Shown here: positions 1 to 64,000 of the stretch, piece after piece
How the letters are laid out: each line of letters opens with the position of its first letter
How positions within the stretch are numbered: the first letter of the stretch is position 1
Source of the DNA: an uncultured Gammaproteobacteria bacterium
GTDB lineage: Bacteria; Patescibacteriota; Patescibacteriia; UBA1558; UBA10009
Length of the DNA stretch: 64,000 nucleotides
Assembly: GCA_964588165.1 (NCBI GenBank)
Contig: CAZPMS010000001.1
Location: 27,303 to 91,302 of the forward strand
Direction of reading: 5' to 3'
Notes under the pieces: model-generated
The model's database searches: none
The model's input: only the letters and a program-made list of their open reading frames with translations
What the model was told of the DNA's origin: nothing
Program-made: the position numbers and the translations under genes

Positions 1-638
1 ATTTTAGTTGCCAAAAAGGCATTGGATGCGTACTTGATTAGCTCTGAAGTTTCTCTGGAAACAACCAGCTTATGAGTTTTTAATTTAGAAAATAAATTCA
101 TTACCTTATATCCAATAGACCGTTTGGTTGCGCCGACTACAAGCCTATCGGGATGGAAAAAATCATAAATAGCCCTGCCTTCCCTTAAAAATTCAGGACA
201 GGAAACGGCATGAAAAATCCTCCCATTTTTTTTGTTTAGAATCTTTTCCAACATTCTGCCAGTACCAACCGGAACAGTGCTCTTAGTGACCACTACTTTT
301 CCTGTCTTAGCATGCTTGTTAATATCGGCAGCTACTTTTTTTACATAGCTTAAATCTGCACTGCCGTCTTTTTTTGGTGGAGTTCCTACACAAATAAAAA
401 TAAAATTGGATTTATTTACAACATCGGCCAAGCTAGTTGTAAATTTTAGTCTACCGGCCTTAATATTTTTTTTAAGCAGCTTATTTAAGTCCGGCTCAAA
501 GAAGGGTGATTTTGCATCTCTTAATGATTCTACTTTTGCTTTATCGGTATCAACGCAAAAAACTTCATGCCCTAAATCGGCCAAGCCTACACCGCTTACT
601 AAACCCACGTAACCTGTGCCAATAATTGTAACTTTCAT
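1..638 (-). CDS. ugd: UDP-glucose 6-dehydrogenase, N-terminal part (gene runs off the window start)
   Basis: Minus-strand translation from ATG at 636-638 reads MKVTIIGTGYVGLVSGVGLADLGHEVFCVD...VVTKSTVPVGTG: Rossmann GxGxxG plus the STVP(V/P)GT motif of UDPG/GDP-Man dehydrogenases. The frame stays open to position 1. Confidence 0.85.
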   Translation of the reverse strand, partial: MKVTIIGTGYVGLVSGVGLADLGHEVFCVDTDKAKVESLRDAKSPFFEPDLNKLLKKNIKAGRLKFTTSLADVVNKSNFIFICVGTPPKKDGSADLSYVKKVAADINKHAKTGKVVVTKSTVPVGTGRMLEKILNKKNGRIFHAVSCPEFLREGRAIYDFFHPDRLVVGATKRSIGYKVMNLFSKLKTHKLVVSRETSELIKYASNAFLATK

Positions 639-640
639 AT

Positions 641-1585
641 TTATTTTATATTTAATCTTTGTTTAAAATCTTCTACAGTTTTTTTAATACCTTCCTCTAA
701 ATCAATTTTGGGCTGCCAGTTTAATTTTTCCTTTGCTCTAGTAATATCAGGTTTTCTCTTTACCGGATCATCTTTAGGTAAATCGTAGTGATCTATTTTA
801 CTTTTAGAACCGGTAAGCTTAATAACTTTTTTAGCTAACTCTTTCATGGTTATTTCATGGTCGGGATTTCCTAAATTAACCGGCCCAAAATAACTGTCCA
901 ATTCCATCATTTTAACCAGTCCCTCAACTAAATCATCTACATACATTAAACTCCTGGTTTGTTTACCCTCACCAGCTACGGTTAAATTTTCATTTTTAAG
1001 GCCTTGCTTAATAAAATTGGGCAAAGCACGGCCATCATTAAATTGCATTTTGGGGCCATAAGTATTAAAAATTCTGACTATTTTTGTGTTTAAGCCGTAT
1101 TTCTGCCTATAATCATAACACAGGGTTTCAGCACAACGCTTGCCTTCATCATAACAAGAACGAGGACCGATTGGATTAACATGTCCCCAATAATCTTCTT
1201 TTTGGGGATGGACTTTTGGGTCACCGTAGACTTCTGAAGTAGAAGCCTGAAGTATTTTTGCATCATACTTTTTAGCATAATCAAGCATATTAGCCATGCC
1301 TAAAACGTTTGTCCTTATTGTTTCTATAGGATCTTTTACATAGTGTATTGGTGAAGCAGGACAAGCCAAATTATAAATTTCATCAACCTTTCCCCTTTTA
1401 AACGGTTCAGAAATATCATGTTTTATAACACGAAAGTTTTTATCTTTCTTTAAATTTTTAATATTCTCCTTTGAGCCTGTAAAAAAATTATCTACGCAAA
1501 CAACTTCATTGCCGCCAGAAAGCAAATTTTCGCATAAATGGGAGCCGATGAATCCCGCTCCACCGGTTACTATTATCCTTTTCAT
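641..1585 (-). CDS. UDP-glucuronate decarboxylase (UDP-xylose synthase, UXS/ArnA-decarboxylase-like SDR)
   Basis: [16 protein letters not shown] and YDEGKR motifs; ~314 aa; lies directly downstream of ugd. Confidence 0.85.
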   Translation of the reverse strand: MKRIIVTGGAGFIGSHLCENLLSGGNEVVCVDNFFTGSKENIKNLKKDKNFRVIKHDISEPFKRGKVDEIYNLACPASPIHYVKDPIETIRTNVLGMANMLDYAKKYDAKILQASTSEVYGDPKVHPQKEDYWGHVNPIGPRSCYDEGKRCAETLCYDYRQKYGLNTKIVRIFNTYGPKMQFNDGRALPNFIKQGLKNENLTVAGEGKQTRSLMYVDDLVEGLVKMMELDSYFGPVNLGNPDHEITMKELAKKVIKLTGSKSKIDHYDLPKDDPVKRKPDITRAKEKLNWQPKIDLEEGIKKTVEDFKQRLNIK

Positions 1586-1588
1586 AAA

Positions 1589-2500
1589 TTATTTCTTAAA
1601 ACTGTCTATAGTTAATTTTGCTCCTTTGATAAGATCTTTTTTAGGCTGCCAGTTTAGCTCTTTTTTAGCTTTATTAATTTTTAAAACACTTCTCTTAACT
1701 TCGCCTTCAATAGAGGGCTTATGTTTTGCTTTTTTATCAGAAATTAATCCGGCAATAAGATGGTATAGCATGTTTATGGAAATTTCTTTACCTGTTCCAA
1801 TATTGTAAATCCCGGCGCCTTTTCTGATTGATTTAACTGCAGCCTCTACAACATCATCAACATATATAAAATCCCTTGTTTGGCGGCCGGTACCGTTTAT
1901 ATAACACTGCTGTTTTTTAAGAAGTTTACTTATAAAAATTGCAATCACACCGGCCTCTCCCAGCGGATCCTGCCTGGGTCCATATACATTACTAAGCCTT
2001 AAAGAAACATAATTAAGTTTTTTTACTTTCCCGTAATAGTTGTTTAAATAATTATCAATAGTTAGCTTAGTAAGGCCATAGGGTGAATCAGGTTTGGCTA
2101 AAGTTTTTTCTGAAGATGGAATTTCCTTGGCTTCCCCATAAATTGCGCCGCCGGTAGAAACAAAAATAAATTTTTTAGTTTTAACCCTTAAGCAATTTTC
2201 AATAACTTTTAAAGATCCCCAAATGTTATTAGATGCATCATCTAAGGGAAATTTTAAAGAATAAGGAACACTTTTTTGGGCAGCCAGATGGAAAACGACT
2301 TCGGGTTTTTCTTTACTAAAAACTTCTTTTAATTTTGGCTTGGTAATATCTACTTTATAGAATTTAGCTTTTTTATTAACATATTTCTTTTTACCATAAG
2401 AAAGGTTATCTACCACAACAACTTTATGTTTTTTTGCTATTAACTTATCAACCAAATGAGAGCCGATAAAGCCGGCTCCCCCAGTAACTAATATTTTCAT
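1589..2500 (-). CDS. NAD-dependent nucleotide-sugar epimerase/dehydratase (GalE-like, short form)
   Basis: N-terminal [11 protein letters not shown] Rossmann, YxxxK-type SDR core; 303 aa. Confidence 0.7.
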   Translation of the reverse strand: MKILVTGGAGFIGSHLVDKLIAKKHKVVVVDNLSYGKKKYVNKKAKFYKVDITKPKLKEVFSKEKPEVVFHLAAQKSVPYSLKFPLDDASNNIWGSLKVIENCLRVKTKKFIFVSTGGAIYGEAKEIPSSEKTLAKPDSPYGLTKLTIDNYLNNYYGKVKKLNYVSLRLSNVYGPRQDPLGEAGVIAIFISKLLKKQQCYINGTGRQTRDFIYVDDVVEAAVKSIRKGAGIYNIGTGKEISINMLYHLIAGLISDKKAKHKPSIEGEVKRSVLKINKAKKELNWQPKKDLIKGAKLTIDSFKK

Positions 2501-2501
2501 A

Positions 2502-3656
2502 TTATAAATATTTTTTTAAGACATTTACCTTGTCGGTTTTTTCCCAGGTAAATTCCGGTTCGTTCCTGCCAAAATGGCCATAGGCGGCTGTTTTTCTGTA
2601 AATTGGCCTTTTAAGTTTTAAGTGCTTAATAATTTCTGCAGGTTTTAAGGGGAAGTGTTTTCTAACTATTTTTTCTATTTTAGTATCTGCAATTTTCCCA
2701 GTGCCAAAAGTTTGGACCAAAATACTTGTAGGTTCTGCCCTACCAATTACATAAGAAAGTTGAACTTCGCATTTATCTGCCAGTTTGGCGGCTACAATAT
2801 TTTTAGCGATATATCTAGCCATATATGAAGCGCTTCTATCCACTTTAGACGGGCATTTTCCAGAAAAACAACCGCCACCGTGGCTGCCATGTCCACCGTA
2901 AGTATCCACAATAATTTTTCTGCCTGTTAAGCCGGCGTCTGCAGGAGGACCGCCTTTTATAAATTTACCTGTAGCATTAATGAAATACTTGGTTTTTTTA
3001 TCCAAATATTTACCTGCAATAGGTTTTACAACATATTTAATAATATCCTTGGCAACTTTTTGTTCAGAAACTGATTCATCATGCTGGGTGGCAACAACGA
3101 CAGTATCTATCCTAGTAGGCTTACCATTAATATATTCAACAGCAACTTGGGTTTTACCGTCTGGCCTTAAATATTTTAGAGTTCTATTTTTCCTAACAGT
3201 GGCCAATTTTTTAGCCATTTTATGTGCCAAAATTATAGGCAAAGGCATTAATTCTTTTGTTTCCCTGCAAGCATATCCAAACATAAGGCCTTGGTCTCCT
3301 GCGCCCTGTTCCTTGTATTTGCCTTTTCCTTTATCTACTCCTTGGGCAATATCAGCTGATTGTTCGTCTATGGCCACAATCACCCCAACATCATCTCCAG
3401 AAAAACCGTAATTGCCATTATCATATCCGATTTCTTTAATAACCCGCCTTGCAGTACCAGCAATATCAACATAGCCCTTGGTTCTAATTTCACCGCCAAC
3501 CACAACCAAGCCAGTGGTAGCAAAACATTCAATGCCGCCTCTGGTTTCTTTATCTTGCCTAAGAAGTTCATCTAAAATTTCATCAGAAATTTGATCACAG
3601 ATCTTATCGGGATGGCCTTCGGTTACAGATTCCGAAGTAAAAATATATTTATTCAT
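2502..3656 (-). CDS. metK: S-adenosylmethionine synthetase
   Basis: [19 protein letters not shown]-terminus, GGGAFSGKD-like P-loop, 384 aa. Confidence 0.95.
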
Positions 3657-4695
3657 GATTATTGTTTACTAAATTAGTTAATAATTGCTTGTGTGCCCTG
3701 GTATATTCTAATGTTTTATTTAAACCGTTTTCCAGGCTCACCAAAGGATACCAGCCCAGTTTTGATTTAGCCAGACCAATATCAGGCAAAACCAGAGGTG
3801 TAATAAAATCAAGCGACTTTTTATGGACAATCTTTGATTTTGATTGGACCATAGTAATAATTTTTTCGGCTACCTCGGTTAAAGAAACATCCATATTGCT
3901 TCCTAGATTCATAGGTTTATTGTAGTCGCTTTTCATTAATTTAATTAAGCCATCAACAATATCGCTAACATAACAAAGTGAGGTAGAAAACTTTTTATCA
4001 CCGTAAATAACTAAATCCTTATCATCGAGCGCATTTAAAATAAAATCCGATATCATCTGCCCATCATTAAGTGCAAGCCTTGGTCCGTAAGTCCTAAAAA
4101 TTCTGGCAACTTTAAAATCCTTTTTATAAAAATCATTATAAGTAGAAAGCATAGTTTCTGCAAAACGTTTGCCTTCGTCATAACATGCCCTAGGGCTTTT
4201 AAAATCTACAACTCCACGGTAATCCTCTTTAACATATTTATTAGAAGTCCTAGGTCCATAAACAACTGCAGAGGATGCGTGGATTAATTTTGAACCATAT
4301 TTTAAGGCTAAATCCAAAACGTTTTTTATAGCCACAGAGTTCGCTTTAGATGTATCAACCACCAGTTTGTTAAAATTTTTAGCTGAAGTGGGGCAGGCTA
4401 AATTATATATTTCAGAAATTCCAAAAACATTTATTTGAAACTTTTTTAACTCTGCCATGGCTTCAAAATCAATCTTTTCAGATAAATCATGTTTTATAAA
4501 GACAAAATTAGGGTTTTGCATTAAAAACCGTATATTCTCTACTTTGCTGGTTACAAAAGTGTCTAAACAAATTACATTATTATTTTTAACCAGCCTTTCG
4601 CACAAATGAGAGCCTATAAAACCGGCTCCTCCGGTGATAAGGATATTTTTTCTTTTAGTTGATTTTTTTTGATTTTTTTTAGTAAGGCCAAACAT
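3649..4695 (-). CDS. NAD-dependent epimerase/dehydratase, divergent UXS-like paralog with Lys-rich N-terminal tail
   Basis: [16 protein letters not shown] and YDEGKR motifs; second UXS-like copy in the locus. Confidence 0.7.
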
Positions 4696-4704
4696 ATATT
4701 TTTA

Positions 4705-5391
4705 TTAAATATTTAATCGAATTTTAATAAGTTCAAAAAAGAATTTAGGATAACAATTAAGGCTAAATTTTGAATGGGAATCATTTTTCCATACAATGGG
4801 ATACTCCAAAACCTTTAAACCTTTCTTTTTCGCTCTAAGCAGCAGCTCAACATCAAATGCCCAACCTTGATTATTAAGCTCCTTAAATAACTGCACAGCC
4901 TTGGCATCAAACAACTTAAATCCGCATTGAGTATCATTAATCTTTAAACCTGTTATTATTTTAATTAATTTATTGCCTAATTTACCAAATAGTTCTTTCC
5001 AAACAGGCTGATGAACCACAATTTGTGATTTTTTTAAAGCCCTGGAGCCTATTATAATATTATTCTGGCTGATTTTAGGTAAAAACTTACTAATTTCTGA
5101 AATATTTGTAGAATTATCAGCGTCCATGAATAAAATAAGGTCTCCATTGGAATTACTAACACCGGTTTTAACGGCTGCGCCTTTACCCTTATTTTTTGTA
5201 TGGGAAATTAATCTAAGTGCTGGGTGGCTTATTTGATTAACTATGGAAACTGTTTTATCAGCACTGCCATCATTTACCACAATAACCTCATATTCAAAAT
5301 CCTTTTTTTCTAAAAAAAATAAAACATCTTTAAGTGTGGACAAAATACAATATTCTTCATTAAATGCCGGTATAATTATACTTAATTTCAT
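4705..5391 (-). CDS. GT2 family glycosyltransferase (dolichol/polyprenol-phosphate hexosyltransferase-like)
   Basis: LSIIIPAFNEE...VNDGSADKT and DADNS (DXD) motifs. Confidence 0.8.
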   Translation of the reverse strand: MKLSIIIPAFNEEYCILSTLKDVLFFLEKKDFEYEVIVVNDGSADKTVSIVNQISHPALRLISHTKNKGKGAAVKTGVSNSNGDLILFMDADNSTNISEISKFLPKISQNNIIIGSRALKKSQIVVHQPVWKELFGKLGNKLIKIITGLKINDTQCGFKLFDAKAVQLFKELNNQGWAFDVELLLRAKKKGLKVLEYPIVWKNDSHSKFSLNCYPKFFFELIKIRLNI

Positions 5392-5442
5392 ATAGAGAAC
5401 TTGAGATATTATAACCAGTTTAGGTTATTTTGACAAGTCAAG

Positions 5443-5904
5443 TTAAGTTTTAAAAACTAAAAATTTATTAAGAAAAAAATTAGAAATAACACTTAAAATT
5501 AAAACTATAATTTTTGCGTAAATATCAAAAATTCCCAGCTGGGTAACTAAAAAATAGAGAGATATTTCTACCAGAGCCAGAGTAAAAACACTCACTGCCA
5601 AAAATTTAATATATTGAAAAGTAGCTTTGGCCTTATTGTTAAATGTCCAACGCTTGTTTAGGTAAAAACTATTAGTTGCCGCAACTATAAATGCAATTGC
5701 ATTGGCTAAAAGATAATTTTCTAAAAACCATGGGAATACCCTTGTTAAGGCAAAATATATCAAAAAATCTATTAGTGTATTCAATATTCCTACCAAAGAA
5801 AATTTTATAAATTGCCTAAAAGAAGGAAATTTTAAAAAACTTTTTACTATCCATCTGTTAGACAAAAAATTTTTAATTAAAACAAACCAAGAAAGACTAC
5901 TCAT
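5443..5904 (-). CDS. GtrA-family membrane protein (polysaccharide synthesis/translocation accessory)
   Basis: 153 aa, 4 TM, FIKFSLVGILNTLIDFLIYF signature; overlaps the downstream GT2 operon-style. Confidence 0.8.
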   Translation of the reverse strand: MSSLSWFVLIKNFLSNRWIVKSFLKFPSFRQFIKFSLVGILNTLIDFLIYFALTRVFPWFLENYLLANAIAFIVAATNSFYLNKRWTFNNKAKATFQYIKFLAVSVFTLALVEISLYFLVTQLGIFDIYAKIIVLILSVISNFFLNKFLVFKT

Positions 5905-7955
5905 TTAATAGAAAGATTAATGCCGCCTGTAAAGTTGTTATCAATTGCGTTGAATTTATTTTTTAATTGGCCATCTATAGTGAATATTTTTGTAACTGTT
6001 TGATTATCCAAAACATTACTGACAATAACCTCCGGCTCACCATCAAAATCTACATCACCTACTGCCAGGTCGGCTTTATTGCTTTCTTCTTCTGTCCAAG
6101 CATTCCATTGGCTAAGCAGATCACCTGAAGTTGAAAAAATTCTAACTAAAGCATCGTGTTCATTTCTTGGAAAAGTTATTATCTCCGTTCGGCTATCGCT
6201 AAAAACATCATAAGCTGCAGCTTTTAAGCCACCGTCAAATCTTTGTTCGTAAGCATTAAAACTGCTTAAAAGAGTCCCCATTTTATTAAATATTTTAACC
6301 TCAGGGTTTATTACACCCATTGGCGAAGTAACAATTTCCATAATACCATCAGCATTTATATCACTTAATGACAAATTTACGCCGACAATTCTGCTATAAG
6401 AGGTAAAATTTGATTCAAACTGACCAGCCAGATTAAAAACCTTTATTAAAGGAATTTTGCCACCGCGAGGCGCCGTGATAATTTCAATTTCACCATCTCC
6501 ATCAATATCACCAGCAACAACATTAACTCCGCCGTCATACATAAGCTCATAAGCAAAAAACTGATTTAATATATTACCATTCTGGTCAAAAACTCTTACA
6601 TGGGGCCCTCCGCCATGGCCGGCGCCGGTAATAATCTCATTTATTCCATCATTATTAAAATCAGCAGACGCCAAACTAACTCCGCCTTTAAAATTTTCTG
6701 AATAGGCTAAAAATTCCGATTGGCTACTGCCTAGACTGTTAAATGTAATAACTGAAGGTTTATAACTTCCCATTGGGGAAACCAATAAACTTGCCATGGC
6801 TGCATTTCCTCCGGCAGCTTTTAAAGTATTTTCTATATTTAGCCGACCAGAGCCCAATAAATCCCGGTAGTTCGGATTCTGATCATTAATATCATCAGCA
6901 TTTTCCATAATTAATTCATAAATTTCGGTATTGGATAAATCCGGTCTGATATTTTTAATTAAGGCAGCTGTACCGGATACCAATGGTACAGACAATGAAG
7001 TGCCATTCCAATAACCACCAAAGTACTTGTTATAACCAGGAATAACCGGTGAAAAATAAGTTAGCCCCCAAAAGCCTTCACCAGGAGCTACAATATCTAT
7101 ACATTCAGAACCATAGTTAGAAAATTTTGATTTAACGTCATTTGAGTCTACTGCTCCAACGCCTAAAACATAATTATTGTCCTCTGCTCCATCATGACAA
7201 ATAGGATACTGTGGATAAGCAGCCAAATCCAAACTAACATCAGAATCGCCTTTGGTAGTTTCGTTGCCCGCAGCTGCTACAATAACTATCCCCTGGTCAT
7301 AAGCCTCTTTAATAATTTGATTCAGTAAAGGATCAAATAGTTCGCCGACCATGCTTAAGTTAATAATATCCACATCTTTATTCATAGCATATTTAATTGC
7401 CTGATAAACAAGGCTAGTTGCTCCGCTGCCAGAACCATCTATTACTTTAAGAGGCATTATTTTGACATTCCAAGAAATACCCGTAATTCCAAAATTATTA
7501 TTGCCAACGGCACCGATAATACCAGAAACAACTGTTCCGTGGTTAATCCCTATATTAGTGTAGCTGCCACCAAATTTTGGACGGGGGTCTGGACTATTTA
7601 AAACAAAATCCCAACCGGTTATATCATCAATATAACCATTATTATCATTATCAATACCATCTTTTATTTCGCTTGCGTTTTTCCAGATATTACCCACTAA
7701 ATCGGGGTGTTCTATATCCACTCCACTATCAATAACGGCAACTACTACTTCGGGGCTTCGTGAACTAATATCCCAGGCTTCTTTGGCACTAATATTATCT
7801 AAATAATCTTGGTAAAGTAAATTATTGTCATTTGGAATTAAACTAACATCAAAATTGCTGGTATTTTGAGCTAGAATATTTTTTAAACCGAATGTTAAAA
7901 CAAAAAAAATTACTATAATAAAAATAATTTTTCTAAAGATATTAGACTTTTGCAT
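5901..7955 (-). CDS. Secreted subtilisin-like (S8) serine peptidase with C-terminal FG-GAP/VCBS-like repeats
   Basis: Signal peptide; catalytic D (VIDSGVDIEHPD), H (HGTVVSGI), S (GTSLSVPLVSGTAAL); then repeated DxDGDGxxEIIT/FNNDGINEI motifs. Confidence 0.85.
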   Translation of the reverse strand: MQKSNIFRKIIFIIVIFFVLTFGLKNILAQNTSNFDVSLIPNDNNLLYQDYLDNISAKEAWDISSRSPEVVVAVIDSGVDIEHPDLVGNIWKNASEIKDGIDNDNNGYIDDITGWDFVLNSPDPRPKFGGSYTNIGINHGTVVSGIIGAVGNNNFGITGISWNVKIMPLKVIDGSGSGATSLVYQAIKYAMNKDVDIINLSMVGELFDPLLNQIIKEAYDQGIVIVAAAGNETTKGDSDVSLDLAAYPQYPICHDGAEDNNYVLGVGAVDSNDVKSKFSNYGSECIDIVAPGEGFWGLTYFSPVIPGYNKYFGGYWNGTSLSVPLVSGTAALIKNIRPDLSNTEIYELIMENADDINDQNPNYRDLLGSGRLNIENTLKAAGGNAAMASLLVSPMGSYKPSVITFNSLGSSQSEFLAYSENFKGGVSLASADFNNDGINEIITGAGHGGGPHVRVFDQNGNILNQFFAYELMYDGGVNVVAGDIDGDGEIEIITAPRGGKIPLIKVFNLAGQFESNFTSYSRIVGVNLSLSDINADGIMEIVTSPMGVINPEVKIFNKMGTLLSSFNAYEQRFDGGLKAAAYDVFSDSRTEIITFPRNEHDALVRIFSTSGDLLSQWNAWTEEESNKADLAVGDVDFDGEPEVIVSNVLDNQTVTKIFTIDGQLKNKFNAIDNNFTGGINLSIK

Positions 7956-7962
7956 AAAATGG

Positions 7963-8655
7963 CTAATTTATTAAATTTTCCAATTCCTCTATTTTCTTTT
8001 GTGCATTTTTTCTACTGGCAGGCTCAACATGGGGATGCTCAACATAATTATTTAAATAAAGTATGGCTTCTGAATAATTTTTAATATCTTCTAAATAAAC
8101 TGTAAAATGATAAAGTAGCTGAAAATCATTACCAGTTTTATCTAAACCCTCCAGATAAACTGATCTTACCTGGTCTTGTTTTTCCTTTAAATAATTTTTA
8201 TACAATTTTGCCAAATTATAATATGAGAGATAATAATTATCCCGTATATCCATAGCCTTTAAAAAAGCTTCTTCAGCTTCATAATACATACCTAATTGAA
8301 TGTATAAGTTGCCCATATTCAACCATGGTGTAGAGTTGGTTGGTATGAGCTCCCAGGCATGAGTGTAATATTCAATTGCCTGTGAAGCATTGCCTAAAGA
8401 TCTTTCTATATTTCCAAGGTCTAAATAGATTGAATAGTCGTTTGGGAATAATTCTAAGTACTCAAAATTATTTTTTATCCTTTCATTGTATTTACTAATT
8501 TGCTCATCTGATAAATTTACTTCTAAAAATAATTTATCTTCTTTAAACAAATTAAACTGAGTTATAATTAAATAGATGGCAATAATTAAAACTATTAAGG
8601 CTATAAATACAAAATATAATTTCTTATTCATTGCTAGTTTCATTTTCTTGTTCAA
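7963..8655 (-). CDS. TPR-repeat protein with N-terminal membrane anchor
   Basis: N-terminal TM (LYFVFIALIVLIIAIYLII) followed by Y/L/A-rich 34-aa-type repeats (AIEYYTHAWEL..., GMYYEAEEAFLKA...). Confidence 0.7.
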   Translation of the reverse strand: MNKKMKLAMNKKLYFVFIALIVLIIAIYLIITQFNLFKEDKLFLEVNLSDEQISKYNERIKNNFEYLELFPNDYSIYLDLGNIERSLGNASQAIEYYTHAWELIPTNSTPWLNMGNLYIQLGMYYEAEEAFLKAMDIRDNYYLSYYNLAKLYKNYLKEKQDQVRSVYLEGLDKTGNDFQLLYHFTVYLEDIKNYSEAILYLNNYVEHPHVEPASRKNAQKKIEELENLIN

Positions 8656-10906
8656 TTAATTTTAAAATATTTTGGTATTTATCATAGGCTCTACTGGAAT
8701 AAGATGGTATTACCTCTGCTGCACGTAGTAAAACTTTTAGAGCTTTATCATATTGCTTATCTACTGTTAAAAGATCGGCATACTTATCCCAATTATTTGG
8801 TTCATATGGTTCTAAAATGGTCATTTGTCCCACTAAAAAAATTAATCTTTTAATATCCTCATTATTATCGTAATGCGCTATAACATCAGTAATTTGGCTT
8901 AAGGTAAAAAATTCAAGCTCTTTATCTATTATTTTGTCATATTCCTCGTAAAATTTTTCATCATTATCGGTGCTCTTATAAATAACAGCTTTATAATAAT
9001 GGGTTTCAGGAATATTGCTGTTAAGTTCAACTGCTTTATCTAGCTTCTCCAAAGCAACTTCTGGTTGGCCGCCAAATAAATAAATTTGAGCCATTAACCA
9101 ATATGGCCTTATTCTATCAGGACTTAGCTCATGGGCTTTTTCAGCGTATTCAATGCCTTTGTATAAATATTCGGAATCTCCTGTAAATTCGGCAAGTGAA
9201 GAATAGTTTTTTGCCTGAAGATAATAAAGGAACATATTGTTTTGATCATACTCTATGGCTTCATTCATCCAATCAACTGCCTGTTTTATATCTTTTATTT
9301 TGGTTTCTTTGGGAATATTTATACCTTGTGCAATATACTCATTTAGATTTGAAGAATAAACCACTGCCGTATCAAATTTGTTTATTGATATAGCTTTTGC
9401 CTGTTCATAATTTTTAACCATATCTTCATATTCATTGTTTACTCTAGAAACATATGCCCCATAAACGAAATCATTTGCTTTGATTTCGTTAACGTTTACC
9501 GTATAAATAAGTAGGCCGATTAAAACAGATATAATTGGTAAAGTAATTATCAACGGAACGGAAAAAGATTTTTTTTCTTTTATTTCCAGCTGATCTTTGT
9601 CCTTTTGAGTTTTTATAGAAAGAAAATGTATATAAGCCAACAAAAGGAAAAAAACAATATATGTATTTAAAGAGTCAAATACAAACATATTTTGAACGAA
9701 ATATGAAAAGAAAAGCAAAATTAAAACCATAAATGTAATTGGAGAGATAAAACCTTTCTTTTTAAATTCAAATAGATAATATATTACTGATCCAAATATA
9801 AATAAATAAAACAAAAAGCCGAAAATTCCTAAAGTGGCTGCCTGATCAACTAAAGTATTATGCGCCCTATCAAACCAAATTTCATTTTTAGAATAATCAT
9901 AAAAATCTGCTTCAAAATATTTATTAAAAACAATCTGAAAATTTTCCGGTCCCACACCAATCAATAAATTATCTCTAAAGCCCTTTATTCCCCAAGACCA
10001 GGAATGTAGCCTAGTTTGGATGGTATTATCCTCCAAGGAAAAACCTGTTACACGCCTTAGTAAGTAATTTTCTTTAACAAAGTCTGCATCCTTAAATGAA
10101 AACAGCACCCCCAGGCTGATCATTAACATCAAAAAAATACCAATAAGAACTTTAATTGATTTTTTCTTCCAATTTCCCTGCCAAAAAACTAAAACTAAAA
10201 ATCCTATAACAGAAGCAAATAAAGCCAGCAGGGCTCCCCTGGTTCCGGTTAAAAAGAGGACAAATAAATCAATCAAGGCAATAGCCAAATAATAAATTTT
10301 CCAGTTCCAGGCTTTTTTTTCCGCAAAAAAGAACAATGCCAAAAAAATATGCAACAACATATAACTGGCTAAAAATGAAGCATTGCCCAAGGTGCCATTA
10401 ACTCTTTCTAAGCCGGTTTGCAATATAAAAGAAAAACCAAGCCTTTGAGCAATGGAATATAAGCCGATTAAAAGGCTGGCTATAAGAGACGAATTTAACA
10501 GGCGGTTCCAATATTTTACTTTTTTAAAAACTGATATTAAAGCTATGAACCATACAAAATAATGAAGCACATTAAACGTACCTAAAGACCTTTCCCAATT
10601 TCCCCACCAGCTTCTTAAAAAACTTTGGCTGGTAAAGGTACTAATGATTATGACTGCAAAGTAACCTAAAACAGTCCAAAGAACCAAAGATTTTTTAGGA
10701 CGATATTCCGGCTTCCATAAAGCCAAAATTAAATAAGCGCCAAAAATAAATTCAATTAATATCCTAAGATAGACGGTTTTTTGGATGATATAAGGAAAGT
10801 ATGATTGAGGCACTACAATTAAGGGTACAAAAACCACCAAAAAACTACCCAATATTACAATATATTTGAGGCCTTTTTCTAAAATTTGATTAGTTGGATT
10901 TTGCAT
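8624..10906 (-). CDS. O-antigen ligase (Wzy_C) family polytopic membrane protein fused to C-terminal TPR repeats
   Basis: ~12 TM segments, LTGTRGALLALFASV ligase-type motif, then soluble TPR-like C-terminal half (AIEYDQNNMFLYYLQAKNY...). Confidence 0.75.
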   Translation of the reverse strand: MQNPTNQILEKGLKYIVILGSFLVVFVPLIVVPQSYFPYIIQKTVYLRILIEFIFGAYLILALWKPEYRPKKSLVLWTVLGYFAVIIISTFTSQSFLRSWWGNWERSLGTFNVLHYFVWFIALISVFKKVKYWNRLLNSSLIASLLIGLYSIAQRLGFSFILQTGLERVNGTLGNASFLASYMLLHIFLALFFFAEKKAWNWKIYYLAIALIDLFVLFLTGTRGALLALFASVIGFLVLVFWQGNWKKKSIKVLIGIFLMLMISLGVLFSFKDADFVKENYLLRRVTGFSLEDNTIQTRLHSWSWGIKGFRDNLLIGVGPENFQIVFNKYFEADFYDYSKNEIWFDRAHNTLVDQAATLGIFGFLFYLFIFGSVIYYLFEFKKKGFISPITFMVLILLFFSYFVQNMFVFDSLNTYIVFFLLLAYIHFLSIKTQKDKDQLEIKEKKSFSVPLIITLPIISVLIGLLIYTVNVNEIKANDFVYGAYVSRVNNEYEDMVKNYEQAKAISINKFDTAVVYSSNLNEYIAQGINIPKETKIKDIKQAVDWMNEAIEYDQNNMFLYYLQAKNYSSLAEFTGDSEYLYKGIEYAEKAHELSPDRIRPYWLMAQIYLFGGQPEVALEKLDKAVELNSNIPETHYYKAVIYKSTDNDEKFYEEYDKIIDKELEFFTLSQITDVIAHYDNNEDIKRLIFLVGQMTILEPYEPNNWDKYADLLTVDKQYDKALKVLLRAAEVIPSYSSRAYDKYQNILKLIEQENETSNE

Positions 10907-10963
10907 AAATAATACAAAAAGTATAACGGATTCTCGCCTTTTTTACAAGCATCTAACAGCCCC

Positions 10964-10991
10964 TTGAAAAATAAGCAAAAAATACTATAAT
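10964..10991 (+). promoter_or_regulatory. sigma70-like promoter TTGAAA-16-TATAAT ending 9 nt before the ATG (near-leaderless transcript)
   Basis: TTGAAA at 10964-10969, TATAAT at 10986-10991, ATG at 11001; divergent from the ligase gene. Confidence 0.5.
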
Positions 10992-11000
10992 TAAGCTTGT

Positions 11001-12371
11001 ATGAATTACTTTTGGCCCAAAATTAGCAGATTTTTAACCCTTTTAGGCGATCTTTGCCTATTTTATATAAGTCTTTTAATAACCCTCTTAATCAGATACC
11101 AAACGGGTTTTGATGAAGGAATTTGGGATCTTCATTGGCCTATCTTTTCTGGGCTGTTAGTTTTATGGTTGATAATCTTTTATTCTTTTAACTTGTACGA
11201 ATTAACTTTCAGTAAAAGAAATTTTGATTTTTTAAATAACTACTTTAAAGCTACTATTCTAAATACGGCTCTAGGAATTATTTATTTCTATATTCTTTCG
11301 CCAAAAACAGATATTTCTCCAAAAACAAATCTGATAATTTTGGTAGTAATTTTTTCTGTATTTTATCTGGTTTGGCACAAATTACTTTCTAAATTAACTA
11401 AAAACGAAAAATTTTATCAAAACCTTTTATTTATCGGTTATCAGCCTTTAATAAAAGAATTGCTGCCTAAATCAACTTCCAATAGACGCTTTGGCTTTAT
11501 CTTTAAAGGTTTAGTAGCAGATAATGAAACAAGCGATCTTAGAGACTTAAAACTGAAAAAATATGATATATCACAGCTTAATAAAGTAATTAAGAATGAA
11601 AAAATAGATCTTTTGGTAATTAATGAGCCAGACAACCAAAAAATAATTAATTTACTTTTTCAGGCAATCCCACTTAGAGTTAATTTTATAAGCTTAACAA
11701 ACTTTTACGAAAGAATAACAAACCGTATTCCTTTAAAAAATATCAGCAGGGGTTGGTTTTTAGAAAATTTTTCTGAAGGCAATAAAAGTTTTTTTGAATT
11801 CTTTAAAAGATTTATTGATTTATCTTTCTCAATTATTTTTGGAGTTATTTCCTTTTTCCTTATTCCATTTATAATTATTTTTATTAAATCCGATAGCAAA
11901 GGAAAAATTATTTTTAAACAAAAACGTGTAGGCAAAGACGGTAAAACTTTTATGGCCATGAAATTTAGAAGCATGTATGAAAATGCAGAAAAAAACGGGG
12001 CAGTTTGGGCTAAACAAGATGATCCGCGCATTACCAAAATTGGCAAGTTCTTAAGAAAAACCAGGCTAGATGAAATACCTCAACTTTGGAATATACTAAA
12101 AGGCGAAATGAGTTTTGTCGGCCCCCGCCCGGAAAGGCCTGAATTTATCGCCAAGCTAAAAGTAGAAATTCCTTTTTATAATGAACGCTTATTGGTTAAG
12201 CCGGGCTTAACAGGCTGGGCCCAAATTAACTTCCCTTACGCAGATTCAGTTGAGTCTACTCTCAAAAAACTTCAGTATGATCTCTACTACATTAAACATC
12301 GCTCGCTTATTTTAGACCTAAGTATTATTTTAAAAACTTTAAATATTATCTTAAAGCGAGGCGGTAGATAA
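11001..12371 (+). CDS. Undecaprenyl-phosphate sugar phosphotransferase (WbaP/EpsB-type priming enzyme)
   Basis: N-terminal TM bundle, C-terminal Bac_transf domain: KRVGKDGKTFMAMKFRSM, DEIPQLWNILKGEMSFVGPRPERPEF. Confidence 0.85.
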   Translation: MNYFWPKISRFLTLLGDLCLFYISLLITLLIRYQTGFDEGIWDLHWPIFSGLLVLWLIIFYSFNLYELTFSKRNFDFLNNYFKATILNTALGIIYFYILSPKTDISPKTNLIILVVIFSVFYLVWHKLLSKLTKNEKFYQNLLFIGYQPLIKELLPKSTSNRRFGFIFKGLVADNETSDLRDLKLKKYDISQLNKVIKNEKIDLLVINEPDNQKIINLLFQAIPLRVNFISLTNFYERITNRIPLKNISRGWFLENFSEGNKSFFEFFKRFIDLSFSIIFGVISFFLIPFIIIFIKSDSKGKIIFKQKRVGKDGKTFMAMKFRSMYENAEKNGAVWAKQDDPRITKIGKFLRKTRLDEIPQLWNILKGEMSFVGPRPERPEFIAKLKVEIPFYNERLLVKPGLTGWAQINFPYADSVESTLKKLQYDLYYIKHRSLILDLSIILKTLNIILKRGGR

Positions 12372-12427
12372 TTGATATTTAATGACTGATTATTAATGAT
12401 TAATGATTGATGAATAATTAATATTTT

Positions 12428-13390
12428 ATGAAGACAATATTACTAACTGGGGGTGCAGGATTTATAGGTTTCCATACAGCCAAAAAACTTCTGCAAAAAC
12501 GATATAAGGTTATTTTAATTGATAATTTAAATGATTATTATTCTCCTAAATTAAAAAAAGACAGGTTAAAACAAATTGAGTCTGAAGAAAATTTAAAAAT
12601 CCATAAAATAGACATCGCCAATCTTGATAATCTAAAAAAACTTTTTAAAGAAAATGAGGTAGAAATTATTTGCCATTTAGCTGCACAGCCCGGAGTTAGA
12701 TACTCTTTTGAAAACCCGGAAGCTTACCATCAATCAAATGTTAAAGGAACTTTTAACTTATTGGAATTGGCCAGAGAATACAAAATTAAAAAGTTTGTTT
12801 TTGCTTCCAGCTCTTCTGTTTACGGCAATAGCCAAAATGAGGCTTTTTTAGAAACTGATAATACAGATAAGCCAATTTCATTGTATGCAGCCACTAAAAA
12901 GGCCGGTGAGCTTCTGATTCATTATTATCATGATGCTTTTGGTTTAAATGTTATTGCCCTAAGGTTTTTTACAGTTTATGGCCCCTGGGGCCGGCCGGAT
13001 ATGGCTTACTACAAATTCAGCAAGTCAATTTTAGACGGTAAAACAATAGACGTTTATAATAAAGGCAGGCACCAACGGGATTTTACTTATATAGATGATA
13101 TTGTTGAAGGCATTATTAAATCTATTGAGTTTGAACAAAATGACCCTTACTTTGAAGTAGTTAATTTAGGCAACTCTAAGCCTGTTGAGCTGGAATACTT
13201 TATAGGAACTTTAGAAAAATTTTTGAGTAAAAAAGCTGATAAAAATTATTTGCCTATGCAGCCCGGTGATGTTTTAAAAACCTCCGCCAATATTGATAAA
13301 GCAAAAAGGCTGCTCAATTGGCAGCCCACTACTTCTATAGAACAAGGTTTAAAAAAATTTGTAGCTTGGTTTAAGGAATATAATAAATAA
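12428..13390 (+). CDS. NAD-dependent nucleotide-sugar epimerase (UDP-glucuronate 4-epimerase, CapI/Cap1J-like)
   Basis: [11 protein letters not shown], YxxxK (YAATKKAGE), 320 aa; co-occurs with ugd. Confidence 0.75.
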   Translation: MKTILLTGGAGFIGFHTAKKLLQKRYKVILIDNLNDYYSPKLKKDRLKQIESEENLKIHKIDIANLDNLKKLFKENEVEIICHLAAQPGVRYSFENPEAYHQSNVKGTFNLLELAREYKIKKFVFASSSSVYGNSQNEAFLETDNTDKPISLYAATKKAGELLIHYYHDAFGLNVIALRFFTVYGPWGRPDMAYYKFSKSILDGKTIDVYNKGRHQRDFTYIDDIVEGIIKSIEFEQNDPYFEVVNLGNSKPVELEYFIGTLEKFLSKKADKNYLPMQPGDVLKTSANIDKAKRLLNWQPTTSIEQGLKKFVAWFKEYNK

Positions 13391-13391
13391 A

Positions 13392-14090
13392 TTATTTTTT
13401 CTTTAATAAAAACCTAGCCAATTCCAGATCAAAGTTATCATTAATATCTACAGATTTTTCGGCCGGCATAATATAAGGCACAGTCTTTTTACCAAAGAGG
13501 CTGTTTTTTAACAACACCGAACGCTTAGTTAAATACAAGCCGCCGTTCCGTTTAAACATTTTTGGGTAATCCTGCCTGCGCATGCCTTCTTTCTCTTTAG
13601 AAACGTAATCTTTTAACAGGCCGTTCTTAATTACTTTTAATTTCGCCGGATGGAAATCAGATAATTCATATACACTTGTTACCGAATCTGCCTTATGTTT
13701 GGCAGCAAGTTTGATAGATTCATCAATATTTTTACCTGATAAAAAAGGATTTGTTGGCTGCAGACAGATGATATAATCGTATTTAGTTTTGTTTAGTTTT
13801 TCCATTTCTTTTAGCCCATGAACTAAAACATCAATTGATTTTGCAGTATTAGATGCCAATTTTTTAGGCCTAATAAAAGGCACCTTGGCTTTATATTGTT
13901 CGGCAACCTTTTTAATCTTAATATCATCCGTAGAGACAATTACCTCATCAGTAAGCTTACTGGCTAAGGCAGCTTTAATTATATAAGAAATTAACGGCTG
14001 GCCGTTTACTTTAACAATATTTTTATAAGGAATGCTTTTTGAGCCTCCTCTGGCCGTAATAATGGCTAAAATTTTTTTATTTTTTATCAT
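13392..14090 (-). CDS. Acylneuraminate/nonulosonate cytidylyltransferase (CMP-NulO synthetase, CTP_transf_3)
   Basis: ILAIITARGGSKSIPYKNI N-terminus typical of NeuA/LegF/PseF. Confidence 0.85.
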   Translation of the reverse strand: MIKNKKILAIITARGGSKSIPYKNIVKVNGQPLISYIIKAALASKLTDEVIVSTDDIKIKKVAEQYKAKVPFIRPKKLASNTAKSIDVLVHGLKEMEKLNKTKYDYIICLQPTNPFLSGKNIDESIKLAAKHKADSVTSVYELSDFHPAKLKVIKNGLLKDYVSKEKEGMRRQDYPKMFKRNGGLYLTKRSVLLKNSLFGKKTVPYIMPAEKSVDINDNFDLELARFLLKKK

Positions 14091-15234
14091 AAAAACTTTT
14101 CTGAGTGTATAAATTTATATTTTCTAAAATATTAATTATTTTTTCACTAGTATTTAGTTGGTAAAAATAATTATCCTGTTCATATTTGCCATGTTCAACC
14201 TGAAAATCAATGCCTGCTTTAATCTCATCTGCTAAATAATTAACCTGTTTAACATTTTTACCTTGGTAGCGATTATTCTGCCTATTACCCACTAAAATAT
14301 AAGGAGTTCCCAGATAAGAACATTCTTTTATGCCGGCTGATGAATTACCAATTAAACACGTAGTTCTTTTTAATAAATTCAAAAATTGTTCGGCTGGTAA
14401 GTGGCCAATAAATCTGATATTTTGCGGGCTATTTTCTTTAATGTAATCTTTAATAGACAGGGTAACATCATTGTTGCCGGCATCAATATTTGGGGCAAAC
14501 CAGAGAGTGGGCATATTTTTATTATCAACTGCTTTAAGAATTTCTTTAACATGTTTATAATTATCTTCTTCTGAAGTAACAGGATGCTGCATAACCATTA
14601 GAAAAGGTTTAACTACATCAACTTCTGCTCCTTTGCCGTTTTTATTAACAAATGAAAAGTCAGTAATCTCTGATAGATAATTTAGGTATTCAATATCTAA
14701 AGAACCAACATTAGAAACATAGTTTGGATTCTCGCCCATAGCTAAAACCCTTTGTTTGGATTTTTCGTTAGTTACAAAATGAATATGGGACAGTTTAGTA
14801 ATGGCATGCCGTACACTTTCATCAATATTGCCGGAAACATCACCGCCTTCTATATGGACGATAGTTTTATTCATATAAGCTGCCACAATAGCAGCTGCCA
14901 GCATTTCGTACCTATCCCCTCTTACCACCACAAATTTTGGATTTAGTTTTTGAATAGCTTTAGAAAGTTTTAAAATTATTTTGCCGGTTATCTGGGACAT
15001 GGCCAAATTATCGCCCTTGCCAATATTAACTACCAACTGTTTATTTACTTTAAAACCTTCATCGGCCAGTTCTTTTAAAACATTGCCGTGCTTTTCCATT
15101 AAAGCCGATCCGCCAATTACCAACTGCAGTTTTAAATTATAATTTGGCAGCAATAATTTTAACAGGTGTTTGCATCTGGCAAAATGCACCCGGCTGGTTA
15201 TTACAAAACAGATTTTTTTAGGATTATTTTTCAT
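14077..15234 (-). CDS. UDP-N-acetylglucosamine 2-epimerase, hydrolysing (NeuC/LegG family)
   Basis: HIEGGDVSGNIDESVRHAITKLSHIHF core motif of non-reversible 2-epimerases. Confidence 0.85.
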   Translation of the reverse strand: MKNNPKKICFVITSRVHFARCKHLLKLLLPNYNLKLQLVIGGSALMEKHGNVLKELADEGFKVNKQLVVNIGKGDNLAMSQITGKIILKLSKAIQKLNPKFVVVRGDRYEMLAAAIVAAYMNKTIVHIEGGDVSGNIDESVRHAITKLSHIHFVTNEKSKQRVLAMGENPNYVSNVGSLDIEYLNYLSEITDFSFVNKNGKGAEVDVVKPFLMVMQHPVTSEEDNYKHVKEILKAVDNKNMPTLWFAPNIDAGNNDVTLSIKDYIKENSPQNIRFIGHLPAEQFLNLLKRTTCLIGNSSAGIKECSYLGTPYILVGNRQNNRYQGKNVKQVNYLADEIKAGIDFQVEHGKYEQDNYFYQLNTSEKIINILENINLYTQKSFYDKK

Positions 15235-15236
15235 AA

Positions 15237-16064
15237 TTATTTCCCCCAGCGGCCAATATAAAACAGCCGATTGTTTTCTTCTTCTTCAGAAAGCTGCCGA
15301 TGTTCTTCACCAAATAATGATTTATTATCTATAGCAACCTTTTTAAGCTCTTCAGGATTTTTAGCCAGCTCAATAATTTTTTTTAAGCCATTTGTATCTA
15401 CTGAAACCGGCTGGTCTTTTGTTTGCCAGCTTCTATCCAGTATATAGTGCCTTTCCAAAAAATCAACTCCAATATGCATGGCAATGGCGCTGGCCCTAAA
15501 ATCATCACCTGCAGAATGGTCGCTGTAGCCAACTTGTGGCGCTAAGGTCCTTAACCAATTAATCCTGTTTAAATTGAATTGATCATCTTTAATTGGATAT
15601 TTAGAAACACAATGAAGCAAAGCAAAATTTTTAGCTTTAGCTTTTAAAATTTCAGTGGTTTTTATAACCTCTTCGTCATAATGCATGCCGGTTGAAACAA
15701 TAATATGTTCAAATTTTTTAGCTAAATTTTCCAAAAGTTCATAGTTAGCACATTCCGCACTTCCCACTTTAATATACTTAAGGCCCAAGCTTCCTAAAAA
15801 ATTTACTGAACCGGAATTAAAACAGGTGGTTAAAAATTCTATACCTGCTTTTTTAGCTTCAGCCATTAGCTCCATATGAGCTTCTTCGGAAAGTTCAAAC
15901 TTAGACATTTCATCAGCTTGCCCTCTGGTGTTATCTTCGGCTTTCCATGATTGGAATTTTATAAAATCGGCTCCAACTTCTTTAGCCTGATGGATCATTT
16001 CTTTAGCAATTGATAGATCACCTTTATGATTAGCACAGGCATCTGCAATAATTTTTAATTTCAT
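15237..16064 (-). CDS. NeuB-family nonulosonic acid synthase, short form without C-terminal SAF domain
   Basis: ADACANHKGDL...GADFIKFQSW TIM-barrel NeuB signature. At 275 aa it ends before the usual ~60-aa antifreeze-like SAF domain. Confidence 0.8.
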   Translation of the reverse strand: MKLKIIADACANHKGDLSIAKEMIHQAKEVGADFIKFQSWKAEDNTRGQADEMSKFELSEEAHMELMAEAKKAGIEFLTTCFNSGSVNFLGSLGLKYIKVGSAECANYELLENLAKKFEHIIVSTGMHYDEEVIKTTEILKAKAKNFALLHCVSKYPIKDDQFNLNRINWLRTLAPQVGYSDHSAGDDFRASAIAMHIGVDFLERHYILDRSWQTKDQPVSVDTNGLKKIIELAKNPEELKKVAIDNKSLFGEEHRQLSEEEENNRLFYIGRWGK

Positions 16065-16065
16065 A

Positions 16066-16764
16066 CTATTTATTCTTTCTTAAAAAGTAACATAATTTAT
16101 CGGAAAAAAATTCACTTTTTGGGTGCTTAATTTTTATTTTAGCAAAAATCCAAAATCCCGGACGTTTTCTTTCTCTATAAATTGCTTTTTCTACTTTAAA
16201 ATTCTTAAGAAGCATCATAAAAATATCTTTGGGAATAAAAGAGATATGATTATGAAGTTTACGGCGCCTGTAATCTGATTTATGATAGCCCTCTATTTTA
16301 TTTCTGAATAAAAATTTTAGCCTGCTATAAAAATTCCAGCCATTGGGCATAGAAATAATAAATAAACCGCCCGGTTTTAAAACTCTATCCACTTCACGCA
16401 GGTGATTAAAAGGATTTTCTAAATGTTCAATTAACTGGAACGAAGTAACTACCTCAAAGCTGTTATCGGCAAATGGTAATTTTTCAAAACTCAAATCCAC
16501 TTGGTAGAAAGGTTTTTGTTTTTCGTGAACCCGGTAGTCATCAATATCAACCATTTTAATTTTATTTTGCTTGAATTTTTCAGAAAGTACCTTGCCAAAT
16601 AAACCACTGCCGCAGCCCAAATCCAAAATCTCTAGATCATTAGATAGCTTGCTGATCTCTTGCCAAAATTCATCTCGGCCATAAACCCAGGAATTAAGCT
16701 TGGTTAAAGACTTTTTATATTCCTCAAAATTATCGGCTAATTCTTCTTTGCTAAAATATTTCAT
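16066..16764 (-). CDS. Class I SAM-dependent methyltransferase
   Basis: LDLGCGSGLFG motif I. Start placed at M10 (16764) so that it abuts rather than overlaps the upstream gene's stop. Confidence 0.75.
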   Translation of the reverse strand: MKYFSKEELADNFEEYKKSLTKLNSWVYGRDEFWQEISKLSNDLEILDLGCGSGLFGKVLSEKFKQNKIKMVDIDDYRVHEKQKPFYQVDLSFEKLPFADNSFEVVTSFQLIEHLENPFNHLREVDRVLKPGGLFIISMPNGWNFYSRLKFLFRNKIEGYHKSDYRRRKLHNHISFIPKDIFMMLLKNFKVEKAIYRERKRPGFWIFAKIKIKHPKSEFFSDKLCYFLRKNK

Positions 16765-17570
16765 TACTTTTTGCCTACCAAAAAATGGCACTGTGACATT
16801 AAATAATTAGTTTTGTAAGGCTGTTTTAAAAAGACTCTTCTTAAACCAACCCAAGCCTTCCAAACCTTTGTAACTTTTTTATCCCATTTTATGCTCATAG
16901 GGGCAAATAAAGGAACGGGATTGGCATTTACCGTGTAACAATCTTTAAAGCCAGCTTCCTCAGCTTTCTTTCTATAAACTGACGGTTGGTCATTATTCCT
17001 GTAATAATCACTCTGCAATTTGGCTACCGGCTGGAAGATTTTTTTGAATAATTTGTAAACTTTATTTATTTCTTGAATAGAAAATTTGCCCGGCACGTTC
17101 ATGGATATCATAAGCCCGCCCGGTTTTAAAACCCGGTATTGCTCTTTAATTATCTGCTGATAATTCTCCAGGTGTTCAAGCAGACCCATGGAAATGGTTA
17201 AATCAAAGCTATTGTCTTCAAATGGCAATTTTGCTGAATCACCCACCATAAAAGTTCCATCTTGATTATATTTTTTAAAATTATTTTTAGCCAGCTCAAT
17301 GGCTTCATCTGATAAATCCAATAAAGTCATTTTTACGCCATCATAATCAGATAAATAAAGTGAAATGGTTCCCCTGCCACAACCCAGTTCTAAACCTGAT
17401 TCAATTTTTTTATCGCCAATAAATGACCTTATTAATTTGTGGTAGTTAACAAAAGTCAGTTGACGCTGGGTTATTGGCTTAAAACCTTTGGGCACAAATA
17501 AATCAGTTTCTTCAAACTTATCTTTATCCAAGGTTTTTTGCCATTTATCTGAAAATTGCTTATTATCCAT
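16764..17570 (-). CDS. Class I SAM-dependent methyltransferase (second, distinct paralog)
   Basis: LELGCGRGTISLYL motif I. Start placed at the internal Met (M21) just after the stop of the dehydrogenase gene. Confidence 0.75.
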   Translation of the reverse strand: MDNKQFSDKWQKTLDKDKFEETDLFVPKGFKPITQRQLTFVNYHKLIRSFIGDKKIESGLELGCGRGTISLYLSDYDGVKMTLLDLSDEAIELAKNNFKKYNQDGTFMVGDSAKLPFEDNSFDLTISMGLLEHLENYQQIIKEQYRVLKPGGLMISMNVPGKFSIQEINKVYKLFKKIFQPVAKLQSDYYRNNDQPSVYRKKAEEAGFKDCYTVNANPVPLFAPMSIKWDKKVTKVWKAWVGLRRVFLKQPYKTNYLMSQCHFLVGKK

Positions 17571-18519
17571 TCTTGAAATGTTTCTTAATCTTATTAGCAA
17601 TAAACACCTCTGTTTTAGCCCATGACTCATAGGTAGCTCCGCCTAGATGATGAACCAATAATAAATTACGATTGGCTTTGGCGAATTTAACCATATGATT
17701 GCTAAGTAAATTCTTTTTAATTTTATGTTCGTTCCTAATTACATCTGTAGCAGCACCAGCCAGCCAGCCGTTTTTTAGGCCTTTTAATAATGCCTTTTCG
17801 TCAATCAACTCACCTCGGGCTGTATTAATAAACAAAGCATTGCTTTTCATCATTTTAAAATGGCGTTCCTTAACCATATCTTCAGTTTTATCTGTCAGCA
17901 AGACATGGCAGGAAAGAACATCTGACTTCTTAAATAAATCATTCATGAAAACTTGCTTAACTTTGGCCTTGGTAAATTCTGACTTTTTAAGGTGAGGATC
18001 ATAGGCTATTACTTCCATGCCAAAAGCTTTTCCGTACGTGGCAACTTTTTTACCCAATCTGCCCAGTCCTAAAATACCTAAAACCCGGCCGTTTAATTCA
18101 TAACCGGCATTAGTATCTCTTTCCCACTTACCCTTTTTAAGTGTTTCAAAACTCCAAGGGATATTTCTGATTAAAGCCAGAAGTAATCCCCAAGTAAGTT
18201 CGGCCGTAGCATGAACACCAGATAGAAATTTTGTATCACCCCTTAAGCTGGCCACAGTAACATTCTTTTTCTCAGCAGCTTTTAGATCAATATGATTCAA
18301 GCCAGTGGTATTAGTGCCTATAACTTTAAGATTAGGAAACTGATCCATAAATTTCTTATTTATCATATTTTCCAGTTTAATAACCAAAATTGTAATTTTT
18401 TTGCCAATAGCTTTATTTTTTTTATACTGGTCCCAAGTATAAACGCGGCCGATTTTTTTATAAATATCGGTGGCGGCTTTGGAATAATACTCTGGTTCGG
18501 CAATTAATGTATGTTCCAT
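17563..18519 (-). CDS. D-isomer-specific 2-hydroxyacid dehydrogenase (NAD-binding)
   Basis: GILGLGRLGKKVA Rossmann, catalytic R/E/H region (NTARGELIDEKAL...HHLGGAT). Confidence 0.8.
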   Translation of the reverse strand: MEHTLIAEPEYYSKAATDIYKKIGRVYTWDQYKKNKAIGKKITILVIKLENMINKKFMDQFPNLKVIGTNTTGLNHIDLKAAEKKNVTVASLRGDTKFLSGVHATAELTWGLLLALIRNIPWSFETLKKGKWERDTNAGYELNGRVLGILGLGRLGKKVATYGKAFGMEVIAYDPHLKKSEFTKAKVKQVFMNDLFKKSDVLSCHVLLTDKTEDMVKERHFKMMKSNALFINTARGELIDEKALLKGLKNGWLAGAATDVIRNEHKIKKNLLSNHMVKFAKANRNLLLVHHLGGATYESWAKTEVFIANKIKKHFKNG

Positions 18520-18543
18520 AAAATTATAATTATTTTATCTTAA

Positions 18544-19920
18544 TTATGATATTTTTTCTACCTCTTTGTTCACAAATTTAGCCATTCTCTCACCGGCCCG
18601 GCCGTCAAACTGGCCATATTGCTGCTTAATCATGGCCTGTCTGCCTGCTTTATCAGTTTCTGGATTTTGAATATAAAGATTGATGGTTTTTATAAGCTCA
18701 TCAAAATTGTAAGATAACTTAGTTCCTCCAGTTGAAAATAATTTAGCGTTATGAGTTTTTATATAAATCCATTCCACAAATTTACGTCCTTTAGCTGGCC
18801 TGTCATCAAAAACAATATTTATAAGCGGTAGATCAAATGCAGCTCCATCTATATTTAAAGTTGAACCGTAATTCATCATTACTTCTGCATAATAAAGTGA
18901 GTTGGCAAAATGGCGCATATCATCTTTAGTAAATTCCCAATCTTTCCTGCCCACACCCCAGTCATTTGCAGCACCCGGATTAAAATAGTTGCCGGGCTTA
19001 TCATATTTAACAACCGGATCATTTAGATTATATTGAGTCATATCTTCATCATCTGTTGGCGCGAACCTGACTAAAATCTGCATATCTTTAGGAAGCTGCC
19101 CATTAATTATCTCATTTTTTAGATCTTTAATGAGATTTTGCCAAGACCATTTTAAGGAATTAACCGGCGGACAAAACAATAAAAACTTTTTACTGGGATC
19201 AAGCCCGACTTTTTTACAAAAATCTTCCTTGCTGTCTGGCTGGTAGTTCACATAATAATCAAAGTGCGGCATACCAACCACTTCTATATCTTTATTTTTC
19301 ATGTTTGACCATTTTAAAGCTTCAGACTTTACATAATTGTTATGGACAACCAATTTATCAGGCAAAATTCTCATAATTCCACGGGTAGATAGATTATCCC
19401 AGGAATTTACCACAGCTACAGACTTTACTTGGCGTTTTTTAGCTTCCCTTAACATGGCCATATTTTCTTTGCCATAAATATGCGGGCAAAAAACTAAATC
19501 TGGTTTATATTTTTCAAAATATGGGCCAAAAAAATTATCAGACATTACTTGCAAATATTTTTTGTAATATTTTTTCCTGGCGCACGGGATAATGCTGAGA
19601 ATTCTGATGGCAATTGACTTTAATAAATATTTGAACGGATTTTTGGCGGACATCTTCTGTTTTATAAAATTGGTTTTGGAATCCAAAAATAAATAGCTTT
19701 TATTGTTAATTTTTAGAGCATCTTTATTATCGGTATGGAAATCTACCGGTTCTAAAATTAAATTTTCTTGTTTGAATTCTTCAGCATAAAACTTAGCCTT
19801 TATTTTAGGATAAAATACCACCACCCTGTGACCGGCAGCTAAAATATTTCCTAAAACTGAAGTTCTTAGAATGTTTCTGGCCACATGGCCGAAGAATATG
19901 GGAATAAAAATGGTTTTCAT
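18544..19920 (-). CDS. Uncharacterised GT-B-like (MurG/PseG-like GH-x-x-RN N-terminus) protein, paralog 1 of 3; candidate glycosyl- or nonulosonate transferase
   Basis: 458 aa. Shares conserved blocks with ORFs 19997-21394 and 32293-33669: MKT(I/L)FIP(I/V)F.G...RN, KPDLVF, (S/G)WDNL, DIEVVG.P.FDYY. Confidence 0.5.
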   Translation of the reverse strand: MKTIFIPIFFGHVARNILRTSVLGNILAAGHRVVVFYPKIKAKFYAEEFKQENLILEPVDFHTDNKDALKINNKSYLFLDSKTNFIKQKMSAKNPFKYLLKSIAIRILSIIPCARKKYYKKYLQVMSDNFFGPYFEKYKPDLVFCPHIYGKENMAMLREAKKRQVKSVAVVNSWDNLSTRGIMRILPDKLVVHNNYVKSEALKWSNMKNKDIEVVGMPHFDYYVNYQPDSKEDFCKKVGLDPSKKFLLFCPPVNSLKWSWQNLIKDLKNEIINGQLPKDMQILVRFAPTDDEDMTQYNLNDPVVKYDKPGNYFNPGAANDWGVGRKDWEFTKDDMRHFANSLYYAEVMMNYGSTLNIDGAAFDLPLINIVFDDRPAKGRKFVEWIYIKTHNAKLFSTGGTKLSYNFDELIKTINLYIQNPETDKAGRQAMIKQQYGQFDGRAGERMAKFVNKEVEKIS

Positions 19921-19923
19921 AAA

Positions 19924-20017
19924 TTCTAATAGCTACGCTGACGTCGCTGACAGACGCGAACCGCGAACTAATTTAGTCTGCGGTCAGCGGTTTGCGCTAG
20001 TTCGCGCTGTCTGCGTT
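19924..20017. repeat. GC-rich imperfect palindromic intergenic element (family C, AGCTACGCTGAC head); encodes the last ~7 codons of the downstream paralog
   Basis: agctacgctgacgtcgctgacagacgcgaaccgcgaacta...tagttcgcgctgtctgcg inverted repeat; ~60% GC within a 30% GC genome. Confidence 0.6.
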
Positions 20018-21394
20018 ATTACTTATTTTATTTAAATAATCTAAAACATAATTGCCAACTCGCTGGCTACACTGCCCGTCAAACTTCCAGGTTAGTTCTT
20101 TAAGGATCCTGCTCCTACCCTCCTTTTCCTGCCTTGGATTTTTTAAGTATGAATTAATTTGTTTGACCAACTCCTGGTTGCTTCTGGCCATCTTCATGCA
20201 ATTTGCCTTAAGTACCGGCTGGTAATGGTCATTTTTATAAATATACCTGATGCTGATTTTAGTTGAATCAGGTTTAACAACATCATAGTCAATATTTATA
20301 ACCGGCTTATCTAAAGCAGCCGCATCAACTGTCATAGTGGAAGCAAAGTTGATGGTAACTGATGAATAGTAAATTGAATCAGCCAAGTGCTGCATGTCGG
20401 CTGTTAAAAACTCCCAGTCGTTACGGTAATTGTCTAAAGGAAACTGTTTGCCCGGCACATCATAAATAATATTTTGGTTTGATTTGAATTCACCCAGCTC
20501 TTTATTATAACTTGGCGCCAGCCTAACCAGCAGTTTTATTTTTTCATCAATCTCACCATTACTAATAGCTTGATCTAAATATTTAATAATTTCTTTAACA
20601 CTATCGCGGTAATGTCCAAAAAAAGGCGCAAATAAAATTAATTTATATTCTGGGCTAACGCCGATTTTTTTATAAAAATCTTCTTTGGCAGAAGGCTTAT
20701 AGCCAACATAATAATCAAAAATAGGCACGCCCGATGTGTAAATATCTTTTTCTTTCATATCAGCATACTTTATAGCTTCCTCCTTCATTAAATCAGTATG
20801 AACAATAATTTTATCTGGCCTAACCCTTACTACGCCTTTAGAGGTTAAATTATCCCAGCCTCTAACCATGGCAATTTTAGGCACCTTTTTCTTTTTAGCT
20901 TGTTTTAAAAACAAAGCGTCGGCCGGCGCTAAAACATCTGTTACAAAAACTAGGTCCGGCTTATACTTATCAAAATAGTTGCCAAATATTTTTTCCGGTA
21001 CTACCACAAAATCCAGCCAACGTACGAAATTTCTAAGCATCCGACTGCCCGAAAAAACTTTAGACAAAATTCTGCCCAGAGCATATCTTAATTTATTTTT
21101 ATCGGATGAATATTCAATTAACTGCAAACTTTTTTTAGACTGGGTATTTAAAAAACTTTTAGCCAAAAAATCAAAAAAGAATTCTACTTTACCTTTTTTA
21201 TGTTTCCATTCTACAGGCTCAAAAATGACATTCTTAAAGTGTCCATATTTTTCTTTAAAGAATTTTTCCTTGAGCGGTGGAACAAAACAAATAATCTTGA
21301 TATTTGGATTATCAAGAATTGGTTTAAGCATGTCTGTTATAAAAAGATTTCTGGTGCACATGCCATGGAACACGGGAATGAATAATGTTTTCAT
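19997..21394 (-). CDS. Uncharacterised GT-B-like protein, paralog 2 of 3
   Basis: 465 aa; same conserved blocks as paralog 1. Confidence 0.5.
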   Translation of the reverse strand: MKTLFIPVFHGMCTRNLFITDMLKPILDNPNIKIICFVPPLKEKFFKEKYGHFKNVIFEPVEWKHKKGKVEFFFDFLAKSFLNTQSKKSLQLIEYSSDKNKLRYALGRILSKVFSGSRMLRNFVRWLDFVVVPEKIFGNYFDKYKPDLVFVTDVLAPADALFLKQAKKKKVPKIAMVRGWDNLTSKGVVRVRPDKIIVHTDLMKEEAIKYADMKEKDIYTSGVPIFDYYVGYKPSAKEDFYKKIGVSPEYKLILFAPFFGHYRDSVKEIIKYLDQAISNGEIDEKIKLLVRLAPSYNKELGEFKSNQNIIYDVPGKQFPLDNYRNDWEFLTADMQHLADSIYYSSVTINFASTMTVDAAALDKPVINIDYDVVKPDSTKISIRYIYKNDHYQPVLKANCMKMARSNQELVKQINSYLKNPRQEKEGRSRILKELTWKFDGQCSQRVGNYVLDYLNKISNNADSAN

Positions 21395-21409
21395 TTACTA
21401 TTTTCATTA

Positions 21410-21466
21410 AACGCGCCACAACTTCGCTGTACGAACGCGCCACGGCGCGTTCCTACGTGGCGCGTT
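21410..21466. repeat. REP-like palindromic element, family A (GTACGAACGCGCC / GGCGCGTTCCTAC)
   Basis: aacgcgccac..tgtacgaacgcgccacggcgcgttcctacgtggcgcgtt, nested inverted repeats. The same core flanks and interrupts the RAYT gene at 47.9-48.4 kb. Confidence 0.65.
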
Positions 21467-21468
21467 AA

Positions 21469-23361
21469 TTATATTTTAATTTTCTCAGCAATAGATCCTC
21501 CGTCAAGTTTAAAATGTTTTAATACCTCAATATGCCCGCCACTTTCCGGGAATCTATCCAAACCAAACCTGATCAATTTTTTATTCAAACCTGATTGATT
21601 AATAATATTTAAAATCTCATCACCTTGTCCGCCTGCCAACATATGGTCATCAATATGAACTAACTGTTTTACATCCTTGATTTCATTAATCAGCCACTCA
21701 CTATCTATATTATTTAACCACGGGATATTGATAACTTTAACTTGCTTACCATCTTTTTCAAGTATGTCGGCTGCTTCCATTGCCATAGAGAGCATAATTG
21801 GTCCATAGGCCATAATGGCTATATCTTTACCATCTTTTAATGCAAAACCTTTGCCTGGCTCAATTTTATAACCTTCAGGCAGTTTTATTTCCCTAAAGCC
21901 TGGACAAATTGCCAGCCGTAAATAACTTGGAGTTTTAACCTCATTAGCCAGATATTTAATGGCCAGTTTTGACTCTTCATAATTACAGGGTTCAAAAATT
22001 TTCATTTCATGAATAGTCCTCATTAAACCAATATCCCTAACTGCCTGATGTGATTTACCAGGAATGGCTGGAATTAAACCGGCTAAATGCCCAACATAAA
22101 TAACCTGGCTATATTCTGTTGAGTTATTAAAAATTTGTTCATTGGCTCTGGCTGCCAAAAAGGCAGCAAAGGTATTTACTACCGGCAAATATCCTTGACG
22201 AGCAAGGCCACCGGCAATACCCACCATATCTTGTTCAGCAATGCCAACTTCCAAAAAATTATCAGGATAGTTCTCTTCAATTACTTTTATGCCGCAATCA
22301 ACGGCTAAATCACCATCTATAGCAATTATTTTTTTATTTTCTTTAACCAATTCAACCAAACCTTCGGAGTAGCCGCTTTTAACATCTGTATCGCACATTT
22401 TAATTTGAGCTCGCTCAAACTCCTTAGGAATTTCCGGAAACTCAATTTGATTATTACCTAAAAGATCTTTAATTCTATCATCAACTTCGCAAATTGCAGC
22501 TTCGTATTCTTCTTGGTTAGGGACTTTATTGTGCCATAAATACAAGCCGTCCTTTTTTAAAGCCTCTGGATGTTCCATAAAGGAAATTCCTTTGCCTTTT
22601 ATGGTATCTAAAATCACGGCCTTAGGCTTGCCATTAGAATAATCAATTTTCTCAAATATCTTAATTAAATCACCCATGTCATTGCCTTTTACCTCAATTA
22701 CTTCCCAGCCAAAAGCTTTTATTTTTTCTTCCAGCGGCGGCATATCTAAAATATCAGTTGTCAGCAAATCGGACTGGACTTTATTTTTATCCACCAAAAC
22801 TACTAAATTATCTAATTTCCAAGCAGGTGCTGATTGGAAACCTTCCCAGTTTTGCCCTTCTTCCAGTTCCCCATCCCCTACCATGACAAAAACTTTATTG
22901 GGTTTGTTTTCTTTTTTAAAAGCCAAGGCATGTCCTTTACCTTTGGAAATGCCCATTGCCAAAGCACCGGTATTGGCCTCAACTCCCGGAGTGGCTATAT
23001 CTACATGACCGGCCGGCCCGCCAAGTTGTCTGAATTTAAATAAATCATCATATGGCACTAAACCAACTGAGGCTAAGATTGAGTTCATCATTGGCCCGGC
23101 ATGCCCTTTGGATAGAATGAAGATATCACGTTCAGGATCATCTTTATCATTTGGATTAATCTTCATTTCCTTGTGATAAAGTAAAGTCATCACATCCGCA
23201 GCAGAAAGTGATGTACCCAGATGCCCTGTTCCTGGAACCATGACCACGCCTAAAATATTATGGCGTACCATTTCAGCCATAATTTGTAGTTTTTGTTCTT
23301 CTGACAAGTCAAAACTTTTAACTTTGTCAAAATCTTGTTTGGTGAAGAATATATTGTTCAT
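21469..23361 (-). CDS. Transketolase, N-terminal (TPP) and C-terminal (Pyr) halves fused in one 630-aa protein
   Basis: GHLGTSLSAADVMT, GDGELEEGQNWEG (TPP-binding), then EVGIAEQDMVGIAGGLA pyrimidine domain. Confidence 0.85.
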   Translation of the reverse strand: MNNIFFTKQDFDKVKSFDLSEEQKLQIMAEMVRHNILGVVMVPGTGHLGTSLSAADVMTLLYHKEMKINPNDKDDPERDIFILSKGHAGPMMNSILASVGLVPYDDLFKFRQLGGPAGHVDIATPGVEANTGALAMGISKGKGHALAFKKENKPNKVFVMVGDGELEEGQNWEGFQSAPAWKLDNLVVLVDKNKVQSDLLTTDILDMPPLEEKIKAFGWEVIEVKGNDMGDLIKIFEKIDYSNGKPKAVILDTIKGKGISFMEHPEALKKDGLYLWHNKVPNQEEYEAAICEVDDRIKDLLGNNQIEFPEIPKEFERAQIKMCDTDVKSGYSEGLVELVKENKKIIAIDGDLAVDCGIKVIEENYPDNFLEVGIAEQDMVGIAGGLARQGYLPVVNTFAAFLAARANEQIFNNSTEYSQVIYVGHLAGLIPAIPGKSHQAVRDIGLMRTIHEMKIFEPCNYEESKLAIKYLANEVKTPSYLRLAICPGFREIKLPEGYKIEPGKGFALKDGKDIAIMAYGPIMLSMAMEAADILEKDGKQVKVINIPWLNNIDSEWLINEIKDVKQLVHIDDHMLAGGQGDEILNIINQSGLNKKLIRFGLDRFPESGGHIEVLKHFKLDGGSIAEKIKI

Positions 23362-23380
23362 ATTATTTTATTAATTAAAG

Positions 23381-24490
23381 CTAAAAAAATTCACATTCAG
23401 ATTGTTCAACTGAATAAGGCTGAATAAAACTTGTTTTTAAGGTTTCAACGAAACTATTCTCTCTAAATGGCTTAATGATTGATGGAAATTCACCACCAAT
23501 TAAAATTGTATCCTTATTTATATCAGTATCGACAAGATACTCTTCTTCTACATCTTTATCGCCTCCCGATACTATTTTGTAATTTACTATTTTATAAATT
23601 TTGGATATTGAAAATGGCTTGCCATCTATTTCTTTTTTATAGTTTATATCAACTTTAATAAAAAAATCTGTATTACTTGTATTTTCCCTTATATTACTCA
23701 TTATTGAATTTAAATCATTAAAATCAATTGAAAAAGGAATTTCTTCAAGTGATTTAAGGTTATATAGTTTATTATCTAAAATACTAGTAGTTAATCGATT
23801 CTCTTCAAATTTAAAATCTGGATTATTTTCATAACTCACATAAGCAAAAGGGCAAATCGAAAGTAGTTGTGATTCTTCATCTATATCTATGCGCTTTTCA
23901 AGCATAATCATGTTAATATCAATGTCTTTAAGTCCACCTAAAAAATTATTTTTTAGTACAAAATTTGCTGTTGAGCTTGATATCTGACTGTGTCCTAAAA
24001 ATGGTAATTTATTTTTATTTAAACCACTATATTCTTTTATAGATATTGAAACTTCAGGTATAGCGCTTAGTTCTAACGATTGTTGAGTTTGTTTTAAGGA
24101 AGATTCACTTAGTTCTAACGATTGTTGAGTTTGTTTTAAGGAAAAAAAATTAATAGATAACCCTACAATTGCAACAACTAATAAATATATTGCAATTTTT
24201 ATTGCTCTGCTACTTGATTTATTAGCATTATCTAGTTGCTCAAATTCAAGGAGTTTAAACCTACCTTCAGTTGAAATTGTATAAAGATTTTCTTCGCCAT
24301 TGTCCGTTTTTTGAGTTCTTCCTAAATTTTGAAGTAAACTTTTTTCATTTATTAGCTTTCCAAAAAATAACCCTTTTTCATTTTGATTAAAATTTAAATC
24401 ATCTAATAAATTATTACAAAGAAACTCATTGTGCTTATGAGCATATTTTAGTATTTCAATATGAATATTTTTTCTTATTTTGCTATTCAT
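23381..24490 (-). CDS. Hypothetical membrane protein: cytoplasmic N-domain, one TM, extracytoplasmic C-domain; contains a 39-bp perfect tandem duplication
   Basis: Very AT-rich (~25% GC). TM IKIAIYLLVVAIVGLSINFF. Tandem repeat SLKQTQQSLELSE x2 = DNA 24085-24165. Confidence 0.6.
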   Translation of the reverse strand: MNSKIRKNIHIEILKYAHKHNEFLCNNLLDDLNFNQNEKGLFFGKLINEKSLLQNLGRTQKTDNGEENLYTISTEGRFKLLEFEQLDNANKSSSRAIKIAIYLLVVAIVGLSINFFSLKQTQQSLELSESSLKQTQQSLELSAIPEVSISIKEYSGLNKNKLPFLGHSQISSSTANFVLKNNFLGGLKDIDINMIMLEKRIDIDEESQLLSICPFAYVSYENNPDFKFEENRLTTSILDNKLYNLKSLEEIPFSIDFNDLNSIMSNIRENTSNTDFFIKVDINYKKEIDGKPFSISKIYKIVNYKIVSGGDKDVEEEYLVDTDINKDTILIGGEFPSIIKPFRENSFVETLKTSFIQPYSVEQSECEFF

Positions 24491-24574
24491 TAAACTTAAA
24501 TTTAATAATCATGCTGTAGAATAATAATAAAAAATTTTAAAATTTTATTCCACATTTTTTTCTACAAATTAATA

Positions 24575-24603
24575 TTGACAATATCTTTGAAATAGTTTAT
24601 AAT
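24575..24603 (+). promoter_or_regulatory. Consensus sigma70 promoter TTGACA-17-TATAAT
   Basis: TTGACA at 24575-24580, 17-nt spacer, TATAAT at 24598-24603; a GGGAGG RBS lies at 24634-24639 downstream. Confidence 0.6.
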
Positions 24604-24644
24604 CTGAAATTATTGTTCTTTCATTCTTTTTTAGGGAGGTTTTT

Positions 24645-24809
24645 TTGAAGAAGCCAGAAGGTGCTACAAGGTGCAAGAGATGCGGGTTGATACATTATGA
24701 TGGATCTAATTTGATCCAAGATTCAGAAACCAAGCATTGGCTTTGTAACACGCCTTTTTGTTTCGGAATTGTTCACCCGATCAGAATCGCTTTCAAGCAC
24801 CAAAACTAA
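24645..24809 (+). CDS. Candidate small (54 aa) zinc-ribbon protein gene with TTG start; alternatively a structured small RNA
   Basis: Perfect promoter, then GGGAGG, 5 nt, TTG. ORF (L/M)KKPEGATRCKRCGLIHYDGSNLIQDSETKHWLCNTPFCFGIVHPIRIAFKHQN with CxxC...CxxxxC. ~44% GC versus ~27% surroundings. Below the length cut-off of the supplied ORF track. Confidence 0.35.
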   Translation: MKKPEGATRCKRCGLIHYDGSNLIQDSETKHWLCNTPFCFGIVHPIRIAFKHQN

Positions 24810-24917
24810 CCTTTATACACAACATTACGACCTGTGGTGACGCTATGTGCGCAGCTAATGTTATCAAGATCAGCGATGATCCAAAACCCAAAAGCTAGCT
24901 TTCCCTATTCATTCAAG

Positions 24918-24949
24918 AGCCGTATGAGATATTCTCTGCGGCTTTTTTC
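24918..24949 (+). terminator. Rho-independent terminator (copy 1 of a 44-bp direct repeat)
   Basis: agccgtatgagatattctctgcggct followed by TTTTTT. Confidence 0.6.
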
Positions 24950-24962
24950 TTTATTAAATAAC

Positions 24963-25454
24963 TTATTCTAAATCAAATGGTCCGTAAAATCCACCTCCAG
25001 CAGATGCCCATTCTTGAATATAAAAAACCTTACCACAAATAATAGCCAATCGTGATACACCCACCCCAATCATCATTTTATCTTTATCTCTTTTATAATC
25101 TTCAGGATTTAAATCTGAACAACTTAATATTTTTATTTCATGATTATTTATACATTTATAGCCACCCCACCTATCTAATGATGTAGGTAAAATATTTCTA
25201 TCACTACCATAAAAACCTTCATCCATATTAATATGCTTTTTATAATCTACAGGATCAATTTGTGTTTTATAAGAAAAATTAATATCAAGGGAGCAATAAG
25301 TTTTTATTTTGGCCGATAAATTTTCATTATCTATAATCTGAAGTGTTGAGTTTTTTGGCACATAAAACATTTTTTTTATGGTTGGATAAAAGTAGATGAC
25401 TAAACCTGCAATAATAACTAGAATTATTAGTAATATAAAATTTTGTTTTTTCAT
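24963..25454 (-). CDS. Hypothetical secreted/membrane-anchored protein (163 aa, N-terminal TM, 6 Cys)
   Basis: MKKQNFILLIILVIIAGLVIYFY signal-anchor; no recognisable domain. Bracketed by near-identical 44-bp direct repeats. Confidence 0.6.
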   Translation of the reverse strand: MKKQNFILLIILVIIAGLVIYFYPTIKKMFYVPKNSTLQIIDNENLSAKIKTYCSLDINFSYKTQIDPVDYKKHINMDEGFYGSDRNILPTSLDRWGGYKCINNHEIKILSCSDLNPEDYKRDKDKMMIGVGVSRLAIICGKVFYIQEWASAGGGFYGPFDLE

Positions 25455-25499
25455 AATTTTTAGAAATTAATTATTCTTTATATATAAATTATTTTTTTA

Positions 25500-25545
25500 G
25501 GCCGTATGAGATATTCTCTGCGGCTTTTTTTCTTTTAAATAACAA
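25500..25545 (+). repeat. Copy 2 of the 44-bp terminator-containing direct repeat (ggccgtatgagatattctctgcggcTTTTTTTcttttaaataac)
   Basis: ~90% identical to 24919-24962; lies immediately upstream of the start of the 163-aa gene. Confidence 0.55.
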
Positions 25546-25552
25546 TTTTTTA

Positions 25553-25600
25553 GTAGCTACGCTGACTGACGCTGACTTGCCTGCCTACCGGCAGGCACGG
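25553..25600. repeat. GC-rich palindromic element (family C head AGCTACGCTGAC plus CCTGCC..GGCAGG hairpin, family D core)
   Basis: agctacgctgactgacgctgacttgcctgcctaccggcaggcacggac, immediately 3' of the ALDH stop. Confidence 0.5.
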
Positions 25601-25602
25601 AC

Positions 25603-27090
25603 TTAACTCTTTTTAGTTTGTGAATTTTGGATGCCGCCAGAATAATCTAAATAAACTGTCTGCCATTCACTAAAAATATCAATTCCGCCTGGGCCGGCCT
25701 CACGATGGCCGTTGCCTGATAGTCCGAATCCTCCGAATGGTAAGTGGACTTCTGAACCAAAAGTAGGGGCGTTTAAATAAACCACGCCGGTTTTTATTTT
25801 ATCCAACATCTGTAAACCTTTAGCAGAACTGTTACTGAAAACTGAAGCGGATAAACCATATTTAGTACCGTTCATAATTTCTATCCCCTCTTCTGGAGTT
25901 TCAAATTTAATTACTGATACAACCGGACCAAAAACTTCTTCCTGGCAAATTTTATCGTTTGGTTTGGCACCTGCAATTACAGTTGGCGCATAATAAAAAC
26001 CTTTAGCATGTTCACCATCTGTGAGGATTTGGCCGCCAACTAAAATTTCTGCGCCACCTTGTTTAGCTTCATCCACATATTTAGCTACATTATCCAATTG
26101 TTTTTGATTGATAACCGGCGTTACATAACTATCATCATTGGCAGCTGGGCCAACTTTAAGTTGTTTAGTTTTACTGACCAACTTGGCTACAAATTCATCA
26201 TAAATTGAGGCATGGACAACTGCCCGGCTGGTAGCCACACATCTTTGGCCGGCAATAGTAAATGAACCGGACATTACGCCATCTACTGCTAAATCTACGT
26301 CTGCATCATCCATAACCAGTACTCCATTCTTACCACCCATTTCCAAACTTACTTTAATAAGCCTGTCTGCTCCGATTTGGTTTAAATGGCTGCCAACTTC
26401 TGTTGAACCGGTAAAAGATATTAGATTGATGTCTGGATGGTTGGCTAAAAATTCACCTGCTTCCTGGCCATAACCCTGGACTAAATTAGCCACGCCTTTT
26501 GGCAAATCTGCTTTTTCTAAAATTTCAAATAGTAATTGAGCGGTTTGCGGAGTATCAGTAGATGGTTTTAAAACAGCTGTGTTGCCGCAAGTTAAAGCTG
26601 GGAACAATTTCCAGGCAATGGCCGCAATTGGAGCGTTCCAGGGAGTAATTAAAGCGCAAACACCAACAGGTACTCTTCTGGTTAAAGCCATTCTATTATC
26701 TAAAGCGGACTGGGTGGTTTGGCCATATAAACGCCTGCCCTCACCAGCAGCATAATAAGCCATATCTGCAGCTGCTTTTACTTCACCCATAGCTGCAGCC
26801 TTAACCTTGCCCATTTCTTTTACTATTACATCTGCGATTTCTTCCTGCCTTTCCATAATTATTTGGCCAACTTTAAAAAGAATATCAGCCCGCTGGGGTG
26901 ATTTTGTTTGTTCCCAGCTTAATAAAGCCTTCTTGGCTGATAAAACTGCTTCATTAACATCATCCTGATTAGATCTGGGAAATTCACCAAGAACTTCTTC
27001 TTTATTAGAAGGATTTATATTTTTAAAAGTTTGATTTGATTTGGACGGCACAAATTTGCCGTTCATGTAATTTAGGCTTTCTTTTGACAT
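25603..27090 (-). CDS. NAD(P)+-dependent aldehyde dehydrogenase
   Basis: 495 aa; ALDH glutamate and cysteine active-site regions (LEMGGKNG..., FTIAGQRCVATSR). Confidence 0.9.
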   Translation of the reverse strand: MSKESLNYMNGKFVPSKSNQTFKNINPSNKEEVLGEFPRSNQDDVNEAVLSAKKALLSWEQTKSPQRADILFKVGQIIMERQEEIADVIVKEMGKVKAAAMGEVKAAADMAYYAAGEGRRLYGQTTQSALDNRMALTRRVPVGVCALITPWNAPIAAIAWKLFPALTCGNTAVLKPSTDTPQTAQLLFEILEKADLPKGVANLVQGYGQEAGEFLANHPDINLISFTGSTEVGSHLNQIGADRLIKVSLEMGGKNGVLVMDDADVDLAVDGVMSGSFTIAGQRCVATSRAVVHASIYDEFVAKLVSKTKQLKVGPAANDDSYVTPVINQKQLDNVAKYVDEAKQGGAEILVGGQILTDGEHAKGFYYAPTVIAGAKPNDKICQEEVFGPVVSVIKFETPEEGIEIMNGTKYGLSASVFSNSSAKGLQMLDKIKTGVVYLNAPTFGSEVHLPFGGFGLSGNGHREAGPGGIDIFSEWQTVYLDYSGGIQNSQTKKS

Positions 27091-27217
27091 ATATTTATTA
27101 TTACTACTAATTACTAATCTGTACTAATATACGAATTCATTATTATTTTAGCTAAAAGAATGATTTTTAATGATGGTATTATTCGTATATTTGTATTGAT
27201 TTGTAATTCATAATCAA

Positions 27218-28774
27218 TTACTTTCGTTTAAATATAAGATTCTGTGTTATCCGGCCTGACTCTTGAAAGTCGGAAAGTTCTAAACCACGTTGTTTGAAAA
27301 AATCTACAAACCATTTTTCCCGTTCTTGCCAACCCTCATACCTAGTGGTTTCCACTAAAACTGATTTTAACTGCTCAGAAGCAAAAATTTTGTCGCCGCC
27401 TGCAACCACTTGCTGTTCAATGCCGTCCACATCGATCTTTATATGGTTAGGCTGTTCTAAACCATAATCATTAACCAGTGAATCGAGAGTTAACCCGATT
27501 GAACCTTGAATATGGACAGGTGTAAAATCTTTATCCAAATTATCCTTGGTAATGCCAAAAGCATTTTTTGCTTCACCATAACCAAATTCTTGAATATTGA
27601 AATTATTAAGCTGGTTTTTATCAGTTAAAGCTATTGGATAAGCTATAATTACTTCAGAAAAATTATTCTCTTTTATGTTTAAATTAAGTTTGGCAAAATT
27701 TAAAGCTTCCGGCTCAAAAGCATAAATTTTACAACTGCCTTTTAACAATTTTGCCGGATATAAACTGTACTGGCCAATATTAGCTCCGATATCGTAGATA
27801 ACATCACTTGGTACAAAATTATTCTCAATCCATTTTAAGGTTCCCGGCTCTTTAGTGTTATAGCTTTTACCTCGGCTAAATTCGGCTTTGGAATCTATGA
27901 TTAAAGACATTCTCTCTTTCCCGACCTGAAACTGCTTAACTTTTTTATGAGCTGAAATGATAAAACTGGTATTTTTTTTCTCACTAGCTTTAATATCCAA
28001 ATTATCGTTAATCTGGTAAAACGAGCTTAAAAAACCATTTGACTCCAGATTGGCTAAAAACTTTGAAAATTTCCGAGGGCTGTCTTTTATATTATGATAT
28101 TCTAAAATAATTTGGTTAACTTCAATTATTTTTTCAGACCTGATTATTTCTTCTAAAACCTCATCTTCTTTGCCCTCAATATCCAGTTTCAATAAATCAA
28201 TTGGCCTGTTGATATAGTTAGAAAGTTTTTTATTCTTAACTGTAATAGTTTCTGGCCTCTTATTACTCTTAACTGTAAAAAGGTCTTTGTCTAAACTATG
28301 GCCGGTGCTGCTAATTCTACTAGCATCATAAAACAAAATTTGCTCTTTTGAATCATTTGCAGAAATAGCCGCCTGAACAAGCTGAACTGACTTTAAATTA
28401 TTGTGCTTAATATTTTCTTCTAAAACTTTAAAGGTGCTTGGAAACGGCTCAAAGCAAATTATTTCCGCTTTAGGATACAAATATTTAAAATATAAAGTGG
28501 CCATTCCAATATTAGCGCCGCAATCTATAATAAAAGGATTTTTTATCAAGGTCTCAAAGTAGTAGGTTCGCCTTATAAAGATATCAACAAACATTGCGTA
28601 AAAGCTTCGGTAGCTTAAAACTTTGACTTTGTATCCTAAAAAATTTTCATTTTTAAAATCAATCCATTTAGATAAATGATTTTTAAAATTTAGTTTTAAA
28701 TAGCAAAAAAGAAGCCGAATTTTTTTCTTTTTACCAGTTTTGCCCTTAAAAATATATTGGATATCTCTAACCAC
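27218..28774 (-). CDS. Tandem-domain FkbM-family methyltransferase
   Basis: Two FkbM-type cores in one 518-aa protein: IDCGANIGMATLYF...FEP and YDIGANIGQYSLY...FEPE. Confidence 0.75.
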   Translation of the reverse strand: MVRDIQYIFKGKTGKKKKIRLLFCYLKLNFKNHLSKWIDFKNENFLGYKVKVLSYRSFYAMFVDIFIRRTYYFETLIKNPFIIDCGANIGMATLYFKYLYPKAEIICFEPFPSTFKVLEENIKHNNLKSVQLVQAAISANDSKEQILFYDASRISSTGHSLDKDLFTVKSNKRPETITVKNKKLSNYINRPIDLLKLDIEGKEDEVLEEIIRSEKIIEVNQIILEYHNIKDSPRKFSKFLANLESNGFLSSFYQINDNLDIKASEKKNTSFIISAHKKVKQFQVGKERMSLIIDSKAEFSRGKSYNTKEPGTLKWIENNFVPSDVIYDIGANIGQYSLYPAKLLKGSCKIYAFEPEALNFAKLNLNIKENNFSEVIIAYPIALTDKNQLNNFNIQEFGYGEAKNAFGITKDNLDKDFTPVHIQGSIGLTLDSLVNDYGLEQPNHIKIDVDGIEQQVVAGGDKIFASEQLKSVLVETTRYEGWQEREKWFVDFFKQRGLELSDFQESGRITQNLIFKRK

Positions 28775-28789
28775 TGTTTTATCTGTTAA

Positions 28790-29611
28790 TTACCAAGCAG
28801 TCCAACCGCCGTCTATTACTAAATTAGCACCTGTCATATAACTGGAAGCATCACTGGCCAAAAAGATTACTCCACCATTTAATTCATCTTTTTTTGCCAT
28901 TCTGCCCAAAGGAGTTCTTTTGTTATATTCTTCCAAAAATGATTCGTCTTGATTATTAAAAACTCCTCCTGGAGTTAAAGTGTTAACCCTAACGCCATCT
29001 TTTGCCCAGTAAGTTGCCAAATATCTGGTTAAGTTAACTAAAGCTGATTTTGTGGCGCTGTAAGATGCAGGTTTAGTAAATTTTTCCGGCATGCTTTCAT
29101 AAATCCTTTGATCAGGAGAAACTAACCCATAGGTTGAACAAATATTTATAATGCTGCCTTTTTTATTGGCTGCCATCCTGGCACCTATAACCTGGCAGGG
29201 TAAAAAAACGCCAGTTAAATTGACTTCCAAAACTTTATTCCAAATTTCTAAAGGATAACCCTCAAAAGTTGCTGTAGCTTCACTGCCAGAACCTGGTGGG
29301 TTATCCAGTGCCGCACAGTTAATTAAAACTTCCGGAATGCCTAAGTCTGCTTCCACCTTCTTTAAGGTTTCTGAAAGTTGATCTTTATTAGTAACACTGA
29401 CTTTATAATATTTAACATTATTAACTTCTTTAAGGTCACCAGTTAACTCATCACTAATATCAAAAACAGCCACTTTGGCGCCTGCATCAGCTAAGGCTTT
29501 GGAAAAATTTGAACCCAGTTGCCCATTACCGCCAGTTATAATTGCTACTTTATTTATTAGACTGAAGATGTTTTCGATATAATTCATATTATTTAAATTA
29601 CCAATTAACAA
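28790..29611 (-). CDS. SDR-family oxidoreductase
   Basis: AIITGGNGQLGS Rossmann, YSATK catalytic YxxxK. The start could alternatively be M9 (29587). Confidence 0.85.
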   Translation of the reverse strand: MLIGNLNNMNYIENIFSLINKVAIITGGNGQLGSNFSKALADAGAKVAVFDISDELTGDLKEVNNVKYYKVSVTNKDQLSETLKKVEADLGIPEVLINCAALDNPPGSGSEATATFEGYPLEIWNKVLEVNLTGVFLPCQVIGARMAANKKGSIINICSTYGLVSPDQRIYESMPEKFTKPASYSATKSALVNLTRYLATYWAKDGVRVNTLTPGGVFNNQDESFLEEYNKRTPLGRMAKKDELNGGVIFLASDASSYMTGANLVIDGGWTAW

Positions 29612-29699
29612 TTTCCAATTGCCAATAAATTTTTAATTTGAAATTAATTAATTTATTAATTGATTGGATATTAGTAATTGGAAATTGGATATTTAATTC

Positions 29700-30800
29700 T
29701 TACCAATATAGTGCTTCTTTAGGGATTACCGTATCTTCCTCAATATCTATTTTGGCTACCTTGCCTAAAAGTTCGTTTATTTTATAAGGCTTAAGGCCGC
29801 TGCCTGGGCTTTTAACCGTCAGCATCTCTACAGATATAGGCGTACCGGTAGAAATCCTGGTTTTGGCCACAATACTTTTTGAATGTTTTTCTCTGGCCCT
29901 TACTTCTGATTGCCTGATTTTTTTATGGGGATCACCCAAAGCTTTTTCCAACTTCCTAATGTGGTAAACCAAATCTTTAAGTTCATTCATATCCAAGCTG
30001 ACTGTGGTGTGGTCTGGGCCTGGCAGATTTTTATCAACTGTTATATGTCTTTCCACTGTACAGGCTCCCATGGCAGCCGACATAATGGTTGGCATTATGC
30101 CCTTTTCATGTCCGGAGTAACCGATTGGCAATGGCCCGTATCTTTCTATTAAGGTTTTTAGATTATTTAAATGGACATCTCCAAGCGGTGTTGGATAAGT
30201 AGAAACGCAGTGGTTAATTATCAGTTGATTATTATGCTTTAAAATTAAATCAATTGCCCTATCCATTTCTTCTATGGTAGACATACCTACAGAAAGAAAG
30301 ATTGGTTTTTTTAGCTTAGCAATCTTTTCCAAAAGATCATGGTAAGTTACATCAAAAGAAGAAATTTTATAACCATCCACTCCAAGTTCTTCTAAAAAAT
30401 CCACGCTTTTTAAATCAAATGGTGTTACAAAAAAGAAAGCTCCCAGTTTTTCTGTATGTTTTTTAAGTTCCCTAAATTCATCCATGGTAAGTTCTTGGAA
30501 CTCACGGTATTCACCATATGTTTTGCCAAATTCTAAAGTTTTGGTCTGTTTTTTATCCCGCATTTCCTTTATAAAAACATCGTCTACAGACCTTTTTTGG
30601 AATTTAACTGCATCAGCACCTGCAGCCACAGCCTCTGTAATATGCCTTTTGGCCAGTTCCACATCGCCATTATGGTTGCAGCCAACTTCGGCCACCACAA
30701 AAACCGGTTTATTTTTGCCCACCAATCGGTTGCCCACTGCTACTTGCTCGGGTATATCCAAGTGCTCAAATGGCCTCTTGGAAGCTGAATCAATTGTCAT
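29700..30800 (-). CDS. NeuB-family nonulosonic acid synthase, full length with C-terminal SAF domain
   Basis: VFVVAEVGCNHNGDVELAKR...GADAVKFQKRS; C-terminal antifreeze-like SAF fold (VAKIDIEEDTVIPKEAL). Confidence 0.85.
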   Translation of the reverse strand: MTIDSASKRPFEHLDIPEQVAVGNRLVGKNKPVFVVAEVGCNHNGDVELAKRHITEAVAAGADAVKFQKRSVDDVFIKEMRDKKQTKTLEFGKTYGEYREFQELTMDEFRELKKHTEKLGAFFFVTPFDLKSVDFLEELGVDGYKISSFDVTYHDLLEKIAKLKKPIFLSVGMSTIEEMDRAIDLILKHNNQLIINHCVSTYPTPLGDVHLNNLKTLIERYGPLPIGYSGHEKGIMPTIMSAAMGACTVERHITVDKNLPGPDHTTVSLDMNELKDLVYHIRKLEKALGDPHKKIRQSEVRAREKHSKSIVAKTRISTGTPISVEMLTVKSPGSGLKPYKINELLGKVAKIDIEEDTVIPKEALYW

Positions 30801-30906
30801 ATTTCTTTAATAATTACTACTTAAAAAGCATGGGTAGCAATGCCCTGCGCTTTCCATTTTTTATAATAGAAATGGTGCAGGGTAAATATTACTATAACAA
30901 AAAACC

Positions 30907-31569
30907 TCAAATTTCGTCAAGTTTAAACTCATTTATGGAATTTAACCTTAAATTTGCCAGTTTTTCCATAATTTCTACATTTTTTTTAGGATATGGAATA
31001 GCTACTGTAAACATACCTGCTGCTTTAGCTGCCTTTACTCCTTTTAGGTCATTTTCAAAAACCAAGCAATCTTTAGGATTAACTTCCAATCTTTTGGCCG
31101 CTAATAAAAAAACTTCAGGATCTGGTTTATTATTTTTTCCCTCATGAGTTGAAGTCAAGACTGAAAAATATTCACTCCAGCCAAAATAGTTAACCACAAA
31201 CTCAATTATTTTTAAATTCATTCCTGAAGCAATGGCCATAGGCAATTCATTTTTTTTGAAAATCTTAAGTATTTCATTTACTCCAGGTAAAACTTCTAAT
31301 TCATTTTTATATATCTCAAACATCTTTTGCATCCTTAAATCCATAATCTGTTCAGGTGATTCCTCTTTATTAAAAATCTCCTTGAGTTTAGACATAATCT
31401 CTTTTAGTTGAATTATTTCCGATTTCATCTTCAACCAGATTGGCTGCCACTCTTGCCAGGCAGCCTCACCTAAATATTCAGTAAAAAATACCTGGTCAAT
31501 TTCTGGCCAAAGTTTTTCTGAATCCACTAAAAGATTGTCCATGTCAAAAATTACTGCTTGATATTTCAT
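30907..31569 (-). CDS. HAD-IA family phosphatase (candidate NulO-9-phosphate/sugar phosphatase)
   Basis: VIFDMDNLLVDSE (DxD motif I), 220 aa. Confidence 0.8.
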   Translation of the reverse strand: MKYQAVIFDMDNLLVDSEKLWPEIDQVFFTEYLGEAAWQEWQPIWLKMKSEIIQLKEIMSKLKEIFNKEESPEQIMDLRMQKMFEIYKNELEVLPGVNEILKIFKKNELPMAIASGMNLKIIEFVVNYFGWSEYFSVLTSTHEGKNNKPDPEVFLLAAKRLEVNPKDCLVFENDLKGVKAAKAAGMFTVAIPYPKKNVEIMEKLANLRLNSINEFKLDEI

Positions 31570-31572
31570 ATA

Positions 31573-32289
31573 TTATTTTTCTAATCTTTTTTTAAGAAGT
31601 TGCTCTGCTATTAAAAAATCTTTTTCATCATCAATATCAACCGCATCTAGCTTATCAATCTTATGAAATAGAATCTTGTTACCTGATAATGATTTATCTT
31701 TCATCAATGTATCATACTTTACGGCAATTACATCTGTATGTGAAAGAGCCTCGGGAAACGATTGCCTTGGTTGATTTGCAATATCAGGTCCGGTAATTTC
31801 TTCCGGCATAAATGGCTTTAATTGTTTGCCCTCAACTCTCCATAATTTATATGGATGCTTAGATGCTTCAATTACAGTTCTGCATGAAGTGGCTTCTTTA
31901 TCTCCAGCTAATAGCTCTATGCACTTATCAATGGATTCTGTTTTACATAATGCAGAAGTAGCTGGTAAACGCAATATAATATCCGGCTTCCAATTTTCAT
32001 TCTCCTCAAACCATTTAACTGCATGGGTTAAGTATTTAATATCCAGTGCTTTATCATCAGATATTTCTTTAGGCCTTAAAAAGGGCGCTTCAGCTCCGTA
32101 CTTTTTGGCAATATCAGCATATTCTTGTGAATCAGTAGAAATAATTAGCTTATCAATTAACTTGGAAGCTTTAGCTGCCTCGGTTATCCAAGCTAAAAGA
32201 GGTTTACCGAGCAGCAGTTTAATATTTTTATGAGGCAGCGCTTTAGAACCTGACCTGGCTCCAATAACTGCTAAAACATTTAAATTCAT
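31573..32289 (-). CDS. Second nonulosonate/acylneuraminate cytidylyltransferase (CTP_transf_3)
   Basis: LAVIGARSGSKALPHKNIKLLLGKPLLAW. Confidence 0.85.
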   Translation of the reverse strand: MNLNVLAVIGARSGSKALPHKNIKLLLGKPLLAWITEAAKASKLIDKLIISTDSQEYADIAKKYGAEAPFLRPKEISDDKALDIKYLTHAVKWFEENENWKPDIILRLPATSALCKTESIDKCIELLAGDKEATSCRTVIEASKHPYKLWRVEGKQLKPFMPEEITGPDIANQPRQSFPEALSHTDVIAVKYDTLMKDKSLSGNKILFHKIDKLDAVDIDDEKDFLIAEQLLKKRLEK

Positions 32290-32292
32290 AAT

Positions 32293-33669
32293 CTAAAGAT
32301 TCTTAATTATATAATTATACATTCTCTTGCCTGTTTGGCCGTCTGAATGCTTGCACTGCTCCCTAACTATCCTTTGCCTGCCTTCAGCGTCTTGCTGAGG
32401 GTTTTTTAAATACATATTTATTATCTCACCCAGTTCTTGTTTATTATTGGCCGGCCGTTCACCACCTGTGGCCACAATTTGACGGTAATGAGTGTAATCT
32501 CTTAAGCGTTTGATTGAAAACAAATATTTTTTCTTGGCTTTGCCGTCGTAATTAATATTGATGACCGGCTTATCAAAAATACTGGCTTCAATAACTATAG
32601 TACAGTAGTTGGTAATCAATAAATCCAAATGGTAAAACAAGTTGGTGAAAAAATCATCATCTTCCTGCTTTATTTCCCAGCTTTGTTCTTCACCCACAAA
32701 CTCGCAAGGTTGGTTATAAATGAATCCGTAATTTTTAATTTTGCCAATAAGCTCATCAGACAAGGCATATTTAGGATAAGTTCTGATTAAAAACTTATGT
32801 GGCACTTCAATTTTATTTTCTTTTTTTAACTCATTCATGTCGCCGATTACATCGTCATAATTTGGTGAAGTATTTGTAGAAGACAAGCCATAAACAACCA
32901 ATTTCTTATCCAGCGGACAACCAATCTGCTTAAAAAATTCCTCTTTAGAAACTATAGCCTCTTTTTTAAAATACCTGTCATATTTTATTACGCCAACCAC
33001 TTCAATATCTTTCTTTTTAATATCGCCCATACTTATAGACTCTTGTTTTACAAAATCGGTAGTAACAATATATTTATCTGATTTATGGAAGATAAACAGC
33101 TTAGAATTCAAATTATCCCAGCTTAAAATATAGGAAACAGTCTTAATTCCTTTTTCTCTGGCCCTTTTTAACATTCTAAATTCATCAAACCTTAAAAGGT
33201 TAACAGCATAAATTAAATCAGGCTGGTATTTGGCAAATAAATTATCATAATGTGAACCATCCGCAAACTTTTTAAACAAAATTCTTATAAATTCCCGCCA
33301 AGGCCGAAGTTTAGCTAAATACCAAAAAAGTCTTTTAGCTAAAAATGTTATAAGCTTCCTTAAAAAACTCATATTTTTTACATCAGTAAAAAACCTTTGA
33401 TGATGAATCTTGATAGTTCTAGTGGAAATACCGCTTTTGCCCATAAAATAAACTAAAGCTTCTGGCTTAGTTTTAGCTTTTTTTTCTGCAACCGCTTCTA
33501 CGATAACATTATCCGACTCATAACTTTCTTTATAGTAGTCAACCTTACCCCTGGGGACCAACAAAATAACTTTTAAGTCATTATTCTTTTTTAAGGAATC
33601 AAAAAATTCCGACCGCAGCAGATCTCTGGCCTGGAAGCCTGTTTCTATGGTAATAAATATTGTTTTCAT
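32293..33669 (-). CDS. Uncharacterised GT-B-like protein, paralog 3 of 3
   Basis: 458 aa; MKTIFITIETGFQARDL..., KYQPDLIY, SWDNL, DIEVVGVIKYDRYF blocks shared with paralogs 1 and 2. Confidence 0.5.
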   Translation of the reverse strand: MKTIFITIETGFQARDLLRSEFFDSLKKNNDLKVILLVPRGKVDYYKESYESDNVIVEAVAEKKAKTKPEALVYFMGKSGISTRTIKIHHQRFFTDVKNMSFLRKLITFLAKRLFWYLAKLRPWREFIRILFKKFADGSHYDNLFAKYQPDLIYAVNLLRFDEFRMLKRAREKGIKTVSYILSWDNLNSKLFIFHKSDKYIVTTDFVKQESISMGDIKKKDIEVVGVIKYDRYFKKEAIVSKEEFFKQIGCPLDKKLVVYGLSSTNTSPNYDDVIGDMNELKKENKIEVPHKFLIRTYPKYALSDELIGKIKNYGFIYNQPCEFVGEEQSWEIKQEDDDFFTNLFYHLDLLITNYCTIVIEASIFDKPVININYDGKAKKKYLFSIKRLRDYTHYRQIVATGGERPANNKQELGEIINMYLKNPQQDAEGRQRIVREQCKHSDGQTGKRMYNYIIKNL

Positions 33670-35054
33670 AACTTGTTGGATATATTTGATAATTTGTTTT
33701 TAGATTTAGTTAAAATATTTTTTATTATTTCTAAATCAAATTGAGTAAATTTAAACATACCTGTAAATGCGTGCCATTTTAAACCTAATTTTTTTATAGT
33801 GCTAAAATAAATTATCAATCCCACTAAAAAATTGCTTATTATAAATTCAAAAGCCATACCGTAGATCCCAAATATTGGCAAAAGTAAAGAATTTAAAATA
33901 ATCACTAAAAATATTTTTAAAACAGGAAAGTAGGCTAGAATTTTCTGCTGTCTTAGGCTGAACAGTATAGAATTAGCAAACCTGTTTACCCCACCAAAGC
34001 TAAGAGGCACCACGCTTAAAATCATAAAAATTGGTATAGATGCCCAATACTTAGGGAAGGCAATATAAACAAAAATTGGCATCAAAATAAGACCGGCTAA
34101 ATAAGTTAAAACCAAAATTATGGTTGAATATTTGCTACCGTAAATAAAAGCTCTTTTAAGGCGACTTCTATCTTTAATAATTTCCGGCAGTAATTGGTTA
34201 ACAACTTTTTTAATCGGAATCAATCCATCTAAATGGGTATAAAGGTTCTTGCCAAAATTATAAATAGCCACTGCTTCGGTACTGATAAAAAATTTAATCA
34301 GCCAGGGCTTAATATTTTTTTGGATTTTTGAGACAACCCCGGCAAAAATATTCCACTTGCCATGAGCTTTTATAATCTTCCATAATTCCAGATTTTTTAA
34401 ATCTATTTTAAAACCGCTAAACCAGCACATTAGATCTTTCCGGTTGTAAAAAAAGATAAAAATAATAGTTAAAAAATTAGCCACCACCATGGTAAAAATA
34501 ATCTTGGCTATACCTGGATCAAAATAAAATACTATCGTAAGAAGTATCACAATCTTTATTAGTTCTTTCAAAAAAGTAAAACTACCCATTTGGAAAAACT
34601 TTTTATTAACTTTAAAATTAATTCTTAAAAAATTATCCAAACCCCTAAATAAAACTAAAAACGCTCCTAACTTAATAAATAAGCTGATTGAATTATAGCC
34701 ATATTGGCTGGCAATCATCTCGGCGCCAAAAAATAAAACAGCAAAAGCAATAAAACCCAGTATAATCTTAGTTATAAAATATTCTTGAAAAATTTTTTTG
34801 GCCTTAGATAGTTCCCCTTTCCCCCGCTCTATCATAATATCGGTAGCCACTAACTGATCCATGCTTTCAAATAAAATTGAGCTGGCAAAACCGATTATTG
34901 CCAAAACTAAAACATATAGTCCATATTCATAAATTGTTAAAAGGTATAAAACAATAAATGAATTAACAATTCCTATTACCTGGCTCAAGGTTCCCCAAGA
35001 ACCCAAAAAAACTGTGCCTTTTAATGCTTCGGCTGTTAATGATTTTTGGCTCAT
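33666..35054 (-). CDS. Wzx-like polysaccharide/oligosaccharide flippase (MOP superfamily)
   Basis: 462 aa, ~12 TM, no soluble domain; overlaps neighbours by 4 nt. Confidence 0.65.
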   Translation of the reverse strand: MSQKSLTAEALKGTVFLGSWGTLSQVIGIVNSFIVLYLLTIYEYGLYVLVLAIIGFASSILFESMDQLVATDIMIERGKGELSKAKKIFQEYFITKIILGFIAFAVLFFGAEMIASQYGYNSISLFIKLGAFLVLFRGLDNFLRINFKVNKKFFQMGSFTFLKELIKIVILLTIVFYFDPGIAKIIFTMVVANFLTIIFIFFYNRKDLMCWFSGFKIDLKNLELWKIIKAHGKWNIFAGVVSKIQKNIKPWLIKFFISTEAVAIYNFGKNLYTHLDGLIPIKKVVNQLLPEIIKDRSRLKRAFIYGSKYSTIILVLTYLAGLILMPIFVYIAFPKYWASIPIFMILSVVPLSFGGVNRFANSILFSLRQQKILAYFPVLKIFLVIILNSLLLPIFGIYGMAFEFIISNFLVGLIIYFSTIKKLGLKWHAFTGMFKFTQFDLEIIKNILTKSKNKLSNISNKL

Positions 35055-36232
35055 AAAATTGATTTATAGATATCAACCAATTTGCTTGCGGACTTTTCCC
35101 AGGAAAAAACCTGGCCTCTGGCTAATCCTTTACTTGTTAATTGTTCTTTTAATTCCTGATTTTGTAAAACCTGATCAATGCCGGCAGCAATATCACTTAA
35201 ATCCAAAGGGTCAACATATTTTACTGCATCACCGGCCACTTCTTTATAAACCGGAATATCAGATACCACTTGGGCAACCCCAACTTTCATCGCTTCAACC
35301 AATGGCAGCCCAAAACCTTCATTTAAACTTAAATTTACGGCCAGGTCTGCCGCACCATAAATTGCTGGCATATCTTCTGCCTCTATATCTTTAGTAATTA
35401 TTACATCATTTTCAAGATTATTTTCTTTAATAATATTATCCACTTTTTCTGAATAATCTTTTAAATGCCTTCCGCCAACCAATATTAAATATTGATTGAT
35501 TTTATATTCCCTTTTTAATTTGGCATAAGCTTTAACTAAACGGTGGACATTTTTATGCGGATCAAAACGGCCTACCTGGACAATATAAGGTTGTTTAATA
35601 TTATATTTCTTTTTTAAAACATCCCGGCATCCCGGCATCCCGGCATCCTCGATTGGCCTAAAATTATCTTTGCAACTATTATAAAAATAATTAATTTTAT
35701 CTGATTTAATATTATAGTATTTTGCGATCTGCTTTTTGCCGGTTTCTGAAACAGCTAAAAATATATCCACAAAAGGTTTGGCCAAATATTTAATATGGAA
35801 ATTCCACCAACTGCCGGCTTTCCTAAAATGCTTAGGGGTGAACTTATCCGGCGCACCATGCAAGGTAACAACAAACTTTTTTATCTTGCCCCGCCACTTA
35901 GCAATTAAAAATCCCGGGTACAGATTGTGTCTGGGCACCATAAAAATATCAAACTTTTCTTTGGTGGTTATAAAAAACCATAGCCAGGAAAAAGTCCCTG
36001 ATAGCATTGGTAGCTTAAAGGTTTTAATGGTAATATTTTTTGCCAGCTTACAAACAGGGTGGTGGCATTTGCCCTCCCTGTGCACCAAAGTTAAATCAAT
36101 CTGATCAGCATAGTTATTTACCAGCTGCTCAATCAGTTTTTGGGAATAAGTGGCTTGGCCTTTGGTTTTCCTGTCTATGTCGTCTGTAAACCAAGCAACT
36201 TTAATTTTGTTATTATTTTTCATTTGATTCAT
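35051..36232 (-). CDS. GT4 family glycosyltransferase
   Basis: EGFGLPLVEAM motif. The ORF-track start (36319) reads 29 extra codons through a GC-rich repeat; the start was moved to M30 (MNQMKNNNKIKVAWF). Confidence 0.8.
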   Translation of the reverse strand: MNQMKNNNKIKVAWFTDDIDRKTKGQATYSQKLIEQLVNNYADQIDLTLVHREGKCHHPVCKLAKNITIKTFKLPMLSGTFSWLWFFITTKEKFDIFMVPRHNLYPGFLIAKWRGKIKKFVVTLHGAPDKFTPKHFRKAGSWWNFHIKYLAKPFVDIFLAVSETGKKQIAKYYNIKSDKINYFYNSCKDNFRPIEDAGMPGCRDVLKKKYNIKQPYIVQVGRFDPHKNVHRLVKAYAKLKREYKINQYLILVGGRHLKDYSEKVDNIIKENNLENDVIITKDIEAEDMPAIYGAADLAVNLSLNEGFGLPLVEAMKVGVAQVVSDIPVYKEVAGDAVKYVDPLDLSDIAAGIDQVLQNQELKEQLTSKGLARGQVFSWEKSASKLVDIYKSIL

Positions 36233-36343
36233 AGTCCGTGAAAGTCTGTGTCTGACCGCGTCGTCTGTGCTTGACTGCGAAAGTCCGTACAGACATACAC
36301 GGGCAAATACAGACGACACTGACCTACGCGGACCTGCACAGAC
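36233..36343. repeat. GC-rich palindromic element, family B (GTCGGTGTCGTCTGTAC.../...CGGACGACACGGAC), inverted orientation copy
   Basis: Shares >20-nt blocks (gaaagtccgt, acagacgacac, gacctgcac) with the reverse complement of the copies at 51367-51491 and 52596-52735. Confidence 0.6.
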
Positions 36344-36652
36344 TTATTTATTACCCTCTCCAATATTCTTATTCTTCTTTATAAAATATAAATTCCTGAT
36401 ATAAATTAAAATTGCTAAAAGTTGGCCCAAGAAGAAAACCGGATCACGCCTTACTATAGCGTAAACAAAAATTATTAAAGCGCCAATAATGCTTAAGTAC
36501 CAAAAATAAATTGGTATCACGCTCATTTTTGCTTTTTCTGAATACCACCACTGCACTACAAACCTTAAAAAGAAAATAAATTGCCCTAAAAAGCCGACAA
36601 TTAGCCAGTAGTCGTAGTTTATTGATTCGAGATAACTAATTATATTATCCAT
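36344..36652 (-). CDS. LAB_N (lipid-A-biosynthesis N-terminal domain) small membrane protein, usual partner of polyprenol-P-sugar GT2 enzymes
   Basis: WLIVGFLGQFIFFLRFVVQWWYSEKAKMSVIPIYFWYLSIIGALI...RRDPVFFLGQ signature. Confidence 0.75.
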   Translation of the reverse strand: MDNIISYLESINYDYWLIVGFLGQFIFFLRFVVQWWYSEKAKMSVIPIYFWYLSIIGALIIFVYAIVRRDPVFFLGQLLAILIYIRNLYFIKKNKNIGEGNK

Positions 36653-36706
36653 GTCCTAAATTAATTAATAATTAATGATTAAAAAATAATGATCAATCAT
36701 TAATTT

Positions 36707-38425
36707 TCAATTTTTATTTATTAATCTGTATACCTCTACAAAAGGCCCATACCCTTGTATATTGTTTAAAGTATCATCAACTTCTCTAGGTGAATTAGGA
36801 ATGTCGTAAATTACTTCCAAGCTGTCTGACGGATAAAATTCTTGAATCAATACTTTATCAAATTTTTCTAAAGCACTATAGCGTTCCCACTTGCTGGGAA
36901 TCTTTAAATAATCTTTCTGCCAATATGAAACAATATAATAATCGGCCCTAACTCCCTCTACAAATAATTTATCAAAATCCAAATGGTGCCAATCATAAAT
37001 AAAGTAATTGGGTTTAGGATAATTTTCATCAGTCAATTGGCTTAGATATTTATCTTTAGTGTTTACCCAAAAGCTGTTGTTGTATCTTAAAAATTCAATG
37101 CTTTTTTTATCCTTTACTAGGGCGTGGATTATATCTTCTTCATCAATAATAACTCTGCTACCTGCCGGAATATTTTCCCCAATCCAATCAAGGGTTTGGA
37201 TTCTGGTATCGGTAACTGTAAATTTTTGCAAAAACCTGGCATCTGTATAAAATGCCGGAATTAATAAAATAACGGCTAAAATATAAGTTAGGCCTTTTTT
37301 TTCTTTAATTTTAAATTTTAAAATAACTTGATATAAGCCGTAGGCGGCAAATAAAAGCAAGATCGGTATTAGTGGAATGTTAAATCTATGGAAAGCTTTG
37401 GAAAAGAAGAAAAACAAGGAAAACAAATAAATTATAGGAAAGCCGATAAATAGCCATTTTTCAAACCAATTCCAAATTTTATTTTTAAAGATGAAATAAA
37501 AACCTGCTACTGCAAATAACAATAAATATTTTAAATCATACAATAAAGAGACCAGAATGGTTTTAATGTTCTCAACTATATCAGAGCTTCTTTCCACATT
37601 GGAAATTTGCTCAAAATTAAATTCAACCCCAAAATTACTCAAGACTATGGCTATCACCCTGCCAAATTGGCGCAGGATTGAATGAGTATTGCCTAAAATA
37701 AAAAAGGTGACGATTACCAATAAAATTACTAAGCTAATAATTATTTTTTTATTAAAAAACTGGTTAAAGTTTTTCGGCCTAAGATAATATGCATGAGCCA
37801 GCAGTAGCCAAGGCACCAATAAAATTGCCAAAAGGCCGGTGCCAAAACCTAGGCCCATAAAAACGGCAGACCAATAATAATATTTTTTACTGCCGGTTTT
37901 TGCCAGTTGCCATAATAAATAAACGGCCACTAAAATAAAAAAGCCTAAGGGTATCCAAAACCTGCCGGATACTGAACCATGCAAATGCAAAAAATCAAAA
38001 GCTAACCATAATGAGGCAACAACGCCAATTAATGGATTAAACAATTTTTTACCAAACTTATATAAAAACCAAACAGTTAAAGTTCCAAATAAAATTGAAA
38101 TTATCCGAGTGAAAATTAATAGTTGTTCGCTGTTTAATAAAACAAACTCTTTATAACCGGTAAGACCGGCAAATTGGCCAAAGACCATACCAACTAAACC
38201 GTAGATGACAATAAATGGCATTAATAAATATGAGGTTAAAGGCGGTAGATAGCTAAATGCCAGCCACAATGTTTTTTGGTCCATCATTTTTAAAGCATTG
38301 GCCAATTGGATGTACTCATCGCCAAACAGCCTTAAAGGCAAGCCGTAATTAATTGGCAGCAACCTTATTAACAGAGCTGCCAACAAAATTCCTATTAAGA
38401 CCCAAGTTGTTTTTGCAAATTTCAT
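36707..38425 (-). CDS. GT-C fold glycosyltransferase, GT39/GT83 (PMT / ArnT-like) family
   Basis: 572 aa polytopic; first periplasmic loop carries GDEY (DE motif), as in ArnT/Pmt. Confidence 0.75.
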   Translation of the reverse strand: MKFAKTTWVLIGILLAALLIRLLPINYGLPLRLFGDEYIQLANALKMMDQKTLWLAFSYLPPLTSYLLMPFIVIYGLVGMVFGQFAGLTGYKEFVLLNSEQLLIFTRIISILFGTLTVWFLYKFGKKLFNPLIGVVASLWLAFDFLHLHGSVSGRFWIPLGFFILVAVYLLWQLAKTGSKKYYYWSAVFMGLGFGTGLLAILLVPWLLLAHAYYLRPKNFNQFFNKKIIISLVILLVIVTFFILGNTHSILRQFGRVIAIVLSNFGVEFNFEQISNVERSSDIVENIKTILVSLLYDLKYLLLFAVAGFYFIFKNKIWNWFEKWLFIGFPIIYLFSLFFFFSKAFHRFNIPLIPILLLFAAYGLYQVILKFKIKEKKGLTYILAVILLIPAFYTDARFLQKFTVTDTRIQTLDWIGENIPAGSRVIIDEEDIIHALVKDKKSIEFLRYNNSFWVNTKDKYLSQLTDENYPKPNYFIYDWHHLDFDKLFVEGVRADYYIVSYWQKDYLKIPSKWERYSALEKFDKVLIQEFYPSDSLEVIYDIPNSPREVDDTLNNIQGYGPFVEVYRLINKN

Positions 38426-39357
38426 TATTTAAGAGTTTTTTTAATTCTAAAATAATCTTTTTTACCGGAATGTTTGCTTACAATAATTTCACCTAAAATG
38501 CCAATGGAAAATAACTGCACGCCCACAATAACCAAAAGCAAACCAACAAAGAATAAATATGGGTGCTGGTTAATTAAAATGCCATAAATAAATTTAGCAA
38601 GATATAATCCTACAATAACTAAAAAGCCTAAAATTGAACTGAACATTCCTAAATTTCCAAAAAAATGTGAGGGCTTTTGGGAAAATCTCAAGAGAACCCA
38701 CAAGGTAGTAATATCAAAAAAACCTTTAATCAAACGTCCAGCTCCGTATTTGGATTTTCCAAATTTGCGGGCGTGATGCTTAACGCCAATTTCTTCCACA
38801 CTAAAGCCTTTAGTATACAACAAAGCCGGAATAAACCGATACAAACCGCCATAAAGGTTTAATGATTGGGCTGCCTCTTTGGTATAAGCTTTAAAACCAC
38901 AATTAAAATCATGGACTTTTAACTTGGTAATTTTAGAGACCATAAAATTAAATATTTTAGAAGGGAAGGTTTTAGAAATTGGATCATGCCTATGCACTTT
39001 CCAGCCGGTTACGCAGTCGGCGCCTGCCTCTATTTTTTCTATAAACCTAGAGATCTCCTCGGGCTCATCCTGCAAATCACCGTCCATTGTAATAATTATA
39101 TCTCCTTCCGCCTCGGCAAAGCCTGCCATTAAAGCGGCGGACTTTTCAAAATTTCTAGTAAACTGAATTACCTTTGTATGTTCAATATCCTGTTTATGAA
39201 CATTTTCCAATTCAAAAATTGTTTTATCATTACTGCCGTCATCAATATAAATAATCTCATACTTCCTATTAAGTGAAGATAAAACCGATTTTAATTTTTG
39301 CTGCAGAGGATTAATGCTTTCCTCTTCATTATAAACCGGGATAACTATTGAAATCAT
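38425..39357 (-). CDS. GT2 polyprenol-phosphate sugar synthase (ArnC/Ppm1/GtrB-like) with two C-terminal TM helices
   Basis: ISIVIPVYNEE...YIDDGSNDKT...TMDGDLQDEPEEI; C-terminal TM pair. Confidence 0.85.
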   Translation of the reverse strand: MISIVIPVYNEEESINPLQQKLKSVLSSLNRKYEIIYIDDGSNDKTIFELENVHKQDIEHTKVIQFTRNFEKSAALMAGFAEAEGDIIITMDGDLQDEPEEISRFIEKIEAGADCVTGWKVHRHDPISKTFPSKIFNFMVSKITKLKVHDFNCGFKAYTKEAAQSLNLYGGLYRFIPALLYTKGFSVEEIGVKHHARKFGKSKYGAGRLIKGFFDITTLWVLLRFSQKPSHFFGNLGMFSSILGFLVIVGLYLAKFIYGILINQHPYLFFVGLLLVIVGVQLFSIGILGEIIVSKHSGKKDYFRIKKTLK

Positions 39358-39379
39358 ATGTTTTAAAATTAATTTTATT

Positions 39380-39490
39380 TAGAATAACACTGATGGTTCG
39401 CGGATGGCGCGCAGATAACTCACAGATATCAGCGAGTTATCCGTGATTTATCAGTGGGTATTCAGTGAATCTCCGTGATTTATCCGCGTT
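39380..39490. repeat. GC-containing repeated element with internal direct and inverted repeats (TCCGTGATTTATC x2)
   Basis: gataactcacagatatcagcgagttatccgtgatttatcag...ctccgtgatttatccgcg; overlaps the stop of the GT4 gene. Confidence 0.4.
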
Positions 39491-40607
39491 TCTTCTGATA
39501 AATATTTAGAATAGTCTCTTTTAATATTTTAACATTTTTTTGGATAGAAAAGTCTTTTACTCTGGCCAAAGCTCCTTTTGAAATTTTACTTCTTAAATTA
39601 GAATCATTAATAAGTAAGTTCACTTTTTCGGCTATAGCCACTGGATCTTTAACCGGCACAATTAAACCATCGGTTCCATCATTTAAAACTTCTTTAGCTC
39701 CAGAAACATCAGAAATAACCATTGGCTTGCCTGCTGCCATAGCTTCTAACATTACCAAAGAGAGTCCCTCCCAAAGCGATGGCATTACAAAAATATCAGT
39801 TACAGAAAAAAGTTTGTTTATTGGTAAGATGCCCAGCATTTTTATTTTATCGGCTATATTTAAATCAGCTGCCAGTTGTTCCAGTTCTGACCGTAGTTTG
39901 CCTTCACCGCCGATTAAAAAATAAATTTCTTTATCTGAATTTTTATCAATTATTTTTTTAGCAGCTTCTATAAAATAAGTTTGGCCTTTTTGCTCCACTA
40001 AACTGCCAGCGTTGGATACAACCATGGCCGCCTCTGGAATACCCAAATCTTTTTTGAATACTGATTTTTCTTGTGTTGATAATTCTTTAAAATCCAATGG
40101 CACAGCATTGTAAATGAGCTTGAATTTACTTTTGGGAATATTTTCTTGTTTTGAAGTAAATTCCAAAACTTCTTTTGAGACCGGAATTATGGCATCAGTA
40201 AAGTATGAAAGTATTTTATCAGCCAGGATCTGGACTTTAGATTTATTTATATAAACGTTCTGCTCATAAGAACAAATAACCGGAACGTGGCTAAGCTTAG
40301 CCAAAATTCTTAAAGAAAAATTTGTTAAGAATAAATAACTTATAACTGCATCAAATTTTTCTTTATCCAAAAACTTTTTAACTTTAGGCATGGCCGCTAA
40401 ATCTAAAACGTTTTTATAACTAAACTGAATGGTTTTATCTGCTGAAATTTGCAGCTGATCCCTAAAAGTTTTTTTACCTTTTTCAGTCACTGTTGTTAAA
40501 ACCCAAACATCAAAATTTGGATCTTTATTAAGTTCATTAACTTGGTTTACAAAAACTCTTTCGGCTCCACCTATTACTAAACTGTTTATGGCAAATAAAA
40601 TCTTCAT
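39480..40607 (-). CDS. GT4 family glycosyltransferase
   Basis: EGLSLVMLEAMAAGKP. Start set at M17 (MKILFAINS), which abuts the upstream gene's stop. Confidence 0.8.
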   Translation of the reverse strand: MKILFAINSLVIGGAERVFVNQVNELNKDPNFDVWVLTTVTEKGKKTFRDQLQISADKTIQFSYKNVLDLAAMPKVKKFLDKEKFDAVISYLFLTNFSLRILAKLSHVPVICSYEQNVYINKSKVQILADKILSYFTDAIIPVSKEVLEFTSKQENIPKSKFKLIYNAVPLDFKELSTQEKSVFKKDLGIPEAAMVVSNAGSLVEQKGQTYFIEAAKKIIDKNSDKEIYFLIGGEGKLRSELEQLAADLNIADKIKMLGILPINKLFSVTDIFVMPSLWEGLSLVMLEAMAAGKPMVISDVSGAKEVLNDGTDGLIVPVKDPVAIAEKVNLLINDSNLRSKISKGALARVKDFSIQKNVKILKETILNIYQKKRG

Positions 40608-41815
40608 ATTTTTTGATTGATGAAATCCATAATTTTTATTGCCCGTTTTTCCCAAGTATAATTTTTTACTTTACTAAAAGCGTTTTGGGCTAGTTGATTT
40701 TGCCTATTGCTATCTGATACTAATCTGGATATCTGATTAGTTAAATCTTGATAATCGTCTGTTTTAAAAAATTCAATTTCTTCTTGATTAAAAACTTCTT
40801 TAATGCTACTTACATCTGGAGCAATTATTGGCCGCTGGCTGGCCGCATAATCAAACAGCTTCATTGGGCTTAAAGAATATTGGCTTAAAACTTCACTGCT
40901 ATACGGTAAAACAAAAATGTCTGCTGCTGAATAATACTCCTTAACTTTTGAAAATTTAATATGAGGTAAAACCAAAGCATCTTTATCTAAACTATTTTTG
41001 GCCAGCACAAAATTAATTCGTTTAATATCCTCCTCCTTAATTCCTGCAATCATTAAAAACAAATTTGAATTTAAATCATGGGCTTGTTTAAAGGCTACAA
41101 TGAAATCGGTTAAGCTTTTTTCTTGATTAAATATTTTACTCTTGCCCACGTATGAAACTATGACTTTATCAAAGGGCAAGTTATGCTTTTTTTTCATTTC
41201 TTCCTGATTAGGCAAATTGGCAAAATCAGTTATAGAAACGGCACTGGGTGCCACCCTGATCTTTTCTTCTTTAAGATTGAACTTTTTAATGAAATCTTCT
41301 TTTGATTGGCTATTGATTGTAATAATGCCTTTTACTTTTTTTATTGTTTGGCTCCAAGATTTATCAGCCAGCTGATGAAGTTCTACAAAAACATTTTTAT
41401 GAAATTTTGAAACAACTTTGGCAATTAATTTGCTTCTGGTATAAATGATTTTATCTTGATTTAAAATGGTTAAAAAAATCAATTCCAATAAATAAATCGG
41501 CATTCTAATTAAGTAAGCCAGCTTGCCTAAGCCGATTTGATGGAAAAACTGGATATCAAAACAAAATAGTTTTTTTATTTTAAACTTCTCCCCTATCTGA
41601 TAATAACTGAATGGATCTCCATTGATTTGACTTTCCTTGCCGGCATACCTTATTGGTAAAACCAAAGTGAGCTTAACCCCTGCTTTGGTTAAGCCTTCGG
41701 CCATTTTTATAATGGCTAATCCATGGGCTTTTTCTGTGGGAATCCGGGCATCAGCCAGATATAATATTTTCATAAATTTCTCGCAAATTATACAATTTTT
41801 GTTATTTTTTAGCAA
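40604..41815 (-). CDS. GT4 family glycosyltransferase
   Basis: GT-B Rossmann halves; the start may instead be M15 (41773). Confidence 0.75.
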   Translation of the reverse strand: MLKNNKNCIICEKFMKILYLADARIPTEKAHGLAIIKMAEGLTKAGVKLTLVLPIRYAGKESQINGDPFSYYQIGEKFKIKKLFCFDIQFFHQIGLGKLAYLIRMPIYLLELIFLTILNQDKIIYTRSKLIAKVVSKFHKNVFVELHQLADKSWSQTIKKVKGIITINSQSKEDFIKKFNLKEEKIRVAPSAVSITDFANLPNQEEMKKKHNLPFDKVIVSYVGKSKIFNQEKSLTDFIVAFKQAHDLNSNLFLMIAGIKEEDIKRINFVLAKNSLDKDALVLPHIKFSKVKEYYSAADIFVLPYSSEVLSQYSLSPMKLFDYAASQRPIIAPDVSSIKEVFNQEEIEFFKTDDYQDLTNQISRLVSDSNRQNQLAQNAFSKVKNYTWEKRAIKIMDFINQKI

Positions 41816-41819
41816 TATC

Positions 41820-41848
41820 TTGACAAAATTCCAAATTTATTATAAAGT
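41820..41848 (+). promoter_or_regulatory. Candidate sigma70 promoter (TTGACA ... TATAAA/TAAAGT) for the higher-GC islet
   Basis: TTGACA at 41820-41825; AGAGGTG RBS at 41885-41891; ATG at 41897. Confidence 0.4.
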
Positions 41849-41896
41849 TTGTTATTAAATTGAACCTTAAAACAAAACTATAAAAGAGGTGAACAC

Positions 41897-42874
41897 ATGG
41901 ATCCATTTATCCTAATGGCTATTGTGGGAGCGTTTTTGGTCGGTTGCAATGAAACCATCAACAAACGCCTGGCCATGGAAATCCCGAACAAATTCCTGCA
42001 TATTGCCGGAATCAACTTTTTCTCAGCCATTTGGACACTGCTGATGATTTGTATTTTCAGCCTGCAAACCAAAGTGTCTCTCTTTGAACTTGAATGGAAA
42101 TTTTCATCCTGGTTCTGGATAGCCTTTCTTTTGGTGGCAGCCCTGAATATTGTAATCCGTTTCTGCGATTTTAAATCGTACGAAAAAGGCCAACTTTCAC
42201 AGGTGATTCAGATTAAAGGTACCACAATTGTTTTACTGATGTTTGTGGGCTGGCTGATTTTGGGTGAAACCTATAACTTTTGGGGAGTAGTTGGTTTACT
42301 GCTGATTTTCTTCGGCACATGGGTATTAGGGATTGAGCGGGATAATCCTTTCAGTCTTAAAGGACCCATAGTAAATCTTATGAAAAACACCAGTATCCGC
42401 TATGCTTTAGTTGCCGCCGTTGTTGCCAGCATCACTCTCACCCTGGAAAAACTGGGTGTGATAAATGTCTCTCCGGCCGGCCAAGGCGCTACCATGAAAA
42501 TCCTGCTCCTGGAGCTTTCCTTTGCTGCCCTGTGCGGTACATTTGTCTTCAAGCTCTTCCTAGGAATAATAGCACTGGGCATTGCTATCCCATGGCAAAA
42601 AAGAATTAGCAGATTCGAGCCTCAAATGGAGCTTGGTAAAATATTGTGGTCCATAATTGTTGCTGGCTTCTTTTCTGCCTCGCATCAATGGTTTTTGTTC
42701 AGCGCCTATATTGGCTCACAAGCAGCTTATGTTGGCGGAGTTAAACGGGTATCTATTCTGTTTGCAGTTATCTTGGCTTTCATCTTCTTTGGTGAAAAAC
42801 AGCGTGTCCAGAAATTGATTTCCGCCAGTATTATTGTTGCCGGTGTACTGATTATTTCATTTTTGGGAAGTTAA
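41897..42874 (+). CDS. Polytopic membrane protein (~10 TM, EamA/DMT-like topology), higher-GC foreign-looking gene
   Basis: ~45% GC and CTG/GCC/GGC codon bias versus ~30% GC neighbours; hydrophobic throughout. Confidence 0.6.
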   Translation: MDPFILMAIVGAFLVGCNETINKRLAMEIPNKFLHIAGINFFSAIWTLLMICIFSLQTKVSLFELEWKFSSWFWIAFLLVAALNIVIRFCDFKSYEKGQLSQVIQIKGTTIVLLMFVGWLILGETYNFWGVVGLLLIFFGTWVLGIERDNPFSLKGPIVNLMKNTSIRYALVAAVVASITLTLEKLGVINVSPAGQGATMKILLLELSFAALCGTFVFKLFLGIIALGIAIPWQKRISRFEPQMELGKILWSIIVAGFFSASHQWFLFSAYIGSQAAYVGGVKRVSILFAVILAFIFFGEKQRVQKLISASIIVAGVLIISFLGS

Positions 42875-43026
42875 TCATCAAGCTTCCTAACCGTTCTCTA
42901 CTTTGAGGGCGGTTTTTTCTTACCCTGCCCTGCCGATGAGGCGGGTTGACTTTTTCATAGAAATCTATCTATAATTAACTTAAAGGAGTGGCACTGTTCA
43001 TATTAATAGCTAAAACGGAGAGAAAC

Positions 43027-43383
43027 ATGCATGCTGAACTTAGAACCCCAGGAGCTATCAGGATAGATATTCAATTTGAGAAAGACAAACTGGATGAAAT
43101 TTCGGATGATCAGGCTCATTCTGTTCCTTGTGCCACTGACGCAGGCAGAGGTGATGCAACACAAAAGATAATTGCCATGCATGAAAGGGAACTGCGTGCA
43201 TCAGAGGAAATAGAAGATCTTGATAATAAACTTAAGCTTCTCAAAAAAGAACTGCCAGAAAACAACACTAGCTCTGGCTATTATATTTCTCCTGCTAAAG
43301 ACATTCGCCGCCTTAGATGGAGAATTTGGTGGTTGGGAAGAAAGTTGGCAAGAAAAATAAAAAGAGCAAAACGAGAATTTTAA
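43027..43383 (+). CDS. Hypothetical charged/coiled-coil protein (118 aa from M14; the track start is an RBS-less GTG)
   Basis: GGAGAG, 4 nt, ATG at 43027; followed by a hairpin plus T7 terminator at ~43395-43437. Confidence 0.4.
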   Translation: MHAELRTPGAIRIDIQFEKDKLDEISDDQAHSVPCATDAGRGDATQKIIAMHERELRASEEIEDLDNKLKLLKKELPENNTSSGYYISPAKDIRRLRWRIWWLGRKLARKIKRAKREF

Positions 43384-43457
43384 GCAACACGTAATCCTGG
43401 ATTAGCTTACAACTTTAGTTAATTCAGGATTTTTTTAATTTTATTAAAATATTATGC

Positions 43458-43486
43458 TTGACATTCTAATTATATATAATTATACT
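43458..43486 (+). promoter_or_regulatory. sigma70 promoter TTGACA-17-TATACT giving a leaderless transcript
   Basis: TTGACA at 43458-43463, TATACT at 43481-43486, ATG at 43494 (8 nt downstream, no SD). Confidence 0.55.
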
Positions 43487-43493
43487 TAATTAT

Positions 43494-43709
43494 ATGAAAA
43501 ATTCTAACAAATACACCACTGTATCCATTCCTACTCCTTTAAACGCTAAGGTCCAGGAATTGATAAAAGATACCGGTTTTAGTTCCACTTCCGGTTTTGT
43601 ATCTTATATTTTAAGGCAGCTTGTTTCTGACGCCGGAACTAAAGGCTTTTCCAAAAAGGATGAGCAAAAGGTAAAAGAAAGGTTAAGAAGTTTGGGATAT
43701 TTAAAGTAA
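43494..43709 (+). CDS. Ribbon-helix-helix (Arc/MetJ/CopG-like) small DNA-binding protein
   Basis: 71 aa; beta-strand TVSIPTPL followed by two helices (NAKVQELIKDTG / GFVSYILRQLV); basic C-terminal tail ending LRSLGYLK. Confidence 0.55.
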   Translation: MKNSNKYTTVSIPTPLNAKVQELIKDTGFSSTSGFVSYILRQLVSDAGTKGFSKKDEQKVKERLRSLGYLK

Positions 43710-43778
43710 GCCAACCGTTAAGCAAAGGGTTTAGCCTTTGCGCTGTTCGGAGACTAAACCCTCCTCTAAACATTTTTT

Positions 43779-44582
43779 ATGTCACATCTAGACCAGTTGG
43801 AAAATAAAAGTATCTACATTATCAGAGAGGCTTGGTTTCAATATAAAAACCTGGCTCTTTTGTGGTCTGTTGGCAAAGATTCCACCACCCTTTTGTGGCT
43901 GGTAAGAAAAGCTTTCTTAGGCAAAATTCCCTTTAAAGTCATTCATATTGATACCACTTATAAATTCCCAGAAATGTATGCCTTTAGGGATAAGTATGCC
44001 CGGGAATGGAATTTAGATTTGCTGGTTGAAAAAAACCAAACTGCTATTGCCAGCGGTATTGGCTATAAAACTCACGATGCTTTTACTTGTTGCCATGAAT
44101 TAAAAACTGTAGCCCTGCAGCAAGCCATTATTAAACATGATTTAAAAGCTTTACTGGTTGGCATCAGGCGGGATGAGCACGGCATTAGGGCCAAAGAAAG
44201 ATATTTTTCTCCCCGGACCATTGATTTTAAATGGAACGCTAAAGATCAACCACCCGAGTTATGGGATCAATACAAATCTAAAGTTGGTAAAGAAACCCAC
44301 ATTAGGGTCCATCCCCTTTTGCATTGGACAGAAGAAGATATCTGGAACTATATTAAGCGTGAAAATATTCCTACCAATGAACTTTATTTTGCTAAAGACG
44401 GTAAACGTTACAGAAGCTTAGGTTGTATGCCAATAACTAAACCAATCAAATCAACTGCTGATACTGTAGATAAAATTATTGAAGAATTAAAAACCTCTCA
44501 AGATGATGAAAGGGCTGGCCGTGCTCAGGATAAGGAAGAAGCAAATACTATGGAAAAATTAAGAGCGCTTGGATATATGTAG
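43779..44582 (+). CDS. cysD: Sulfate adenylyltransferase subunit 2
   Basis: PAPS-reductase-like PP-loop SVGKDSTT; 267 aa; C-terminus ends LRALGYM. Confidence 0.9.
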   Translation: MSHLDQLENKSIYIIREAWFQYKNLALLWSVGKDSTTLLWLVRKAFLGKIPFKVIHIDTTYKFPEMYAFRDKYAREWNLDLLVEKNQTAIASGIGYKTHDAFTCCHELKTVALQQAIIKHDLKALLVGIRRDEHGIRAKERYFSPRTIDFKWNAKDQPPELWDQYKSKVGKETHIRVHPLLHWTEEDIWNYIKRENIPTNELYFAKDGKRYRSLGCMPITKPIKSTADTVDKIIEELKTSQDDERAGRAQDKEEANTMEKLRALGYM

Positions 44583-44646
44583 CACCCCACGACCCGCTCC
44601 CTACGGTCGCCTGCTCGCGGGGACCCCGCCTTTTTTGGAAAATTTT

Positions 44647-45867
44647 ATGGATAAAACTAACAATCAACTAAAATTTATAATCGTTGGTCATGTGGACCAC
44701 GGCAAGTCAACTTTAATTGGCCGGCTGTTATTAGATACTAACTCAATTTCTCAAGCTAAAATTGATGAAGTAACAGAAATTTGTGAAGCACTAGGCAAGC
44801 CTTTTAAACCTGCTTTTTTAATGGACCACTTAACTGAAGAACGTCAAAAAAACATAACCATTGATACAGCCCAAACCTTTTTCAAAACAGATAAACAGGA
44901 TTACGTGATAATTGATGCGCCAGGCCACAAAGAATTTTTAAAAAATATGATTACTGGTGCCACTTTGGCTGAAGCAGCCATTTTAATTGTTGATGCTGAT
45001 GAAGGAGTTAAAGAACAAACTAAACGTCACGCTTACATGTTAAGTTTGCTGGGAGTTGATCAATTGATTGTAGTGGTAAATAAAATGGATAAAATTGATT
45101 TCCAAGAAGATAAGTTTAATAAAGCTAAAGACAACCTACAAAATCATTTAAAAAAAGTGAACTTATCAGCTAATTATTTAATCCCTATTTCAAGTAAACA
45201 AGGTGATAACATTGTCCATAAATCTGATAAATTCAATTGGTACAGCGGACCGACAGTTTTAGAAGCCCTGGATTCATTTAAAAATAAACTTGCTGAAAAT
45301 TTACCGCTTCGCTTGCCTGTTCAGGATAAATATGATGATATTTTGCTGGGCCAAATAGCCAGTGGTGTTTTAAATAAAAATGACGAGGTTATTATATTTC
45401 CTTCAGAACAAAAAACTTCAATTAAAGAAATTAAAAAATGGCAACAGACTTTGGATAAAGCTGAAGCAGGAGATAATATTGGAATTACTTTAACTGATAA
45501 AATTGATGTCAAACGAGGTGATATTATCTGCGATACTGACAATCTTCCTAAAGTCACTAATGAATTCAAAGCTACTATTTTCTGGATGAGCAAAGATTCA
45601 TTAAAAACTGATGAAGCTTTTAGCTTAAAACTGGCTACTCAAGAAACTTCAGTCCAAATTAAAAAAATCCATAAGCTTATGGATTCTTCTACTTTAGAAC
45701 AAATTGACCGAACAAGTGAGATCAAAGAAACTGAAGTTGCGGAAGTGGATATTAAAACTGATAAAAAAATTGTTATTGAAGATTTTAATTATATTCCTGA
45801 ATTAGGACGATTGGTAATTGTAAAAAATGAAGATATTTCCGGCGGCGGGATTATCAATCTAAACTAA
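44647..45867 (+). CDS. cysN: Sulfate adenylyltransferase subunit 1 (GTPase), no fused APS-kinase domain
   Basis: GHVDHGKSTLIGRLL (G1), DAPGHKEF (G3), NKMD (G4). Start moved to M27 (MDKTNNQ), past a GC-rich spacer. Confidence 0.9.
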   Translation: MDKTNNQLKFIIVGHVDHGKSTLIGRLLLDTNSISQAKIDEVTEICEALGKPFKPAFLMDHLTEERQKNITIDTAQTFFKTDKQDYVIIDAPGHKEFLKNMITGATLAEAAILIVDADEGVKEQTKRHAYMLSLLGVDQLIVVVNKMDKIDFQEDKFNKAKDNLQNHLKKVNLSANYLIPISSKQGDNIVHKSDKFNWYSGPTVLEALDSFKNKLAENLPLRLPVQDKYDDILLGQIASGVLNKNDEVIIFPSEQKTSIKEIKKWQQTLDKAEAGDNIGITLTDKIDVKRGDIICDTDNLPKVTNEFKATIFWMSKDSLKTDEAFSLKLATQETSVQIKKIHKLMDSSTLEQIDRTSEIKETEVAEVDIKTDKKIVIEDFNYIPELGRLVIVKNEDISGGGIINLN

Positions 45868-45932
45868 AAAAGTGGCTAGATTCTATCGTCGAGCTTAGCT
45901 CAACTCCAGAATGACAGCCACTTTTTATATAA
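45868..45932. terminator. Long hairpin between convergent genes (aaaagtggct...agccactttt), likely bidirectional terminator
   Basis: 10-bp stem with T-run on + strand. Confidence 0.4.
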
Positions 45933-45934
45933 TC

Positions 45935-46201
45935 TTATTTCACTAATTGCTTCTCCAGTTTTATAATCCTACGGTCATGTTCCCATAAATTGAGCTTAAT
46001 TTCCTTCTTATCTTTTTCGTAGAAATTCATGGTTTCTAAAATTGCGTCTAAAACTTTATCTATCTTTTTAAATCCTTTATTCATCTCGATTCTTAAATTA
46101 TCAGAGTCTGATTTTATTGCACTGAAATAACCTTCAAAGTAATTTTCCATTACTCCTACAGTAACGGTTGCATTTTTGTTATTTTTTGCTTTTCTGGGCA
46201 T
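45935..46201 (-). CDS. Hypothetical small protein (88 aa)
   Basis: Intact ORF with good local coding bias, no recognisable motif. Confidence 0.45.
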   Translation of the reverse strand: MPRKAKNNKNATVTVGVMENYFEGYFSAIKSDSDNLRIEMNKGFKKIDKVLDAILETMNFYEKDKKEIKLNLWEHDRRIIKLEKQLVK

Positions 46202-46275
46202 AATCTTTTGATTAATTATTATCAGACCCTGTGGAAATATATTCTAACTTTTTCAAATTGCTAAGTCAATGTGGA

Positions 46276-46989
46276 TTAATCACTGAATTGCTTAAGCCAG
46301 TCGTAACAACCTTTAAACCACAGTTGGAAGATAAAATCAGGCAGATCCGGATCTAATGAATCCCGATGCATTAGTAAAGCATCAGTTTTTTTCTTGCCCG
46401 CCGAATCGGAGGGATTGTTAAAGTTTGGTAAAATGGTAAATCCGTACATAAACCCGGCTTTTTTAACTTCTGCTATAACATTTATATTAAAACTGTTTTT
46501 ATCTCCATAAGGGTAGGCAAAAAATTCAGATTTTTGCGATTGCCAAACTTCTTGTTCCAATTCTTCCGGTTTAATCTCTGTTAAACGTTTGTGGCTTAAA
46601 GAATGCCCGCCTAGGCTATGCCCGGCTGCTTCTAGCTCCCCTGCTCTGATATAAAAAGCTTGGTTAATAAAAAATATTGCCTTAACCTGTTCCTTTCTTA
46701 AAACGGGTAACACATTGGCAAACCAGCTTTCATCACCATCATCAAAAGTAACTAAAATATTTAACTTCTTTTTAGAAAAATCATTTTCCAAAAACTGCTG
46801 GGGAGTGATAATATTGTATTTATTTTTTAAATAACTTAATTTTGTTTTGAATTGTTCAACCTGATCATTAGGCACTTTATGAAGCGTCCAAACCCGCAAC
46901 AAAGGCTTGCGCAAAAACTGCCTTCTTAAAAAAGGAATACCGGTTAAGTAAAAAATGATTATGAATATGTTTCTGATTGATTTTTTCAT
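46276..46989 (-). CDS. Polysaccharide deacetylase (CE4, NodB homology) with signal anchor
   Basis: LVTFDDGDESW (TFDDG), HSLGGHSLSH motifs. Start set at M31 (MKKSIRNIFIIIFYL) to clear the divergent promoter. Confidence 0.75.
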   Translation of the reverse strand: MKKSIRNIFIIIFYLTGIPFLRRQFLRKPLLRVWTLHKVPNDQVEQFKTKLSYLKNKYNIITPQQFLENDFSKKKLNILVTFDDGDESWFANVLPVLRKEQVKAIFFINQAFYIRAGELEAAGHSLGGHSLSHKRLTEIKPEELEQEVWQSQKSEFFAYPYGDKNSFNINVIAEVKKAGFMYGFTILPNFNNPSDSAGKKKTDALLMHRDSLDPDLPDFIFQLWFKGCYDWLKQFSD

Positions 46990-46992
46990 ATA

Positions 46993-47021
46993 TTGACAAT
47001 ACTCTAAATTATTTATAAAAT
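46993..47021 (+). promoter_or_regulatory. sigma70 promoter TTGACA-17-TAAAAT
   Basis: TTGACA at 46993-46998, TAAAAT at 47016-47021; AAGGAGGT RBS at 47049-47056. Confidence 0.55.
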
Positions 47022-47060
47022 CAATTATTGAAATGTACCTTTTAAACAAAGGAGGTAAGC

Positions 47061-47267
47061 ATGATACGCTGTCAAACATGCGGTTTTGTTTTTCCTTCTT
47101 TATCTCCAGATAAAAAAGGAATAATTACTGTTGAAAAGCATAATGATTCTACAAGCCCTGAAGCTGTTTGTCCTGGCGGGACCTGGAAACCAAATAGTAA
47201 TGGCCGAAAGGGAGAGAAAAATAAACTCCGTTGGCAACCGGCAAAAAAACTAAAAGCTGCCAGCTAA
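47061..47267 (+). CDS. Small hypothetical protein (68 aa) with N-terminal CxxC, higher GC
   Basis: MIRCQTCGFVFP...; excellent RBS; followed by a weak hairpin plus T6 at ~47268-47296. Confidence 0.45.
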   Translation: MIRCQTCGFVFPSLSPDKKGIITVEKHNDSTSPEAVCPGGTWKPNSNGRKGEKNKLRWQPAKKLKAAS

Positions 47268-47377
47268 AACGTTCTTGCAAAAAGGACGTTTTTTATATAC
47301 TCTTGACAATATCATGCTAAATGGTTACAAAGAAAGTAGTTGAACCTTTGCTAGAATCTCAACTGGAGGATAGGAAG

Positions 47378-47593
47378 ATGGCACTAAATCAACAAAAGGC
47401 TCAAGAACTTCAAGAAGTTATCAAGATAGTGGGATACAGGATCGAGCAAGAATTTTTTGCTGTTAGCCAACTGCACAACTCAGTGCAAGCGCAAATCCGC
47501 AAGCATGTTACTCGGTTCGAAATCCTGACTGCCAACGGCCTTGCAGGTGTGTTGAAAATTCTGGAAACTAAACTGGCTGAACAACTTGCATAA
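47378..47593 (+). CDS. Small hypothetical helical protein (71 aa from the RBS-supported ATG)
   Basis: GGAGGA, 7 nt, ATG at 47378; ~42% GC. Confidence 0.45.
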   Translation: MALNQQKAQELQEVIKIVGYRIEQEFFAVSQLHNSVQAQIRKHVTRFEILTANGLAGVLKILETKLAEQLA

Positions 47594-47631
47594 ATTATCT
47601 TGCAAATTTCTACCAGAAACCTAATTTTCCT

Positions 47632-47666
47632 CCCGACAAACACAACTTTGTCGGGATTTTATTTTA
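47632..47666. terminator. Rho-independent terminator (cccgacaaa-cacaac-tttgtcggg, then ATTTTATTTTA), bidirectional position
   Basis: 9-bp perfect stem; sits between a + sORF and the - RAYT stop. Confidence 0.6.
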
Positions 47667-48224
47667 TTAATAATTTTTATCGGTTTCCCATTTAATAGGA
47701 TTATTTATAATATACTTTTGAATTTCTGATAATGATTTTTCATTTCTAATTATATGGTCGTAATATCTGGCTTGCCAAAAGAAATATTCAAAACCTTTTT
47801 TATTGCATTCCTTCTTAACCGCGCCTTTATAATGATTGATTATTGATGGCAATGAATTATTTATTAATGAACCAAATCTATTTTCATGAATTGTACGAAC
47901 GCGCCGCGCCTCCTCTGTACGAACGCGCCGTGGCGCGTTCCTACGGCGTGGCGCATTTTTATTATCAATTATTACAATTCCGTGAATATGATTTGGCATA
48001 ATTATGAATCTATCCAACCTAACATTCGGATATCTTTTAGAAATTCTTTTCCAATTTCTTTTGGCAATTTTACCTATTGCTGATAATCTCATTCTACCTT
48101 CTATAACCTCGCCAAAATAATGGCTCCCATCCTTTATACAAATTGTAATAAAATAATAGCCATCGCTGGAATAATCATATCCAGGCAGCCTAAATTGCTT
48201 TTTTATTTTAAATTGAAAAACCAC
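47667..48224 (-). CDS. REP-associated tyrosine transposase (RAYT, IS200/IS605 Y1 HUH family, COG1943) carrying an in-frame REP insertion
   Basis: RLPGYDYSSDGYYFITICIKDG, HUH motif PNHIHGIV, C-terminal FFWQARYYDHIIRNE...YIINNPIKW. A 22-aa segment NAPRRRNAPRRVRTEEARRVRT is encoded by a REP doublet. Confidence 0.75.
   Translation of the reverse strand: MVFQFKIKKQFRLPGYDYSSDGYYFITICIKDGSHYFGEVIEGRMRLSAIGKIAKRNWKRISKRYPNVRLDRFIIMPNHIHGIVIIDNKNAPRRRNAPRRVRTEEARRVRTIHENRFGSLINNSLPSIINHYKGAVKKECNKKGFEYFFWQARYYDHIIRNEKSLSEIQKYIINNPIKWETDKNY
47891..47956. repeat. 66-bp family-A REP doublet lying inside, and in frame with, the RAYT ORF
   Basis: ttgtacgaacgcgccgcgcctcctctgtacgaacgcgccgtggcgcgttcctacggcgtggcgcat; 66 nt = 22 codons. 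Confidence 0.6.
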
Positions 48225-48262
48225 TCAAATCACTTTCCTACCCTGATAGCTTTTTTAATTAA

Positions 48263-48383
48263 TTGTACGAACGCGCCTTTATAATGATTTATTATTTGTA
48301 ATGATGAATTTTAATAATGGACGCATTTATTTATATCAATTGTACGAACGCGCCGCGGCACGTTCGTACGTTTATGGCGCGTT
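48263..48383. repeat. Family-A REP elements upstream of the RAYT plus a degenerate copy of the RAYT internal segment between them
   Basis: ttgtacgaacgcgcc at 48263-48277; AT-rich ~60 nt resembling RAYT nt 47824-47890; tgtacgaacgcgccgcggcacgttcgtacg (9-bp perfect palindrome) at 48341-48370; overlaps the kinase gene's stop. Confidence 0.6.
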
Positions 48384-48882
48384 ATTTTAAATAAAGCCAA
48401 GTTTCTAATTTTTTAGTAGTTTCCTCAACTGATAATCCTTCCGTTTCTATAACAATTCCTTCATCAAATTTATTTACTTTATTAAAAACAGCCTCCGCTG
48501 CATCTTTACCATATGAGTTTTCTCTTTGGCTATCTCTTTTTATACAAACGTCCAATGGAGCTTTAAGAGTAAAAATATATCGGTTACCGCCTAAATTTTC
48601 TTTAAAGTTTTCAATCTGCTGGCGGTGATAAAAACAACCGTCAATTATTATACTCTTGCCTTGCTCTAATAAACTTTTCATTTTAGGCAATACCAGTTCA
48701 TTGGCTTTAATATAATTTTCTATTGGAACGTAGCCATCTTCAGGGCCATGGTCTAAATCATTCTCGTGCATAATTTCATCAATAGAAAAATATTCAGCCG
48801 ATAATCTTTCAGCCAACTTTTTAGCAATGGTTGTTTTGCCAACCCCCAGCGCCCCTCTGATTATACAATAAACTGAATTCAT
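48382..48882 (-). CDS. Small P-loop kinase/ATPase (AAA_33-like nucleotide or small-molecule kinase)
   Basis: CIIRGALGVGKTTIAKKL Walker A; 166 aa; not a canonical CysC (no LDGDNVR). Confidence 0.6.
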   Translation of the reverse strand: MNSVYCIIRGALGVGKTTIAKKLAERLSAEYFSIDEIMHENDLDHGPEDGYVPIENYIKANELVLPKMKSLLEQGKSIIIDGCFYHRQQIENFKENLGGNRYIFTLKAPLDVCIKRDSQRENSYGKDAAEAVFNKVNKFDEGIVIETEGLSVEETTKKLETWLYLK

Positions 48883-48892
48883 ATTATTTTAA

Positions 48893-50302
48893 TTAAATAT
48901 TAATGACTTCGCCATCCATCTCATCCGGAATATCTACTTCCAGCATTGATAAAATGGTTGGGGCTAGATTTAGTATGGAAGTATCTATGTTTTGGGGTTT
49001 AATACCCTTAAAATAAGCCAAAAATAGCCCTTCTGGCTCGTTTTCCCCACTCCAGTGCTGTGGAGCGTCAAAAACCTGTTTTTGGCCAATTGAGCCACTA
49101 AAATGGGTATTTTTACCTTGGTCTACGATAAGATCAGGGGCTGAATCAAAATGCTGGCCTGAATAGATTTCTTCCTTAGTATAAACCTTATTTACAATCT
49201 TTATTCCATCGTGCTCCAACTGCTCCAATTCATCAATAAGCTTCTTTTTAAACTCAGCTGATTTGTTTAATAAATAGATTGGACCTTGCCCAGAAGCAAT
49301 AGCTTGTGATTTATCCCAATCAATAATTTCTGCTTTACCGCCAAATTGCACGCTTCCTTGTTCATCTGGTAATTTCTGTTGAACTGACCTTGGAACGATC
49401 TTTTTAATAAAATCTTTTAGACCCAACTTAGTTAATATTTTAGTCACCCTTTGACGGGTAAAGCCGACTTTTTGGAAATTGGAAATTGTTGATTGGGACT
49501 TTAACTTAAGGTAGCCTTTTTGTTCCAACCAAGTTGAAATATTAAACTTAACTTTAATCTCGTTAGTACCATGATCAGACATAAATAAAAAAGTGTAATC
49601 TGTAAATTGATCAACCAACTTGCCTACTCCTTCATCAATAATCTGCCAGGCTTTAAATACTTTATCATCACCCCAGTGGTAATGCTGCAAAACATTGATT
49701 AGATAAGTGGCCACCATAAAAAAATCAAAGTCGCCTTCATTAAGTAAAAATTCTGCCGCTTCAAAACGGATTTTAATCAACCGATAAATTTCTTCAATCA
49801 CTTCATCAGCATCCTTTTCCATGTAGCTGATGTTTTGTGGCAGCACGCGCCAGTTAAATTTTGTTTTTAACATTTTTTCTAAAGCTTCCGGATAAGTAAA
49901 ATTTGATTCCATAGCATCTGGGCCGCCGGCCACCATTAAGCCGTTTATTTTATGAGGTGGATATAAAGTTGGCATATTAATTACTCCCACCCGTTTGCCG
50001 GCATCTGATAAATAATCAAAAATTTCTTTGCCAGAAAATGACTCAGCAGATGGAATGTAGATTTTTCTGTTTTTAACATCAACATTTTCCCACCAAAAAA
50101 CTCCCAGCTTGGCCGGGTTTAAGCCGGTAGAAAAACATTTCCAGTTGGGTGAAGTAACCGGCGGCAGCTGGGATTTCAAAACACCCCAGGCTCCGGCCTG
50201 TTGCAGTTTTTTAAAGGTTGGCAATTTTCCCTCATCTATCCAAGGCTGGATATAATTCCAGCTACCACCATCTATTCCGATAACTATTATTTTTTTATTC
50301 AT
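48893..50302 (-). CDS. Alkaline-phosphatase-superfamily protein, type I phosphodiesterase/nucleotide pyrophosphatase (NPP)-like
   Basis: GIDGGSW and PPVTSPNWKCFSTG (Thr nucleophile region). Start set at M19 (MNKKIIVIGIDGG). Confidence 0.7.
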   Translation of the reverse strand: MNKKIIVIGIDGGSWNYIQPWIDEGKLPTFKKLQQAGAWGVLKSQLPPVTSPNWKCFSTGLNPAKLGVFWWENVDVKNRKIYIPSAESFSGKEIFDYLSDAGKRVGVINMPTLYPPHKINGLMVAGGPDAMESNFTYPEALEKMLKTKFNWRVLPQNISYMEKDADEVIEEIYRLIKIRFEAAEFLLNEGDFDFFMVATYLINVLQHYHWGDDKVFKAWQIIDEGVGKLVDQFTDYTFLFMSDHGTNEIKVKFNISTWLEQKGYLKLKSQSTISNFQKVGFTRQRVTKILTKLGLKDFIKKIVPRSVQQKLPDEQGSVQFGGKAEIIDWDKSQAIASGQGPIYLLNKSAEFKKKLIDELEQLEHDGIKIVNKVYTKEEIYSGQHFDSAPDLIVDQGKNTHFSGSIGQKQVFDAPQHWSGENEPEGLFLAYFKGIKPQNIDTSILNLAPTILSMLEVDIPDEMDGEVINI

Positions 50303-50427
50303 ATTTTCTTGGTCTTTCCTCTCTAACGTCACCCTGAACAAAGTGAAGGGTCCCATTAATCTGGCAAAGTTGGTGGAATAATGGGATTCTTCGCTAAAGC
50401 TCAGAATGACATAATTCAGGAAAGGCT

Positions 50428-51357
50428 TTATTCATTTTTCTTTTTAAATACTACGGTAAATGTTGCGCCATTTTTAGGAAACAGTTTAGCTAACAACTTA
50501 TCATATAATCTCAACATAACATTTTTGTGGGCGTACATAAACACGCGGTACAAATGGTTATAAGTTTCAAAAAAATTAATTTTATAACCATTCAAATCCT
50601 TTTGCTGAATTTCTTTTACACTAAAGCCGGAGGCTGAATAAATATCCACTATCTTCCCCATTTTCCAGGGTGAAAGAGGCTCTGTAATTAAACCTTCCAT
50701 TATCAATTGCTTATTAACTCTTGCCAGTTCTGGAGTATAACGTGATTTATCTTGAAATTTTTTATCAAATAATTTTTTTAAACCTATCCGCTTCATTATA
50801 GCTTCTATAAAAAATTTGGGATTAGTTAAAACTCGCCACAGCTTGTAGTTAAACCATAAAAATTTATGGCTGAAAAAATCTTTATGCGGTTCGTGGGCGA
50901 TAATTAACAACCCGCCAGGTTTTAATACTCGGTTTATTTCTGCAAAAGTTTTTGGTGTATCCGGTAAATGGTGTAAAACTGAATTCAGGGCCACAATATC
51001 CACTGATGAATCCTCCAGCTCCAAACTCTCGTCATTCAGTTTTAAATAATTGAATTTATTGTTAAAGTTTTTATTATTTATATTTGATTTGCATCTAGAA
51101 AGCATTTTTTCAGAAACATCAGAACATACAACCTCATCTTCTTCTTTTAAATATCCTGATATCTGCAATGGTACAAAACCGGTGCCCGATCCAATATCCA
51201 AAATTTTTAATGGATTGGCTGATTTAAAAAACTTACTGGCTAAAACCTGCCACCTTTGTTTTTCCAGCTCAAAAATTTCCGGATGCTCGCTGGTGTATGA
51301 ATCAGCTTCTACATCATGGAAAATTTCATTAACTCTGATTATAAATTCTTTGTTCAT
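50428..51357 (-). CDS. Class I SAM-dependent methyltransferase
   Basis: ILDIGSGTGFVP motif I, VLKPGGLLII motif. The track start at 51441 reads through the GC-rich repeat; the start was moved to M29. Confidence 0.75.
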   Translation of the reverse strand: MNKEFIIRVNEIFHDVEADSYTSEHPEIFELEKQRWQVLASKFFKSANPLKILDIGSGTGFVPLQISGYLKEEDEVVCSDVSEKMLSRCKSNINNKNFNNKFNYLKLNDESLELEDSSVDIVALNSVLHHLPDTPKTFAEINRVLKPGGLLIIAHEPHKDFFSHKFLWFNYKLWRVLTNPKFFIEAIMKRIGLKKLFDKKFQDKSRYTPELARVNKQLIMEGLITEPLSPWKMGKIVDIYSASGFSVKEIQQKDLNGYKINFFETYNHLYRVFMYAHKNVMLRLYDKLLAKLFPKNGATFTVVFKKKNE

Positions 51358-51366
51358 AATTTTAAA

Positions 51367-51491
51367 TCGTCCGTGCAGGTCGGTGAGCGTCGGTGTCGTC
51401 TGTACTTGTCTGTGTATGTCGGTGTAATAACGGACTTTCACCGACTCACACGGACGACACGGACAAACGCGGACTTACCACAGGCACCCCC
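51367..51491. repeat. GC-rich palindromic element, family B
   Basis: gtcggtgagcgtcggtgtcgtctgtacttgtctgtg ... cacggacgacacggacaaacgcggac: long imperfect inverted repeat. Confidence 0.6.
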
Positions 51492-51501
51492 TAATATTTA
51501 A

Positions 51502-52584
51502 TTACTTTGTAACTTTAATAAAAACCTCTAACAGCTTATTTACTAAATTATCAATATTATGATCACTAACTACAATTTGACGTAATTTATTGCCCCACTC
51601 CTGCTTTTCCTCAGCTTTCATATTCATAACTAATTCTAAATGTTCCACCAAGATACTAGCATCTTTTTTAGCAAACTGGGCAAAGGGAAAATCTTTAAAA
51701 ATTTCTTTAAAGCCCGGATTGGAATTAATAACCACGGTGCCGGTGGACATAGCTTCTAAAACGGTTTTATCCAAGCTGCCCGTTTGGCCTGTGTTTATAA
51801 AAACATCCGCCTCTTGATATGTCCTGACAATTTCTTGATGAGGAACAGAGCCGATAAATCTGACATTATTTTCTAACTTCTTATTTTCAACTTCCTTTTT
51901 TAATCCTTCAAAATAAACCTCTTGTACTTTAAGCGGTACTGATCCGATAATATAAAAAGTTAATTGATGACCTTTTTGATTAACCAAAATATCAGCCGCC
52001 TTAATTAAAGTTTCTATATTTTTAACCGGTGAAATTCTGCCCACCCAGATTATTTTTTTAACCTCTTTATTATATTTTTCTTTTTGTTTGAAATAATCAG
52101 TATCCACTCCTTGGCCGGTAATAATTTTCTTATTTGTTTTTATAGGAAAGCCACCCTCTGATGAAGTAACAATTTTAGTTACCAGCTTGGCAGCTAATTT
52201 GGATTTCCAACTTAAATTACCGTGGGCTTTCCACCAAATAATCGGTTTGCCAAAAAATAAAGCCAGTGGCCAAATTAATAACGCAAAAATTTCTATCATT
52301 TGCACAAAAACTACGTCCACATCTTTGTTTTTAAATAGTTGAAAACAATGTTTGTAAAAATTCCTAAGATAACCTCTTTTGCCTTCACCTTTTTCTTTGC
52401 CGATTGACTTTACCTTTACATTATCCGGTAAATCATCATGCTCCCCTTCCTTTAAACATACAACTGTAATTGAGTGAACCTGCTCGGCCATTAATTTAAG
52501 CCATTTATAAAACGGCGCCAGTAAATTATCATGCTTATCTACGCTTTGGGTTAAGTAAAGAATTTTTAGATCTTTTTTATCCAT
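51502..52584 (-). CDS. GT4 family glycosyltransferase
   Basis: 360 aa; GT-B halves; C-terminal GT4 EX7E-like region. Confidence 0.8.
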   Translation of the reverse strand: MDKKDLKILYLTQSVDKHDNLLAPFYKWLKLMAEQVHSITVVCLKEGEHDDLPDNVKVKSIGKEKGEGKRGYLRNFYKHCFQLFKNKDVDVVFVQMIEIFALLIWPLALFFGKPIIWWKAHGNLSWKSKLAAKLVTKIVTSSEGGFPIKTNKKIITGQGVDTDYFKQKEKYNKEVKKIIWVGRISPVKNIETLIKAADILVNQKGHQLTFYIIGSVPLKVQEVYFEGLKKEVENKKLENNVRFIGSVPHQEIVRTYQEADVFINTGQTGSLDKTVLEAMSTGTVVINSNPGFKEIFKDFPFAQFAKKDASILVEHLELVMNMKAEEKQEWGNKLRQIVVSDHNIDNLVNKLLEVFIKVTK

Positions 52585-52595
52585 ATTATTTTTGT

Positions 52596-52735
52596 CAGTA
52601 CATGTCAGTAAAGGTCGGTGTCGTCTGTACTTGTCTGTGCCTGCCTGCCGGCAGGCAGATAAGTCCGTGTAAAATACAGACTTCTACCGACCAACGCGGA
52701 CGACACGGACAGGCACAGACTTTCACAGACTTTTC
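52596..52735. repeat. GC-rich palindromic element, family B, with embedded CCTGCC-TGCCGGCAGGCAG palindrome (family D core)
   Basis: aggtcggtgtcgtctgtacttgtctgtgcctgcctgccggcaggcag...acgcggacgacacggacaggcacagac; overlaps the AsnB stop codon. Confidence 0.6.
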
Positions 52736-54698
52736 ACTTTATAAATGTCTTATACCACAAGGCAAACATATATAGCCGCCAGATTTTATCAAAATTATTT
52801 TTTTTATTTGAATTATGCTCAGCCAAAATCTTTTTGATATATTCTTCGTTGAAATAACCCAAATTTAAAAATTGTCGGCCGAGTAAAACACTTTCAATTT
52901 CATCTTTAAGCGGACTTTGCTTAATCCATCTGTTTAAAGGAATTGAAAAACCTTTTTTATGCCTAAAGATAACTTCGTCTGGTAAAATACCTCTCATACT
53001 TTCTTTAAACAGATATTTGGTTTTTAATCCGTTAAGTTTATATTTAAAAGGAATTTTGGCAATCAGTTCTACCAGCTGATGGTCTACCAACGGCGCTCGT
53101 GACTCCAGCGAGACTGCCATAGTGCACCTGTCTACTTTAGTAAAAAACATATCTGGTAAAAGTGACTTAAACTGGCTGTATAAAATAGCTTCCAGCTTAT
53201 CTTTACCGTCATACTCATTAACTAAATTTTGACGCAGGGCTTTGGCATCTCCGCCGAATCGGCGGTCTACTTTAAATTGATTATAAACTTCTTTATTTAA
53301 AAGATCTTCAGTAAAACCGGTAGTCATATTCAAAAATATGTCCAAAGGTTTTTTTGAAGAATGGAGCTGGGTTTCGGCCAACCGTTTTATTTTATGGAAA
53401 TACCTGATAAAACTTTCCCGCTCATCATTATCCGGAATTGCTTTAGTGATTTTGTAAATGAATTTTCTAATAACCGACGGAAATTTATGATACAGCCGGG
53501 CCAGTTTTAAGGCTTTATACCATTCATATCCGGCAAACAGTTCATCTCCGCCATCACCGGTTAAGGCTACGGTTACAAACTCGCGGGCTGTTTTAGCCAC
53601 ATAATAGGTAGGAATTATAGAAGCGTCTGCAAAGGGTTCATCCATATGCCAAACTAATTTAGGCAAAATTTCTAAAACCTTAGGTTCAATTATAAATTCA
53701 TGGTGGTTGGTTTTAAATTTATTGGCCACCAGCCGGGCGTATCTTAATTCCGAAAAATCTTCCTCCTTAAAACCTACAGCAAATGTTTCTACAGGTTTAC
53801 TGGAGTTTCTGGCCATCATTGCCACTACAGCTGATGAATCTACTCCGCCGGATAAAAATGCTCCTAAAGGGACATCGGAAACCATTCTGCTTTTTACCGA
53901 TTCTTTAAACTGTTTTAAAAATAAATTTTTAATTTCCTCTTCCGGGAAATTAAATTTTTCTTTAAATGAAACCTGCCAATAATCCTTAATCCTTAATCTC
54001 CGAGGAGTCCGAAGATTCTCGGAGTCCTTCGGACCTTGTTCATCAATTATTAATAACTGTCCTGGCTCTAACTTCTTAACACCTTTGATAATACAATATG
54101 GTGCCGGCACCCTACCATAAACCAAATAATAATGCAGAGCTACTTTATCAACTTCCCGTTTAACTTCTGCCGATTCCAGAATTGATTTTAATTCCGAAGC
54201 AAATAGTAATTGATTTTTGTCTTGATAATAATAGATTGGCTTTTCCCCTGCTCTATCGCGGGCAATAATTAATTTTTTTACTTTTTCATCCCAAATTGCC
54301 AAGCCAAACATGCCGTTTAAATGCTGAACAAAATCCTCACCGTATTCTTGGTATAAATGGACAATGGCTTCGGTATCGGAATTGGTATAAAATTGATAAC
54401 CTTTCTGTTCTAAATCTTGCCTAAGTTTTTTAAAATTATAAATTTCTCCATTTAAAATAACTTGGACCGATTTATCTTGATTATGGATTGGCTGATCACC
54501 ACTAACTAAATCAATAATCTTTAATCTGCGCATGCCTAAACCGATTGAACCGTTTTCGCCCGAGGCGAATCCGCCTTTGGCGGAAAAATAAAAACCGTCG
54601 CCATCCGGACCGCGATGCTCTAAAACTGACGTCATCTTTTTTATTAAAGATTGGTCGGCTTGTCCTTTAAATTTTAATTGTCCCACGATACCACACAT
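52734..54698 (-). CDS. Asparagine synthase (glutamine-hydrolysing) family amidotransferase (AsnB/WbpS-like)
   Basis: MCGIVG N-terminal nucleophile, SGGVDSS PP-loop; 654 aa. Contains a short GC-rich nested palindrome in frame at ~54008-54050. Confidence 0.9.
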   Translation of the reverse strand: MCGIVGQLKFKGQADQSLIKKMTSVLEHRGPDGDGFYFSAKGGFASGENGSIGLGMRRLKIIDLVSGDQPIHNQDKSVQVILNGEIYNFKKLRQDLEQKGYQFYTNSDTEAIVHLYQEYGEDFVQHLNGMFGLAIWDEKVKKLIIARDRAGEKPIYYYQDKNQLLFASELKSILESAEVKREVDKVALHYYLVYGRVPAPYCIIKGVKKLEPGQLLIIDEQGPKDSENLRTPRRLRIKDYWQVSFKEKFNFPEEEIKNLFLKQFKESVKSRMVSDVPLGAFLSGGVDSSAVVAMMARNSSKPVETFAVGFKEEDFSELRYARLVANKFKTNHHEFIIEPKVLEILPKLVWHMDEPFADASIIPTYYVAKTAREFVTVALTGDGGDELFAGYEWYKALKLARLYHKFPSVIRKFIYKITKAIPDNDERESFIRYFHKIKRLAETQLHSSKKPLDIFLNMTTGFTEDLLNKEVYNQFKVDRRFGGDAKALRQNLVNEYDGKDKLEAILYSQFKSLLPDMFFTKVDRCTMAVSLESRAPLVDHQLVELIAKIPFKYKLNGLKTKYLFKESMRGILPDEVIFRHKKGFSIPLNRWIKQSPLKDEIESVLLGRQFLNLGYFNEEYIKKILAEHNSNKKNNFDKIWRLYMFALWYKTFIK

Positions 54699-54739
54699 AT
54701 ATTGGTAATCAGTAATTGGTAACTAGTTAATTAAAAAAT

Positions 54740-54792
54740 ATCTGCGAATTATCTGCGTGTTATCCCTGCCTCGCCGGCAGGCAGGTGCGGCT
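54740..54792. repeat. GC-rich element with CCTGCCTCGCCGGCAGGCAGG palindrome (family D)
   Basis: atctgcgaattatctgcgtgttatccctgcctcgccggcaggcaggtgcgg; supplies the last ~12 codons of the GT4 ORF. Confidence 0.4.
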
Positions 54793-55927
54793 CATCTGCG
54801 ATAATCTTCTGCCACATTCTAGAAACTGACTCCACGCTCTTAAACCATGAATAATTATTTTTTATTTCTTCAAAAAGTTTATTTCCCAAAGCTACTCTCA
54901 ATTCTTCATTAACTAATAAAACAGTCATCTTCCTATAACATTCATTTTGATTATCAATATCAAACAGTAATTTTTTATCAAAAATTATTGAAGTTGCCCC
55001 AGTGGTTTTAGAGGCCAAAGTAGGTGTTTTTTGCATAGCAGCTTCTAAAATAACTTTGCCAAAACTTTCGTGCCTGGAAGGTAGTATTAAAACTTTTGCC
55101 AAGCGGTAATAGCTGGCTAAATCTTCATGGCTGACCTCGCCCAATAGTTCTACTCTGTTATGCAAGCCTTCTTTTTTTATTATTTCCAATAAATGCTTCC
55201 TTAAACTGCCTTCGCCAACAATTAAAAAATGGCTCATGGGGACTTCCTTTAAAATGTTTTTAAAAGACTTTAAAAAAAAGCTCAAATTTTTTTCTTTCTC
55301 CAAGCGCCCTACAAATAAAATAACTTTTTTATCTTGATATTTGGCTGCCAGTGATTTAAAAACTTCTTCATTAAATCCAACAAATTTTTCTAGATTAACC
55401 GGTGTTGGTATAACTATAATTTTTTTCTCATCAATACCGGCCTTGATTAACTTACGTTTTATTAATGGATTAACAACCCTTAACTTATCCGCCCTTTTAG
55501 CTAAAAATTTAGAAAGTTTTAGTAAAAAAAAGTTGATCTTTTTTTCATCTAGCCAATCCTTGTTATCCCAAAAATCTCCATGCCAGTTCATTACCAGAGG
55601 AATTTTATGTTTTCTTTTTAACAAATAACCAACTAAGCCGTAGATCATCGGATCTTGGGTATTAATTAAATCAATTTTTTCTTTGGTTATTATGGCTGAA
55701 GATTTTTGATAAAGGTTTTTTAAAATTGAAAAACTGCTGTTGCCTTCTGATGGAATTGCTTCTACGTTTCCCCGCATTACTTTTTTTAATTTTTCCAGTC
55801 CATGGCATTTTATAACTATAAAAAGCCTTTCCAAACTTTTAGCGTAAGCAAGGTGCCTCTGCCAAACATCGCCGCTGGAATTATTTTTTAAAAAAATTGG
55901 ATCTGAACTGATAATTAGTACTTTCAT
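54749..55927 (-). CDS. GT4 family glycosyltransferase
   Basis: 392 aa; ESFGKVILEAAMQKTP EX7E region. Confidence 0.8.
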   Translation of the reverse strand: MKVLIISSDPIFLKNNSSGDVWQRHLAYAKSLERLFIVIKCHGLEKLKKVMRGNVEAIPSEGNSSFSILKNLYQKSSAIITKEKIDLINTQDPMIYGLVGYLLKRKHKIPLVMNWHGDFWDNKDWLDEKKINFFLLKLSKFLAKRADKLRVVNPLIKRKLIKAGIDEKKIIVIPTPVNLEKFVGFNEEVFKSLAAKYQDKKVILFVGRLEKEKNLSFFLKSFKNILKEVPMSHFLIVGEGSLRKHLLEIIKKEGLHNRVELLGEVSHEDLASYYRLAKVLILPSRHESFGKVILEAAMQKTPTLASKTTGATSIIFDKKLLFDIDNQNECYRKMTVLLVNEELRVALGNKLFEEIKNNYSWFKSVESVSRMWQKIIADEPHLPAGEAGITRR

Positions 55928-57057
55928 TTTAATAATTCTAAATATTTTTTATACATTTTATCTTTGGAAAAATTTTTTATTACTTCCTTATTAGCTTGTT
56001 TGAATCTTTCAACCAGCCCGCTATTTGATGATAATTTTTTTATGGAATCCAAAATTTGCTGTTGATTATTATATTCTGCCAGCAATCCGTTTTGGTTATG
56101 CTCAATAACTTCTGGATTACCGCCAACGTTAGAGGCCACTACAGGCAGTCCAAAACTCAAGGCTTCCAATAAAGTATGGGATAGGCCCTCATAACTTGAG
56201 TTTAAAATAAAAATATCTGCTGCCTGATAATAATTTGACATTTTTTCCATAAAAACACTGCCGGCCAAAATAACCTTATCTTCCAGTTTTAATTCTTGAA
56301 TTTTAAATTTTAGTTTTTTCTCCTCCGGACCAGAACCAACTATAACCAACTTAAATTGATTATTAACCATTAATAAAACCGGCATTAAATCAATCAATAA
56401 ATCAAAGCCTTTCCAAGGTGTTAGCCTGCCTACTGATAAAATAACTTCACCTGATAAATTTAATCTTTGTTTGGCGTTTTCCTTTATAACATTGGTTCGG
56501 CCAGGTTTAAATGAATTATAAACTACTTTAACTTTATTTTCACTAACTCCCCAACCAACTACAATTAACTTTAAATACTGGCTTGGAGCAATAACCAAAT
56601 CAGCTTTTTTTGTTGTCCAGCTTCTTAATTTTTTATTACGCTCTATAGAGCCGGAATATTTTTTTGTCTGAAAATCATCAATAAGTTCTTTAACCTTACC
56701 TCTGTTGCGGGCCCTTTCCCAGGCTACATCACCTACTATCTTTATAAAAACTTTTTTACCGGTTAACTTTTTAACCAGAATAGCCGGCAAGCCGGCCGCA
56801 ATCGGGCCCTGGGCAAAAATTAAATCAGCGCTTTTGGTCAATTTTTTTAAAGCCCAAAAATACCGCCAATATCTTAAAAATATTGGCCCTTTACGGCTTA
56901 CCTTAACAAGCGATTCTTCTATAGATTTTTTATCTGCGTAAGTTAAAACTTTAACGCTATGGCCGGCCTTGGTTAAAACAGGCACTAAAGCTTTAACAAA
57001 AGTGGCAGGCCCGCCAACATCTGGCGGATAAATTTCACAGGCAATTATCAGTTTCAT
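55924..57057 (-). CDS. GT4 family glycosyltransferase
   Basis: 377 aa; EGLSHTLLEALSFGLPVV. Confidence 0.8.
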   Translation of the reverse strand: MKLIIACEIYPPDVGGPATFVKALVPVLTKAGHSVKVLTYADKKSIEESLVKVSRKGPIFLRYWRYFWALKKLTKSADLIFAQGPIAAGLPAILVKKLTGKKVFIKIVGDVAWERARNRGKVKELIDDFQTKKYSGSIERNKKLRSWTTKKADLVIAPSQYLKLIVVGWGVSENKVKVVYNSFKPGRTNVIKENAKQRLNLSGEVILSVGRLTPWKGFDLLIDLMPVLLMVNNQFKLVIVGSGPEEKKLKFKIQELKLEDKVILAGSVFMEKMSNYYQAADIFILNSSYEGLSHTLLEALSFGLPVVASNVGGNPEVIEHNQNGLLAEYNNQQQILDSIKKLSSNSGLVERFKQANKEVIKNFSKDKMYKKYLELLK

Positions 57058-58190
57058 AAGTTATATAAAATGCTATCCATTTGCCGGGCAATATTATCCC
57101 AGCTGTATTTTTTTGATACCTCTAGACCGTTACTTATTAATTTATTTTTTAAACTAATGTCTTTTAATCTTTTAACTTGAGTAGCAATACTTTGAGGATC
57201 TTGGACCTCGCAGACTAATCCTGTTTCGTCACTGACTAAAAAATCTTTAATACCGCCTACTCTAGTGGCAATTATTGGCAAACCAGCGGCCATGGCTTCT
57301 ACAAAAGCATTGCCAAACCCTTCGGAAAGCGAAGGCCGACAGAAAACTTCTGCCAAATTAAGATATTTGTAAAGTTCTTTATTATTAACCTGGCCGGCAA
57401 AAATTACTTTATCTTTAAGTTTAAGATTATCTATTTGCTGCCTAAGTTGAAGCCCTAAATGACCATCGCCCACCAATAATAACTTATATTCGGTCGGCAA
57501 AAAAGTAAGTGAATTTATCAAGTCGGCCAGGCCATTTTTTTCTACCAATCTAGAAACACTGATAATAATTTTGTCTTCATTATTGATTCCTAATTCCTGT
57601 TTTAAAATATTTTTTTCCTGACCACTTATTTTTTTCCTGAAAGATTCCTGATCAAAGCCATTTGGCACAACTTCTAGCTGGCCCTGATAGTCATAGCTCT
57701 TAGCTCTTTTTGCTAACCACTTGCTAATGGCCTGGATTAAATCTGCCTGCCTATAGACTTGTTTATAAAGCGGATACCAAAACCAGGTCCGTTTCATAAT
57801 AAATTCATCACTATCACCGCTTTGTAAGGTAAGTAGGTATTTTACTTGATAGCTCCATTTAAATAACAAAGCTGCCAAGCCGGCATAATTGGCCATCATC
57901 CCCCAGATAATTTCAAATTTATTTTCCTGATGTAAAGATACAGCCCTAAACCAAGCCCAGATAAAAAATAGATATTTATCCAGCCTATTGCCAAAACCGA
58001 CCCGATGGATAAAAATATTGCCACGCTTTTCCTCTTCAGGATTTTTTTTATTAAACCTGGCCGTTATCAAATGGAAATCATAATTATCCAGCCGGTTGGT
58101 AATTTCTTCCAAGGCAAGCTCTGCTCCGCCTATTAAAGGGTGGTAAGAAAGAGAAAAAATTAAAACCTTTTTCTTGTTATTTTCCTTCAT
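57054..58190 (-). CDS. GT4 family glycosyltransferase
   Basis: 378 aa; EGFGNAFVEAMAAGLPII. Confidence 0.8.
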   Translation of the reverse strand: MKENNKKKVLIFSLSYHPLIGGAELALEEITNRLDNYDFHLITARFNKKNPEEEKRGNIFIHRVGFGNRLDKYLFFIWAWFRAVSLHQENKFEIIWGMMANYAGLAALLFKWSYQVKYLLTLQSGDSDEFIMKRTWFWYPLYKQVYRQADLIQAISKWLAKRAKSYDYQGQLEVVPNGFDQESFRKKISGQEKNILKQELGINNEDKIIISVSRLVEKNGLADLINSLTFLPTEYKLLLVGDGHLGLQLRQQIDNLKLKDKVIFAGQVNNKELYKYLNLAEVFCRPSLSEGFGNAFVEAMAAGLPIIATRVGGIKDFLVSDETGLVCEVQDPQSIATQVKRLKDISLKNKLISNGLEVSKKYSWDNIARQMDSILYNL

Positions 58191-58986
58191 TCAATTTTAA
58201 ATTTATTTCCTTAGCCGTTTTTAACAATTCAAAATCAACGCCATTCTTTTTAGCAAAATCGATTAAGCTGTAAACATCTTTCCTTAAACACTTGCCGCCA
58301 AAACCCCGGTAGCCTTTATGGATTACTTTTAGATGGCTATCCGAAATTCTTTTATCAGCCGCAAAACCTTCGGCCACTTTTTCATAATCAATTCCGCTTA
58401 CCTGGCAGATATCATAAATCTGATTGGCAAAAATTACCTTAAGAGCATAATAATTATTAACCATATATTTAATCATTTCTGCTTCATTGGAACCCATGGC
58501 TTGTTTAAAAGGTGCATCCGGTAAAATTGCTAAAATTTCTTTGGCTACTGGTTGGCTTTTTTGAGTATAGCCAATAATCTGTTTGTCCGGTTTTAGAAAA
58601 TCCTCCACAGCTGTTGCTTCAGTTAGAAATTCCGGATTAAAAAGCACTTTTAGCTCTGGATATTTTTCTTGGTAATCTTTAGTAGTGCCGGGTAAAACAG
58701 TTGATCTTATAACAATAATTTTATCTTTAAGATTGGCTAAATTATTAAAGACATCATCCATTTCGGTTAGATCAAAACCTTTACCCGCTTCGCCGCCCTC
58801 CTTGACGCGAGGCGAGTCATTGGTATAGGGAGTAGGTACGCAAATAAAAATTATATCTTGTCCTAAAACATCTTCCAACGAATCTGAATCGTTATATTTA
58901 TCGTAAATTTTTGCTTCTTTAAAATACTGCTTCATGGCGTTGCCTAAAACACCGCCGCCAAAAATTCCAACTTTTTGTTTATTCAT
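58177..58986 (-). CDS. Short nucleotide-sugar dehydrogenase (UDP-Glc/GDP-Man DH family) lacking the C-terminal UDP-binding domain
   Basis: GIFGGGVLG Rossmann, IRSTVLPGTT, catalytic Cys motif FGGKCLRKD; stops ~20 aa after the catalytic Cys (269 aa). Confidence 0.7.
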   Translation of the reverse strand: MNKQKVGIFGGGVLGNAMKQYFKEAKIYDKYNDSDSLEDVLGQDIIFICVPTPYTNDSPRVKEGGEAGKGFDLTEMDDVFNNLANLKDKIIVIRSTVLPGTTKDYQEKYPELKVLFNPEFLTEATAVEDFLKPDKQIIGYTQKSQPVAKEILAILPDAPFKQAMGSNEAEMIKYMVNNYYALKVIFANQIYDICQVSGIDYEKVAEGFAADKRISDSHLKVIHKGYRGFGGKCLRKDVYSLIDFAKKNGVDFELLKTAKEINLKLNEGK

Positions 58987-59012
58987 TTTTATGTTCTTAA
59001 ATTTAATTAATA

Positions 59013-59264
59013 TTATCTATACACTTCTTTACGATGGCTAATCATTAAAATAACTATTTGTTTTTCTTCTACATCAAAAATTACCCTATAATTACCAGCC
59101 CTGTATCTATAGTGGCCAAAATCAGGATGGGCCATTGGTTTAGCAAAAGCTAAAGGGTTTTTTTTAGAAATAAAAAAAGATAGCTTTTTAATAATTCTTT
59201 TTCTTGTCTCATCAGGAAGCTTGTCTAAATCTTTTTTCGCTGCTCCGGTAAAAACTATTTTCAT
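59013..59264 (-). CDS. Type II toxin, RelE/ParE family
   Basis: 83 aa; GNYRVIFDVEEKQIVILMISHRKEVY typical RelE fold ending; 4-nt overlap with the upstream antitoxin. Confidence 0.8.
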   Translation of the reverse strand: MKIVFTGAAKKDLDKLPDETRKRIIKKLSFFISKKNPLAFAKPMAHPDFGHYRYRAGNYRVIFDVEEKQIVILMISHRKEVYR

Positions 59265-59530
59265 ATGATCTTATCTAAAGGAATTCTTTTTTTATCTGTT
59301 CTGGATTTTGCGACTTTTGCAGTTAGGTACTTAGATTTTAAAATTTCTATATCTTCGTGAAGATCATCTACAAATAACATATGTTTAGGAGGAACTAAAA
59401 ACCCAATGGTTTCTTTATTCCTTACCACTCTAAAAAAGCCGCCATCTTTAATTTTAGCCGCCAGGGCAGATACTTTAGTCTGTAAATCCCTAACAGTTGC
59501 TATTTTTTCTTGGGAAACTGATAAACGCAT
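59261..59530 (-). CDS. Type II antitoxin (Phd/YefM-like)
   Basis: 89 aa, upstream of and overlapping the RelE gene. TTGACA-16/17-TATATA promoter on the minus strand at ~59577-59604. Confidence 0.65.
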   Translation of the reverse strand: MRLSVSQEKIATVRDLQTKVSALAAKIKDGGFFRVVRNKETIGFLVPPKHMLFVDDLHEDIEILKSKYLTAKVAKSRTDKKRIPLDKII

Positions 59531-59674
59531 AATTTTATTAATTAATGGTTGATTTCTTTATAAATATAGTATATACTAAACGTCGTCAATCTGTCAACAA
59601 TATATTTAATCGCTCTTGCTCTGAATAATAATTTAGGTTATATTATAACATAATAATAATGCTGATTAAAGAAA

Positions 59675-60760
59675 ATGGAAAAAATCATTTATTTAGTAAC
59701 TAAATCTGAATGGGGCGGCGCCCAGGAATATATTTATAACCTGGCAACATCACTGCCTAAAGATAAATTTGATGTTTTAGTTTTGGCCGGTGAAGGCAAT
59801 GGTAAACTATTCAAAGAATTGGCCAAACAAAACATAAAATATCGTAAACTCAAATACACTAAACGATCTATAAACATTTTTTATGACAAACTGGCTCTTT
59901 TGGAATTGATAAAAATATTTAAACATGAAAAGCCGAACATCATCCATCTAAATAGTTCCAAAATAGGTTTTTTAGGCAGCCTAGCCACAAAATTTCTACC
60001 CACTACAAATTACCCACTACAAACTATTTACACCGCCCACGGCTGGGTTTTTAATGAACCGCTCCCCTTCTTATCTAAAAAGCTTTATTATTTTATTGAA
60101 AAATTATCAGCCAAATGGAAAGATACAATTATTACCGTTTCTAAAAATGATGAACAGATAGCAAATAAGTTTAAATTTAAGTCAAAAATAATTACTATTC
60201 CCAACGCTGTTGATCCTGATAATCTCGATTTTTTGAATAAAGACGAGGCAATAAAAAAAATCAGTAAGAACGCGCCCTGGCGCCTTCCTTCCAAGCTAAT
60301 AGGAACTATTGCAAATCTCTATCCCACTAAAGGACTTAACTATTTAATTGATACGGCAAAACTTTTACCTCAATATAAATTCATAATAATCGGTGAAGGA
60401 CCAGCTAGAAAAAATTTAGAAAATCAAATTAAGCATTTGACTTTAAAAAATATAATATTGAAGGGCAGTATTCCACAGGCTCACAAATATTTAAAAGCTT
60501 TTAGCTGTTTTATTTTGCCTTCGGTTAAAGAGGGCATGCCTTATGTAATTCTAAAGGCTATTGCTTCTGATGTGCCGATTGTTACCACTTGCGTTGGCGG
60601 CCTACCGGAAGTTGTAGACAACAATTTTTTGGTTAAACCAGCCGACCCTAAAGCTTTAGCTGATAAGATTAATGAGGTTATTAAAAATCCTGATTTAAAA
60701 CAACAACACACTCCTCCCAGTTTTCATGAGTTTTTAAAGAAAACAATTGAATTATATTAA
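59675..60760 (+). CDS. GT4 family glycosyltransferase
   Basis: 361 aa; KEGMPYVILKAIASDVPIV. Confidence 0.8.
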   Translation: MEKIIYLVTKSEWGGAQEYIYNLATSLPKDKFDVLVLAGEGNGKLFKELAKQNIKYRKLKYTKRSINIFYDKLALLELIKIFKHEKPNIIHLNSSKIGFLGSLATKFLPTTNYPLQTIYTAHGWVFNEPLPFLSKKLYYFIEKLSAKWKDTIITVSKNDEQIANKFKFKSKIITIPNAVDPDNLDFLNKDEAIKKISKNAPWRLPSKLIGTIANLYPTKGLNYLIDTAKLLPQYKFIIIGEGPARKNLENQIKHLTLKNIILKGSIPQAHKYLKAFSCFILPSVKEGMPYVILKAIASDVPIVTTCVGGLPEVVDNNFLVKPADPKALADKINEVIKNPDLKQQHTPPSFHEFLKKTIELY

Positions 60761-60766
60761 TAAAAA

Positions 60767-60801
60767 GTAGGGGTTCAAAATCTTGAACCCCTACTTTTTT
60801 T
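60767..60801 (+). terminator. Rho-independent terminator (gtaggggttcaa-aatc-ttgaacccctac, then T7)
   Basis: 12-bp perfect stem, T-run. Confidence 0.7.
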
Positions 60802-60815
60802 ACTCCAAAACCAAA

Positions 60816-60839
60816 CCCAGCCCCTCGCGAGGGGCTGGG
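60816..60839 (-). terminator. GC hairpin (cccagcccctcgcgaggggctggg) acting as a terminator for the convergent minus-strand surface-protein gene
   Basis: 10-bp stem; U-rich (tttggttttgg) on the minus strand. Confidence 0.5.
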
Positions 60840-60887
60840 TTATTTCAGAGTATCAACTAATACAAGTTGAGATTTAACTAAATTGCT

Positions 60888-63800
60888 TTAGTTAAGAGAT
60901 CTCTGGACATCTAATGTCTTCAACTTATAACCGTTGAAGAAGTCTTTAGATGAAGTGGCAGCAGTACTATTATAGCTGAATTCTGCATCAACATCTTGGT
61001 GGGTATTGTTACCATTTACACCTGTACTATCAGACCAGATGATCCAAGCGGCTGATTCATTAGAAGCATCGCTGTCATCATAGATAGTATCGGTTAAACA
61101 GTACTTGGTAGCACCGTGAGTACTATTATCACCAACTAAGTCACAAGAACCGGCAATACGGGCTGCAGCAGTAGTTGCGCTATCACCATCAAAGAGATAC
61201 ATGCCCATGGAGTCGTTACTGGAAGCGCCAGTATCAACGTTTCCGGCTGTAGCTCTTAAGATGTAATATTTGCTAGTGCCAGCAGTAACTAACCTGTCGT
61301 CATTAAAGACAACGATAATATCATGTGTACTGGAGGCAGAAGCACCAGCAGCGCCTTGACCGGCGATGTTGTGATAAAGAACGCCAGAAGCAGCGCTTAA
61401 TTTACCACCAGCAATACCGGTAGCAGTAGTTCCGGTAGCGCCCCAACCATTGTAGACTTGATAACTATCAGTATTGTTATCGCCTTGAGTTAAGGCAGAT
61501 GCATTACCATAGCTTGAACCTTCCAGGATCTGGAAGTTGGTCAAGGACAGGGTTGAAGAATTAATAACTGTATCGGTGAGTGATAACTTGAAGGATAATT
61601 TCTTCAAGGTTACGTTAGTGCCGCCTTCAGCTGCATCAACTCTAACCCTATATAGATCAACCGGACCATTAGCTAAGGTTAAGTTTTCCGAAGTATCAAC
61701 CACAAATGTTGGCAAAGCGCCATGAACAGTCATAGCATTACCGTTTTGGTCAACATTATTACTGGAGTTGGTAATCTTAGTTGAGCTTGAACCGCCTCCA
61801 ACAGCTTCGAAGTTACCAGCAGCAACAAACCTAGCAATAACAATATCACCGGTATAGGTATTATATGTCTGGTTAATGGCTTCTAAGTTGTAATAAACAT
61901 TAACGGTAGCATAGTTGTTAGATGCAACATAGATAGGATTGTCAGTAATGTTAAAGTCTGCATTAGCGCTAACTACAGCCTGGGTTGCAGTTACAGTATC
62001 ACCAGCTTCATTTTGGTAGCTGATAGTAACACTGTCAATAGCCCTGGTAGAAGTTCCGCCGTTGTTAAACTGCTCGGAAATTCTTATCTTATTAACCTTA
62101 AAGGATTCATTAGTGGACTGGAACCTAAGGTTCATTACTGGGACATCAGAAGTACCGGCAATTACATTAGCCACTGGAGGATTACTTTCGGTAGTAACAT
62201 TTAAGGTACCTTCGTTAGTAATAGTGAGGTAATAGTCACCGCCCATATCAGTAGCCACACCATTACCCTGAGTTATAACCCAAGCAGTACTAAGGTCATT
62301 GTCAGTTAAAGTAACTGATGTGCCGTCGGTATCTTGTGCAGTAATATCACCAACAGCAGCCATATTAAGCTTAACGTACTTGTCGCCGTCAGAACCGTTG
62401 GCATAAGCAGTATTGCTTACATCGCCAACTACCCTTAAGACATGGGTTTCTCCGGCAGGAATTGTCCAACTCATATTATCAAAGGTGACTTTACCGGTAG
62501 TAGAGCCAAAGCCTTCAGAAGTAGAGTTAAGGTTGTTGGTCATATCAGGATCATCAGTCATGTCGTAAATACGCACATTACTGATTAAGTTATTAACATA
62601 AGAGAAGACATCTCCGCCCATATTAATACAATAAGTATCACCGTCTGAACCAGCAGCACAGCCGCCAGCAGCAGCAGGAATACTATTAGCTGTTGTTGGG
62701 GAAGTAGAAGCGTTATAACCGGTAAAGGCTAAGCTTGAAATTTCAATATCAGAACCTTGTCCGGTATTAAAGGCGAATTCGCCTAAGTTAACATCGTCAG
62801 TTCCCTGAACAATAGTTACAGCAGCGGCATTACTGGCCAAAGCCCAACCAACAGAAGCTGCAGCTACTGTCATCTGATTACCAGTTGTATTGGTAGTTGG
62901 AACCAAATCAGTTACCCACTGGTTATTATCAGTATTCTTAACGCCATCAGCACTGTTTAAGGTGTAAGCAGTTTCTGTAGTAGTATACCTTGTACCGCTA
63001 CTACCTAAAACTGCATAGTAGTCATCAGCATCTAAGCTGGTATGCAAGTCTCCCATAATGGCAAAATTCCTGGTTTCACCGGAATCAAAGGTAAAGTAGT
63101 CGGTAAAGTCATAGTAGACACCATCTGCACTATCAATGTTAGTAAAGCCGGAACAGTTAATTGCGCCTGTTGATTCACCATTATCAACGTCAACAATCTT
63201 AACGTTCATAATGTAATCAGTGGCACAAGAATCGCTGGTAGAAGCATCAGTAGCGGCAGTGGCACCAATATCAGAACCGGCACCTGCGTCGCTATGAAGC
63301 TCAACTCTCATCTTTCTCAATTCGGCGTTAATGCCGGCAGTAATAGAGAAATTCATGAAGACTACATCAGTAGCGCCTTTAGCTAAATTAGAAGCTACAG
63401 GGCCGTTCATGGCTACGGTAATCTGGCCGCCCTGGACAACTGAGTAAGTAGAATCACTACAAGTTGCTTCAGTAGTACAACTGGTATCGTTACCATCGTA
63501 ACCTAGATCATCAGCGGCATTGGAAGCATCAGAATCAACACTGGCTCCAAAGCCATAGACAGCGCCAACGGCAAAAATGTCGGCATTATCTTCCAAATAG
63601 ATCTTAACGGTATCATTATTCCTGGCAGAACCGGAAATATCTGCAGTTACCTTAAAGATTCTATTGGTATTCTTTTCCAAGAGGAAAGGATTTGCTGATA
63701 AATCAAAGATAATTAAGCTTTTGTTGGTAATAGAAGCAACAGAGCCTAATTCAGTGTTGCCTTGATAAAGCTTCATATTTGTTAGGTAAGCATTATTAAC

Positions 63801-64000
63801 GCTACCTGCTTGATACAAAGTAACTCTATTAAGGTTTACATCTTCACCGGAACCGGCAGTTAGCTTAAACTGGGCAATATTTGCGCCAATTTGGCCAACA
63901 ACAGGATTGGAAATAGAACCGTTCTCATCAATAACCACAGAACCGGCAGTAGAAGAACCAATGGTTACGGTATTACTGTTTAATGGGAAAGAACCATTAA
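60888..64000 (-). CDS. Giant Ser/Thr/Asn/Gly/Asp-rich, Cys-poor surface protein (S-layer/adhesin-like), C-terminal >1000 aa; N-terminus outside window
   Basis: Low-complexity beta-rich composition with no TM in the visible part; the frame stays open to position 64000. Confidence 0.6.
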   Translation of the reverse strand, partial: NGSFPLNSNTVTIGSSTAGSVVIDENGSISNPVVGQIGANIAQFKLTAGSGEDVNLNRVTLYQAGSVNNAYLTNMKLYQGNTELGSVASITNKSLIIFDLSANPFLLEKNTNRIFKVTADISGSARNNDTVKIYLEDNADIFAVGAVYGFGASVDSDASNAADDLGYDGNDTSCTTEATCSDSTYSVVQGGQITVAMNGPVASNLAKGATDVVFMNFSITAGINAELRKMRVELHSDAGAGSDIGATAATDASTSDSCATDYIMNVKIVDVDNGESTGAINCSGFTNIDSADGVYYDFTDYFTFDSGETRNFAIMGDLHTSLDADDYYAVLGSSGTRYTTTETAYTLNSADGVKNTDNNQWVTDLVPTTNTTGNQMTVAAASVGWALASNAAAVTIVQGTDDVNLGEFAFNTGQGSDIEISSLAFTGYNASTSPTTANSIPAAAGGCAAGSDGDTYCINMGGDVFSYVNNLISNVRIYDMTDDPDMTNNLNSTSEGFGSTTGKVTFDNMSWTIPAGETHVLRVVGDVSNTAYANGSDGDKYVKLNMAAVGDITAQDTDGTSVTLTDNDLSTAWVITQGNGVATDMGGDYYLTITNEGTLNVTTESNPPVANVIAGTSDVPVMNLRFQSTNESFKVNKIRISEQFNNGGTSTRAIDSVTISYQNEAGDTVTATQAVVSANADFNITDNPIYVASNNYATVNVYYNLEAINQTYNTYTGDIVIARFVAAGNFEAVGGGSSSTKITNSSNNVDQNGNAMTVHGALPTFVVDTSENLTLANGPVDLYRVRVDAAEGGTNVTLKKLSFKLSLTDTVINSSTLSLTNFQILEGSSYGNASALTQGDNNTDSYQVYNGWGATGTTATGIAGGKLSAASGVLYHNIAGQGAAGASASSTHDIIVVFNDDRLVTAGTSKYYILRATAGNVDTGASSNDSMGMYLFDGDSATTAAARIAGSCDLVGDNSTHGATKYCLTDTIYDDSDASNESAAWIIWSDSTGVNGNNTHQDVDAEFSYNSTAATSSKDFFNGYKLKTLDVQRSLN

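Follow-up and report, generated by a model that had tools for sequence, protein, structure and literature searches.

The genomes of CPR bacteria (Patescibacteria) are regarded as streamlined and repeat-poor. In other bacteria, ERIC and Correia/NEMIS repeats change the stability of mRNAs by way of RNase E or RNase III, and the STRR sequences of cyanobacteria are short tandemly repeated repetitive heptamers, with small dispersed repeats nested inside them. The ERIC/IRU elements of Enterobacteria and Vibrio (~127 bp) are imperfect palindromes that lie within operons in either orientation, are co-transcribed, and are present or absent at orthologous junctions of related genomes. Correia/NEMIS elements are small (100-155 bp), noncoding MITEs with inverted ends that lie near genes, form hairpins in mRNA and have empty orthologous sites. 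The GC clusters of yeast mitochondria and the RPEs of Rickettsia are GC-rich palindromes that invade AT-rich compact genomes, with some families in frame inside genes, and mycobacterial MIRUs are placed exactly between the stop and start codons of operon genes. REPs and REPINs are GC-rich extragenic palindromes just downstream of coding regions, the REPIN, made of two inverted REPs that are each a palindrome, forming a hairpin of roughly 100 nt. Both are mobilized by RAYTs, which are IS200/IS605-like HUH tyrosine transposases, and REPs number from tens to thousands per genome. A REP is a short stem-loop with a 5-13-bp stem, a 2-20-nt loop and an unpaired terminal GTAG or CGTC (PMC3733652), and a TIGR array consists of tandem 36-nt units with edge and loop repeats beside a Nop-domain Tas gene (PMC12045711). 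Here we describe three copies of a long, GC-rich, imperfect palindrome, family B, in the genome of an uncultured, ultra-small CPR bacterium. Family B is akin to ERIC, MITEs and REPINs but is a member of none of them. All positions refer to the window, by which we mean the whole 64-kb stretch of DNA that was analyzed.

A preliminary description of the window had reported three related GC-rich palindromes, each filling the spacer between the stop and start codons of consecutive genes. Repeat finder groupings recovered the three copies essentially where they had been placed: B1 at 36233..36343 (111 nt, 55.0% GC), B2 at 51369..51488 (120 nt, 56.7% GC) and B3 at 52594..52731 (138 nt, 52.9% GC), none with an assigned strand. 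The gene coordinates likewise bear out that each occupies the stop-to-start spacer of co-directional, minus-strand genes of a glycan cluster. The strong contrast in composition was real, but the figures given for it, 60% GC against 30%, became 53-57% against 34.4% for the window when measured. The repeat finder grouped the left arms as direct repeats of 74-85% identity (family D1) and the right arms as direct repeats of 72-79% identity (D3), and its inverted families I1-I5 joined arms of different copies that are 74-80% complementary. In nhmmer searches the copies matched each other with E-values of 1e-35 to 1e-38.

The flanking genes, named by Pfam, all lie on the minus strand. Upstream of B1 is a gene for a LAB_N-domain protein of 102 aa (36344..36652), whose stop codon is at 36344, and downstream is a GT4 glycosyltransferase gene (35051..36232). 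B3 lies between a gene for an AsnB-type asparagine synthase (52734..54698), upstream, and a second GT4 glycosyltransferase gene (51502..52584), downstream; B2 separates this second gene from that of a class I methyltransferase (50428..51357). The closest homologues of the flanking glycosyltransferases from named taxa, which include Candidatus Magasanikbacteria, Campbellbacteria and Sungbacteria, are 39-48% identical, and the closest overall reach 66%, which points to an isolated CPR/Patescibacteria lineage as the host.

The elements had also been said to create false N-terminal extensions of 29-30 codons in the predicted open reading frames. This was correct for B1 (29 codons, from GTG 36319) and nearly so for B2 (28 codons, from GTG 51441), but B3 creates no extension. 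The extensions have no counterpart in five homologues, which begin at the position of MKNNNK, and the source annotation calls the short gene forms. The start of the glycosyltransferase gene downstream of B1 is thus ATG 36232 or, more likely, ATG 36223, and that of the methyltransferase gene is ATG 51357. B1 alone can be read through in frame; a stop codon interrupts B2, and B3 is in another frame. Coupling ORFs like those of MIRUs were rejected on these grounds. All open six-frame translations of B1-B3, joined into a chimera of 717 aa and compared with 5.8 billion proteins, matched nothing at E <= 10.

Each element proved to be an inverted pair of arrays of degenerate 10-nt words, about 4-6 words per arm, rather than a simple palindrome. 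Read on the plus strand, the words of the left arm are GTCNGTG followed by 3 nt and those of the right arm are 3 nt followed by CACNGAC; CACGGAC is the commonest form, with CACAGAC, CGCGGAC and CACCGAC as variants, and the termini of the elements are GTCYGTG and CACRGAC. Word orientation is fully segregated between the arms (B1, ++++-----; B2, ++++++----; B3, ++++++------). The motif GTCNGTG occurs 23 times in the window compared to 4.5 expected, and 19 of these occurrences fall inside B1-B3; outside the elements it is not enriched (4 observed, 4.5 expected).

The arrays share irregularities as well as words. Spacings within an arm follow the pattern 10,10,9,10,10, with 10,9,10,10 as its mirror image (10,10,9,10,10 | 10,9,10 in B2), and the single 9-nt step comes from an irregular core, GTGTCGTCYGT, which is common to all six arms and lies at the same place in each. 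A 25-nt degenerate pattern of this core matches five of the six arms, with 0.00 matches expected from 100 shuffles. The shared core on the plus strand, GTCGGTGTCGTCTGTACTTGTCTGTG, is exact in B2 (51389..51414), identical in B3 (52614-52639), and serves as a marker of homology within the family. B2 and B3 further agree over two exact blocks, of 27 and 17 nt, in which non-word positions are identical too. The blocks that had been quoted as shared, GTCGGTGTCGTCTGTACTTGTCTGTG and CGGACGACACGGAC, are exact in B2 and B3, but B1 carries variants. Since independent slippage would not reproduce the core, the 9-nt step and the exact blocks, these features show, at the level of sequence, that the three copies form a true family related by descent. 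B2 and B3 point the same way (80% identity in direct and 70% in inverted alignment), and B1 is probably inverted relative to B2, judging from identities of 82% in inverted and 73% in direct alignment.

Individual copies carry signs of local change. The right end of B3 (52714-52733) holds a perfect 2x10-nt tandem duplication of CACAGACTTT, and other period-10 pairs were seen too. Nested in B3 is a 20-nt mini-palindrome, CCTGCCTGCCGGCAGGCAGA (52641..52660, no strand assigned), which is missing at the aligned positions of B1 and B2. Hairpins like it were also seen at 25581 and 54766 of the window and in relatives. The nested mini-palindrome shows that junction elements of this sort accumulate insertions.

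The three full copies all lie inside 17 kb of one gene cluster, and none was seen in the remaining ~60 kb of the window or over 15 kb beyond its ends. An nhmmer search of 196 kb of related CPR loci found no family-B sequence, a scan of a viral collection with the family-B pattern gave 0 matches, and a 35-nt pattern had 8 matches in a metagenome collection, none from the source organism, whose samples are apparently absent from that collection. The locus itself is 100% identical across contigs from several JGI, ENA and Logan metagenomes. All population copies being identical, we saw no presence/absence polymorphism of family B within the species. Literature searches returned nothing relevant on CPR repeats, on RAYT (REP-associated tyrosine transposase) genes in CPR bacteria or on the heptamer.

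Comparison with related CPR lineages revealed how the elements relate to the genes around them. One relative (L129) keeps the AsnB-glycosyltransferase-methyltransferase gene order, its glycosyltransferase 66% identical to that of the window, with junctions of 2 and 11 nt; in a second (L130; 62% identical) the spacer between the AsnB and glycosyltransferase genes is 13 nt. Around more distant orthologues of the glycosyltransferase between B2 and B3, the two junctions are 9 and 1 nt in L148 and 1 and 7 nt in L149. The corresponding spacers in the window are 149 and 144 nt. The C terminus of AsnB and both termini of the glycosyltransferase align residue for residue with those of the relatives, and the methyltransferase N terminus matches them except for a short indel. 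As the protein ends are unchanged, the long spacers represent DNA added between the genes, and the junctions of 1-13 nt in four related lineages mark B2 and B3 as lineage-specific. These alignments show B2 and B3 to be insertions into intercistronic junctions. B1 is probably a lineage-specific insertion too: junctions upstream of orthologues of the gene 3' of B1 measure -11, +4 and -8 nt, the upstream neighbor being a different gene in these cases, so that the junctions are not strictly orthologous.

Long junctions are common in the window, where 8 of 40 co-directional junctions (20%) are at least 100 nt, compared to 3 of 68 (4%) in the relatives, whose median junction is 4 nt. Set against the empty sites, the insertions show at most a target-site duplication of AAA, at B3, and nothing consistent over the three A/T-rich flanks, in which no conserved target motif could be defined. 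No parent IS or transposase gene with family-B ends was found in about 80 kb.

When family B is held against the described systems, the ERIC/IRU elements are close in behavior: they share with it the size (110-140 nt) and form of an imperfect palindrome, the place within an operon, either orientation, co-transcription, and presence or absence at orthologous junctions of related genomes. Family B differs in that its arms are arrays of 10-nt words, its host is a CPR bacterium and three copies were seen. Homology to ERIC was rejected because blastn found no match to family B in 5,426 genomes of E. coli, a species with ERIC, REP and BIME sequences; blastn against plasmids and phages gave no match either. 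As expected of a MITE, B1-B3 are small (111-138 nt, below 500 bp) and noncoding, their ORFs being spurious, and they are absent from the 1-13-nt orthologous junctions of L129, L130, L148 and L149; with Correia/NEMIS MITEs they share the traits listed above. Their ends are inverted copies of the word (GTCYGTG...CACRGAC), but as this word repeats throughout, no discrete TIR can be delimited, nor is a TA or other target-site duplication demonstrable; Correia elements, moreover, are not built from tandem decamers.

REPs and REPINs resemble family B in their position just downstream of coding regions, REPINs also in hairpin size, and a RAYT with GTAG-tagged REPs lies in the same window. Family B nevertheless failed as a REP in three respects: its arms are about 50 nt long in an element of 111-138 nt whose structure is interrupted every 3 bp; CGTC is found only inside the paired core GTGTCGTCYGT; and the RAYT is flanked by another family, described below as family A. 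A REPIN was rejected as well, because the arms are direct word arrays in one orientation with no internal palindrome. STRRs share with family B the intergenic short tandem words, the hairpins formed from inverted arrays and the nested tiny palindromes; they differ in unit length (7 nt, compared to 10), in phylum, and in that family-B copies are homologous as whole elements. GC clusters and RPEs are similar as GC-rich palindromes in AT-rich compact genomes, and their in-frame members have a parallel in the window in family A inside the RAYT ORF; they have no sequence relation to family B, which was seen between genes only. MIRUs are similarly placed, but are direct tandem units with coupling ORFs overlapping the stop and start codons, whereas family B is palindromic. 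TIGR arrays of the TIGR-Tas system were rejected: family B repeats every 10 nt in inverted arms and has no Tas gene beside it.

The window holds other palindromic repeats. A RAYT homologue is encoded on the minus strand at 47667-48224 (NCBIfam NF047646, E = 4.5e-17). It scores 62 bits against this model, below the equivalog cutoff of 80, and 23.2 bits against Pfam Y1_Tnp, for which the cutoff is 23. L129 has an orthologue that is 64% identical; a look-up of the protein returned the same single locus only. A family-A unit begins with GTAG or GTAC, continues with GAACGCGCC, a loop of 4 nt and GGCGCGTTC, and fits the published definition of GTAG-tagged REPs (PMC3733652). The 10 half-sites of this family are found directly upstream of the RAYT gene, in frame within it, in the spacer 21429-21456 and in a glycosyltransferase gene at 60264-60291, so that the RAYT is flanked by and contains family-A rather than family-B sequence. 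The RAYT and the family-A REPs together point to a system in this CPR genome, predicted to be working or to have worked recently, that would move palindromes as single-stranded hairpins. A link between family B and the RAYT is possible; relatives that carry a RAYT gene are without family B.

A partial relative of family B at 25558..25602 (no strand assigned) contains a GTCCGTG word, followed by a GCCTGCC..GGCAGGC mini-palindrome and then GTCAGCG decamers, and, read on the minus strand, begins right after the stop codon of an aldehyde dehydrogenase gene (25603). Three further spacers contain inverted arrays of other words: CGCTGAC/CGCGAAC at 19921-19996, CRCNGAT at 39358-39479 (with period 11 over 39427-39486), and AT-rich words with period 7 at 29596-29693 (29596/29663). 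Word-built palindromes are thus general in the gene junctions of this genome.

Scans of sequence collections for the family-B pattern yielded comparable arrays in other phyla. Inverted arrays of CACGGAC decamers were found in a Kiritimatiellia MAG (L067), Thermoanaerobaculia MAGs (L016, L043), an Acidobacteriota MAG (L088) and unassigned metagenome contigs (L125, L128); in a Haliangium MAG (L105) the word forms direct arrays. The four interpretable arrays all lie between co-directional ORFs, starting about 5-15 nt after the stop codon in L043, L088 and L125 and about 70 nt after it in L067. None matched Rfam. Taking two collection scans together, real decamer arrays were present at 12 of 125 loci; a scan of genome contigs with the 25-nt core gave at least 117 single matches in high-GC genomes, equivalent to codon noise. 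That family B is one case of a cross-phylum class of "decamer-word hairpins," new to description, seems to us quite improbable. The search pattern contained the word and the database held 600 Gb, so that the recurrence may be chance. If it were true, with the heptamer and its 10-nt phasing recognized by a conserved HUH or other transposase or by an RNA- or DNA-binding protein, it would amount to a new and widespread type of intercistronic element.

Because the elements lie inside a block of co-directional genes, they are probably transcribed, and the preliminary description had assigned them roles in the RNA, as processing or stability sites or decay barriers. The predicted hairpins were borne out: RNA of both strands folds into long imperfect hairpins with z-scores of -2.8 to -5.3 relative to dinucleotide shuffles. 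Folds of family B as single-stranded DNA are weak and diffuse. The G-U wobbles attributed to the hairpins fared less well. Mismatches of the G-T type do occur, but without strand bias (4 per copy would be G-U on the plus strand and 5-6 on the minus strand). Nor did RNAalifold find conserved base pairing among the copies beyond word identity. Its consensus for B1-B3 has 39 pairs, 0 of them compensatory, and a covariation term of +0.57, although absence of covariation among three sequences is weak evidence; all pairs join invariant word positions (GTC/GTG with GAC/CAC), leaving the fourth base and the 3-nt spacers unpaired. In-register complementarity of the arms (67-70%) equals the expectation for inverted arrays of a word with 6 of 10 positions fixed. 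When the order and orientation of each element's own 10-nt blocks were randomized, the z-score of the MFE was -2.2 for B1, -0.02 for B2 and -2.2 for B3. Nothing in these predicted folds indicates that selection maintains the structure of family B.

Searches for known RNA signals gave a similar picture. A terminator scan had no match at any family-B copy, and intrinsic (Rho-independent) terminators were rejected because the 3' flanks on the transcribed strand (AUGAAUCAA, AUUUAAAAUU and AAAAAUAAU) contain no U-tract. The whole window gave no Rfam match at gathering thresholds; at relaxed thresholds the region 51300-52800, which contains B2 and B3 and excludes B1, gave chance-level matches only (E >= 0.26, far below gathering). 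In B1 and B3 the base of the stem lies 2-4 nt past the stop codon, and all three copies are separated from the next start codon by 9-10 nt of AU-rich linker (taking 36223 as the start for B1). In the modeled folds the hairpin pairs only within itself, and the AU-rich region around the next start codon stays free. The mean unpaired probability from -18 to +10, in a 190-nt context, was 0.41, 0.39 and 0.70 at the three starts, compared to a window median of 0.51, so that these starts are no less accessible than those of other genes. Bridging by Shine-Dalgarno sites, suggested by G-rich motifs just 5' of B1 and B2, was rejected, as this genome barely uses such sites: SD-like motifs precede only 3-4 of 43 genes in the window.

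It is conceivable, if unlikely, that the elements are dedicated cis-acting RNA elements of the glycan operon, such as RNase III sites, 3'-exonuclease barriers or partial terminators, that set cistron levels. Their probable transcription, their fold energies relative to dinucleotide shuffles and the positions of stem base and linker relative to the stop and start codons are consistent with such elements. Against this, the covariation, wobble, block-shuffle, terminator and Rfam tests do not favor RNA roles: no consensus pair is compensatory, the G-U-type mismatches are strand-symmetric, one copy is probably inverted, the MFE is marginal against block shuffles (and unremarkable for B2), and no terminator, U-tract or Rfam family was found. 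In four related lineages, moreover, these junctions lack the elements and the operons function all the same. We hold it rather improbable that the palindromes instead arose in situ, each by independent slippage of a short GC-rich unit and a later template switch that made the palindrome, so that their likeness would reflect the same word only. The strict ~10-nt spacing, the perfect or near-perfect adjacent decamer duplicates, the inverted arrays of different 7-11-nt words in other spacers of the window and the CACGGAC-decamer arrays of unrelated phyla are all consistent with such an origin. It does not account for the exact 27- and 17-nt blocks of B2 and B3, with their non-word positions, or for a core and 9-nt step common to six arms, and the word is no commoner than expected outside the elements.

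The word arrays could alternatively be read as DNA-level binding sites, with 5-6 identical heptamers per arm on one face of the helix, bound cooperatively by a regulator, nucleoid protein or recombinase (arm-site or iteron-like) with a role in controlling or rearranging the glycan cluster. The 10-bp phasing and perfectly segregated orientation fit this idea, as do the unconstrained fourth position and 3-nt spacers, which a heptamer site would predict, and B1 coincides with a point where gene order breaks in comparison with other lineages. Yet no candidate gene for a binding protein or recombinase lies beside any copy, relatives with the same operon are without the elements, and the several unrelated word types in other spacers would need many binding proteins; we consider this reading very unlikely. 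Integron attC-type or other recombination sites separating mobile gene cassettes are scarcely credible: imperfect palindromes the size of long attC sites do lie between promoterless co-directional genes, but neither core motif (RYYYAAC or GTTRRRY) is present in any copy, whichever strand is read, no integrase was found in about 80 kb, and the AsnB-glycosyltransferase-methyltransferase order is kept in relatives that have no such elements. The attC reading is effectively refuted.

With moderate confidence, we instead regard family B as a small, lineage-specific family of noncoding, long imperfect palindromic repeats that resemble ERIC, MITEs and REPINs in behavior and spread at the DNA level. 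The copies would have spread by transposition of a hairpin-forming element or by duplicative recombination, and would then have lengthened locally by slippage of the 10-nt unit, as the doubled CACAGACTTT and the other period-10 pairs suggest. Their persistence in gene junctions only may reflect the tolerance of a compact genome for insertions at such places. In favor of this reading are the common descent of the copies, the very short junctions of relatives, the probable opposite orientation of B1, the duplicated and nested segments, the RAYT encoded in the window, the free start regions and the lack of an evident selected RNA structure. Against it stand the confinement of the copies seen to one gene cluster, the failure to define a target-site duplication, a target motif or a parent transposase, the uniformity of the population copies, and a RAYT that is flanked by family A and occurs in relatives that lack family B. 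Once in place, an element would be co-transcribed in the glycan operon and form a hairpin in the mRNA. RNases are unlikely to overlook a GC-rich hairpin of 110-140 nt in a polycistronic message that is AU-rich; if processing, decay or coupling is affected, the effect would be a by-product or, at most, a secondary co-option.

Family B introduces no new biological principle, as intergenic palindromic repeats that behave in this way are well known in other bacteria, and it is best described as a new, word-built variant within that familiar class. Its setting is a CPR genome in which GC-rich palindromes of at least three kinds share a 64-kb window: family B, the GTAG-tagged REPs and their RAYT, and the 20-nt mini-palindrome. 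Palindromic elements have expanded 20% of the co-directional junctions in the window to 100 nt or more, compared to 4% in relatives. For CPR MAGs, the consequences are errors in gene calling, in the form of false N-terminal extensions, and breaks in assembly. The decamer arrays also point to a possible route, slippage plus inversion, by which long palindromes grow. Finally, in a genome with so little use of Shine-Dalgarno sites, the locus is a natural experiment on long hairpins placed between tightly coupled cistrons, which may be neutral or may change expression.

The window encodes a homologue of the REP-associated tyrosine transposases (RAYTs) on the minus strand (47667-48224; NCBIfam NF047646, E = 4.5e-17; Pfam Y1_Tnp at the cutoff), with an HUH-like PNHIHGIV motif and a C-terminal Tyr region. 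One copy of this gene is present in every sample, and a related CPR genome carries an orthologue that is 64% identical (L129, 9694-10230). Our literature search found no paper connecting RAYTs or REPINs with CPR bacteria. A second family of GC-rich palindromes, family A, occurs at 21429-21456, 47893-47944, 48265-48369, and 60264-60291; its architecture, GTAG/GTAC-GAACGCGCC, a 4-nt loop, and then GGCGCGTTC, fits the definition of GTAG-tagged REPs. Family A half-sites number 10 in the window, compared with 0.26 expected. The RAYT ORF itself holds one family A dimer, which is in frame and translated as NAPRRRNAPRRVRTEEARRVRT, and the glycosyltransferase (GT) gene at 59675-60760 contains another apparent copy.

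Many short contigs end ~120 nt to the left or right of the RAYT gene. A metagenome contig (L003) stops exactly within the loop of B2 (51369-51488), one of the three family B palindromes between glycan genes, its end corresponding to window position 51437. Taken together, these breaks point to the palindromes as a cause of fragmentation in short-read assemblies of this organism. B1 (36233-36343) lies at a point where gene order differs: across 36233-38425 the window reads GT2-PMT_2-LAB_N-[B1]-GT, whereas the relatives L145 and L146 read LAB_N-GT2-MT-PMT_2-GT (MT, methyltransferase). With a palindromic spacer on each side of LAB_N, a rearrangement may have had its breakpoint at these repeats.

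Most of the other long spacers separating co-directional genes in the window consist of inverted arrays of short words with a 7-11-nt period (19921-19996, 25455-25602, 27091-27217, 29612-29699, 36653-36706, 39358-39479, and 54699-54824). Both GC-rich words (CGCTGAC, CGCGAAC, CRCNGAT, ATCTGCG) and AT-rich words (TCCAAT, TACRAAT, TGATTAA) are used, and the element at 54736-54824 extends into the upstream GT ORF at its 3′ end. Two copies of a 39-nt hairpin, GCCGTATGAGATATTCTCTGCGGC with a T-run after it, lie 582 nt apart and are 90% identical (24919-24957 and 25501-25539). The hairpin and T-run resemble a plus-strand terminator, but the surrounding gene block is on the minus strand. No ORF was called in the 472-nt spacer at 24491-24962.

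A mini-palindrome of ~20 nt, (G)CCTGCC-N-GGCAGG(C), was found repeatedly within other GC-rich junction elements of the window (25581-25598, 52641-52660, and 54766-54783), including nested in the family B repeat B3 (52594-52731). Copies in relatives (L133, 6882; L135, 11238) sit within a CysN/EF-Tu-like ORF. In its behaviour, this sequence resembles a mobile repeat of very small size.

Hairpins or arrays of the CACGGAC/GTCCGTG decamer that makes up family B were recovered from high-GC, unrelated bacteria (Kiritimatiellia, Thermoanaerobaculia, other Acidobacteriota, and Haliangium; L067 7290-7456, L043 1492-1589, L016 398-482, L088 4300-4363, L125 7515-7801, L128 296-420, and L105 2180-2313). 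Wherever ORFs were interpretable, these arrays lay between co-directional ORFs, starting ~5-15 nt (L043, L088, L125) or ~70 nt (L067) after the stop codon, and none matched Rfam. The search was word-biased, and these arrays may have been recovered by chance.

Shine-Dalgarno (SD) motifs are nearly absent, being present in 3-4 of 43 genes when all gene starts in the window are considered. The sequence upstream of genes is rich in A/T, and 4-nt overlaps between genes are numerous; these features suggest that initiation in this genome is coupled or SD-independent.

Upstream of AsnB (asparagine synthase) and other genes, the CPR relatives carry a junction hairpin family of their own, unlike that of the window (L129 4053-4217, L133 11667-11749, and L145 9040-9103), with the pattern TTTTTCGCT..AACTCCCC....GGGGT..AAACAG.TCCTCGCT. 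Thus, lineage-specific families of intercistronic hairpins seem to be common in this CPR clade.

Follow-up and report, generated by a model that had tools for sequence, protein, structure and literature searches.

A lipid-linked sugar gene trio with a SemiSWEET-like LAB_N partner: a probable extracytoplasmic glycosylation system in a glycan island of a putative CPR bacterium

Introduction

A GT2 glycosyltransferase, a polytopic GT-C enzyme and a small LAB_N protein are encoded side by side in the window (the whole stretch of 64,000 nucleotides that was analysed), and the question raised by this locus is what the three proteins do together and onto which acceptor a sugar would be placed. The original prediction read them as a candidate system for protein O-glycosylation or periplasmic glycan decoration, working with polyprenol-phosphate sugars and having a large Ser/Thr-rich surface protein and a secreted subtilisin as plausible acceptors. 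The polyprenol-phosphate-sugar logic holds, with a GtrB/ArnC-type synthase and a GT-C enzyme that carries an extracytoplasmic Asp-Glu motif, and glycan decoration is the alternative that fits the evidence. Probably the three proteins work together as a three-component system of the Gtr/Arn/Gac kind for extracytoplasmic glycosylation, with the exported glycopolymer of the surrounding cluster as the likely acceptor. The new element of the system is its SemiSWEET-like LAB_N partner, the rest being of a known kind.

The locus and its host

The window ORF check found the three genes at exactly the coordinates of Table 1, contiguous and all on the minus strand, as had been predicted; their order, previously given as GT2, LAB_N, GT-C, is in fact GT2, GT-C, LAB_N. 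The stop codon of the GT2 gene and the start codon of the GT-C gene share one nucleotide (TGATG), a 1-nt overlap that suggests translational coupling of the two, and the LAB_N gene begins 54 bases past the end of the GT-C gene. The trio is placed within a glycan island of ~60 kb, between two GT4 genes upstream and the GT4, Wzx and TagF-like genes downstream (32293-36319), whose products are presumed to make and export the acceptor glycan. There are three TagF-like genes in the island, and their products match the BFO_1060 glycosyltransferase model weakly, and not teichoic-acid polymerases. Also present are a PGT/Wzx/Wzy_C pathway and a second module of GtrA and GT2, and the earlier idea of the trio as the main cell-surface glycosylation route is not supported. 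The window further encodes an EamA protein, and both GtrA and EamA could also flip a donor. No lipid A genes (Arn, Lpx) were found among the annotated ORFs of the window. MetK and the relatives of the GT-C enzyme suggest that the host is a Patescibacteria/CPR bacterium; the data lend no support to the "cell-wall-reduced" lineage that had been supposed.

Homologous contigs (L001-L005, with a GT-C identity of 56-100%) carry the same trio, with both upstream GT4 genes kept 5′ of it, and it is also present in the more distant loci L018 and L023; the arrangement is therefore not due to chance. At 56% GT-C identity, L005 keeps the order GT2-GT-C-LAB_N-GT4-Wzx-TagF-like, which is conserved on through the CMP-transferase, HAD and NeuB genes that follow.

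Table 1. Features of the trio, its neighbours and the proposed protein acceptors (window coordinates)
Feature	Position	Strand	Details
GT2 polyprenyl-phosphate sugar synthase, GtrB/ArnC type, 310 aa	38425-39357	minus	PF00535 8.8e-32
DGD (DxD) metal/nucleotide-sugar motif of GT2, D92-G93-D94 in MDGDLQDEPEEI	39076-39084	minus	aligned to ArnC DADLQNPPEEI
GT-C fold glycosyltransferase, 572 aa, 11 predicted TM helices	36707-38425	minus	PF13231 PMT_2 1.4e-10
GDEY motif, GT-C residues 35-38, first extracytoplasmic loop, LRLFGDEYIQLA	38312-38323	minus	sequence read directly
LAB_N protein, 102 aa, 3 TM helices, SemiSWEET-like	36344-36652	minus	PF07578 2.4e-30
Upstream GT4 glycosyltransferases (two)	39480-40655, 40604-41815	minus	PF00534/PF13692
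Downstream GT4	35051-36319	minus	Pfam and NCBIfam matches
Downstream Wzx/MOP flippase	33666-35054	minus	Pfam and NCBIfam matches
Downstream TagF-like/BFO_1060-like transferase	32293-33669	minus	Pfam and NCBIfam matches
GtrA gene	5443-5904		beside second GT2
Subtilisin with FG-GAP repeats	5901-7955		
Surface-type protein, 1016 aa seen	60888-63938		acidic, T/A/S/N-rich

The lipid-sugar synthase

The GT2 protein is, by its sequence, well supported as a GtrB/ArnC-type lipid-sugar synthase with a GT-A domain and a C-terminal pair of TM helices (predicted at residues 236-254 and 268-286). It aligns over its full length to the solved ArnC structure 9hwj (6.5e-45, residues 2-293) and to GtrB sll0501 (2e-32), and the motifs DDGS and DGDLQDEPEE are present; the coordinates of the DGD motif were computed from the start of the GT2 ORF. 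ArnC is the best family match, but the NCBIfam score of 182.7 bits falls far short of the 529 required of an equivalog, and the assignment as an ArnC equivalog was rejected on this ground. The score against PgfS (163.5 bits for a cutoff of 500) is also far below; with neither equivalog cutoff reached, no sugar specificity follows from the sequence. In the first step of the proposed mechanism, which is well supported, this TM-anchored enzyme would take one sugar from its nucleotide-activated form and load it onto polyprenyl (undecaprenyl-type) phosphate at the cytoplasmic face of the membrane.

The GT-C transferase

The AF2 model of the second protein (pLDDT 84.8, pTM 0.86) has significant PDB fold matches exclusively among GT-C enzymes, spread over STT3, ALG9/12, ArnT and Pmt4 with TM-scores near 0.5, and a C-terminal extracytoplasmic alpha/beta domain begins at about residue 405. 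Within the GDEY motif of the first extracytoplasmic loop, D36 is shared by all 12 aligned family members (down to 21% identity) and E37 by at least 90% of them, and this Asp-Glu pair is presumed to be catalytic. The third step would fall to this enzyme: given the observed motif and the fold of the predicted model, it may pass the sugar, via Asp36-Glu37 and the C-terminal outside domain, to an extracytoplasmic acceptor.

A classification among GT39, GT83 and GT66, which the original prediction had looked to, gave a partial answer, i.e., the broad PMT_2 model is the sole model passed by the window enzyme (PF02366 PMT was not reached), and the fold matches are spread over several GT-C types. The enzyme belongs only to this broad family; it is no orthologue of ArnT or STT3, nor probably of PMT. 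Pfam showed no MIR domain, and no NCBIfam family, ArnT included, was matched at E <= 0.01. In a profile search of the PDB the best match was Pmt1 (8.8e-9), followed by Pmt4, with no other matches at the sequence level; among the 12 family members the PMT model is matched by six (best 4e-9) and a TMEM260-like model is touched by nine.

Two specific identities were rejected. An ArnT that modifies lipid A, the outcome that had been set against the original prediction, is not what was found: the enzyme, whose fold similarity to ArnT amounts to a TM of about 0.5, lacks an NCBIfam match, lipid A genes are missing from the annotated ORFs, and the host appears to be a CPR bacterium. GT66 oligosaccharyltransferases (STT3/PglB/AglB) gave the best Foldseek E-values, yet the TM-scores are low (0.31-0.51, at 12-14% identity), the WWD motif is absent from the sequence, and the neighbouring GT2 points to a monosaccharide donor linked by a monophosphate, unlike the diphosphate-linked oligosaccharide of GT66. 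Nor is the GT-C family tiny, as the 16 matches of a word-indexed protein search would have it; an exhaustive profile search gave 3349 cluster representatives at E <= 1e-30, most of which span the full length. Natural fusions in this family include GT2::GT-C (P0273) and GT4::GT-C (P0287).

The LAB_N protein

LAB_N, a family whose name derives from chlamydial LpxB and for which a literature search found no functional study, is matched by the third protein over all 71 positions (1-71) of PF07578, at 104.9 bits where the cutoff is 26.7. It is the only family that Pfam assigns to this protein, PF03083 (MtN3_slv) not being assigned. The AF2 monomer model consists of three helices at moderate confidence (pLDDT 68), and its top 21 PDB fold matches are all SemiSWEET or SWEET proteins, the best twelve having a target-normalised TM-score (TMt) of 0.68-0.79 and an rmsd of about 2-3 A. 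The top five profile matches are also all SemiSWEETs, but marginal (E 0.04-0.6). The model thus predicted has a SemiSWEET fold, and the protein may act as a SemiSWEET-like dimer. With the SemiSWEET/PQ-loop superfamily it would share the three-helix fold, and LAB_N has been grouped with PQ-loop proteins (PMC3281891); it differs in being a separate Pfam family with invariant residues of its own and, by its context, is no sugar transporter. There are precedents within this superfamily: CLPTM1L scrambles GlcN-PI, and MPDU1 is required for the use of Dol-P-Man and Dol-P-Glc (PMC9169118; PMC3281891).

The genes around LAB_N were counted in 80 metagenomic loci that were fetched, 39 of which were informative. 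A GtrB-like GT2 lies within 1.5 kb in 25 of the 39, a GT-C-like polytopic protein nearby in 29, and both accompany LAB_N in 22; after dereplication at 80% identity the figures are 12, 10 and 9 of 15 loci. These partners are mostly immediate neighbours on the same strand, and in all four named-taxon contexts LAB_N adjoins a GT2. GT-C relatives without LAB_N carry a gene for LPG_synthase_TM (PF03706) abutting the GT-C gene, which stands in for LAB_N as a non-homologous replacement. PF03706 includes the flippase region of MprF.

Because of its predicted SemiSWEET fold, its GT2/GT-C neighbourhood and its replacement by LPG_synthase_TM, we infer that LAB_N is a candidate polyprenyl-phosphate-sugar flippase or utilisation factor, and a half-size relative of eukaryotic MPDU1. 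In the second step of the mechanism the lipid-linked sugar would cross to the outer face with LAB_N as the flippase or donor-enabling factor, in the role that known systems give to GtrA, ArnE/F or a Wzx-like protein. The more general proposal, that LAB_N proteins are dedicated polyprenyl-phosphate-monosaccharide flippases (or donor-presenting factors) of widespread bacterial GT2/GT-C modules and half-size MPDU1 homologues, is made tentatively, at somewhat less than an even chance.

A competing reading, to which we give a lesser chance, is that LAB_N anchors the GT2 in the membrane or activates it, as DPM2/DPM3 do for DPM1 or GacJ for GacI, with flipping left to GtrA, to EamA or unassisted. In favor of this, the GT2 has no TM helices in many loci: the commonest arrangement is a TM-less GT2 of about 246 aa whose gene overlaps that of LAB_N. 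The linkage is also slightly tighter to GT2 than to GT-C (12 against 10 of the 15 dereplicated loci), and L016 and L019 have GT2 and LAB_N without a GT-C. Chlamydial LAB_N forms a fusion with LpxB, a peripheral glycosyltransferase (NCBIfam PRK01021 match). LgmD of Bordetella may be a LAB_N protein. Its gene, the fourth of an ArnC/ArnT-like locus, was reported to be non-essential (PMC4993483), which would also suit an accessory role. Against an anchor, the GT2 of the window has its own TM pair and therefore needs none, and LAB_N has a predicted transporter fold. Its polar or charged residues R30, Q34, E39, D70, R86 and N87 are invariant across phyla and lie mostly within predicted helices or at their ends, a degree of conservation beyond what an anchor would call for. 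The exchange for LPG_synthase_TM in related loci likewise favors flipping or hand-over by LAB_N.

Known systems and the likely acceptor

The trio can be compared with several systems that use lipid-linked sugars outside the membrane. In the Gtr systems (GtrA/GtrB/GtrC of Salmonella and Shigella phages, with Klebsiella and Citrobacter variants; PMC11127046), a GtrB-like GT2 makes a polyprenyl-P-monosaccharide, as the one here probably does, a small membrane protein is likewise found alongside, a GT-C enzyme acts outside the membrane, and the genes are in or linked to a Wzx-dependent glycan cluster. Here, in contrast, LAB_N, with three TM helices and a predicted SemiSWEET fold, is the small partner in place of GtrA (PF04138) or an SMR/ArnE-like one, the GT-C is of the PMT_2 type with a C-terminal soluble domain, and in a CPR host the acceptor cannot be an LPS O-antigen. 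CsbB/GtcA/YfhO (LTA/WTA) and GacI/GacJ/GacK/GacL (group A carbohydrate GlcNAc side chain) (PMC8035078, PMC7389260) decorate a glycopolymer after export from a lipid-linked monosaccharide, as is proposed here, and their genes lie within the polymer cluster with a small accessory membrane protein beside the GT2; their GT-C enzymes, however, are of the YfhO/GacL type, their flippases are GtcA (GtrA family) or the Wzx-like GacK, GacJ is of another family, and LAB_N is not among them. The ArnC/ArnE-ArnF/ArnT aminoarabinose pathway resembles the trio in that ArnC is the closest full-length match of the GT2 and the GT-C is ArnT-like in size and domain order, and the Bordetella LgmA-D and Francisella Flm lipid A hexosamine pathways in that LAB_N occurs in an Lgm-like locus (L017); the window, though, is without ArnA/ArnB/ArnD or lipid A genes, and neither GT2 nor GT-C reaches an equivalog threshold. 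Finally, actinobacterial Ppm1/Pmt and eukaryotic PMT/TMEM260 (GT39 and relatives) share the polyprenol-P-sugar donor, the loop-1 Asp-Glu, the PMT_2 similarity and, with Pmt1, the best PDB sequence match, but differ in that PF02366 is unreached, there is no MIR domain, and the context is a polysaccharide cluster and not genes for secreted proteins.

The likeliest acceptor would be the glycopolymer, or its repeat unit, for whose assembly the GT4, nonulosonic-acid and TagF-like genes around the trio would be responsible and which would leave through the adjacent Wzx. Once it is outside, the trio would attach a side-chain sugar to it, much as Gtr systems glucosylate O-antigen, as GacI/J/K/L act, and as CsbB/GtcA/YfhO glycosylate teichoic acids. 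The context favors this decoration of a Wzx-exported glycopolymer over direct O-glycosylation of proteins, because GT4 genes and Wzx flank the trio (an arrangement kept in L005) and because all 12 related GT-C or LAB_N loci have glycan genes as neighbours (GT4, epimerase, methyltransferase, AsnB, TagF-like and Wzx).

Direct protein O-glycosylation, in which the GT-C would act like actinobacterial Pmt or streptococcal PgtC2/PgfM1 and place single sugars onto Ser/Thr residues of the surface protein or the subtilisin, is an unlikely alternative. A protein acceptor would be consistent with Pmt1 and Pmt4 being the nearest solved sequence relatives, the only ones at that level, and with the TMEM260-like model being touched by nine of the 12 members; membership in PMT_2, the matches of six members to PMT and the PMT-like loop-1 Asp-Glu point the same way. 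In streptococci, pairs of GT2 and GT-C do glycosylate S/T-rich regions, but with enzymes of the YfhO type and not of PMT_2 (PMC12041528), and the window GT-C stays below the PMT model. Both proposed acceptors exist in the window, the subtilisin with its FG-GAP repeats as described and the large surface-type protein, which shares the island, with a composition that is T/A/S/N-rich (T 11.4, A 10.8, S 9.6, N 9.5, G 9.4, D 8.5%); its frame leaves the window end, so that the N-terminus and any signal peptide are out of sight. Its S+T content of about 21% is even along the sequence, with no poly-Ser/Thr tracts, and it lies 21.5 kb from the trio, beyond opposite-strand CysD/CysN genes and an IS200-like fragment. 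Neither a relative of it nor an S/T-rich ORF was found within about 8 kb in the 12 related loci, so the suggested check for the trio beside S-layer genes came out negative in these loci and the link to the surface protein is not supported; the position of the trio between GT4 genes and Wzx is, on the other hand, conserved.

Modification of a membrane lipid or lipid-anchored polymer (LTA-like, a glycolipid or a lipid-linked wall precursor) independently of the Wzx glycan, as by ArnT on lipid A or CsbB/YfhO on LTA, is an improbable reading: it could appeal to the ArnT-like architecture of the GT-C (about 570 aa, a TM core and an outside domain), to ArnC as the best match of the GT2, to the three TagF-like genes and to LAB_N in the Lgm/Flm-like, lipid A modification-type locus of a Phycisphaerae MAG (L017, GT2-YdjC-LAB_N-PMT_2), but it is opposed by the missing NCBIfam match of the GT-C and the low ArnC score of the GT2, by the lack of lipid A genes in the window, by TagF-like proteins that do not match teichoic-acid polymerases and by LPS synthesis not being known in CPR bacteria.

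Significance

Taken alone, a trio that decorates the exported glycopolymer would be a further module for extracytoplasmic sugar decoration within a surface-glycan island, useful for the annotation of CPR envelopes and unsurprising. The wider value lies in LAB_N, with its predicted transporter fold and its strong gene linkage, across phyla, to lipid-sugar synthases and GT-C transferases, as it offers a cheap and concrete test of a missing step, i.e., the flipping or hand-over of polyprenyl-phosphate sugars. This step is unsettled both in bacteria, where the activities of GtrA and ArnE/F are mostly inferred, and in eukaryotes (MPDU1). If the proposal is true, a bacterial protein of 100 residues with defined operon partners would open the way to a question that is decades old, namely by what route Dol-P-Man and Dol-P-Glc arrive at the lumenal face and what part MPDU1 plays.

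The trio and its glycan island

The trio of GT2, GT-C and LAB_N (PF07578) genes is a known kind of system, and what is new is its third component. The original prediction had proposed a triad at 36344-39357 in the order GT2, LAB_N, GT-C; three co-oriented minus-strand open reading frames were confirmed there, with Pfam families that agree, and the actual order is GT2, GT-C, LAB_N. One base is common to the GT2 stop and the GT-C start (TGATG), and 54 bases separate GT-C from LAB_N.

The entire window is a single glycan island, with many GT4 genes, methyltransferases, AsnB, CysD/CysN and the features collected in the table, and its product is probably a glycan carrying one or two nonulosonic acids. 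The search of the window for lipid A genes, tRNAs and Rfam RNAs returned none, and CPR bacteria, to which the host belongs, are not known to make LPS. Among reference genomes, GT-C relatives come exclusively from Patescibacteria (Saccharibacteria, Harrisonbacteria, Sungbacteria and Giovannonibacteria), the MetK of the window is 76-84% identical to proteins of Komeilibacteria, Kuenenbacteria and Falkowbacteria, and exactly the same proteins also occur on metagenome contigs of up to 254 kb.

Features of the glycan island and of related modules (window positions, unless a locus is named)
Feature	Position	Strand	Remarks
GtrA+GT2 pair (second)	4705-5904	-	glycan island
Second lipid-sugar module (that GtrA+GT2 pair with the genes upstream)	4705-10906	-	
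Wzy_C-TPR protein	8624-10906	-	760 aa, 12 TM helices
Initiating phosphoglycosyltransferase	11001-12371		above TIGR03025 cutoff
Two NeuB-type synthases, two CMP-sugar synthetases, UDP-GlcNAc 2-epimerase, three TagF-like proteins	13392-16064, 18544-21394, 29700-33669	-	
Transketolase-like stretch	21469-27090	-	amid sugar-biosynthesis genes
Wzx/MOP flippase	33666-35054	-	glycan island
LAB_N	36344-36652	-	102 aa; Pfam 2.4e-30, 104.9 bits vs cutoff 26.7
GT-C	36707-38425	-	572 aa, polytopic membrane protein; Pfam PMT_2 1.4e-10
GT2	38425-39357	-	310 aa; Pfam Glycos_transf_2 8.8e-32
CysD/CysN, AAA_33 kinase-like and type I phosphodiesterase-superfamily genes	43779-45867	+	
	48382-50356	-	
185-aa ORF	47667-48224	-	marginal match (8e-05) to C-terminal part of IS200-like Y1 transposase
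Small SAM methyltransferase	L011 5317-5934; L018 3375-3992; L019 3411-4001; L023 829-1503 and 2752-3465		related modules
GT2, YdjC-type deacetylase, LAB_N, PMT_2 GT-C	L017 2014-6351		Phycisphaerae MAG

Several further features of the island were observed. Matches of the TagF-like proteins to the BFO_1060 glycosyltransferase model of NCBIfam are weak (about 50 bits against a cutoff of 200). The transketolase-like protein (387 bits, below the model cutoff) is accompanied by an aldehyde dehydrogenase and by two ORFs that match no family (one of 369 aa, the other of 163 aa with two TM helices), a stretch that suggests a pathway for an unusual sugar side group. The CysD/CysN sulfate adenylyltransferase lies on the opposite strand, AAA_33 kinase-like and type I phosphodiesterase/alkaline-phosphatase-superfamily proteins are encoded in the same regions, and a Sulfotransfer_3 gene is found near the LAB_N trio of the related locus L018; the island glycan may be sulfated. 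The 185-aa ORF between the two halves of the island may be a mobile-element remnant that marks their junction.

The two glycosyltransferases

GT2 matches solved ArnC structures over its full length (6.5e-45; residues 2-293 against 10-296). An alignment to the GtrB homologue sll0501 (2e-32) was also obtained, as was a weaker one to the Pyrococcus Dol-P-Man synthase. The ArnC alignment includes the motifs DDGS and DGDLQDEPEEI as well as two C-terminal TM helices (236-286), which is how polyprenyl-phosphate monosaccharide synthases are built. Given this strong homology, GT2 would make the lipid-linked sugar. Orthology with ArnC or PgfS was rejected on the NCBIfam scores (182.7 bits where 529 are required, 163.5 where 500 are required), and GT2 is orthologous to no named enzyme.

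Sequence differences between contigs were seen in the same region. Two otherwise near-identical metagenome contigs from other samples (L001 and L003) carry an 18- or 19-bp deletion and a 10-nt block change in the GT2 gene (39107-39135), so that the conserved AALMAGF segment is lost and the gene is split in L003; in a third contig (L002), the GT4 gene upstream of the trio contains a 59-bp insertion (39934). Assembly error may account for these differences, or else surface-glycan genes may be inactivated or vary at strain level.

For GT-C, an AlphaFold model built from 12 homologues was confident (pLDDT 84.8, pTM 0.86) and revealed a helical membrane core followed by an alpha/beta domain from about residue 405. 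All significant Foldseek matches in the PDB were GT-C glycosyltransferases: STT3/AglB/PglB (E about 5e-9 to 4e-5), ALG12/ALG9 (target TM-scores up to 0.67), ArnT (3.6e-5, TM about 0.5) and Pmt4 (4e-4), none of them close (query TM-scores 0.43-0.57, identity 10-14%). Against PDB sequences, the family profile matched only yeast Pmt1 (8.8e-9) and Pmt4 (5e-4), via the TM region. Classification by HMM, as the original prediction had proposed, yielded the broad PMT_2 family in 12 of 12 members (TMEM260-like in nine, PMT in six); no NCBIfam model matched the GT-C protein, so that it received no NCBIfam class, ArnT included. A WWD motif was sought in its sequence and was absent. The predicted GDEY loop motif is present at residues 35-38, right behind TM1; D36 is invariant and E37 at least 90% conserved in a family alignment reaching down to 21% identity, in keeping with the acidic pair that GT-C enzymes use for catalysis. 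From the fold and the conservation of the motif, GT-C would transfer the sugar outside via Asp36/Glu37.

A word-indexed search gave 16 matches and a small family, a count that was too low, as the exhaustive profile search recovered 3349 clusters (50% identity) at E <= 1e-30; of the 150 best matches listed, almost every one was full-length, at about 570 aa. Family members include a GT2::GT-C fusion (P0273, 807 aa), a GT4::GT-C fusion (P0287, 882 aa) and a GT-C membrane core that carries a TPR array in place of the C-terminal alpha/beta domain (P0347), which could be Rosetta-stone fusions or gene-calling artefacts.

LAB_N as the unusual component

LAB_N is the unusual part of the trio. As a standalone protein of about 90-105 aa, LAB_N is present in Proteobacteria, Planctomycetota and Patescibacteria. 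Its conservation is high, with 19 residues invariant across 36 sequences of 46-83% identity (R30, Q34, E39, D70, R86 and N87 among them). The model consists of three helices, and its best 21 PDB fold matches are all SemiSWEET/SWEET transporters (best twelve: TMt 0.68-0.79, rmsd about 2-3 A); the best five profile matches are likewise SemiSWEETs, at marginal significance only.

GT2 stands beside LAB_N in all four named-taxon contexts and GT-C as well in two; LAB_N, GT2 and GT-C are united in L018, a Paceibacteria-type trio, and L017, a Phycisphaerae GT2-YdjC-LAB_N-PMT_2 locus. From 80 metagenomic LAB_N loci that were fetched, 39 had enough flank to be judged: a GtrB-like GT2 lay within 1.5 kb in 25, a GT-C-like polytopic protein was present in 29, and both in 22 (12, 10 and 9 of 15 after dereplication at 80% identity). 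In the commonest layout, a GT2 of about 246 aa without a TM helix overlaps LAB_N, and a GT-C of about 506 aa follows after 7 bases. In GT-C relatives that lack LAB_N, a gene for LPG_synthase_TM (PF03706, a family that includes the MprF flippase region) abuts GT-C, with an ArnC-like GT2 beside it. This exchange of non-homologous proteins at the same position suggests a common lipid-translocating job.

LAB_N has been placed in the PQ-loop/SWEET superfamily (PMC3281891). Other members are CLPTM1L, which scrambles GlcN-PI, and MPDU1, which is needed for Dol-P-Man and Dol-P-Glc to be used (PMC9169118). A literature search on PF07578 and on SemiSWEET proteins as undecaprenyl flippases found no study of LAB_N function. 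Fold, linkage and replacement together point to a LAB_N that would serve as a flippase or donor-presenting factor. The main alternative, in which LAB_N would anchor GT2 in the membrane or activate it, seems less likely to us, and several points are in its favor: many partner GT2s have no TM helix, some LAB_N loci have no GT-C, LAB_N is fused to the chlamydial LpxB, and Bordetella lgmD, which may encode a LAB_N protein, was reported to be dispensable (PMC4993483).

What the trio probably modifies

Two GT4 genes flank the trio upstream and a GT4-Wzx-TagF-like series downstream. A related locus with 56% GT-C identity (L005) keeps the order GT4, GT2, GT-C, LAB_N, GT4, Wzx, TagF-like, CMP-transferase, HAD, NeuB, and ten more loci, each with either a GT-C relative or a trio that includes LAB_N, again have glycan genes as neighbors (GT4, epimerase, methyltransferase, AsnB, TagF-like and Wzx). 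The large surface protein that had been proposed as an acceptor is 21.5 kb away, beyond the opposite-strand CysD/CysN genes and the IS200-like fragment; its frame (1016 aa) is cut by the window end, and its composition is evenly rich in T/A/S/N/G/D, with no poly-Ser/Thr tracts. Neither its relatives nor S/T-rich ORFs, sought as S-layer-type neighbors, were found across 12 related loci, where the highest S+T fraction among plausible genes was 0.14. This setting, together with the fusions, leads us to favor side-chain glycosylation, in which the trio would put a sugar on a Wzx-exported glycan; of the two predicted readings, gene context supports periplasmic glycan decoration, and neither protein O-glycosylation nor its link to the surface protein. 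The Gtr, Gac and CsbB/YfhO systems likewise add sugars as side chains (PMC11127046, PMC8035078). Direct, PMT-like glycosylation of proteins, for which the similarity of GT-C to the PMT family and a streptococcal precedent (PMC12041528) speak, is improbable in view of the conserved glycan-gene context, the lack of a surface-protein relative in the 12 loci and the fusions.

Several related modules have a small class-I SAM methyltransferase, of about 200-240 aa, between GT2 and LAB_N or GT-C, which hints that the lipid-linked or transferred sugar is methylated there; the trio of the window has none.

A second lipid-sugar module in the window combines a short DPM1/PpgS-like GT2 (228 aa, no TM) with a GtrA-family protein (153 aa), directly downstream of a secreted-type subtilisin/FG-GAP protein, a TPR protein and the Wzy_C-TPR protein, and has no adjacent GT-C partner. 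In a host that lacks LPS, this Wzy_C-TPR protein might act as a polymerase or as a PglL-like O-oligosaccharyltransferase, which would put it ahead of the trio as a candidate for protein glycosylation.

The genes of the L017 locus are arranged as in the lipid A hexosamine systems of Bordetella (lgmA-D) and Francisella (flm/naxD), and Bordetella LgmD may be a LAB_N protein. If so, there are already genetic data on a LAB_N member, which was reported to be non-essential for the modification. The trio locus exposes a general hypothesis for LAB_N.

What the first reader, a model, noticed from the sequence alone, without database searches (positions are those of the whole stretch)
47667..48392. RAYT transposase whose own ORF carries an in-frame REP doublet, with a degenerate duplicate of the same gene segment upstream
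The IS200-like RAYT is intact (GYDYS..YF.T.C, HUH PNHIHGIV, C-terminal FWQ.R.YDH.IR.E motif). Between the HUH motif and the conserved S.S.I..YKG block sits a 66-bp GC-rich REP doublet (2x GTACGAACGCGCC plus GGCGCGTTCCTAC). It encodes exactly 22 aa (NAPRRRNAPRRVRTEEARRVRT), so the frame is preserved. About 450 bp upstream a REP half-site, a ~60-nt AT-rich stretch ~70% identical to RAYT nt 47824-47890, and a full REP recur. This suggests REP mobilisation or recombination into the transposase gene itself, and possibly an insertion-tolerant or regulated RAYT.
Basis: partly seen in the sequence, partly recalled or inferred. Interest (0 to 1): 0.75.

Follow-up and report, generated by a model that had tools for sequence, protein, structure and literature searches.

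The report
RAYT transposase gene carrying its own REP
An intact REP-associated tyrosine transposase gene carries a copy of the genome's REP hairpin in-frame in a floppy surface loop; this is real, but it is a published hallmark of this transposase subfamily, so it is a new example and not a new phenomenon.

Summary
The minus-strand ORF 47667-48224 (185 aa) is an intact Y1/HUH RAYT. Its codons 90-111 (47892-47957, 66 nt) are a GC-rich composite REP. A degenerate pseudogene piece of the same gene (aa 98-149, two stops) lies just upstream (48215-48382), bounded by REP arms.

It is not a one-off insertion. The gene has the diagnostic motifs of TnpA(REP) subclass 2.4, which equals Bertels' RAYT group 4 (NHIH, WQ, YIINNP). 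Quentin et al. [quoted passage not shown]

I reproduced this on 105 homologous genes. 92 carry a perfect palindrome of at least 8 bp in that linker. The GTAG foot is conserved, the inner stem covaries, and the palindrome is read in two frames.

Relatives only 50-64% identical, two of them syntenic, carry the same 28-nt palindrome at the same place. It is 89-96% identical at nucleotide level, while neighbouring third codon positions are 40-58% identical.

AlphaFold gives pLDDT below 50 for aa 95-115. The best PDB fold match is E. coli TnpAREP bound to a REP hairpin (4ER8).

Verdict: a new member of a known kind. What keeps the internal REP perfect is still unknown.

The parts
47667..48224 (-). 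Intact RAYT / TnpA(REP) gene, 185 aa, subclass 2.4 (RAYT group 4)
   Evidence: ORF. NCBIfam REP_Tyr_transpos 62 bits, E = 4.5e-17. Pfam Y1_Tnp 23.2 bits. 3753 homologues. AF2 model matched by Foldseek best to 4er8_A, E = 2.8e-7. The identical protein is found on 13 metagenome contigs.
47982..47993 (-). HuH motif codons (N78-H79-I80-H81)
   Evidence: P77, N78, H79 and H81 are invariant in alignment A1. Matches the subclass 2.4 key motif NH[IFV]H.
47892..47957 (-). In-frame composite REP (66 nt, aa 90-111, NAPRRRNAPRRVRTEEARRVRT). It comprises an outer arm, the core palindrome and an extra arm.
   Evidence: Folds as a two-tier hairpin: ssDNA -23.5 kcal/mol (z = -3.7), RNA -39.8 kcal/mol (z = -5.2). 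AF2 pLDDT is below 50 for aa 95-103 and 105-115.
47917..47944 (-). Core 28-nt REP palindrome. Coding strand: GTAGGAACGCGCC-AC-GGCGCGTTCGTAC. One GTAG foot and one GTAC foot.
   Evidence: Inverted repeat I10. The same palindrome occurs in the ORFs of L090, L093, L094 and L103 at 89-96% nt identity.
47893..47905 (-). Extra REP arm 24 nt (8 codons) from the core arm. This is the lineage-specific addition that makes the 'doublet'.
   Evidence: Direct repeat D2, spacing 24 nt. Absent from the closest relative P0002/L090 in alignment A1.
47772..47777 (-). W150-Q151 codons (GTAG-recognition region WQARYYDHIIR)
   Evidence: Aligns to W94-Q95...E100-H101...R104 of 4ER8. These residues are named as GTAG-recognition residues in PMC6006769.
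47697..47714 (-). Catalytic tyrosine motif Y171-I-I-N-N-P
   Evidence: Y171, I172 and N175 are invariant. Aligns to Y115/N119 of 4ER8. Matches the subclass 2.4 Y motif YIxNNP.
48215..48382 (-). Degenerate pseudogene fragment of RAYT (aa 98-149, two stop codons) directly upstream of the intact gene
   Evidence: tblastn: 47% identity over 57 aa, E = 6e-5. Spacer 73% identical, 0 of 3000 controls reach the score.
48342..48369 (.). Extragenic full REP (GTACGAACGCGCC-GC-GGCACGTTCGTAC), 118 nt upstream of the RAYT start. An outer arm GGCGCGTT at 48376-48383 overlaps the stop codon of the upstream kinase-like gene.
48265..48277 (.). Isolated REP arm inside the relic. It replaces the codons that follow YKGA.
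21410..21466 (.). Extragenic composite REP between two minus-strand genes, with the same two-tier architecture as the in-gene copy
   Evidence: ssDNA fold -22 kcal/mol, z = -4.4.
60264..60291 (.). Degenerate REP-like palindrome lying in-frame in a glycosyltransferase ORF (encodes KNAPWRLPS)

Best explanation
This is a domesticated, single-copy RAYT of TnpA(REP) subclass 2.4 (RAYT group 4), probably in a Patescibacteria (Komeilibacteria-like) genome.

As in most members of that subclass, a copy of the genome's own GTAG-footed 'double-foot' REP hairpin lies in-frame in the segment that encodes the linker between the HuH strand (beta3) and helix alphaC. That linker is a disordered, peripheral loop, so the enzyme tolerates the 22 extra, arginine-rich residues.

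The embedded REP is old. It is shared with relatives whose synonymous sites are saturated. It is nevertheless kept as a near-perfect palindrome. Extra arms and decayed arms around it (here a 24-nt arm duplication) point to continuous local birth and death of copies. I infer that this happens by hairpin-promoted slippage or recombination, or by the RAYT acting in cis on the REP nearest to where it is made. I also infer that the copy evolves in concert with the genome's REP family.

The upstream relic (aa 98-149, bounded by REP arms) is a by-product of such REP-mediated rearrangement. The copying direction was gene to upstream, because the copied segment encodes the family-conserved SLxSIINHYKG block.

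Shown here: identity, anatomy, family-wide occurrence, nucleotide-level conservation, loop location. Inferred: the process that generates and maintains the copies.
For: Membership. [quoted passage not shown] Fold. Best PDB match is 4er8_A. The insert lies in the region with pLDDT below 50.

Family-wide occurrence. 92 of 105 homologous ORFs have a perfect stem of at least 8 bp in the linker, and 66 of 105 have at least 12 bp. In the first 44 ORFs the median longest stem was 13 bp, against 6 bp in an N-terminal control segment.

Selection at nucleotide level.
- The foot GTAG(A/G)(G/A)AC is conserved while the inner 6 nt covary.
- The same palindrome is read as VETLHATSL or as RDVACNVST.
- The GTAG foot falls in two frames (16 and 8 genes) and never in the frame that gives a TAG stop.

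Age. The palindrome is 89-96% identical across WIN, L090, L093, L094 and L103. Flanking coding DNA is 54-75% identical and third positions 40-58%. Synteny with L089-L092 (Phosphodiest - RAYT - Polysacc_deac) is shown.

Turnover. L103 has a new palindrome in another frame next to a relic arm. The window has a 24-nt arm repeat. Many homologues have extra half-sites.

Cognate REPs. The same arm recurs outside the ORF 34 times in 10 of 31 loci, against 2.75 for shuffled arms. Same-type external palindromes occur in 27 of 83 loci. The window holds extragenic copies at 21410-21466 and 48342-48383.
Against: - No experiment or transcript data are available. Nothing here shows that this RAYT binds or cuts its internal REP.
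- One foot of the window's core palindrome, and most arms in this genome, read GTAC and not the canonical GT[AG]G.
- The NCBIfam equivalog score (62.3) is below its cut-off of 80.
- In 35 of 83 loci, and in the 11-kb Komeilibacteria locus, no external perfect palindrome was found at all. In a further 21 loci only different-type palindromes were found. Concerted evolution with a genomic REP pool is therefore unproven there, and whole genomes could not be scanned.
- Perfect conservation could instead reflect direct functional selection (rival 1).
Confidence: 0.8

Rival explanations
1. The internal REP is a functional cis element kept by purifying selection. One possibility is that it is a self-recognition or autoregulatory site, either as a stable mRNA hairpin that throttles translation or as an ssDNA hairpin bound by the RAYT. 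Another is that it is a protected 'master copy' that guarantees co-inheritance of the REP with its transposase.
For: - A perfect palindrome is present in 92 of 105 genes, always in the same linker.
- It is 89-96% identical at nucleotide level where third codon positions are 40-58% identical.
- It is present and perfect in loci with no other copy within 10 kb.
- The structure is very stable: RNA -39.8 kcal/mol, z = -5.2.
- Established knowledge: IS200 tnpA is held down by mRNA stem-loops (cited in PMC3733652).
Against: - 13 of 105 members lack a perfect stem of 8 bp or more, so the palindrome is not indispensable.
- Copy number, exact position in the loop, reading frame and stem sequence all vary. 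This fits turnover better than a fixed regulatory site.
- There is no T-run after the hairpin on the sense strand.
- HUH enzymes bind ssDNA, and no RNA binding is known for them.
- No expression data are available.
Confidence: 0.3
2. A recent, one-off transposition or recombination of a REP into this particular gene.
For: - REPs identical to the insert exist elsewhere in the window.
- The extra arm (24-nt repeat) is specific to this lineage.
- Another ORF carries a REP-like sequence in-frame.
Against: - The same palindrome sits at the same site in relatives 50-64% identical, two of them syntenic.
- The trait is family-wide and already published.
Confidence: 0.05
3. The encoded peptide is the selected feature, for example an arginine-rich DNA-binding loop, and the palindrome is incidental.
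For: The window peptide is strongly basic (NAPRRRNAPRRVRTEEARRVRT). The loop lies in a DNA-binding enzyme.
Against: - The same DNA palindrome is translated in two frames into unrelated peptides: VETLHATSL and RDVACNVST, or RNAPRRVPT and VGTRHGAFL.
- Other clades encode non-basic peptides such as VGNKNFCSL.
- The published model places the loop away from the DNA-binding and catalytic sites.
- AF2 confidence for this segment is low.
Confidence: 0.04
4. The gene is a decaying, non-functional RAYT, and the REP cluster marks its disruption.
For: - A RAYT pseudogene fragment lies directly upstream.
- HMM scores are weak.
- No REP lies downstream of the gene.
Against: - The ORF is full length.
- All 21 invariant family positions are present, including H79, H81, W150, Q151, Y171 and N175.
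- The core fold is confidently predicted: 107 residues have pLDDT of 90 or more.
- The protein is identical on 13 contigs from several samples.
Confidence: 0.08

Closest known systems
TnpA(REP) subclass 2.4 of Quentin, Siguier, Chandler & Fichant 2018 (BMC Genomics 19:475, PMC6006769), equal to RAYT group 4 of Bertels et al. 2017 (PMC5581495)
   Same: - Key motifs NH[IFV]H, WQ and YIxNNP.
- Length about 190 aa.
- Hypervariable insertion between beta3 and alphaC.
- Long 'double-foot' GT[AG]G...C[TC]AC REPs.
[quoted passage not shown]
- Patchy distribution over many phyla.
   Different: - The host appears to be a Patescibacteria/CPR genome. The paper names Cyanobacteria, Bacteroidetes and 'various phyla'.
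- Most feet in this genome read GTAC.
- A REP lies only upstream of the gene, not on both sides.
- A REP-bounded pseudogene fragment lies upstream.
- In what I read of the paper, the insertions are treated as tolerated. It does not report the nucleotide-level conservation across deep lineages seen here.
E. coli TnpAREP / RAYT (PDB 4ER8; subclass 2.2, group 2)
   Same: - Y1 HUH fold: best Foldseek hit, E = 2.8e-7.
- Catalytic Tyr and Asn aligned (Y171/N175 to Y115/N119).
- GTAG-recognition residues aligned: W150, Q151, H157 and R160, with D156 in place of E100.
- Association with GTAG-footed REP hairpins.
   Different: - 16% identity.
- HUH-to-WQ spacing is about 30 aa in E. coli and about 70 aa here.
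- E. coli REPs are bulged, have a single foot and are strictly extragenic, flanking the gene as a REPtron.
Intragenic REPs and Rickettsia palindromic elements (Di Nocera et al. 2013, PMC3733652)
   Same: GC-rich palindromic repeats inserted in-frame in protein-coding genes. Dimers add 20-30 aa, presumably in permissive loops.
   Different: Those are scattered insertions in unrelated genes at non-conserved sites. Here the host gene is the cognate transposase itself, and the site is conserved across a whole subfamily.
IS200 tnpA control by mRNA stem-loops
   Same: A Y1 transposase gene associated with a strong hairpin in its own transcript, which offers a possible route to low expression.
   Different: The IS200 hairpins lie in the 5' UTR and RBS region, not in the coding sequence. 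No evidence here shows that the internal REP regulates anything.

Membership tests
Y1 HUH transposase superfamily (PF01797 / COG1943) | HuH motif on a beta strand | tested here: met
   N78-H79-I80-H81. P77, N78, H79 and H81 are invariant in A1. Strand E79-86 in the AF2 model.
Y1 HUH transposase superfamily (PF01797 / COG1943) | Single catalytic Tyr on a C-terminal helix, followed by a polar residue four positions later | tested here: met
   Y171 and N175 align with Y115 and N119 of 4ER8. Both are invariant in A1.
Y1 HUH transposase superfamily (PF01797 / COG1943) | Fold similarity to solved Y1 transposases | tested here: met
   Foldseek against PDB: 4er8_A E = 2.8e-7, then ISDra2, IS608 and IS200 TnpA.
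Y1 HUH transposase superfamily (PF01797 / COG1943) | Profile score above the curated threshold | tested here: inconclusive
   Pfam Y1_Tnp scores 23.2 bits against a cut-off of 23, with only the C-terminal half aligned. NCBIfam REP_Tyr_transpos scores 62.3 bits against a cut-off of 80. The insertion splits the domain.
RAYT / TnpA(REP) | GTAG-recognition residues (W94, Q95, E100, H101, R104 in E. coli) | tested here: met
   W150, Q151, D156, H157 and R160 in WQARYYDHIIR. The E-to-D change is also reported for subclasses 2.5 and 2.7.
RAYT / TnpA(REP) | Cognate GT[AG]G-footed REP hairpins close to the gene (within 1 kb) and repeated in the genome | tested here: met
   REP at 48342-48369, 118 nt upstream. 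Further copies at 21410-21466 and a degenerate one at 60264-60291. 9 matches against 0.15 expected. Caveat: only the upstream side has a REP, and many feet read GTAC.
RAYT / TnpA(REP) | Single copy, vertically inherited (domesticated) rather than multicopy like an IS | tested here: inconclusive
   One intact copy plus one relic in 64 kb. Synteny is conserved with a Komeilibacteria relative at 64% identity. The whole genome is not available.
RAYT / TnpA(REP) | Binds and cleaves single-stranded REP DNA | not testable with these tools
   Needs purified protein and oligonucleotide cleavage assays.
TnpA(REP) subclass 2.4 / RAYT group 4 | Key motifs NH[IFV]H, WQ, YIxNNP | tested here: met
   NHIH, FWQ and YIINNP, checked against Table 1 of PMC6006769.
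TnpA(REP) subclass 2.4 / RAYT group 4 | Insertion of variable length and sequence between beta3 and alphaC | tested here: met
   Gap-rich block in A1 columns 101-170. Low-pLDDT segment aa 95-115, between E79-86 and H125-142.
TnpA(REP) subclass 2.4 / RAYT group 4 | [quoted passage not shown] | tested here: met
   47892-47957 equals aa 90-111. The same holds in 92 of 105 homologues.
TnpA(REP) subclass 2.4 / RAYT group 4 | Long 'double-foot' REP (5' GT[AG]G ... C[TC]AC 3') | tested here: inconclusive
   The window core is GTAGGAACGCGCC-AC-GGCGCGTTCGTAC, with one canonical foot and one GTAC foot. Relatives L090 and L094 have a true double foot.
TnpA(REP) subclass 2.4 / RAYT group 4 | Placement inside the subclass clade in a phylogeny with the published reference sequences | not tested
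   The reference set of the paper was not available. Homologues annotated 'REP element-mobilizing transposase RayT' from Cyanobacteria, Bacteroidota and Patescibacteria are the nearest hits.

The most novel reading that the evidence does not exclude
The embedded REP is not merely tolerated. It would be a selected, functional part of group-4 RAYT genes: a nucleotide-level element conserved far beyond the surrounding codons. It could act as the transposase's own recognition or autoregulatory site, or as a protected master copy from which the genome's REP family is seeded and kept matched to its enzyme.
Probability: 0.3. Interest if true: 0.6.

Novelty: new member of a known kind. Interest (0 to 1): 0.3.

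Why it matters
The finding mainly confirms a published peculiarity of one RAYT subfamily and extends it to a small, AT-rich Patescibacteria-like genome.

Its residual value lies in the data collected around it. The internal palindrome is almost universal in the subfamily (92 of 105 genes). Its stem covaries while the GTAG foot stays fixed. It is kept near-perfect across lineages whose synonymous sites are saturated.

Together these make an open question testable: do domesticated RAYTs and their REPs co-evolve through a copy held inside the gene itself? It is also a practical warning for annotation. The insertion splits the Y1_Tnp domain and pushes profile scores to or below their thresholds. 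REPs next to the gene also break metagenome assemblies.

Tried and rejected
- Direct phmmer against PDB sequences gave only a weak C-terminal match to 4ER8 (E = 0.03). It was useful for residue mapping, not for showing the gap. The fold search was needed.
- Rfam scan of 47000-49000: only sub-threshold chance hits (ceN53, sroE and others, all far below gathering scores). No known RNA family.
- I first took the Y of 'NHYKG' as the catalytic Tyr. I rejected this after aligning to 4ER8 and reading Table 1 of PMC6006769. The catalytic Tyr is Y171 in YIINNP.
- I tested whether the REP-like sequence in the glycosyltransferase ORF (60264-60291) is a clean insertion. Alignment to paralogues shows no length gain, so it cannot be called an insertion.
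- I looked for a second REP downstream of the RAYT. There is none, only an ordinary terminator hairpin at 47631-47656.
- I looked for other RAYT fragments in the window. Only the upstream relic was found. The weak tblastn hits at 21410-21466 are just the REP translated.
- The hypothesis that the encoded peptide is the selected feature was rejected, because the same palindrome is read in two frames.
Full report
**1. What is in the sequence**

The minus strand of 47667-48224 holds a 185-aa ORF with a GTG start. Its N-terminus aligns with the start of its homologues.

Amino acids 90-111 (NAPRRRNAPRRVRTEEARRVRT) correspond exactly to 47892-47957, which is 66 nt.

On the coding strand this stretch reads: AATGCGCC-AC-gcc-[GTAGGAACGCGCC-AC-GGCGCGTTCGTAC]-agaggaggcgc-GGCGCGTTCGTAC.

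It therefore consists of an outer arm, a 28-nt core palindrome, and an additional arm placed 24 nt (8 codons) after the core's matching arm (direct repeat D2).

The 13-mer core, allowing up to 2 mismatches, occurs 9 times in the 64-kb window against 0.15 expected. None of 100 shuffles reached 9. All 11 occurrences of AACGCGCC/GGCGCGTT lie in four places:
- 21410-21466
- the gene itself
- 48265-48383
- a degenerate copy at 60264-60291

The window is 34% G+C, so the element stands out sharply.

As single-stranded DNA or RNA, the in-gene element and the extragenic element at 21410-21466 fold into the same two-tier hairpin. An outer AACGCGCC/GGCGCGTT helix and an asymmetric internal loop of 6-9 unpaired nt (6 in the gene copy, 9 in the extragenic copy) enclose the inner REP stem. 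The energies are:
- in-gene, ssDNA: -23.5 kcal/mol, z = -3.7
- extragenic, ssDNA: -22 kcal/mol, z = -4.4
- in-gene, RNA: -39.8 kcal/mol, z = -5.2

The gene therefore holds a complete unit of the genome's REP, not a fragment.

**2. The upstream duplicate**

The AT-rich spacer 48278-48341 is 73% identical (49 of 67 aligned columns) to 47826-47892. None of 3000 random windows from the same 64 kb, and none of 3000 shuffles, reached that score.

tblastn of the RAYT against the window extends the relic to 48382..48215 on the minus strand. It matches aa 98-149 at 47% identity over 57 aa (E = 6e-5), with two stop codons.

The copied segment encodes the family-conserved block SLxSIINHYKG. The gene is therefore the source and the upstream piece is a decayed pseudogene fragment.

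The relic is bounded and interrupted by REP arms: a full REP at 48342-48369, a lone arm at 48265-48277 directly after the YKGA codons, and an outer arm at 48376-48383. The outer arm overlaps the stop codon of the upstream kinase-like gene.

The relic, the kinase-like gene and the upstream REP are all absent from the syntenic Komeilibacteria locus. This rearrangement is therefore specific to the window's lineage.

**3. What the gene is**

The profile matches are:
- NCBIfam REP_Tyr_transpos: E = 4.5e-17, but 62 bits against a cut-off of 80.
- Pfam Y1_Tnp: 23.2 bits against a cut-off of 23, with only the C-terminal half aligned. The insertion splits the domain.

An AlphaFold2 model built on 29 sequences has mean pLDDT 82, and 107 residues have pLDDT of 90 or more. 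The only low-confidence internal stretch is aa 95-115, between the HuH strand (E79-86) and the next long helix (H125-142).

Foldseek against the PDB returns E. coli TnpAREP bound to a REP hairpin (4er8_A, E = 2.8e-7) as the best hit. The ISDra2, IS608 and IS200 transposases follow.

The phmmer alignment to 4ER8 maps these residues:

| Window protein | 4ER8 |
|---|---|
| W150 / Q151 | W94 / Q95 |
| D156 / H157 | E100 / H101 |
| R160 | R104 |
| Y171 | Y115 |
| N175 | N119 |

All 21 invariant columns of the family alignment are intact in the window protein. The identical protein occurs on 13 contigs from several samples. It is neither an assembly artefact nor an obviously decaying gene.

**4. It is a family trait, not a local accident**

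In the alignment of 28 homologues (45-67% identity), the region after the HuH motif is a length-variable block. It is full of recurring peptides such as RNAPRRVPT, RNAPWHVPT, TRHGASLQ and RDVACNVST. These are translated palindromes.

I fetched 80 genomic and 80 metagenomic loci encoding relatives from many phyla and parsed 105 ORFs. Perfect stems in the HuH-to-WQ segment were distributed as follows:

| Perfect stem length | ORFs (of 105) |
|---|---|
| at least 8 bp | 92 |
| at least 10 bp | 83 |
| at least 12 bp | 66 |

The typical form is a 28-nt perfect palindrome, GTAG(A/G)(G/A)AC-N6-N6'-GT(C/T)(C/T)CTAC.

In the first 44 parsed genes, the median longest stem was 13 bp in this segment and 6 bp in an N-terminal control segment.

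Several observations place the constraint on the DNA or RNA, not on the protein:
- The foot is conserved, while the inner six bases change in a compensatory way: CGCGCC, CGTTGC, CAACGC, CGCAAA, CAGGGC, CGGGGC, AACAAA and others.
- The same palindrome is read as VETLHATSL in some genes and as RDVACNVST in others.
- The GTAG foot is found in two reading frames (16 and 8 genes). It is never found in the third frame, which would create a TAG stop.

**5. It is old**

Ca. Komeilibacteria relatives (P0122; L089-L092; 64% identity) have the RAYT in the same neighbourhood as the window, between a Phosphodiest-family gene and a polysaccharide deacetylase gene. They carry GTAGGAACGCGCC-GC-GGCGCGTTCCTAC at the same place in the ORF, plus an upstream half-site. 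No other copy of the 8-mer core occurs in 11 kb.

L093 (50% identity), L094 and L103 carry the same palindrome.

Across these five lineages the comparison is:

| Sequence compared | Nucleotide identity |
|---|---|
| 28-nt palindrome | 89-96% |
| 315 nt of flanking coding sequence | 54-75% |
| third codon positions of the flanks | 40-58% |

The palindrome differences are confined to the 2-nt centre and one foot base.

L103 reads the palindrome in the other frame (VGTRHGAFL). It is followed by 'CVPT', a decayed arm in the ancestral frame. That is direct evidence for turnover of copies within the loop.

Many other genes show extra or decayed half-sites:
- L001
- L002
- L008
- L013
- L026
- L053
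- L070
- the window itself

**6. Relation to extragenic REPs**

The internal arm recurs outside the ORF within 10 kb in 10 of 31 loci. That is 34 hits, against 2.75 for shuffled arms.

With a broader test, 27 of 83 loci have at least one external perfect palindrome of the same type.

In several loci the palindromes immediately flanking the gene share the GTAG foot but have a different stem (L005, L053, L111-113, L007). This suggests that the foot and the hairpin shape are what the enzymes share, not the stem sequence.

**7. Comparison with what is known**

This is published. Quentin, Siguier, Chandler and Fichant (2018, PMC6006769) define TnpA(Y1) subclass 2.4, which equals Bertels' RAYT group 4. 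Its features are:
- motifs NH[IFV]H, WQ and YIxNNP
- median length 194 aa
- an insertion of variable length and sequence between beta3 and alphaC
[quoted passage not shown] Two other papers give context:
- Di Nocera et al. (2013, PMC3733652) document in-frame intragenic GTAG REPs in many other genes, with dimers adding 20-30 aa.
- Bertels et al. (2017, PMC5581495) describe group 4 as common in Cyanobacteria, Chlorobia and Caldilineae, with modestly abundant flanking 16-mers.

The window protein meets the motif, length, insertion and intragenic-REP criteria. The deviations are:
- A GTAC foot on one side of the core and on most arms in this genome.
- A REP on the upstream side of the gene only.
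- A Patescibacteria-like host.
- The REP-bounded relic.

**8. Mechanism**

Shown here: an intact RAYT with an in-frame, complete REP unit in a disordered loop; family-wide occurrence; nucleotide-level conservation with covariation; and turnover of arms.

Inferred: the loop is a permissive landing or duplication site. Copies are generated and homogenised either by hairpin-promoted slippage and recombination, or by the RAYT acting in cis on the nearest REP. The upstream relic and the 24-nt arm repeat are by-products of that process.

The main rival is that the palindrome is itself functional, as an autoregulatory hairpin, a self-recognition site or a protected master copy. I could not separate this from concerted evolution, because whole genomes could not be scanned. 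I give it about 0.3.

Three other readings are poorly supported (see the rival explanations): a recent one-off insertion, a selected peptide, and a dead gene.

**9. Verdict**

The feature is a new member of a known kind, and interest is modest (0.3).

The point still worth pursuing is why the internal REP stays perfect over evolutionary depths at which synonymous sites are saturated.

Noticed in passing
window 60264-60291 (in ORF 59675-60760, +): A degenerate REP-like palindrome (GTAAGAACGCGCC-CT-GGCGCCTTCCTTC) lies in-frame in a GT4-type glycosyltransferase gene and encodes KNAPWRLPS. Alignment to paralogues shows no length gain at that point, so whether it was an insertion is unclear.
   Followed up: partly
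window 21410-21466: A complete extragenic composite REP lies between two tandem minus-strand genes (stop at 21469, next start at 21394). All three full REP units in the window have the same orientation on the chromosome and lie in minus-strand transcription units (n = 3, too few to test for bias).
   Followed up: partly
window 47924-47959 (+ strand): Read on the antisense (+) strand, the internal REP is followed by a T-run and scores as an intrinsic-terminator-like site. It could stop antisense transcription coming from the convergent small ORFs at 47061-47593.
   Followed up: no
window 47061-47593 and 48382-48882: Compared with the syntenic Komeilibacteria locus (Phosphodiest - RAYT - Polysacc_deac, genes abutting), the window has gained two small + strand ORFs (68 and 90 aa, no Pfam hit). 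Each is preceded by a TTGACA-like box. It has also gained a KTI12/AAA-type kinase-like gene, on either side of the RAYT.
   Followed up: no
L086, L087, L088 (metagenome contigs of about 850-870 bp): Several independent assemblies break about 120 nt upstream of the RAYT start, which is at the upstream REP. This is consistent with the REP being repeated in the genome and fragmenting assemblies.
   Followed up: no
L059 (variable region starts at ~10208) and L070 (variable region starts at ~6826): In some homologues the in-gene REP arm has expanded into in-frame tandem arrays: SHLQ x8 after VETTHALSLQ in L059, and DDGRDVAA x3 before GRDVACNVPT in L070. The RAYT loop there behaves like a microsatellite.
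   Followed up: no
L005, L053, L111-L113, L007 (9-53 nt from the RAYT ORF ends): Palindromes immediately flanking some RAYT genes share the GTAG(A/G)G foot with the internal palindrome but have a different inner stem. One gene can thus be associated with two REP variants.
   Followed up: partly
L103 (variable region at ~nt 230-310 of the ORF): The same GTAGGAACGCGCC-AT-GGCGCGTTCCTAC palindrome is read in a different frame (VGTRHGAFL) than in close relatives (RNAPRRVPT). It is followed by a decayed arm that still encodes CVPT in the ancestral frame.
   Followed up: yes
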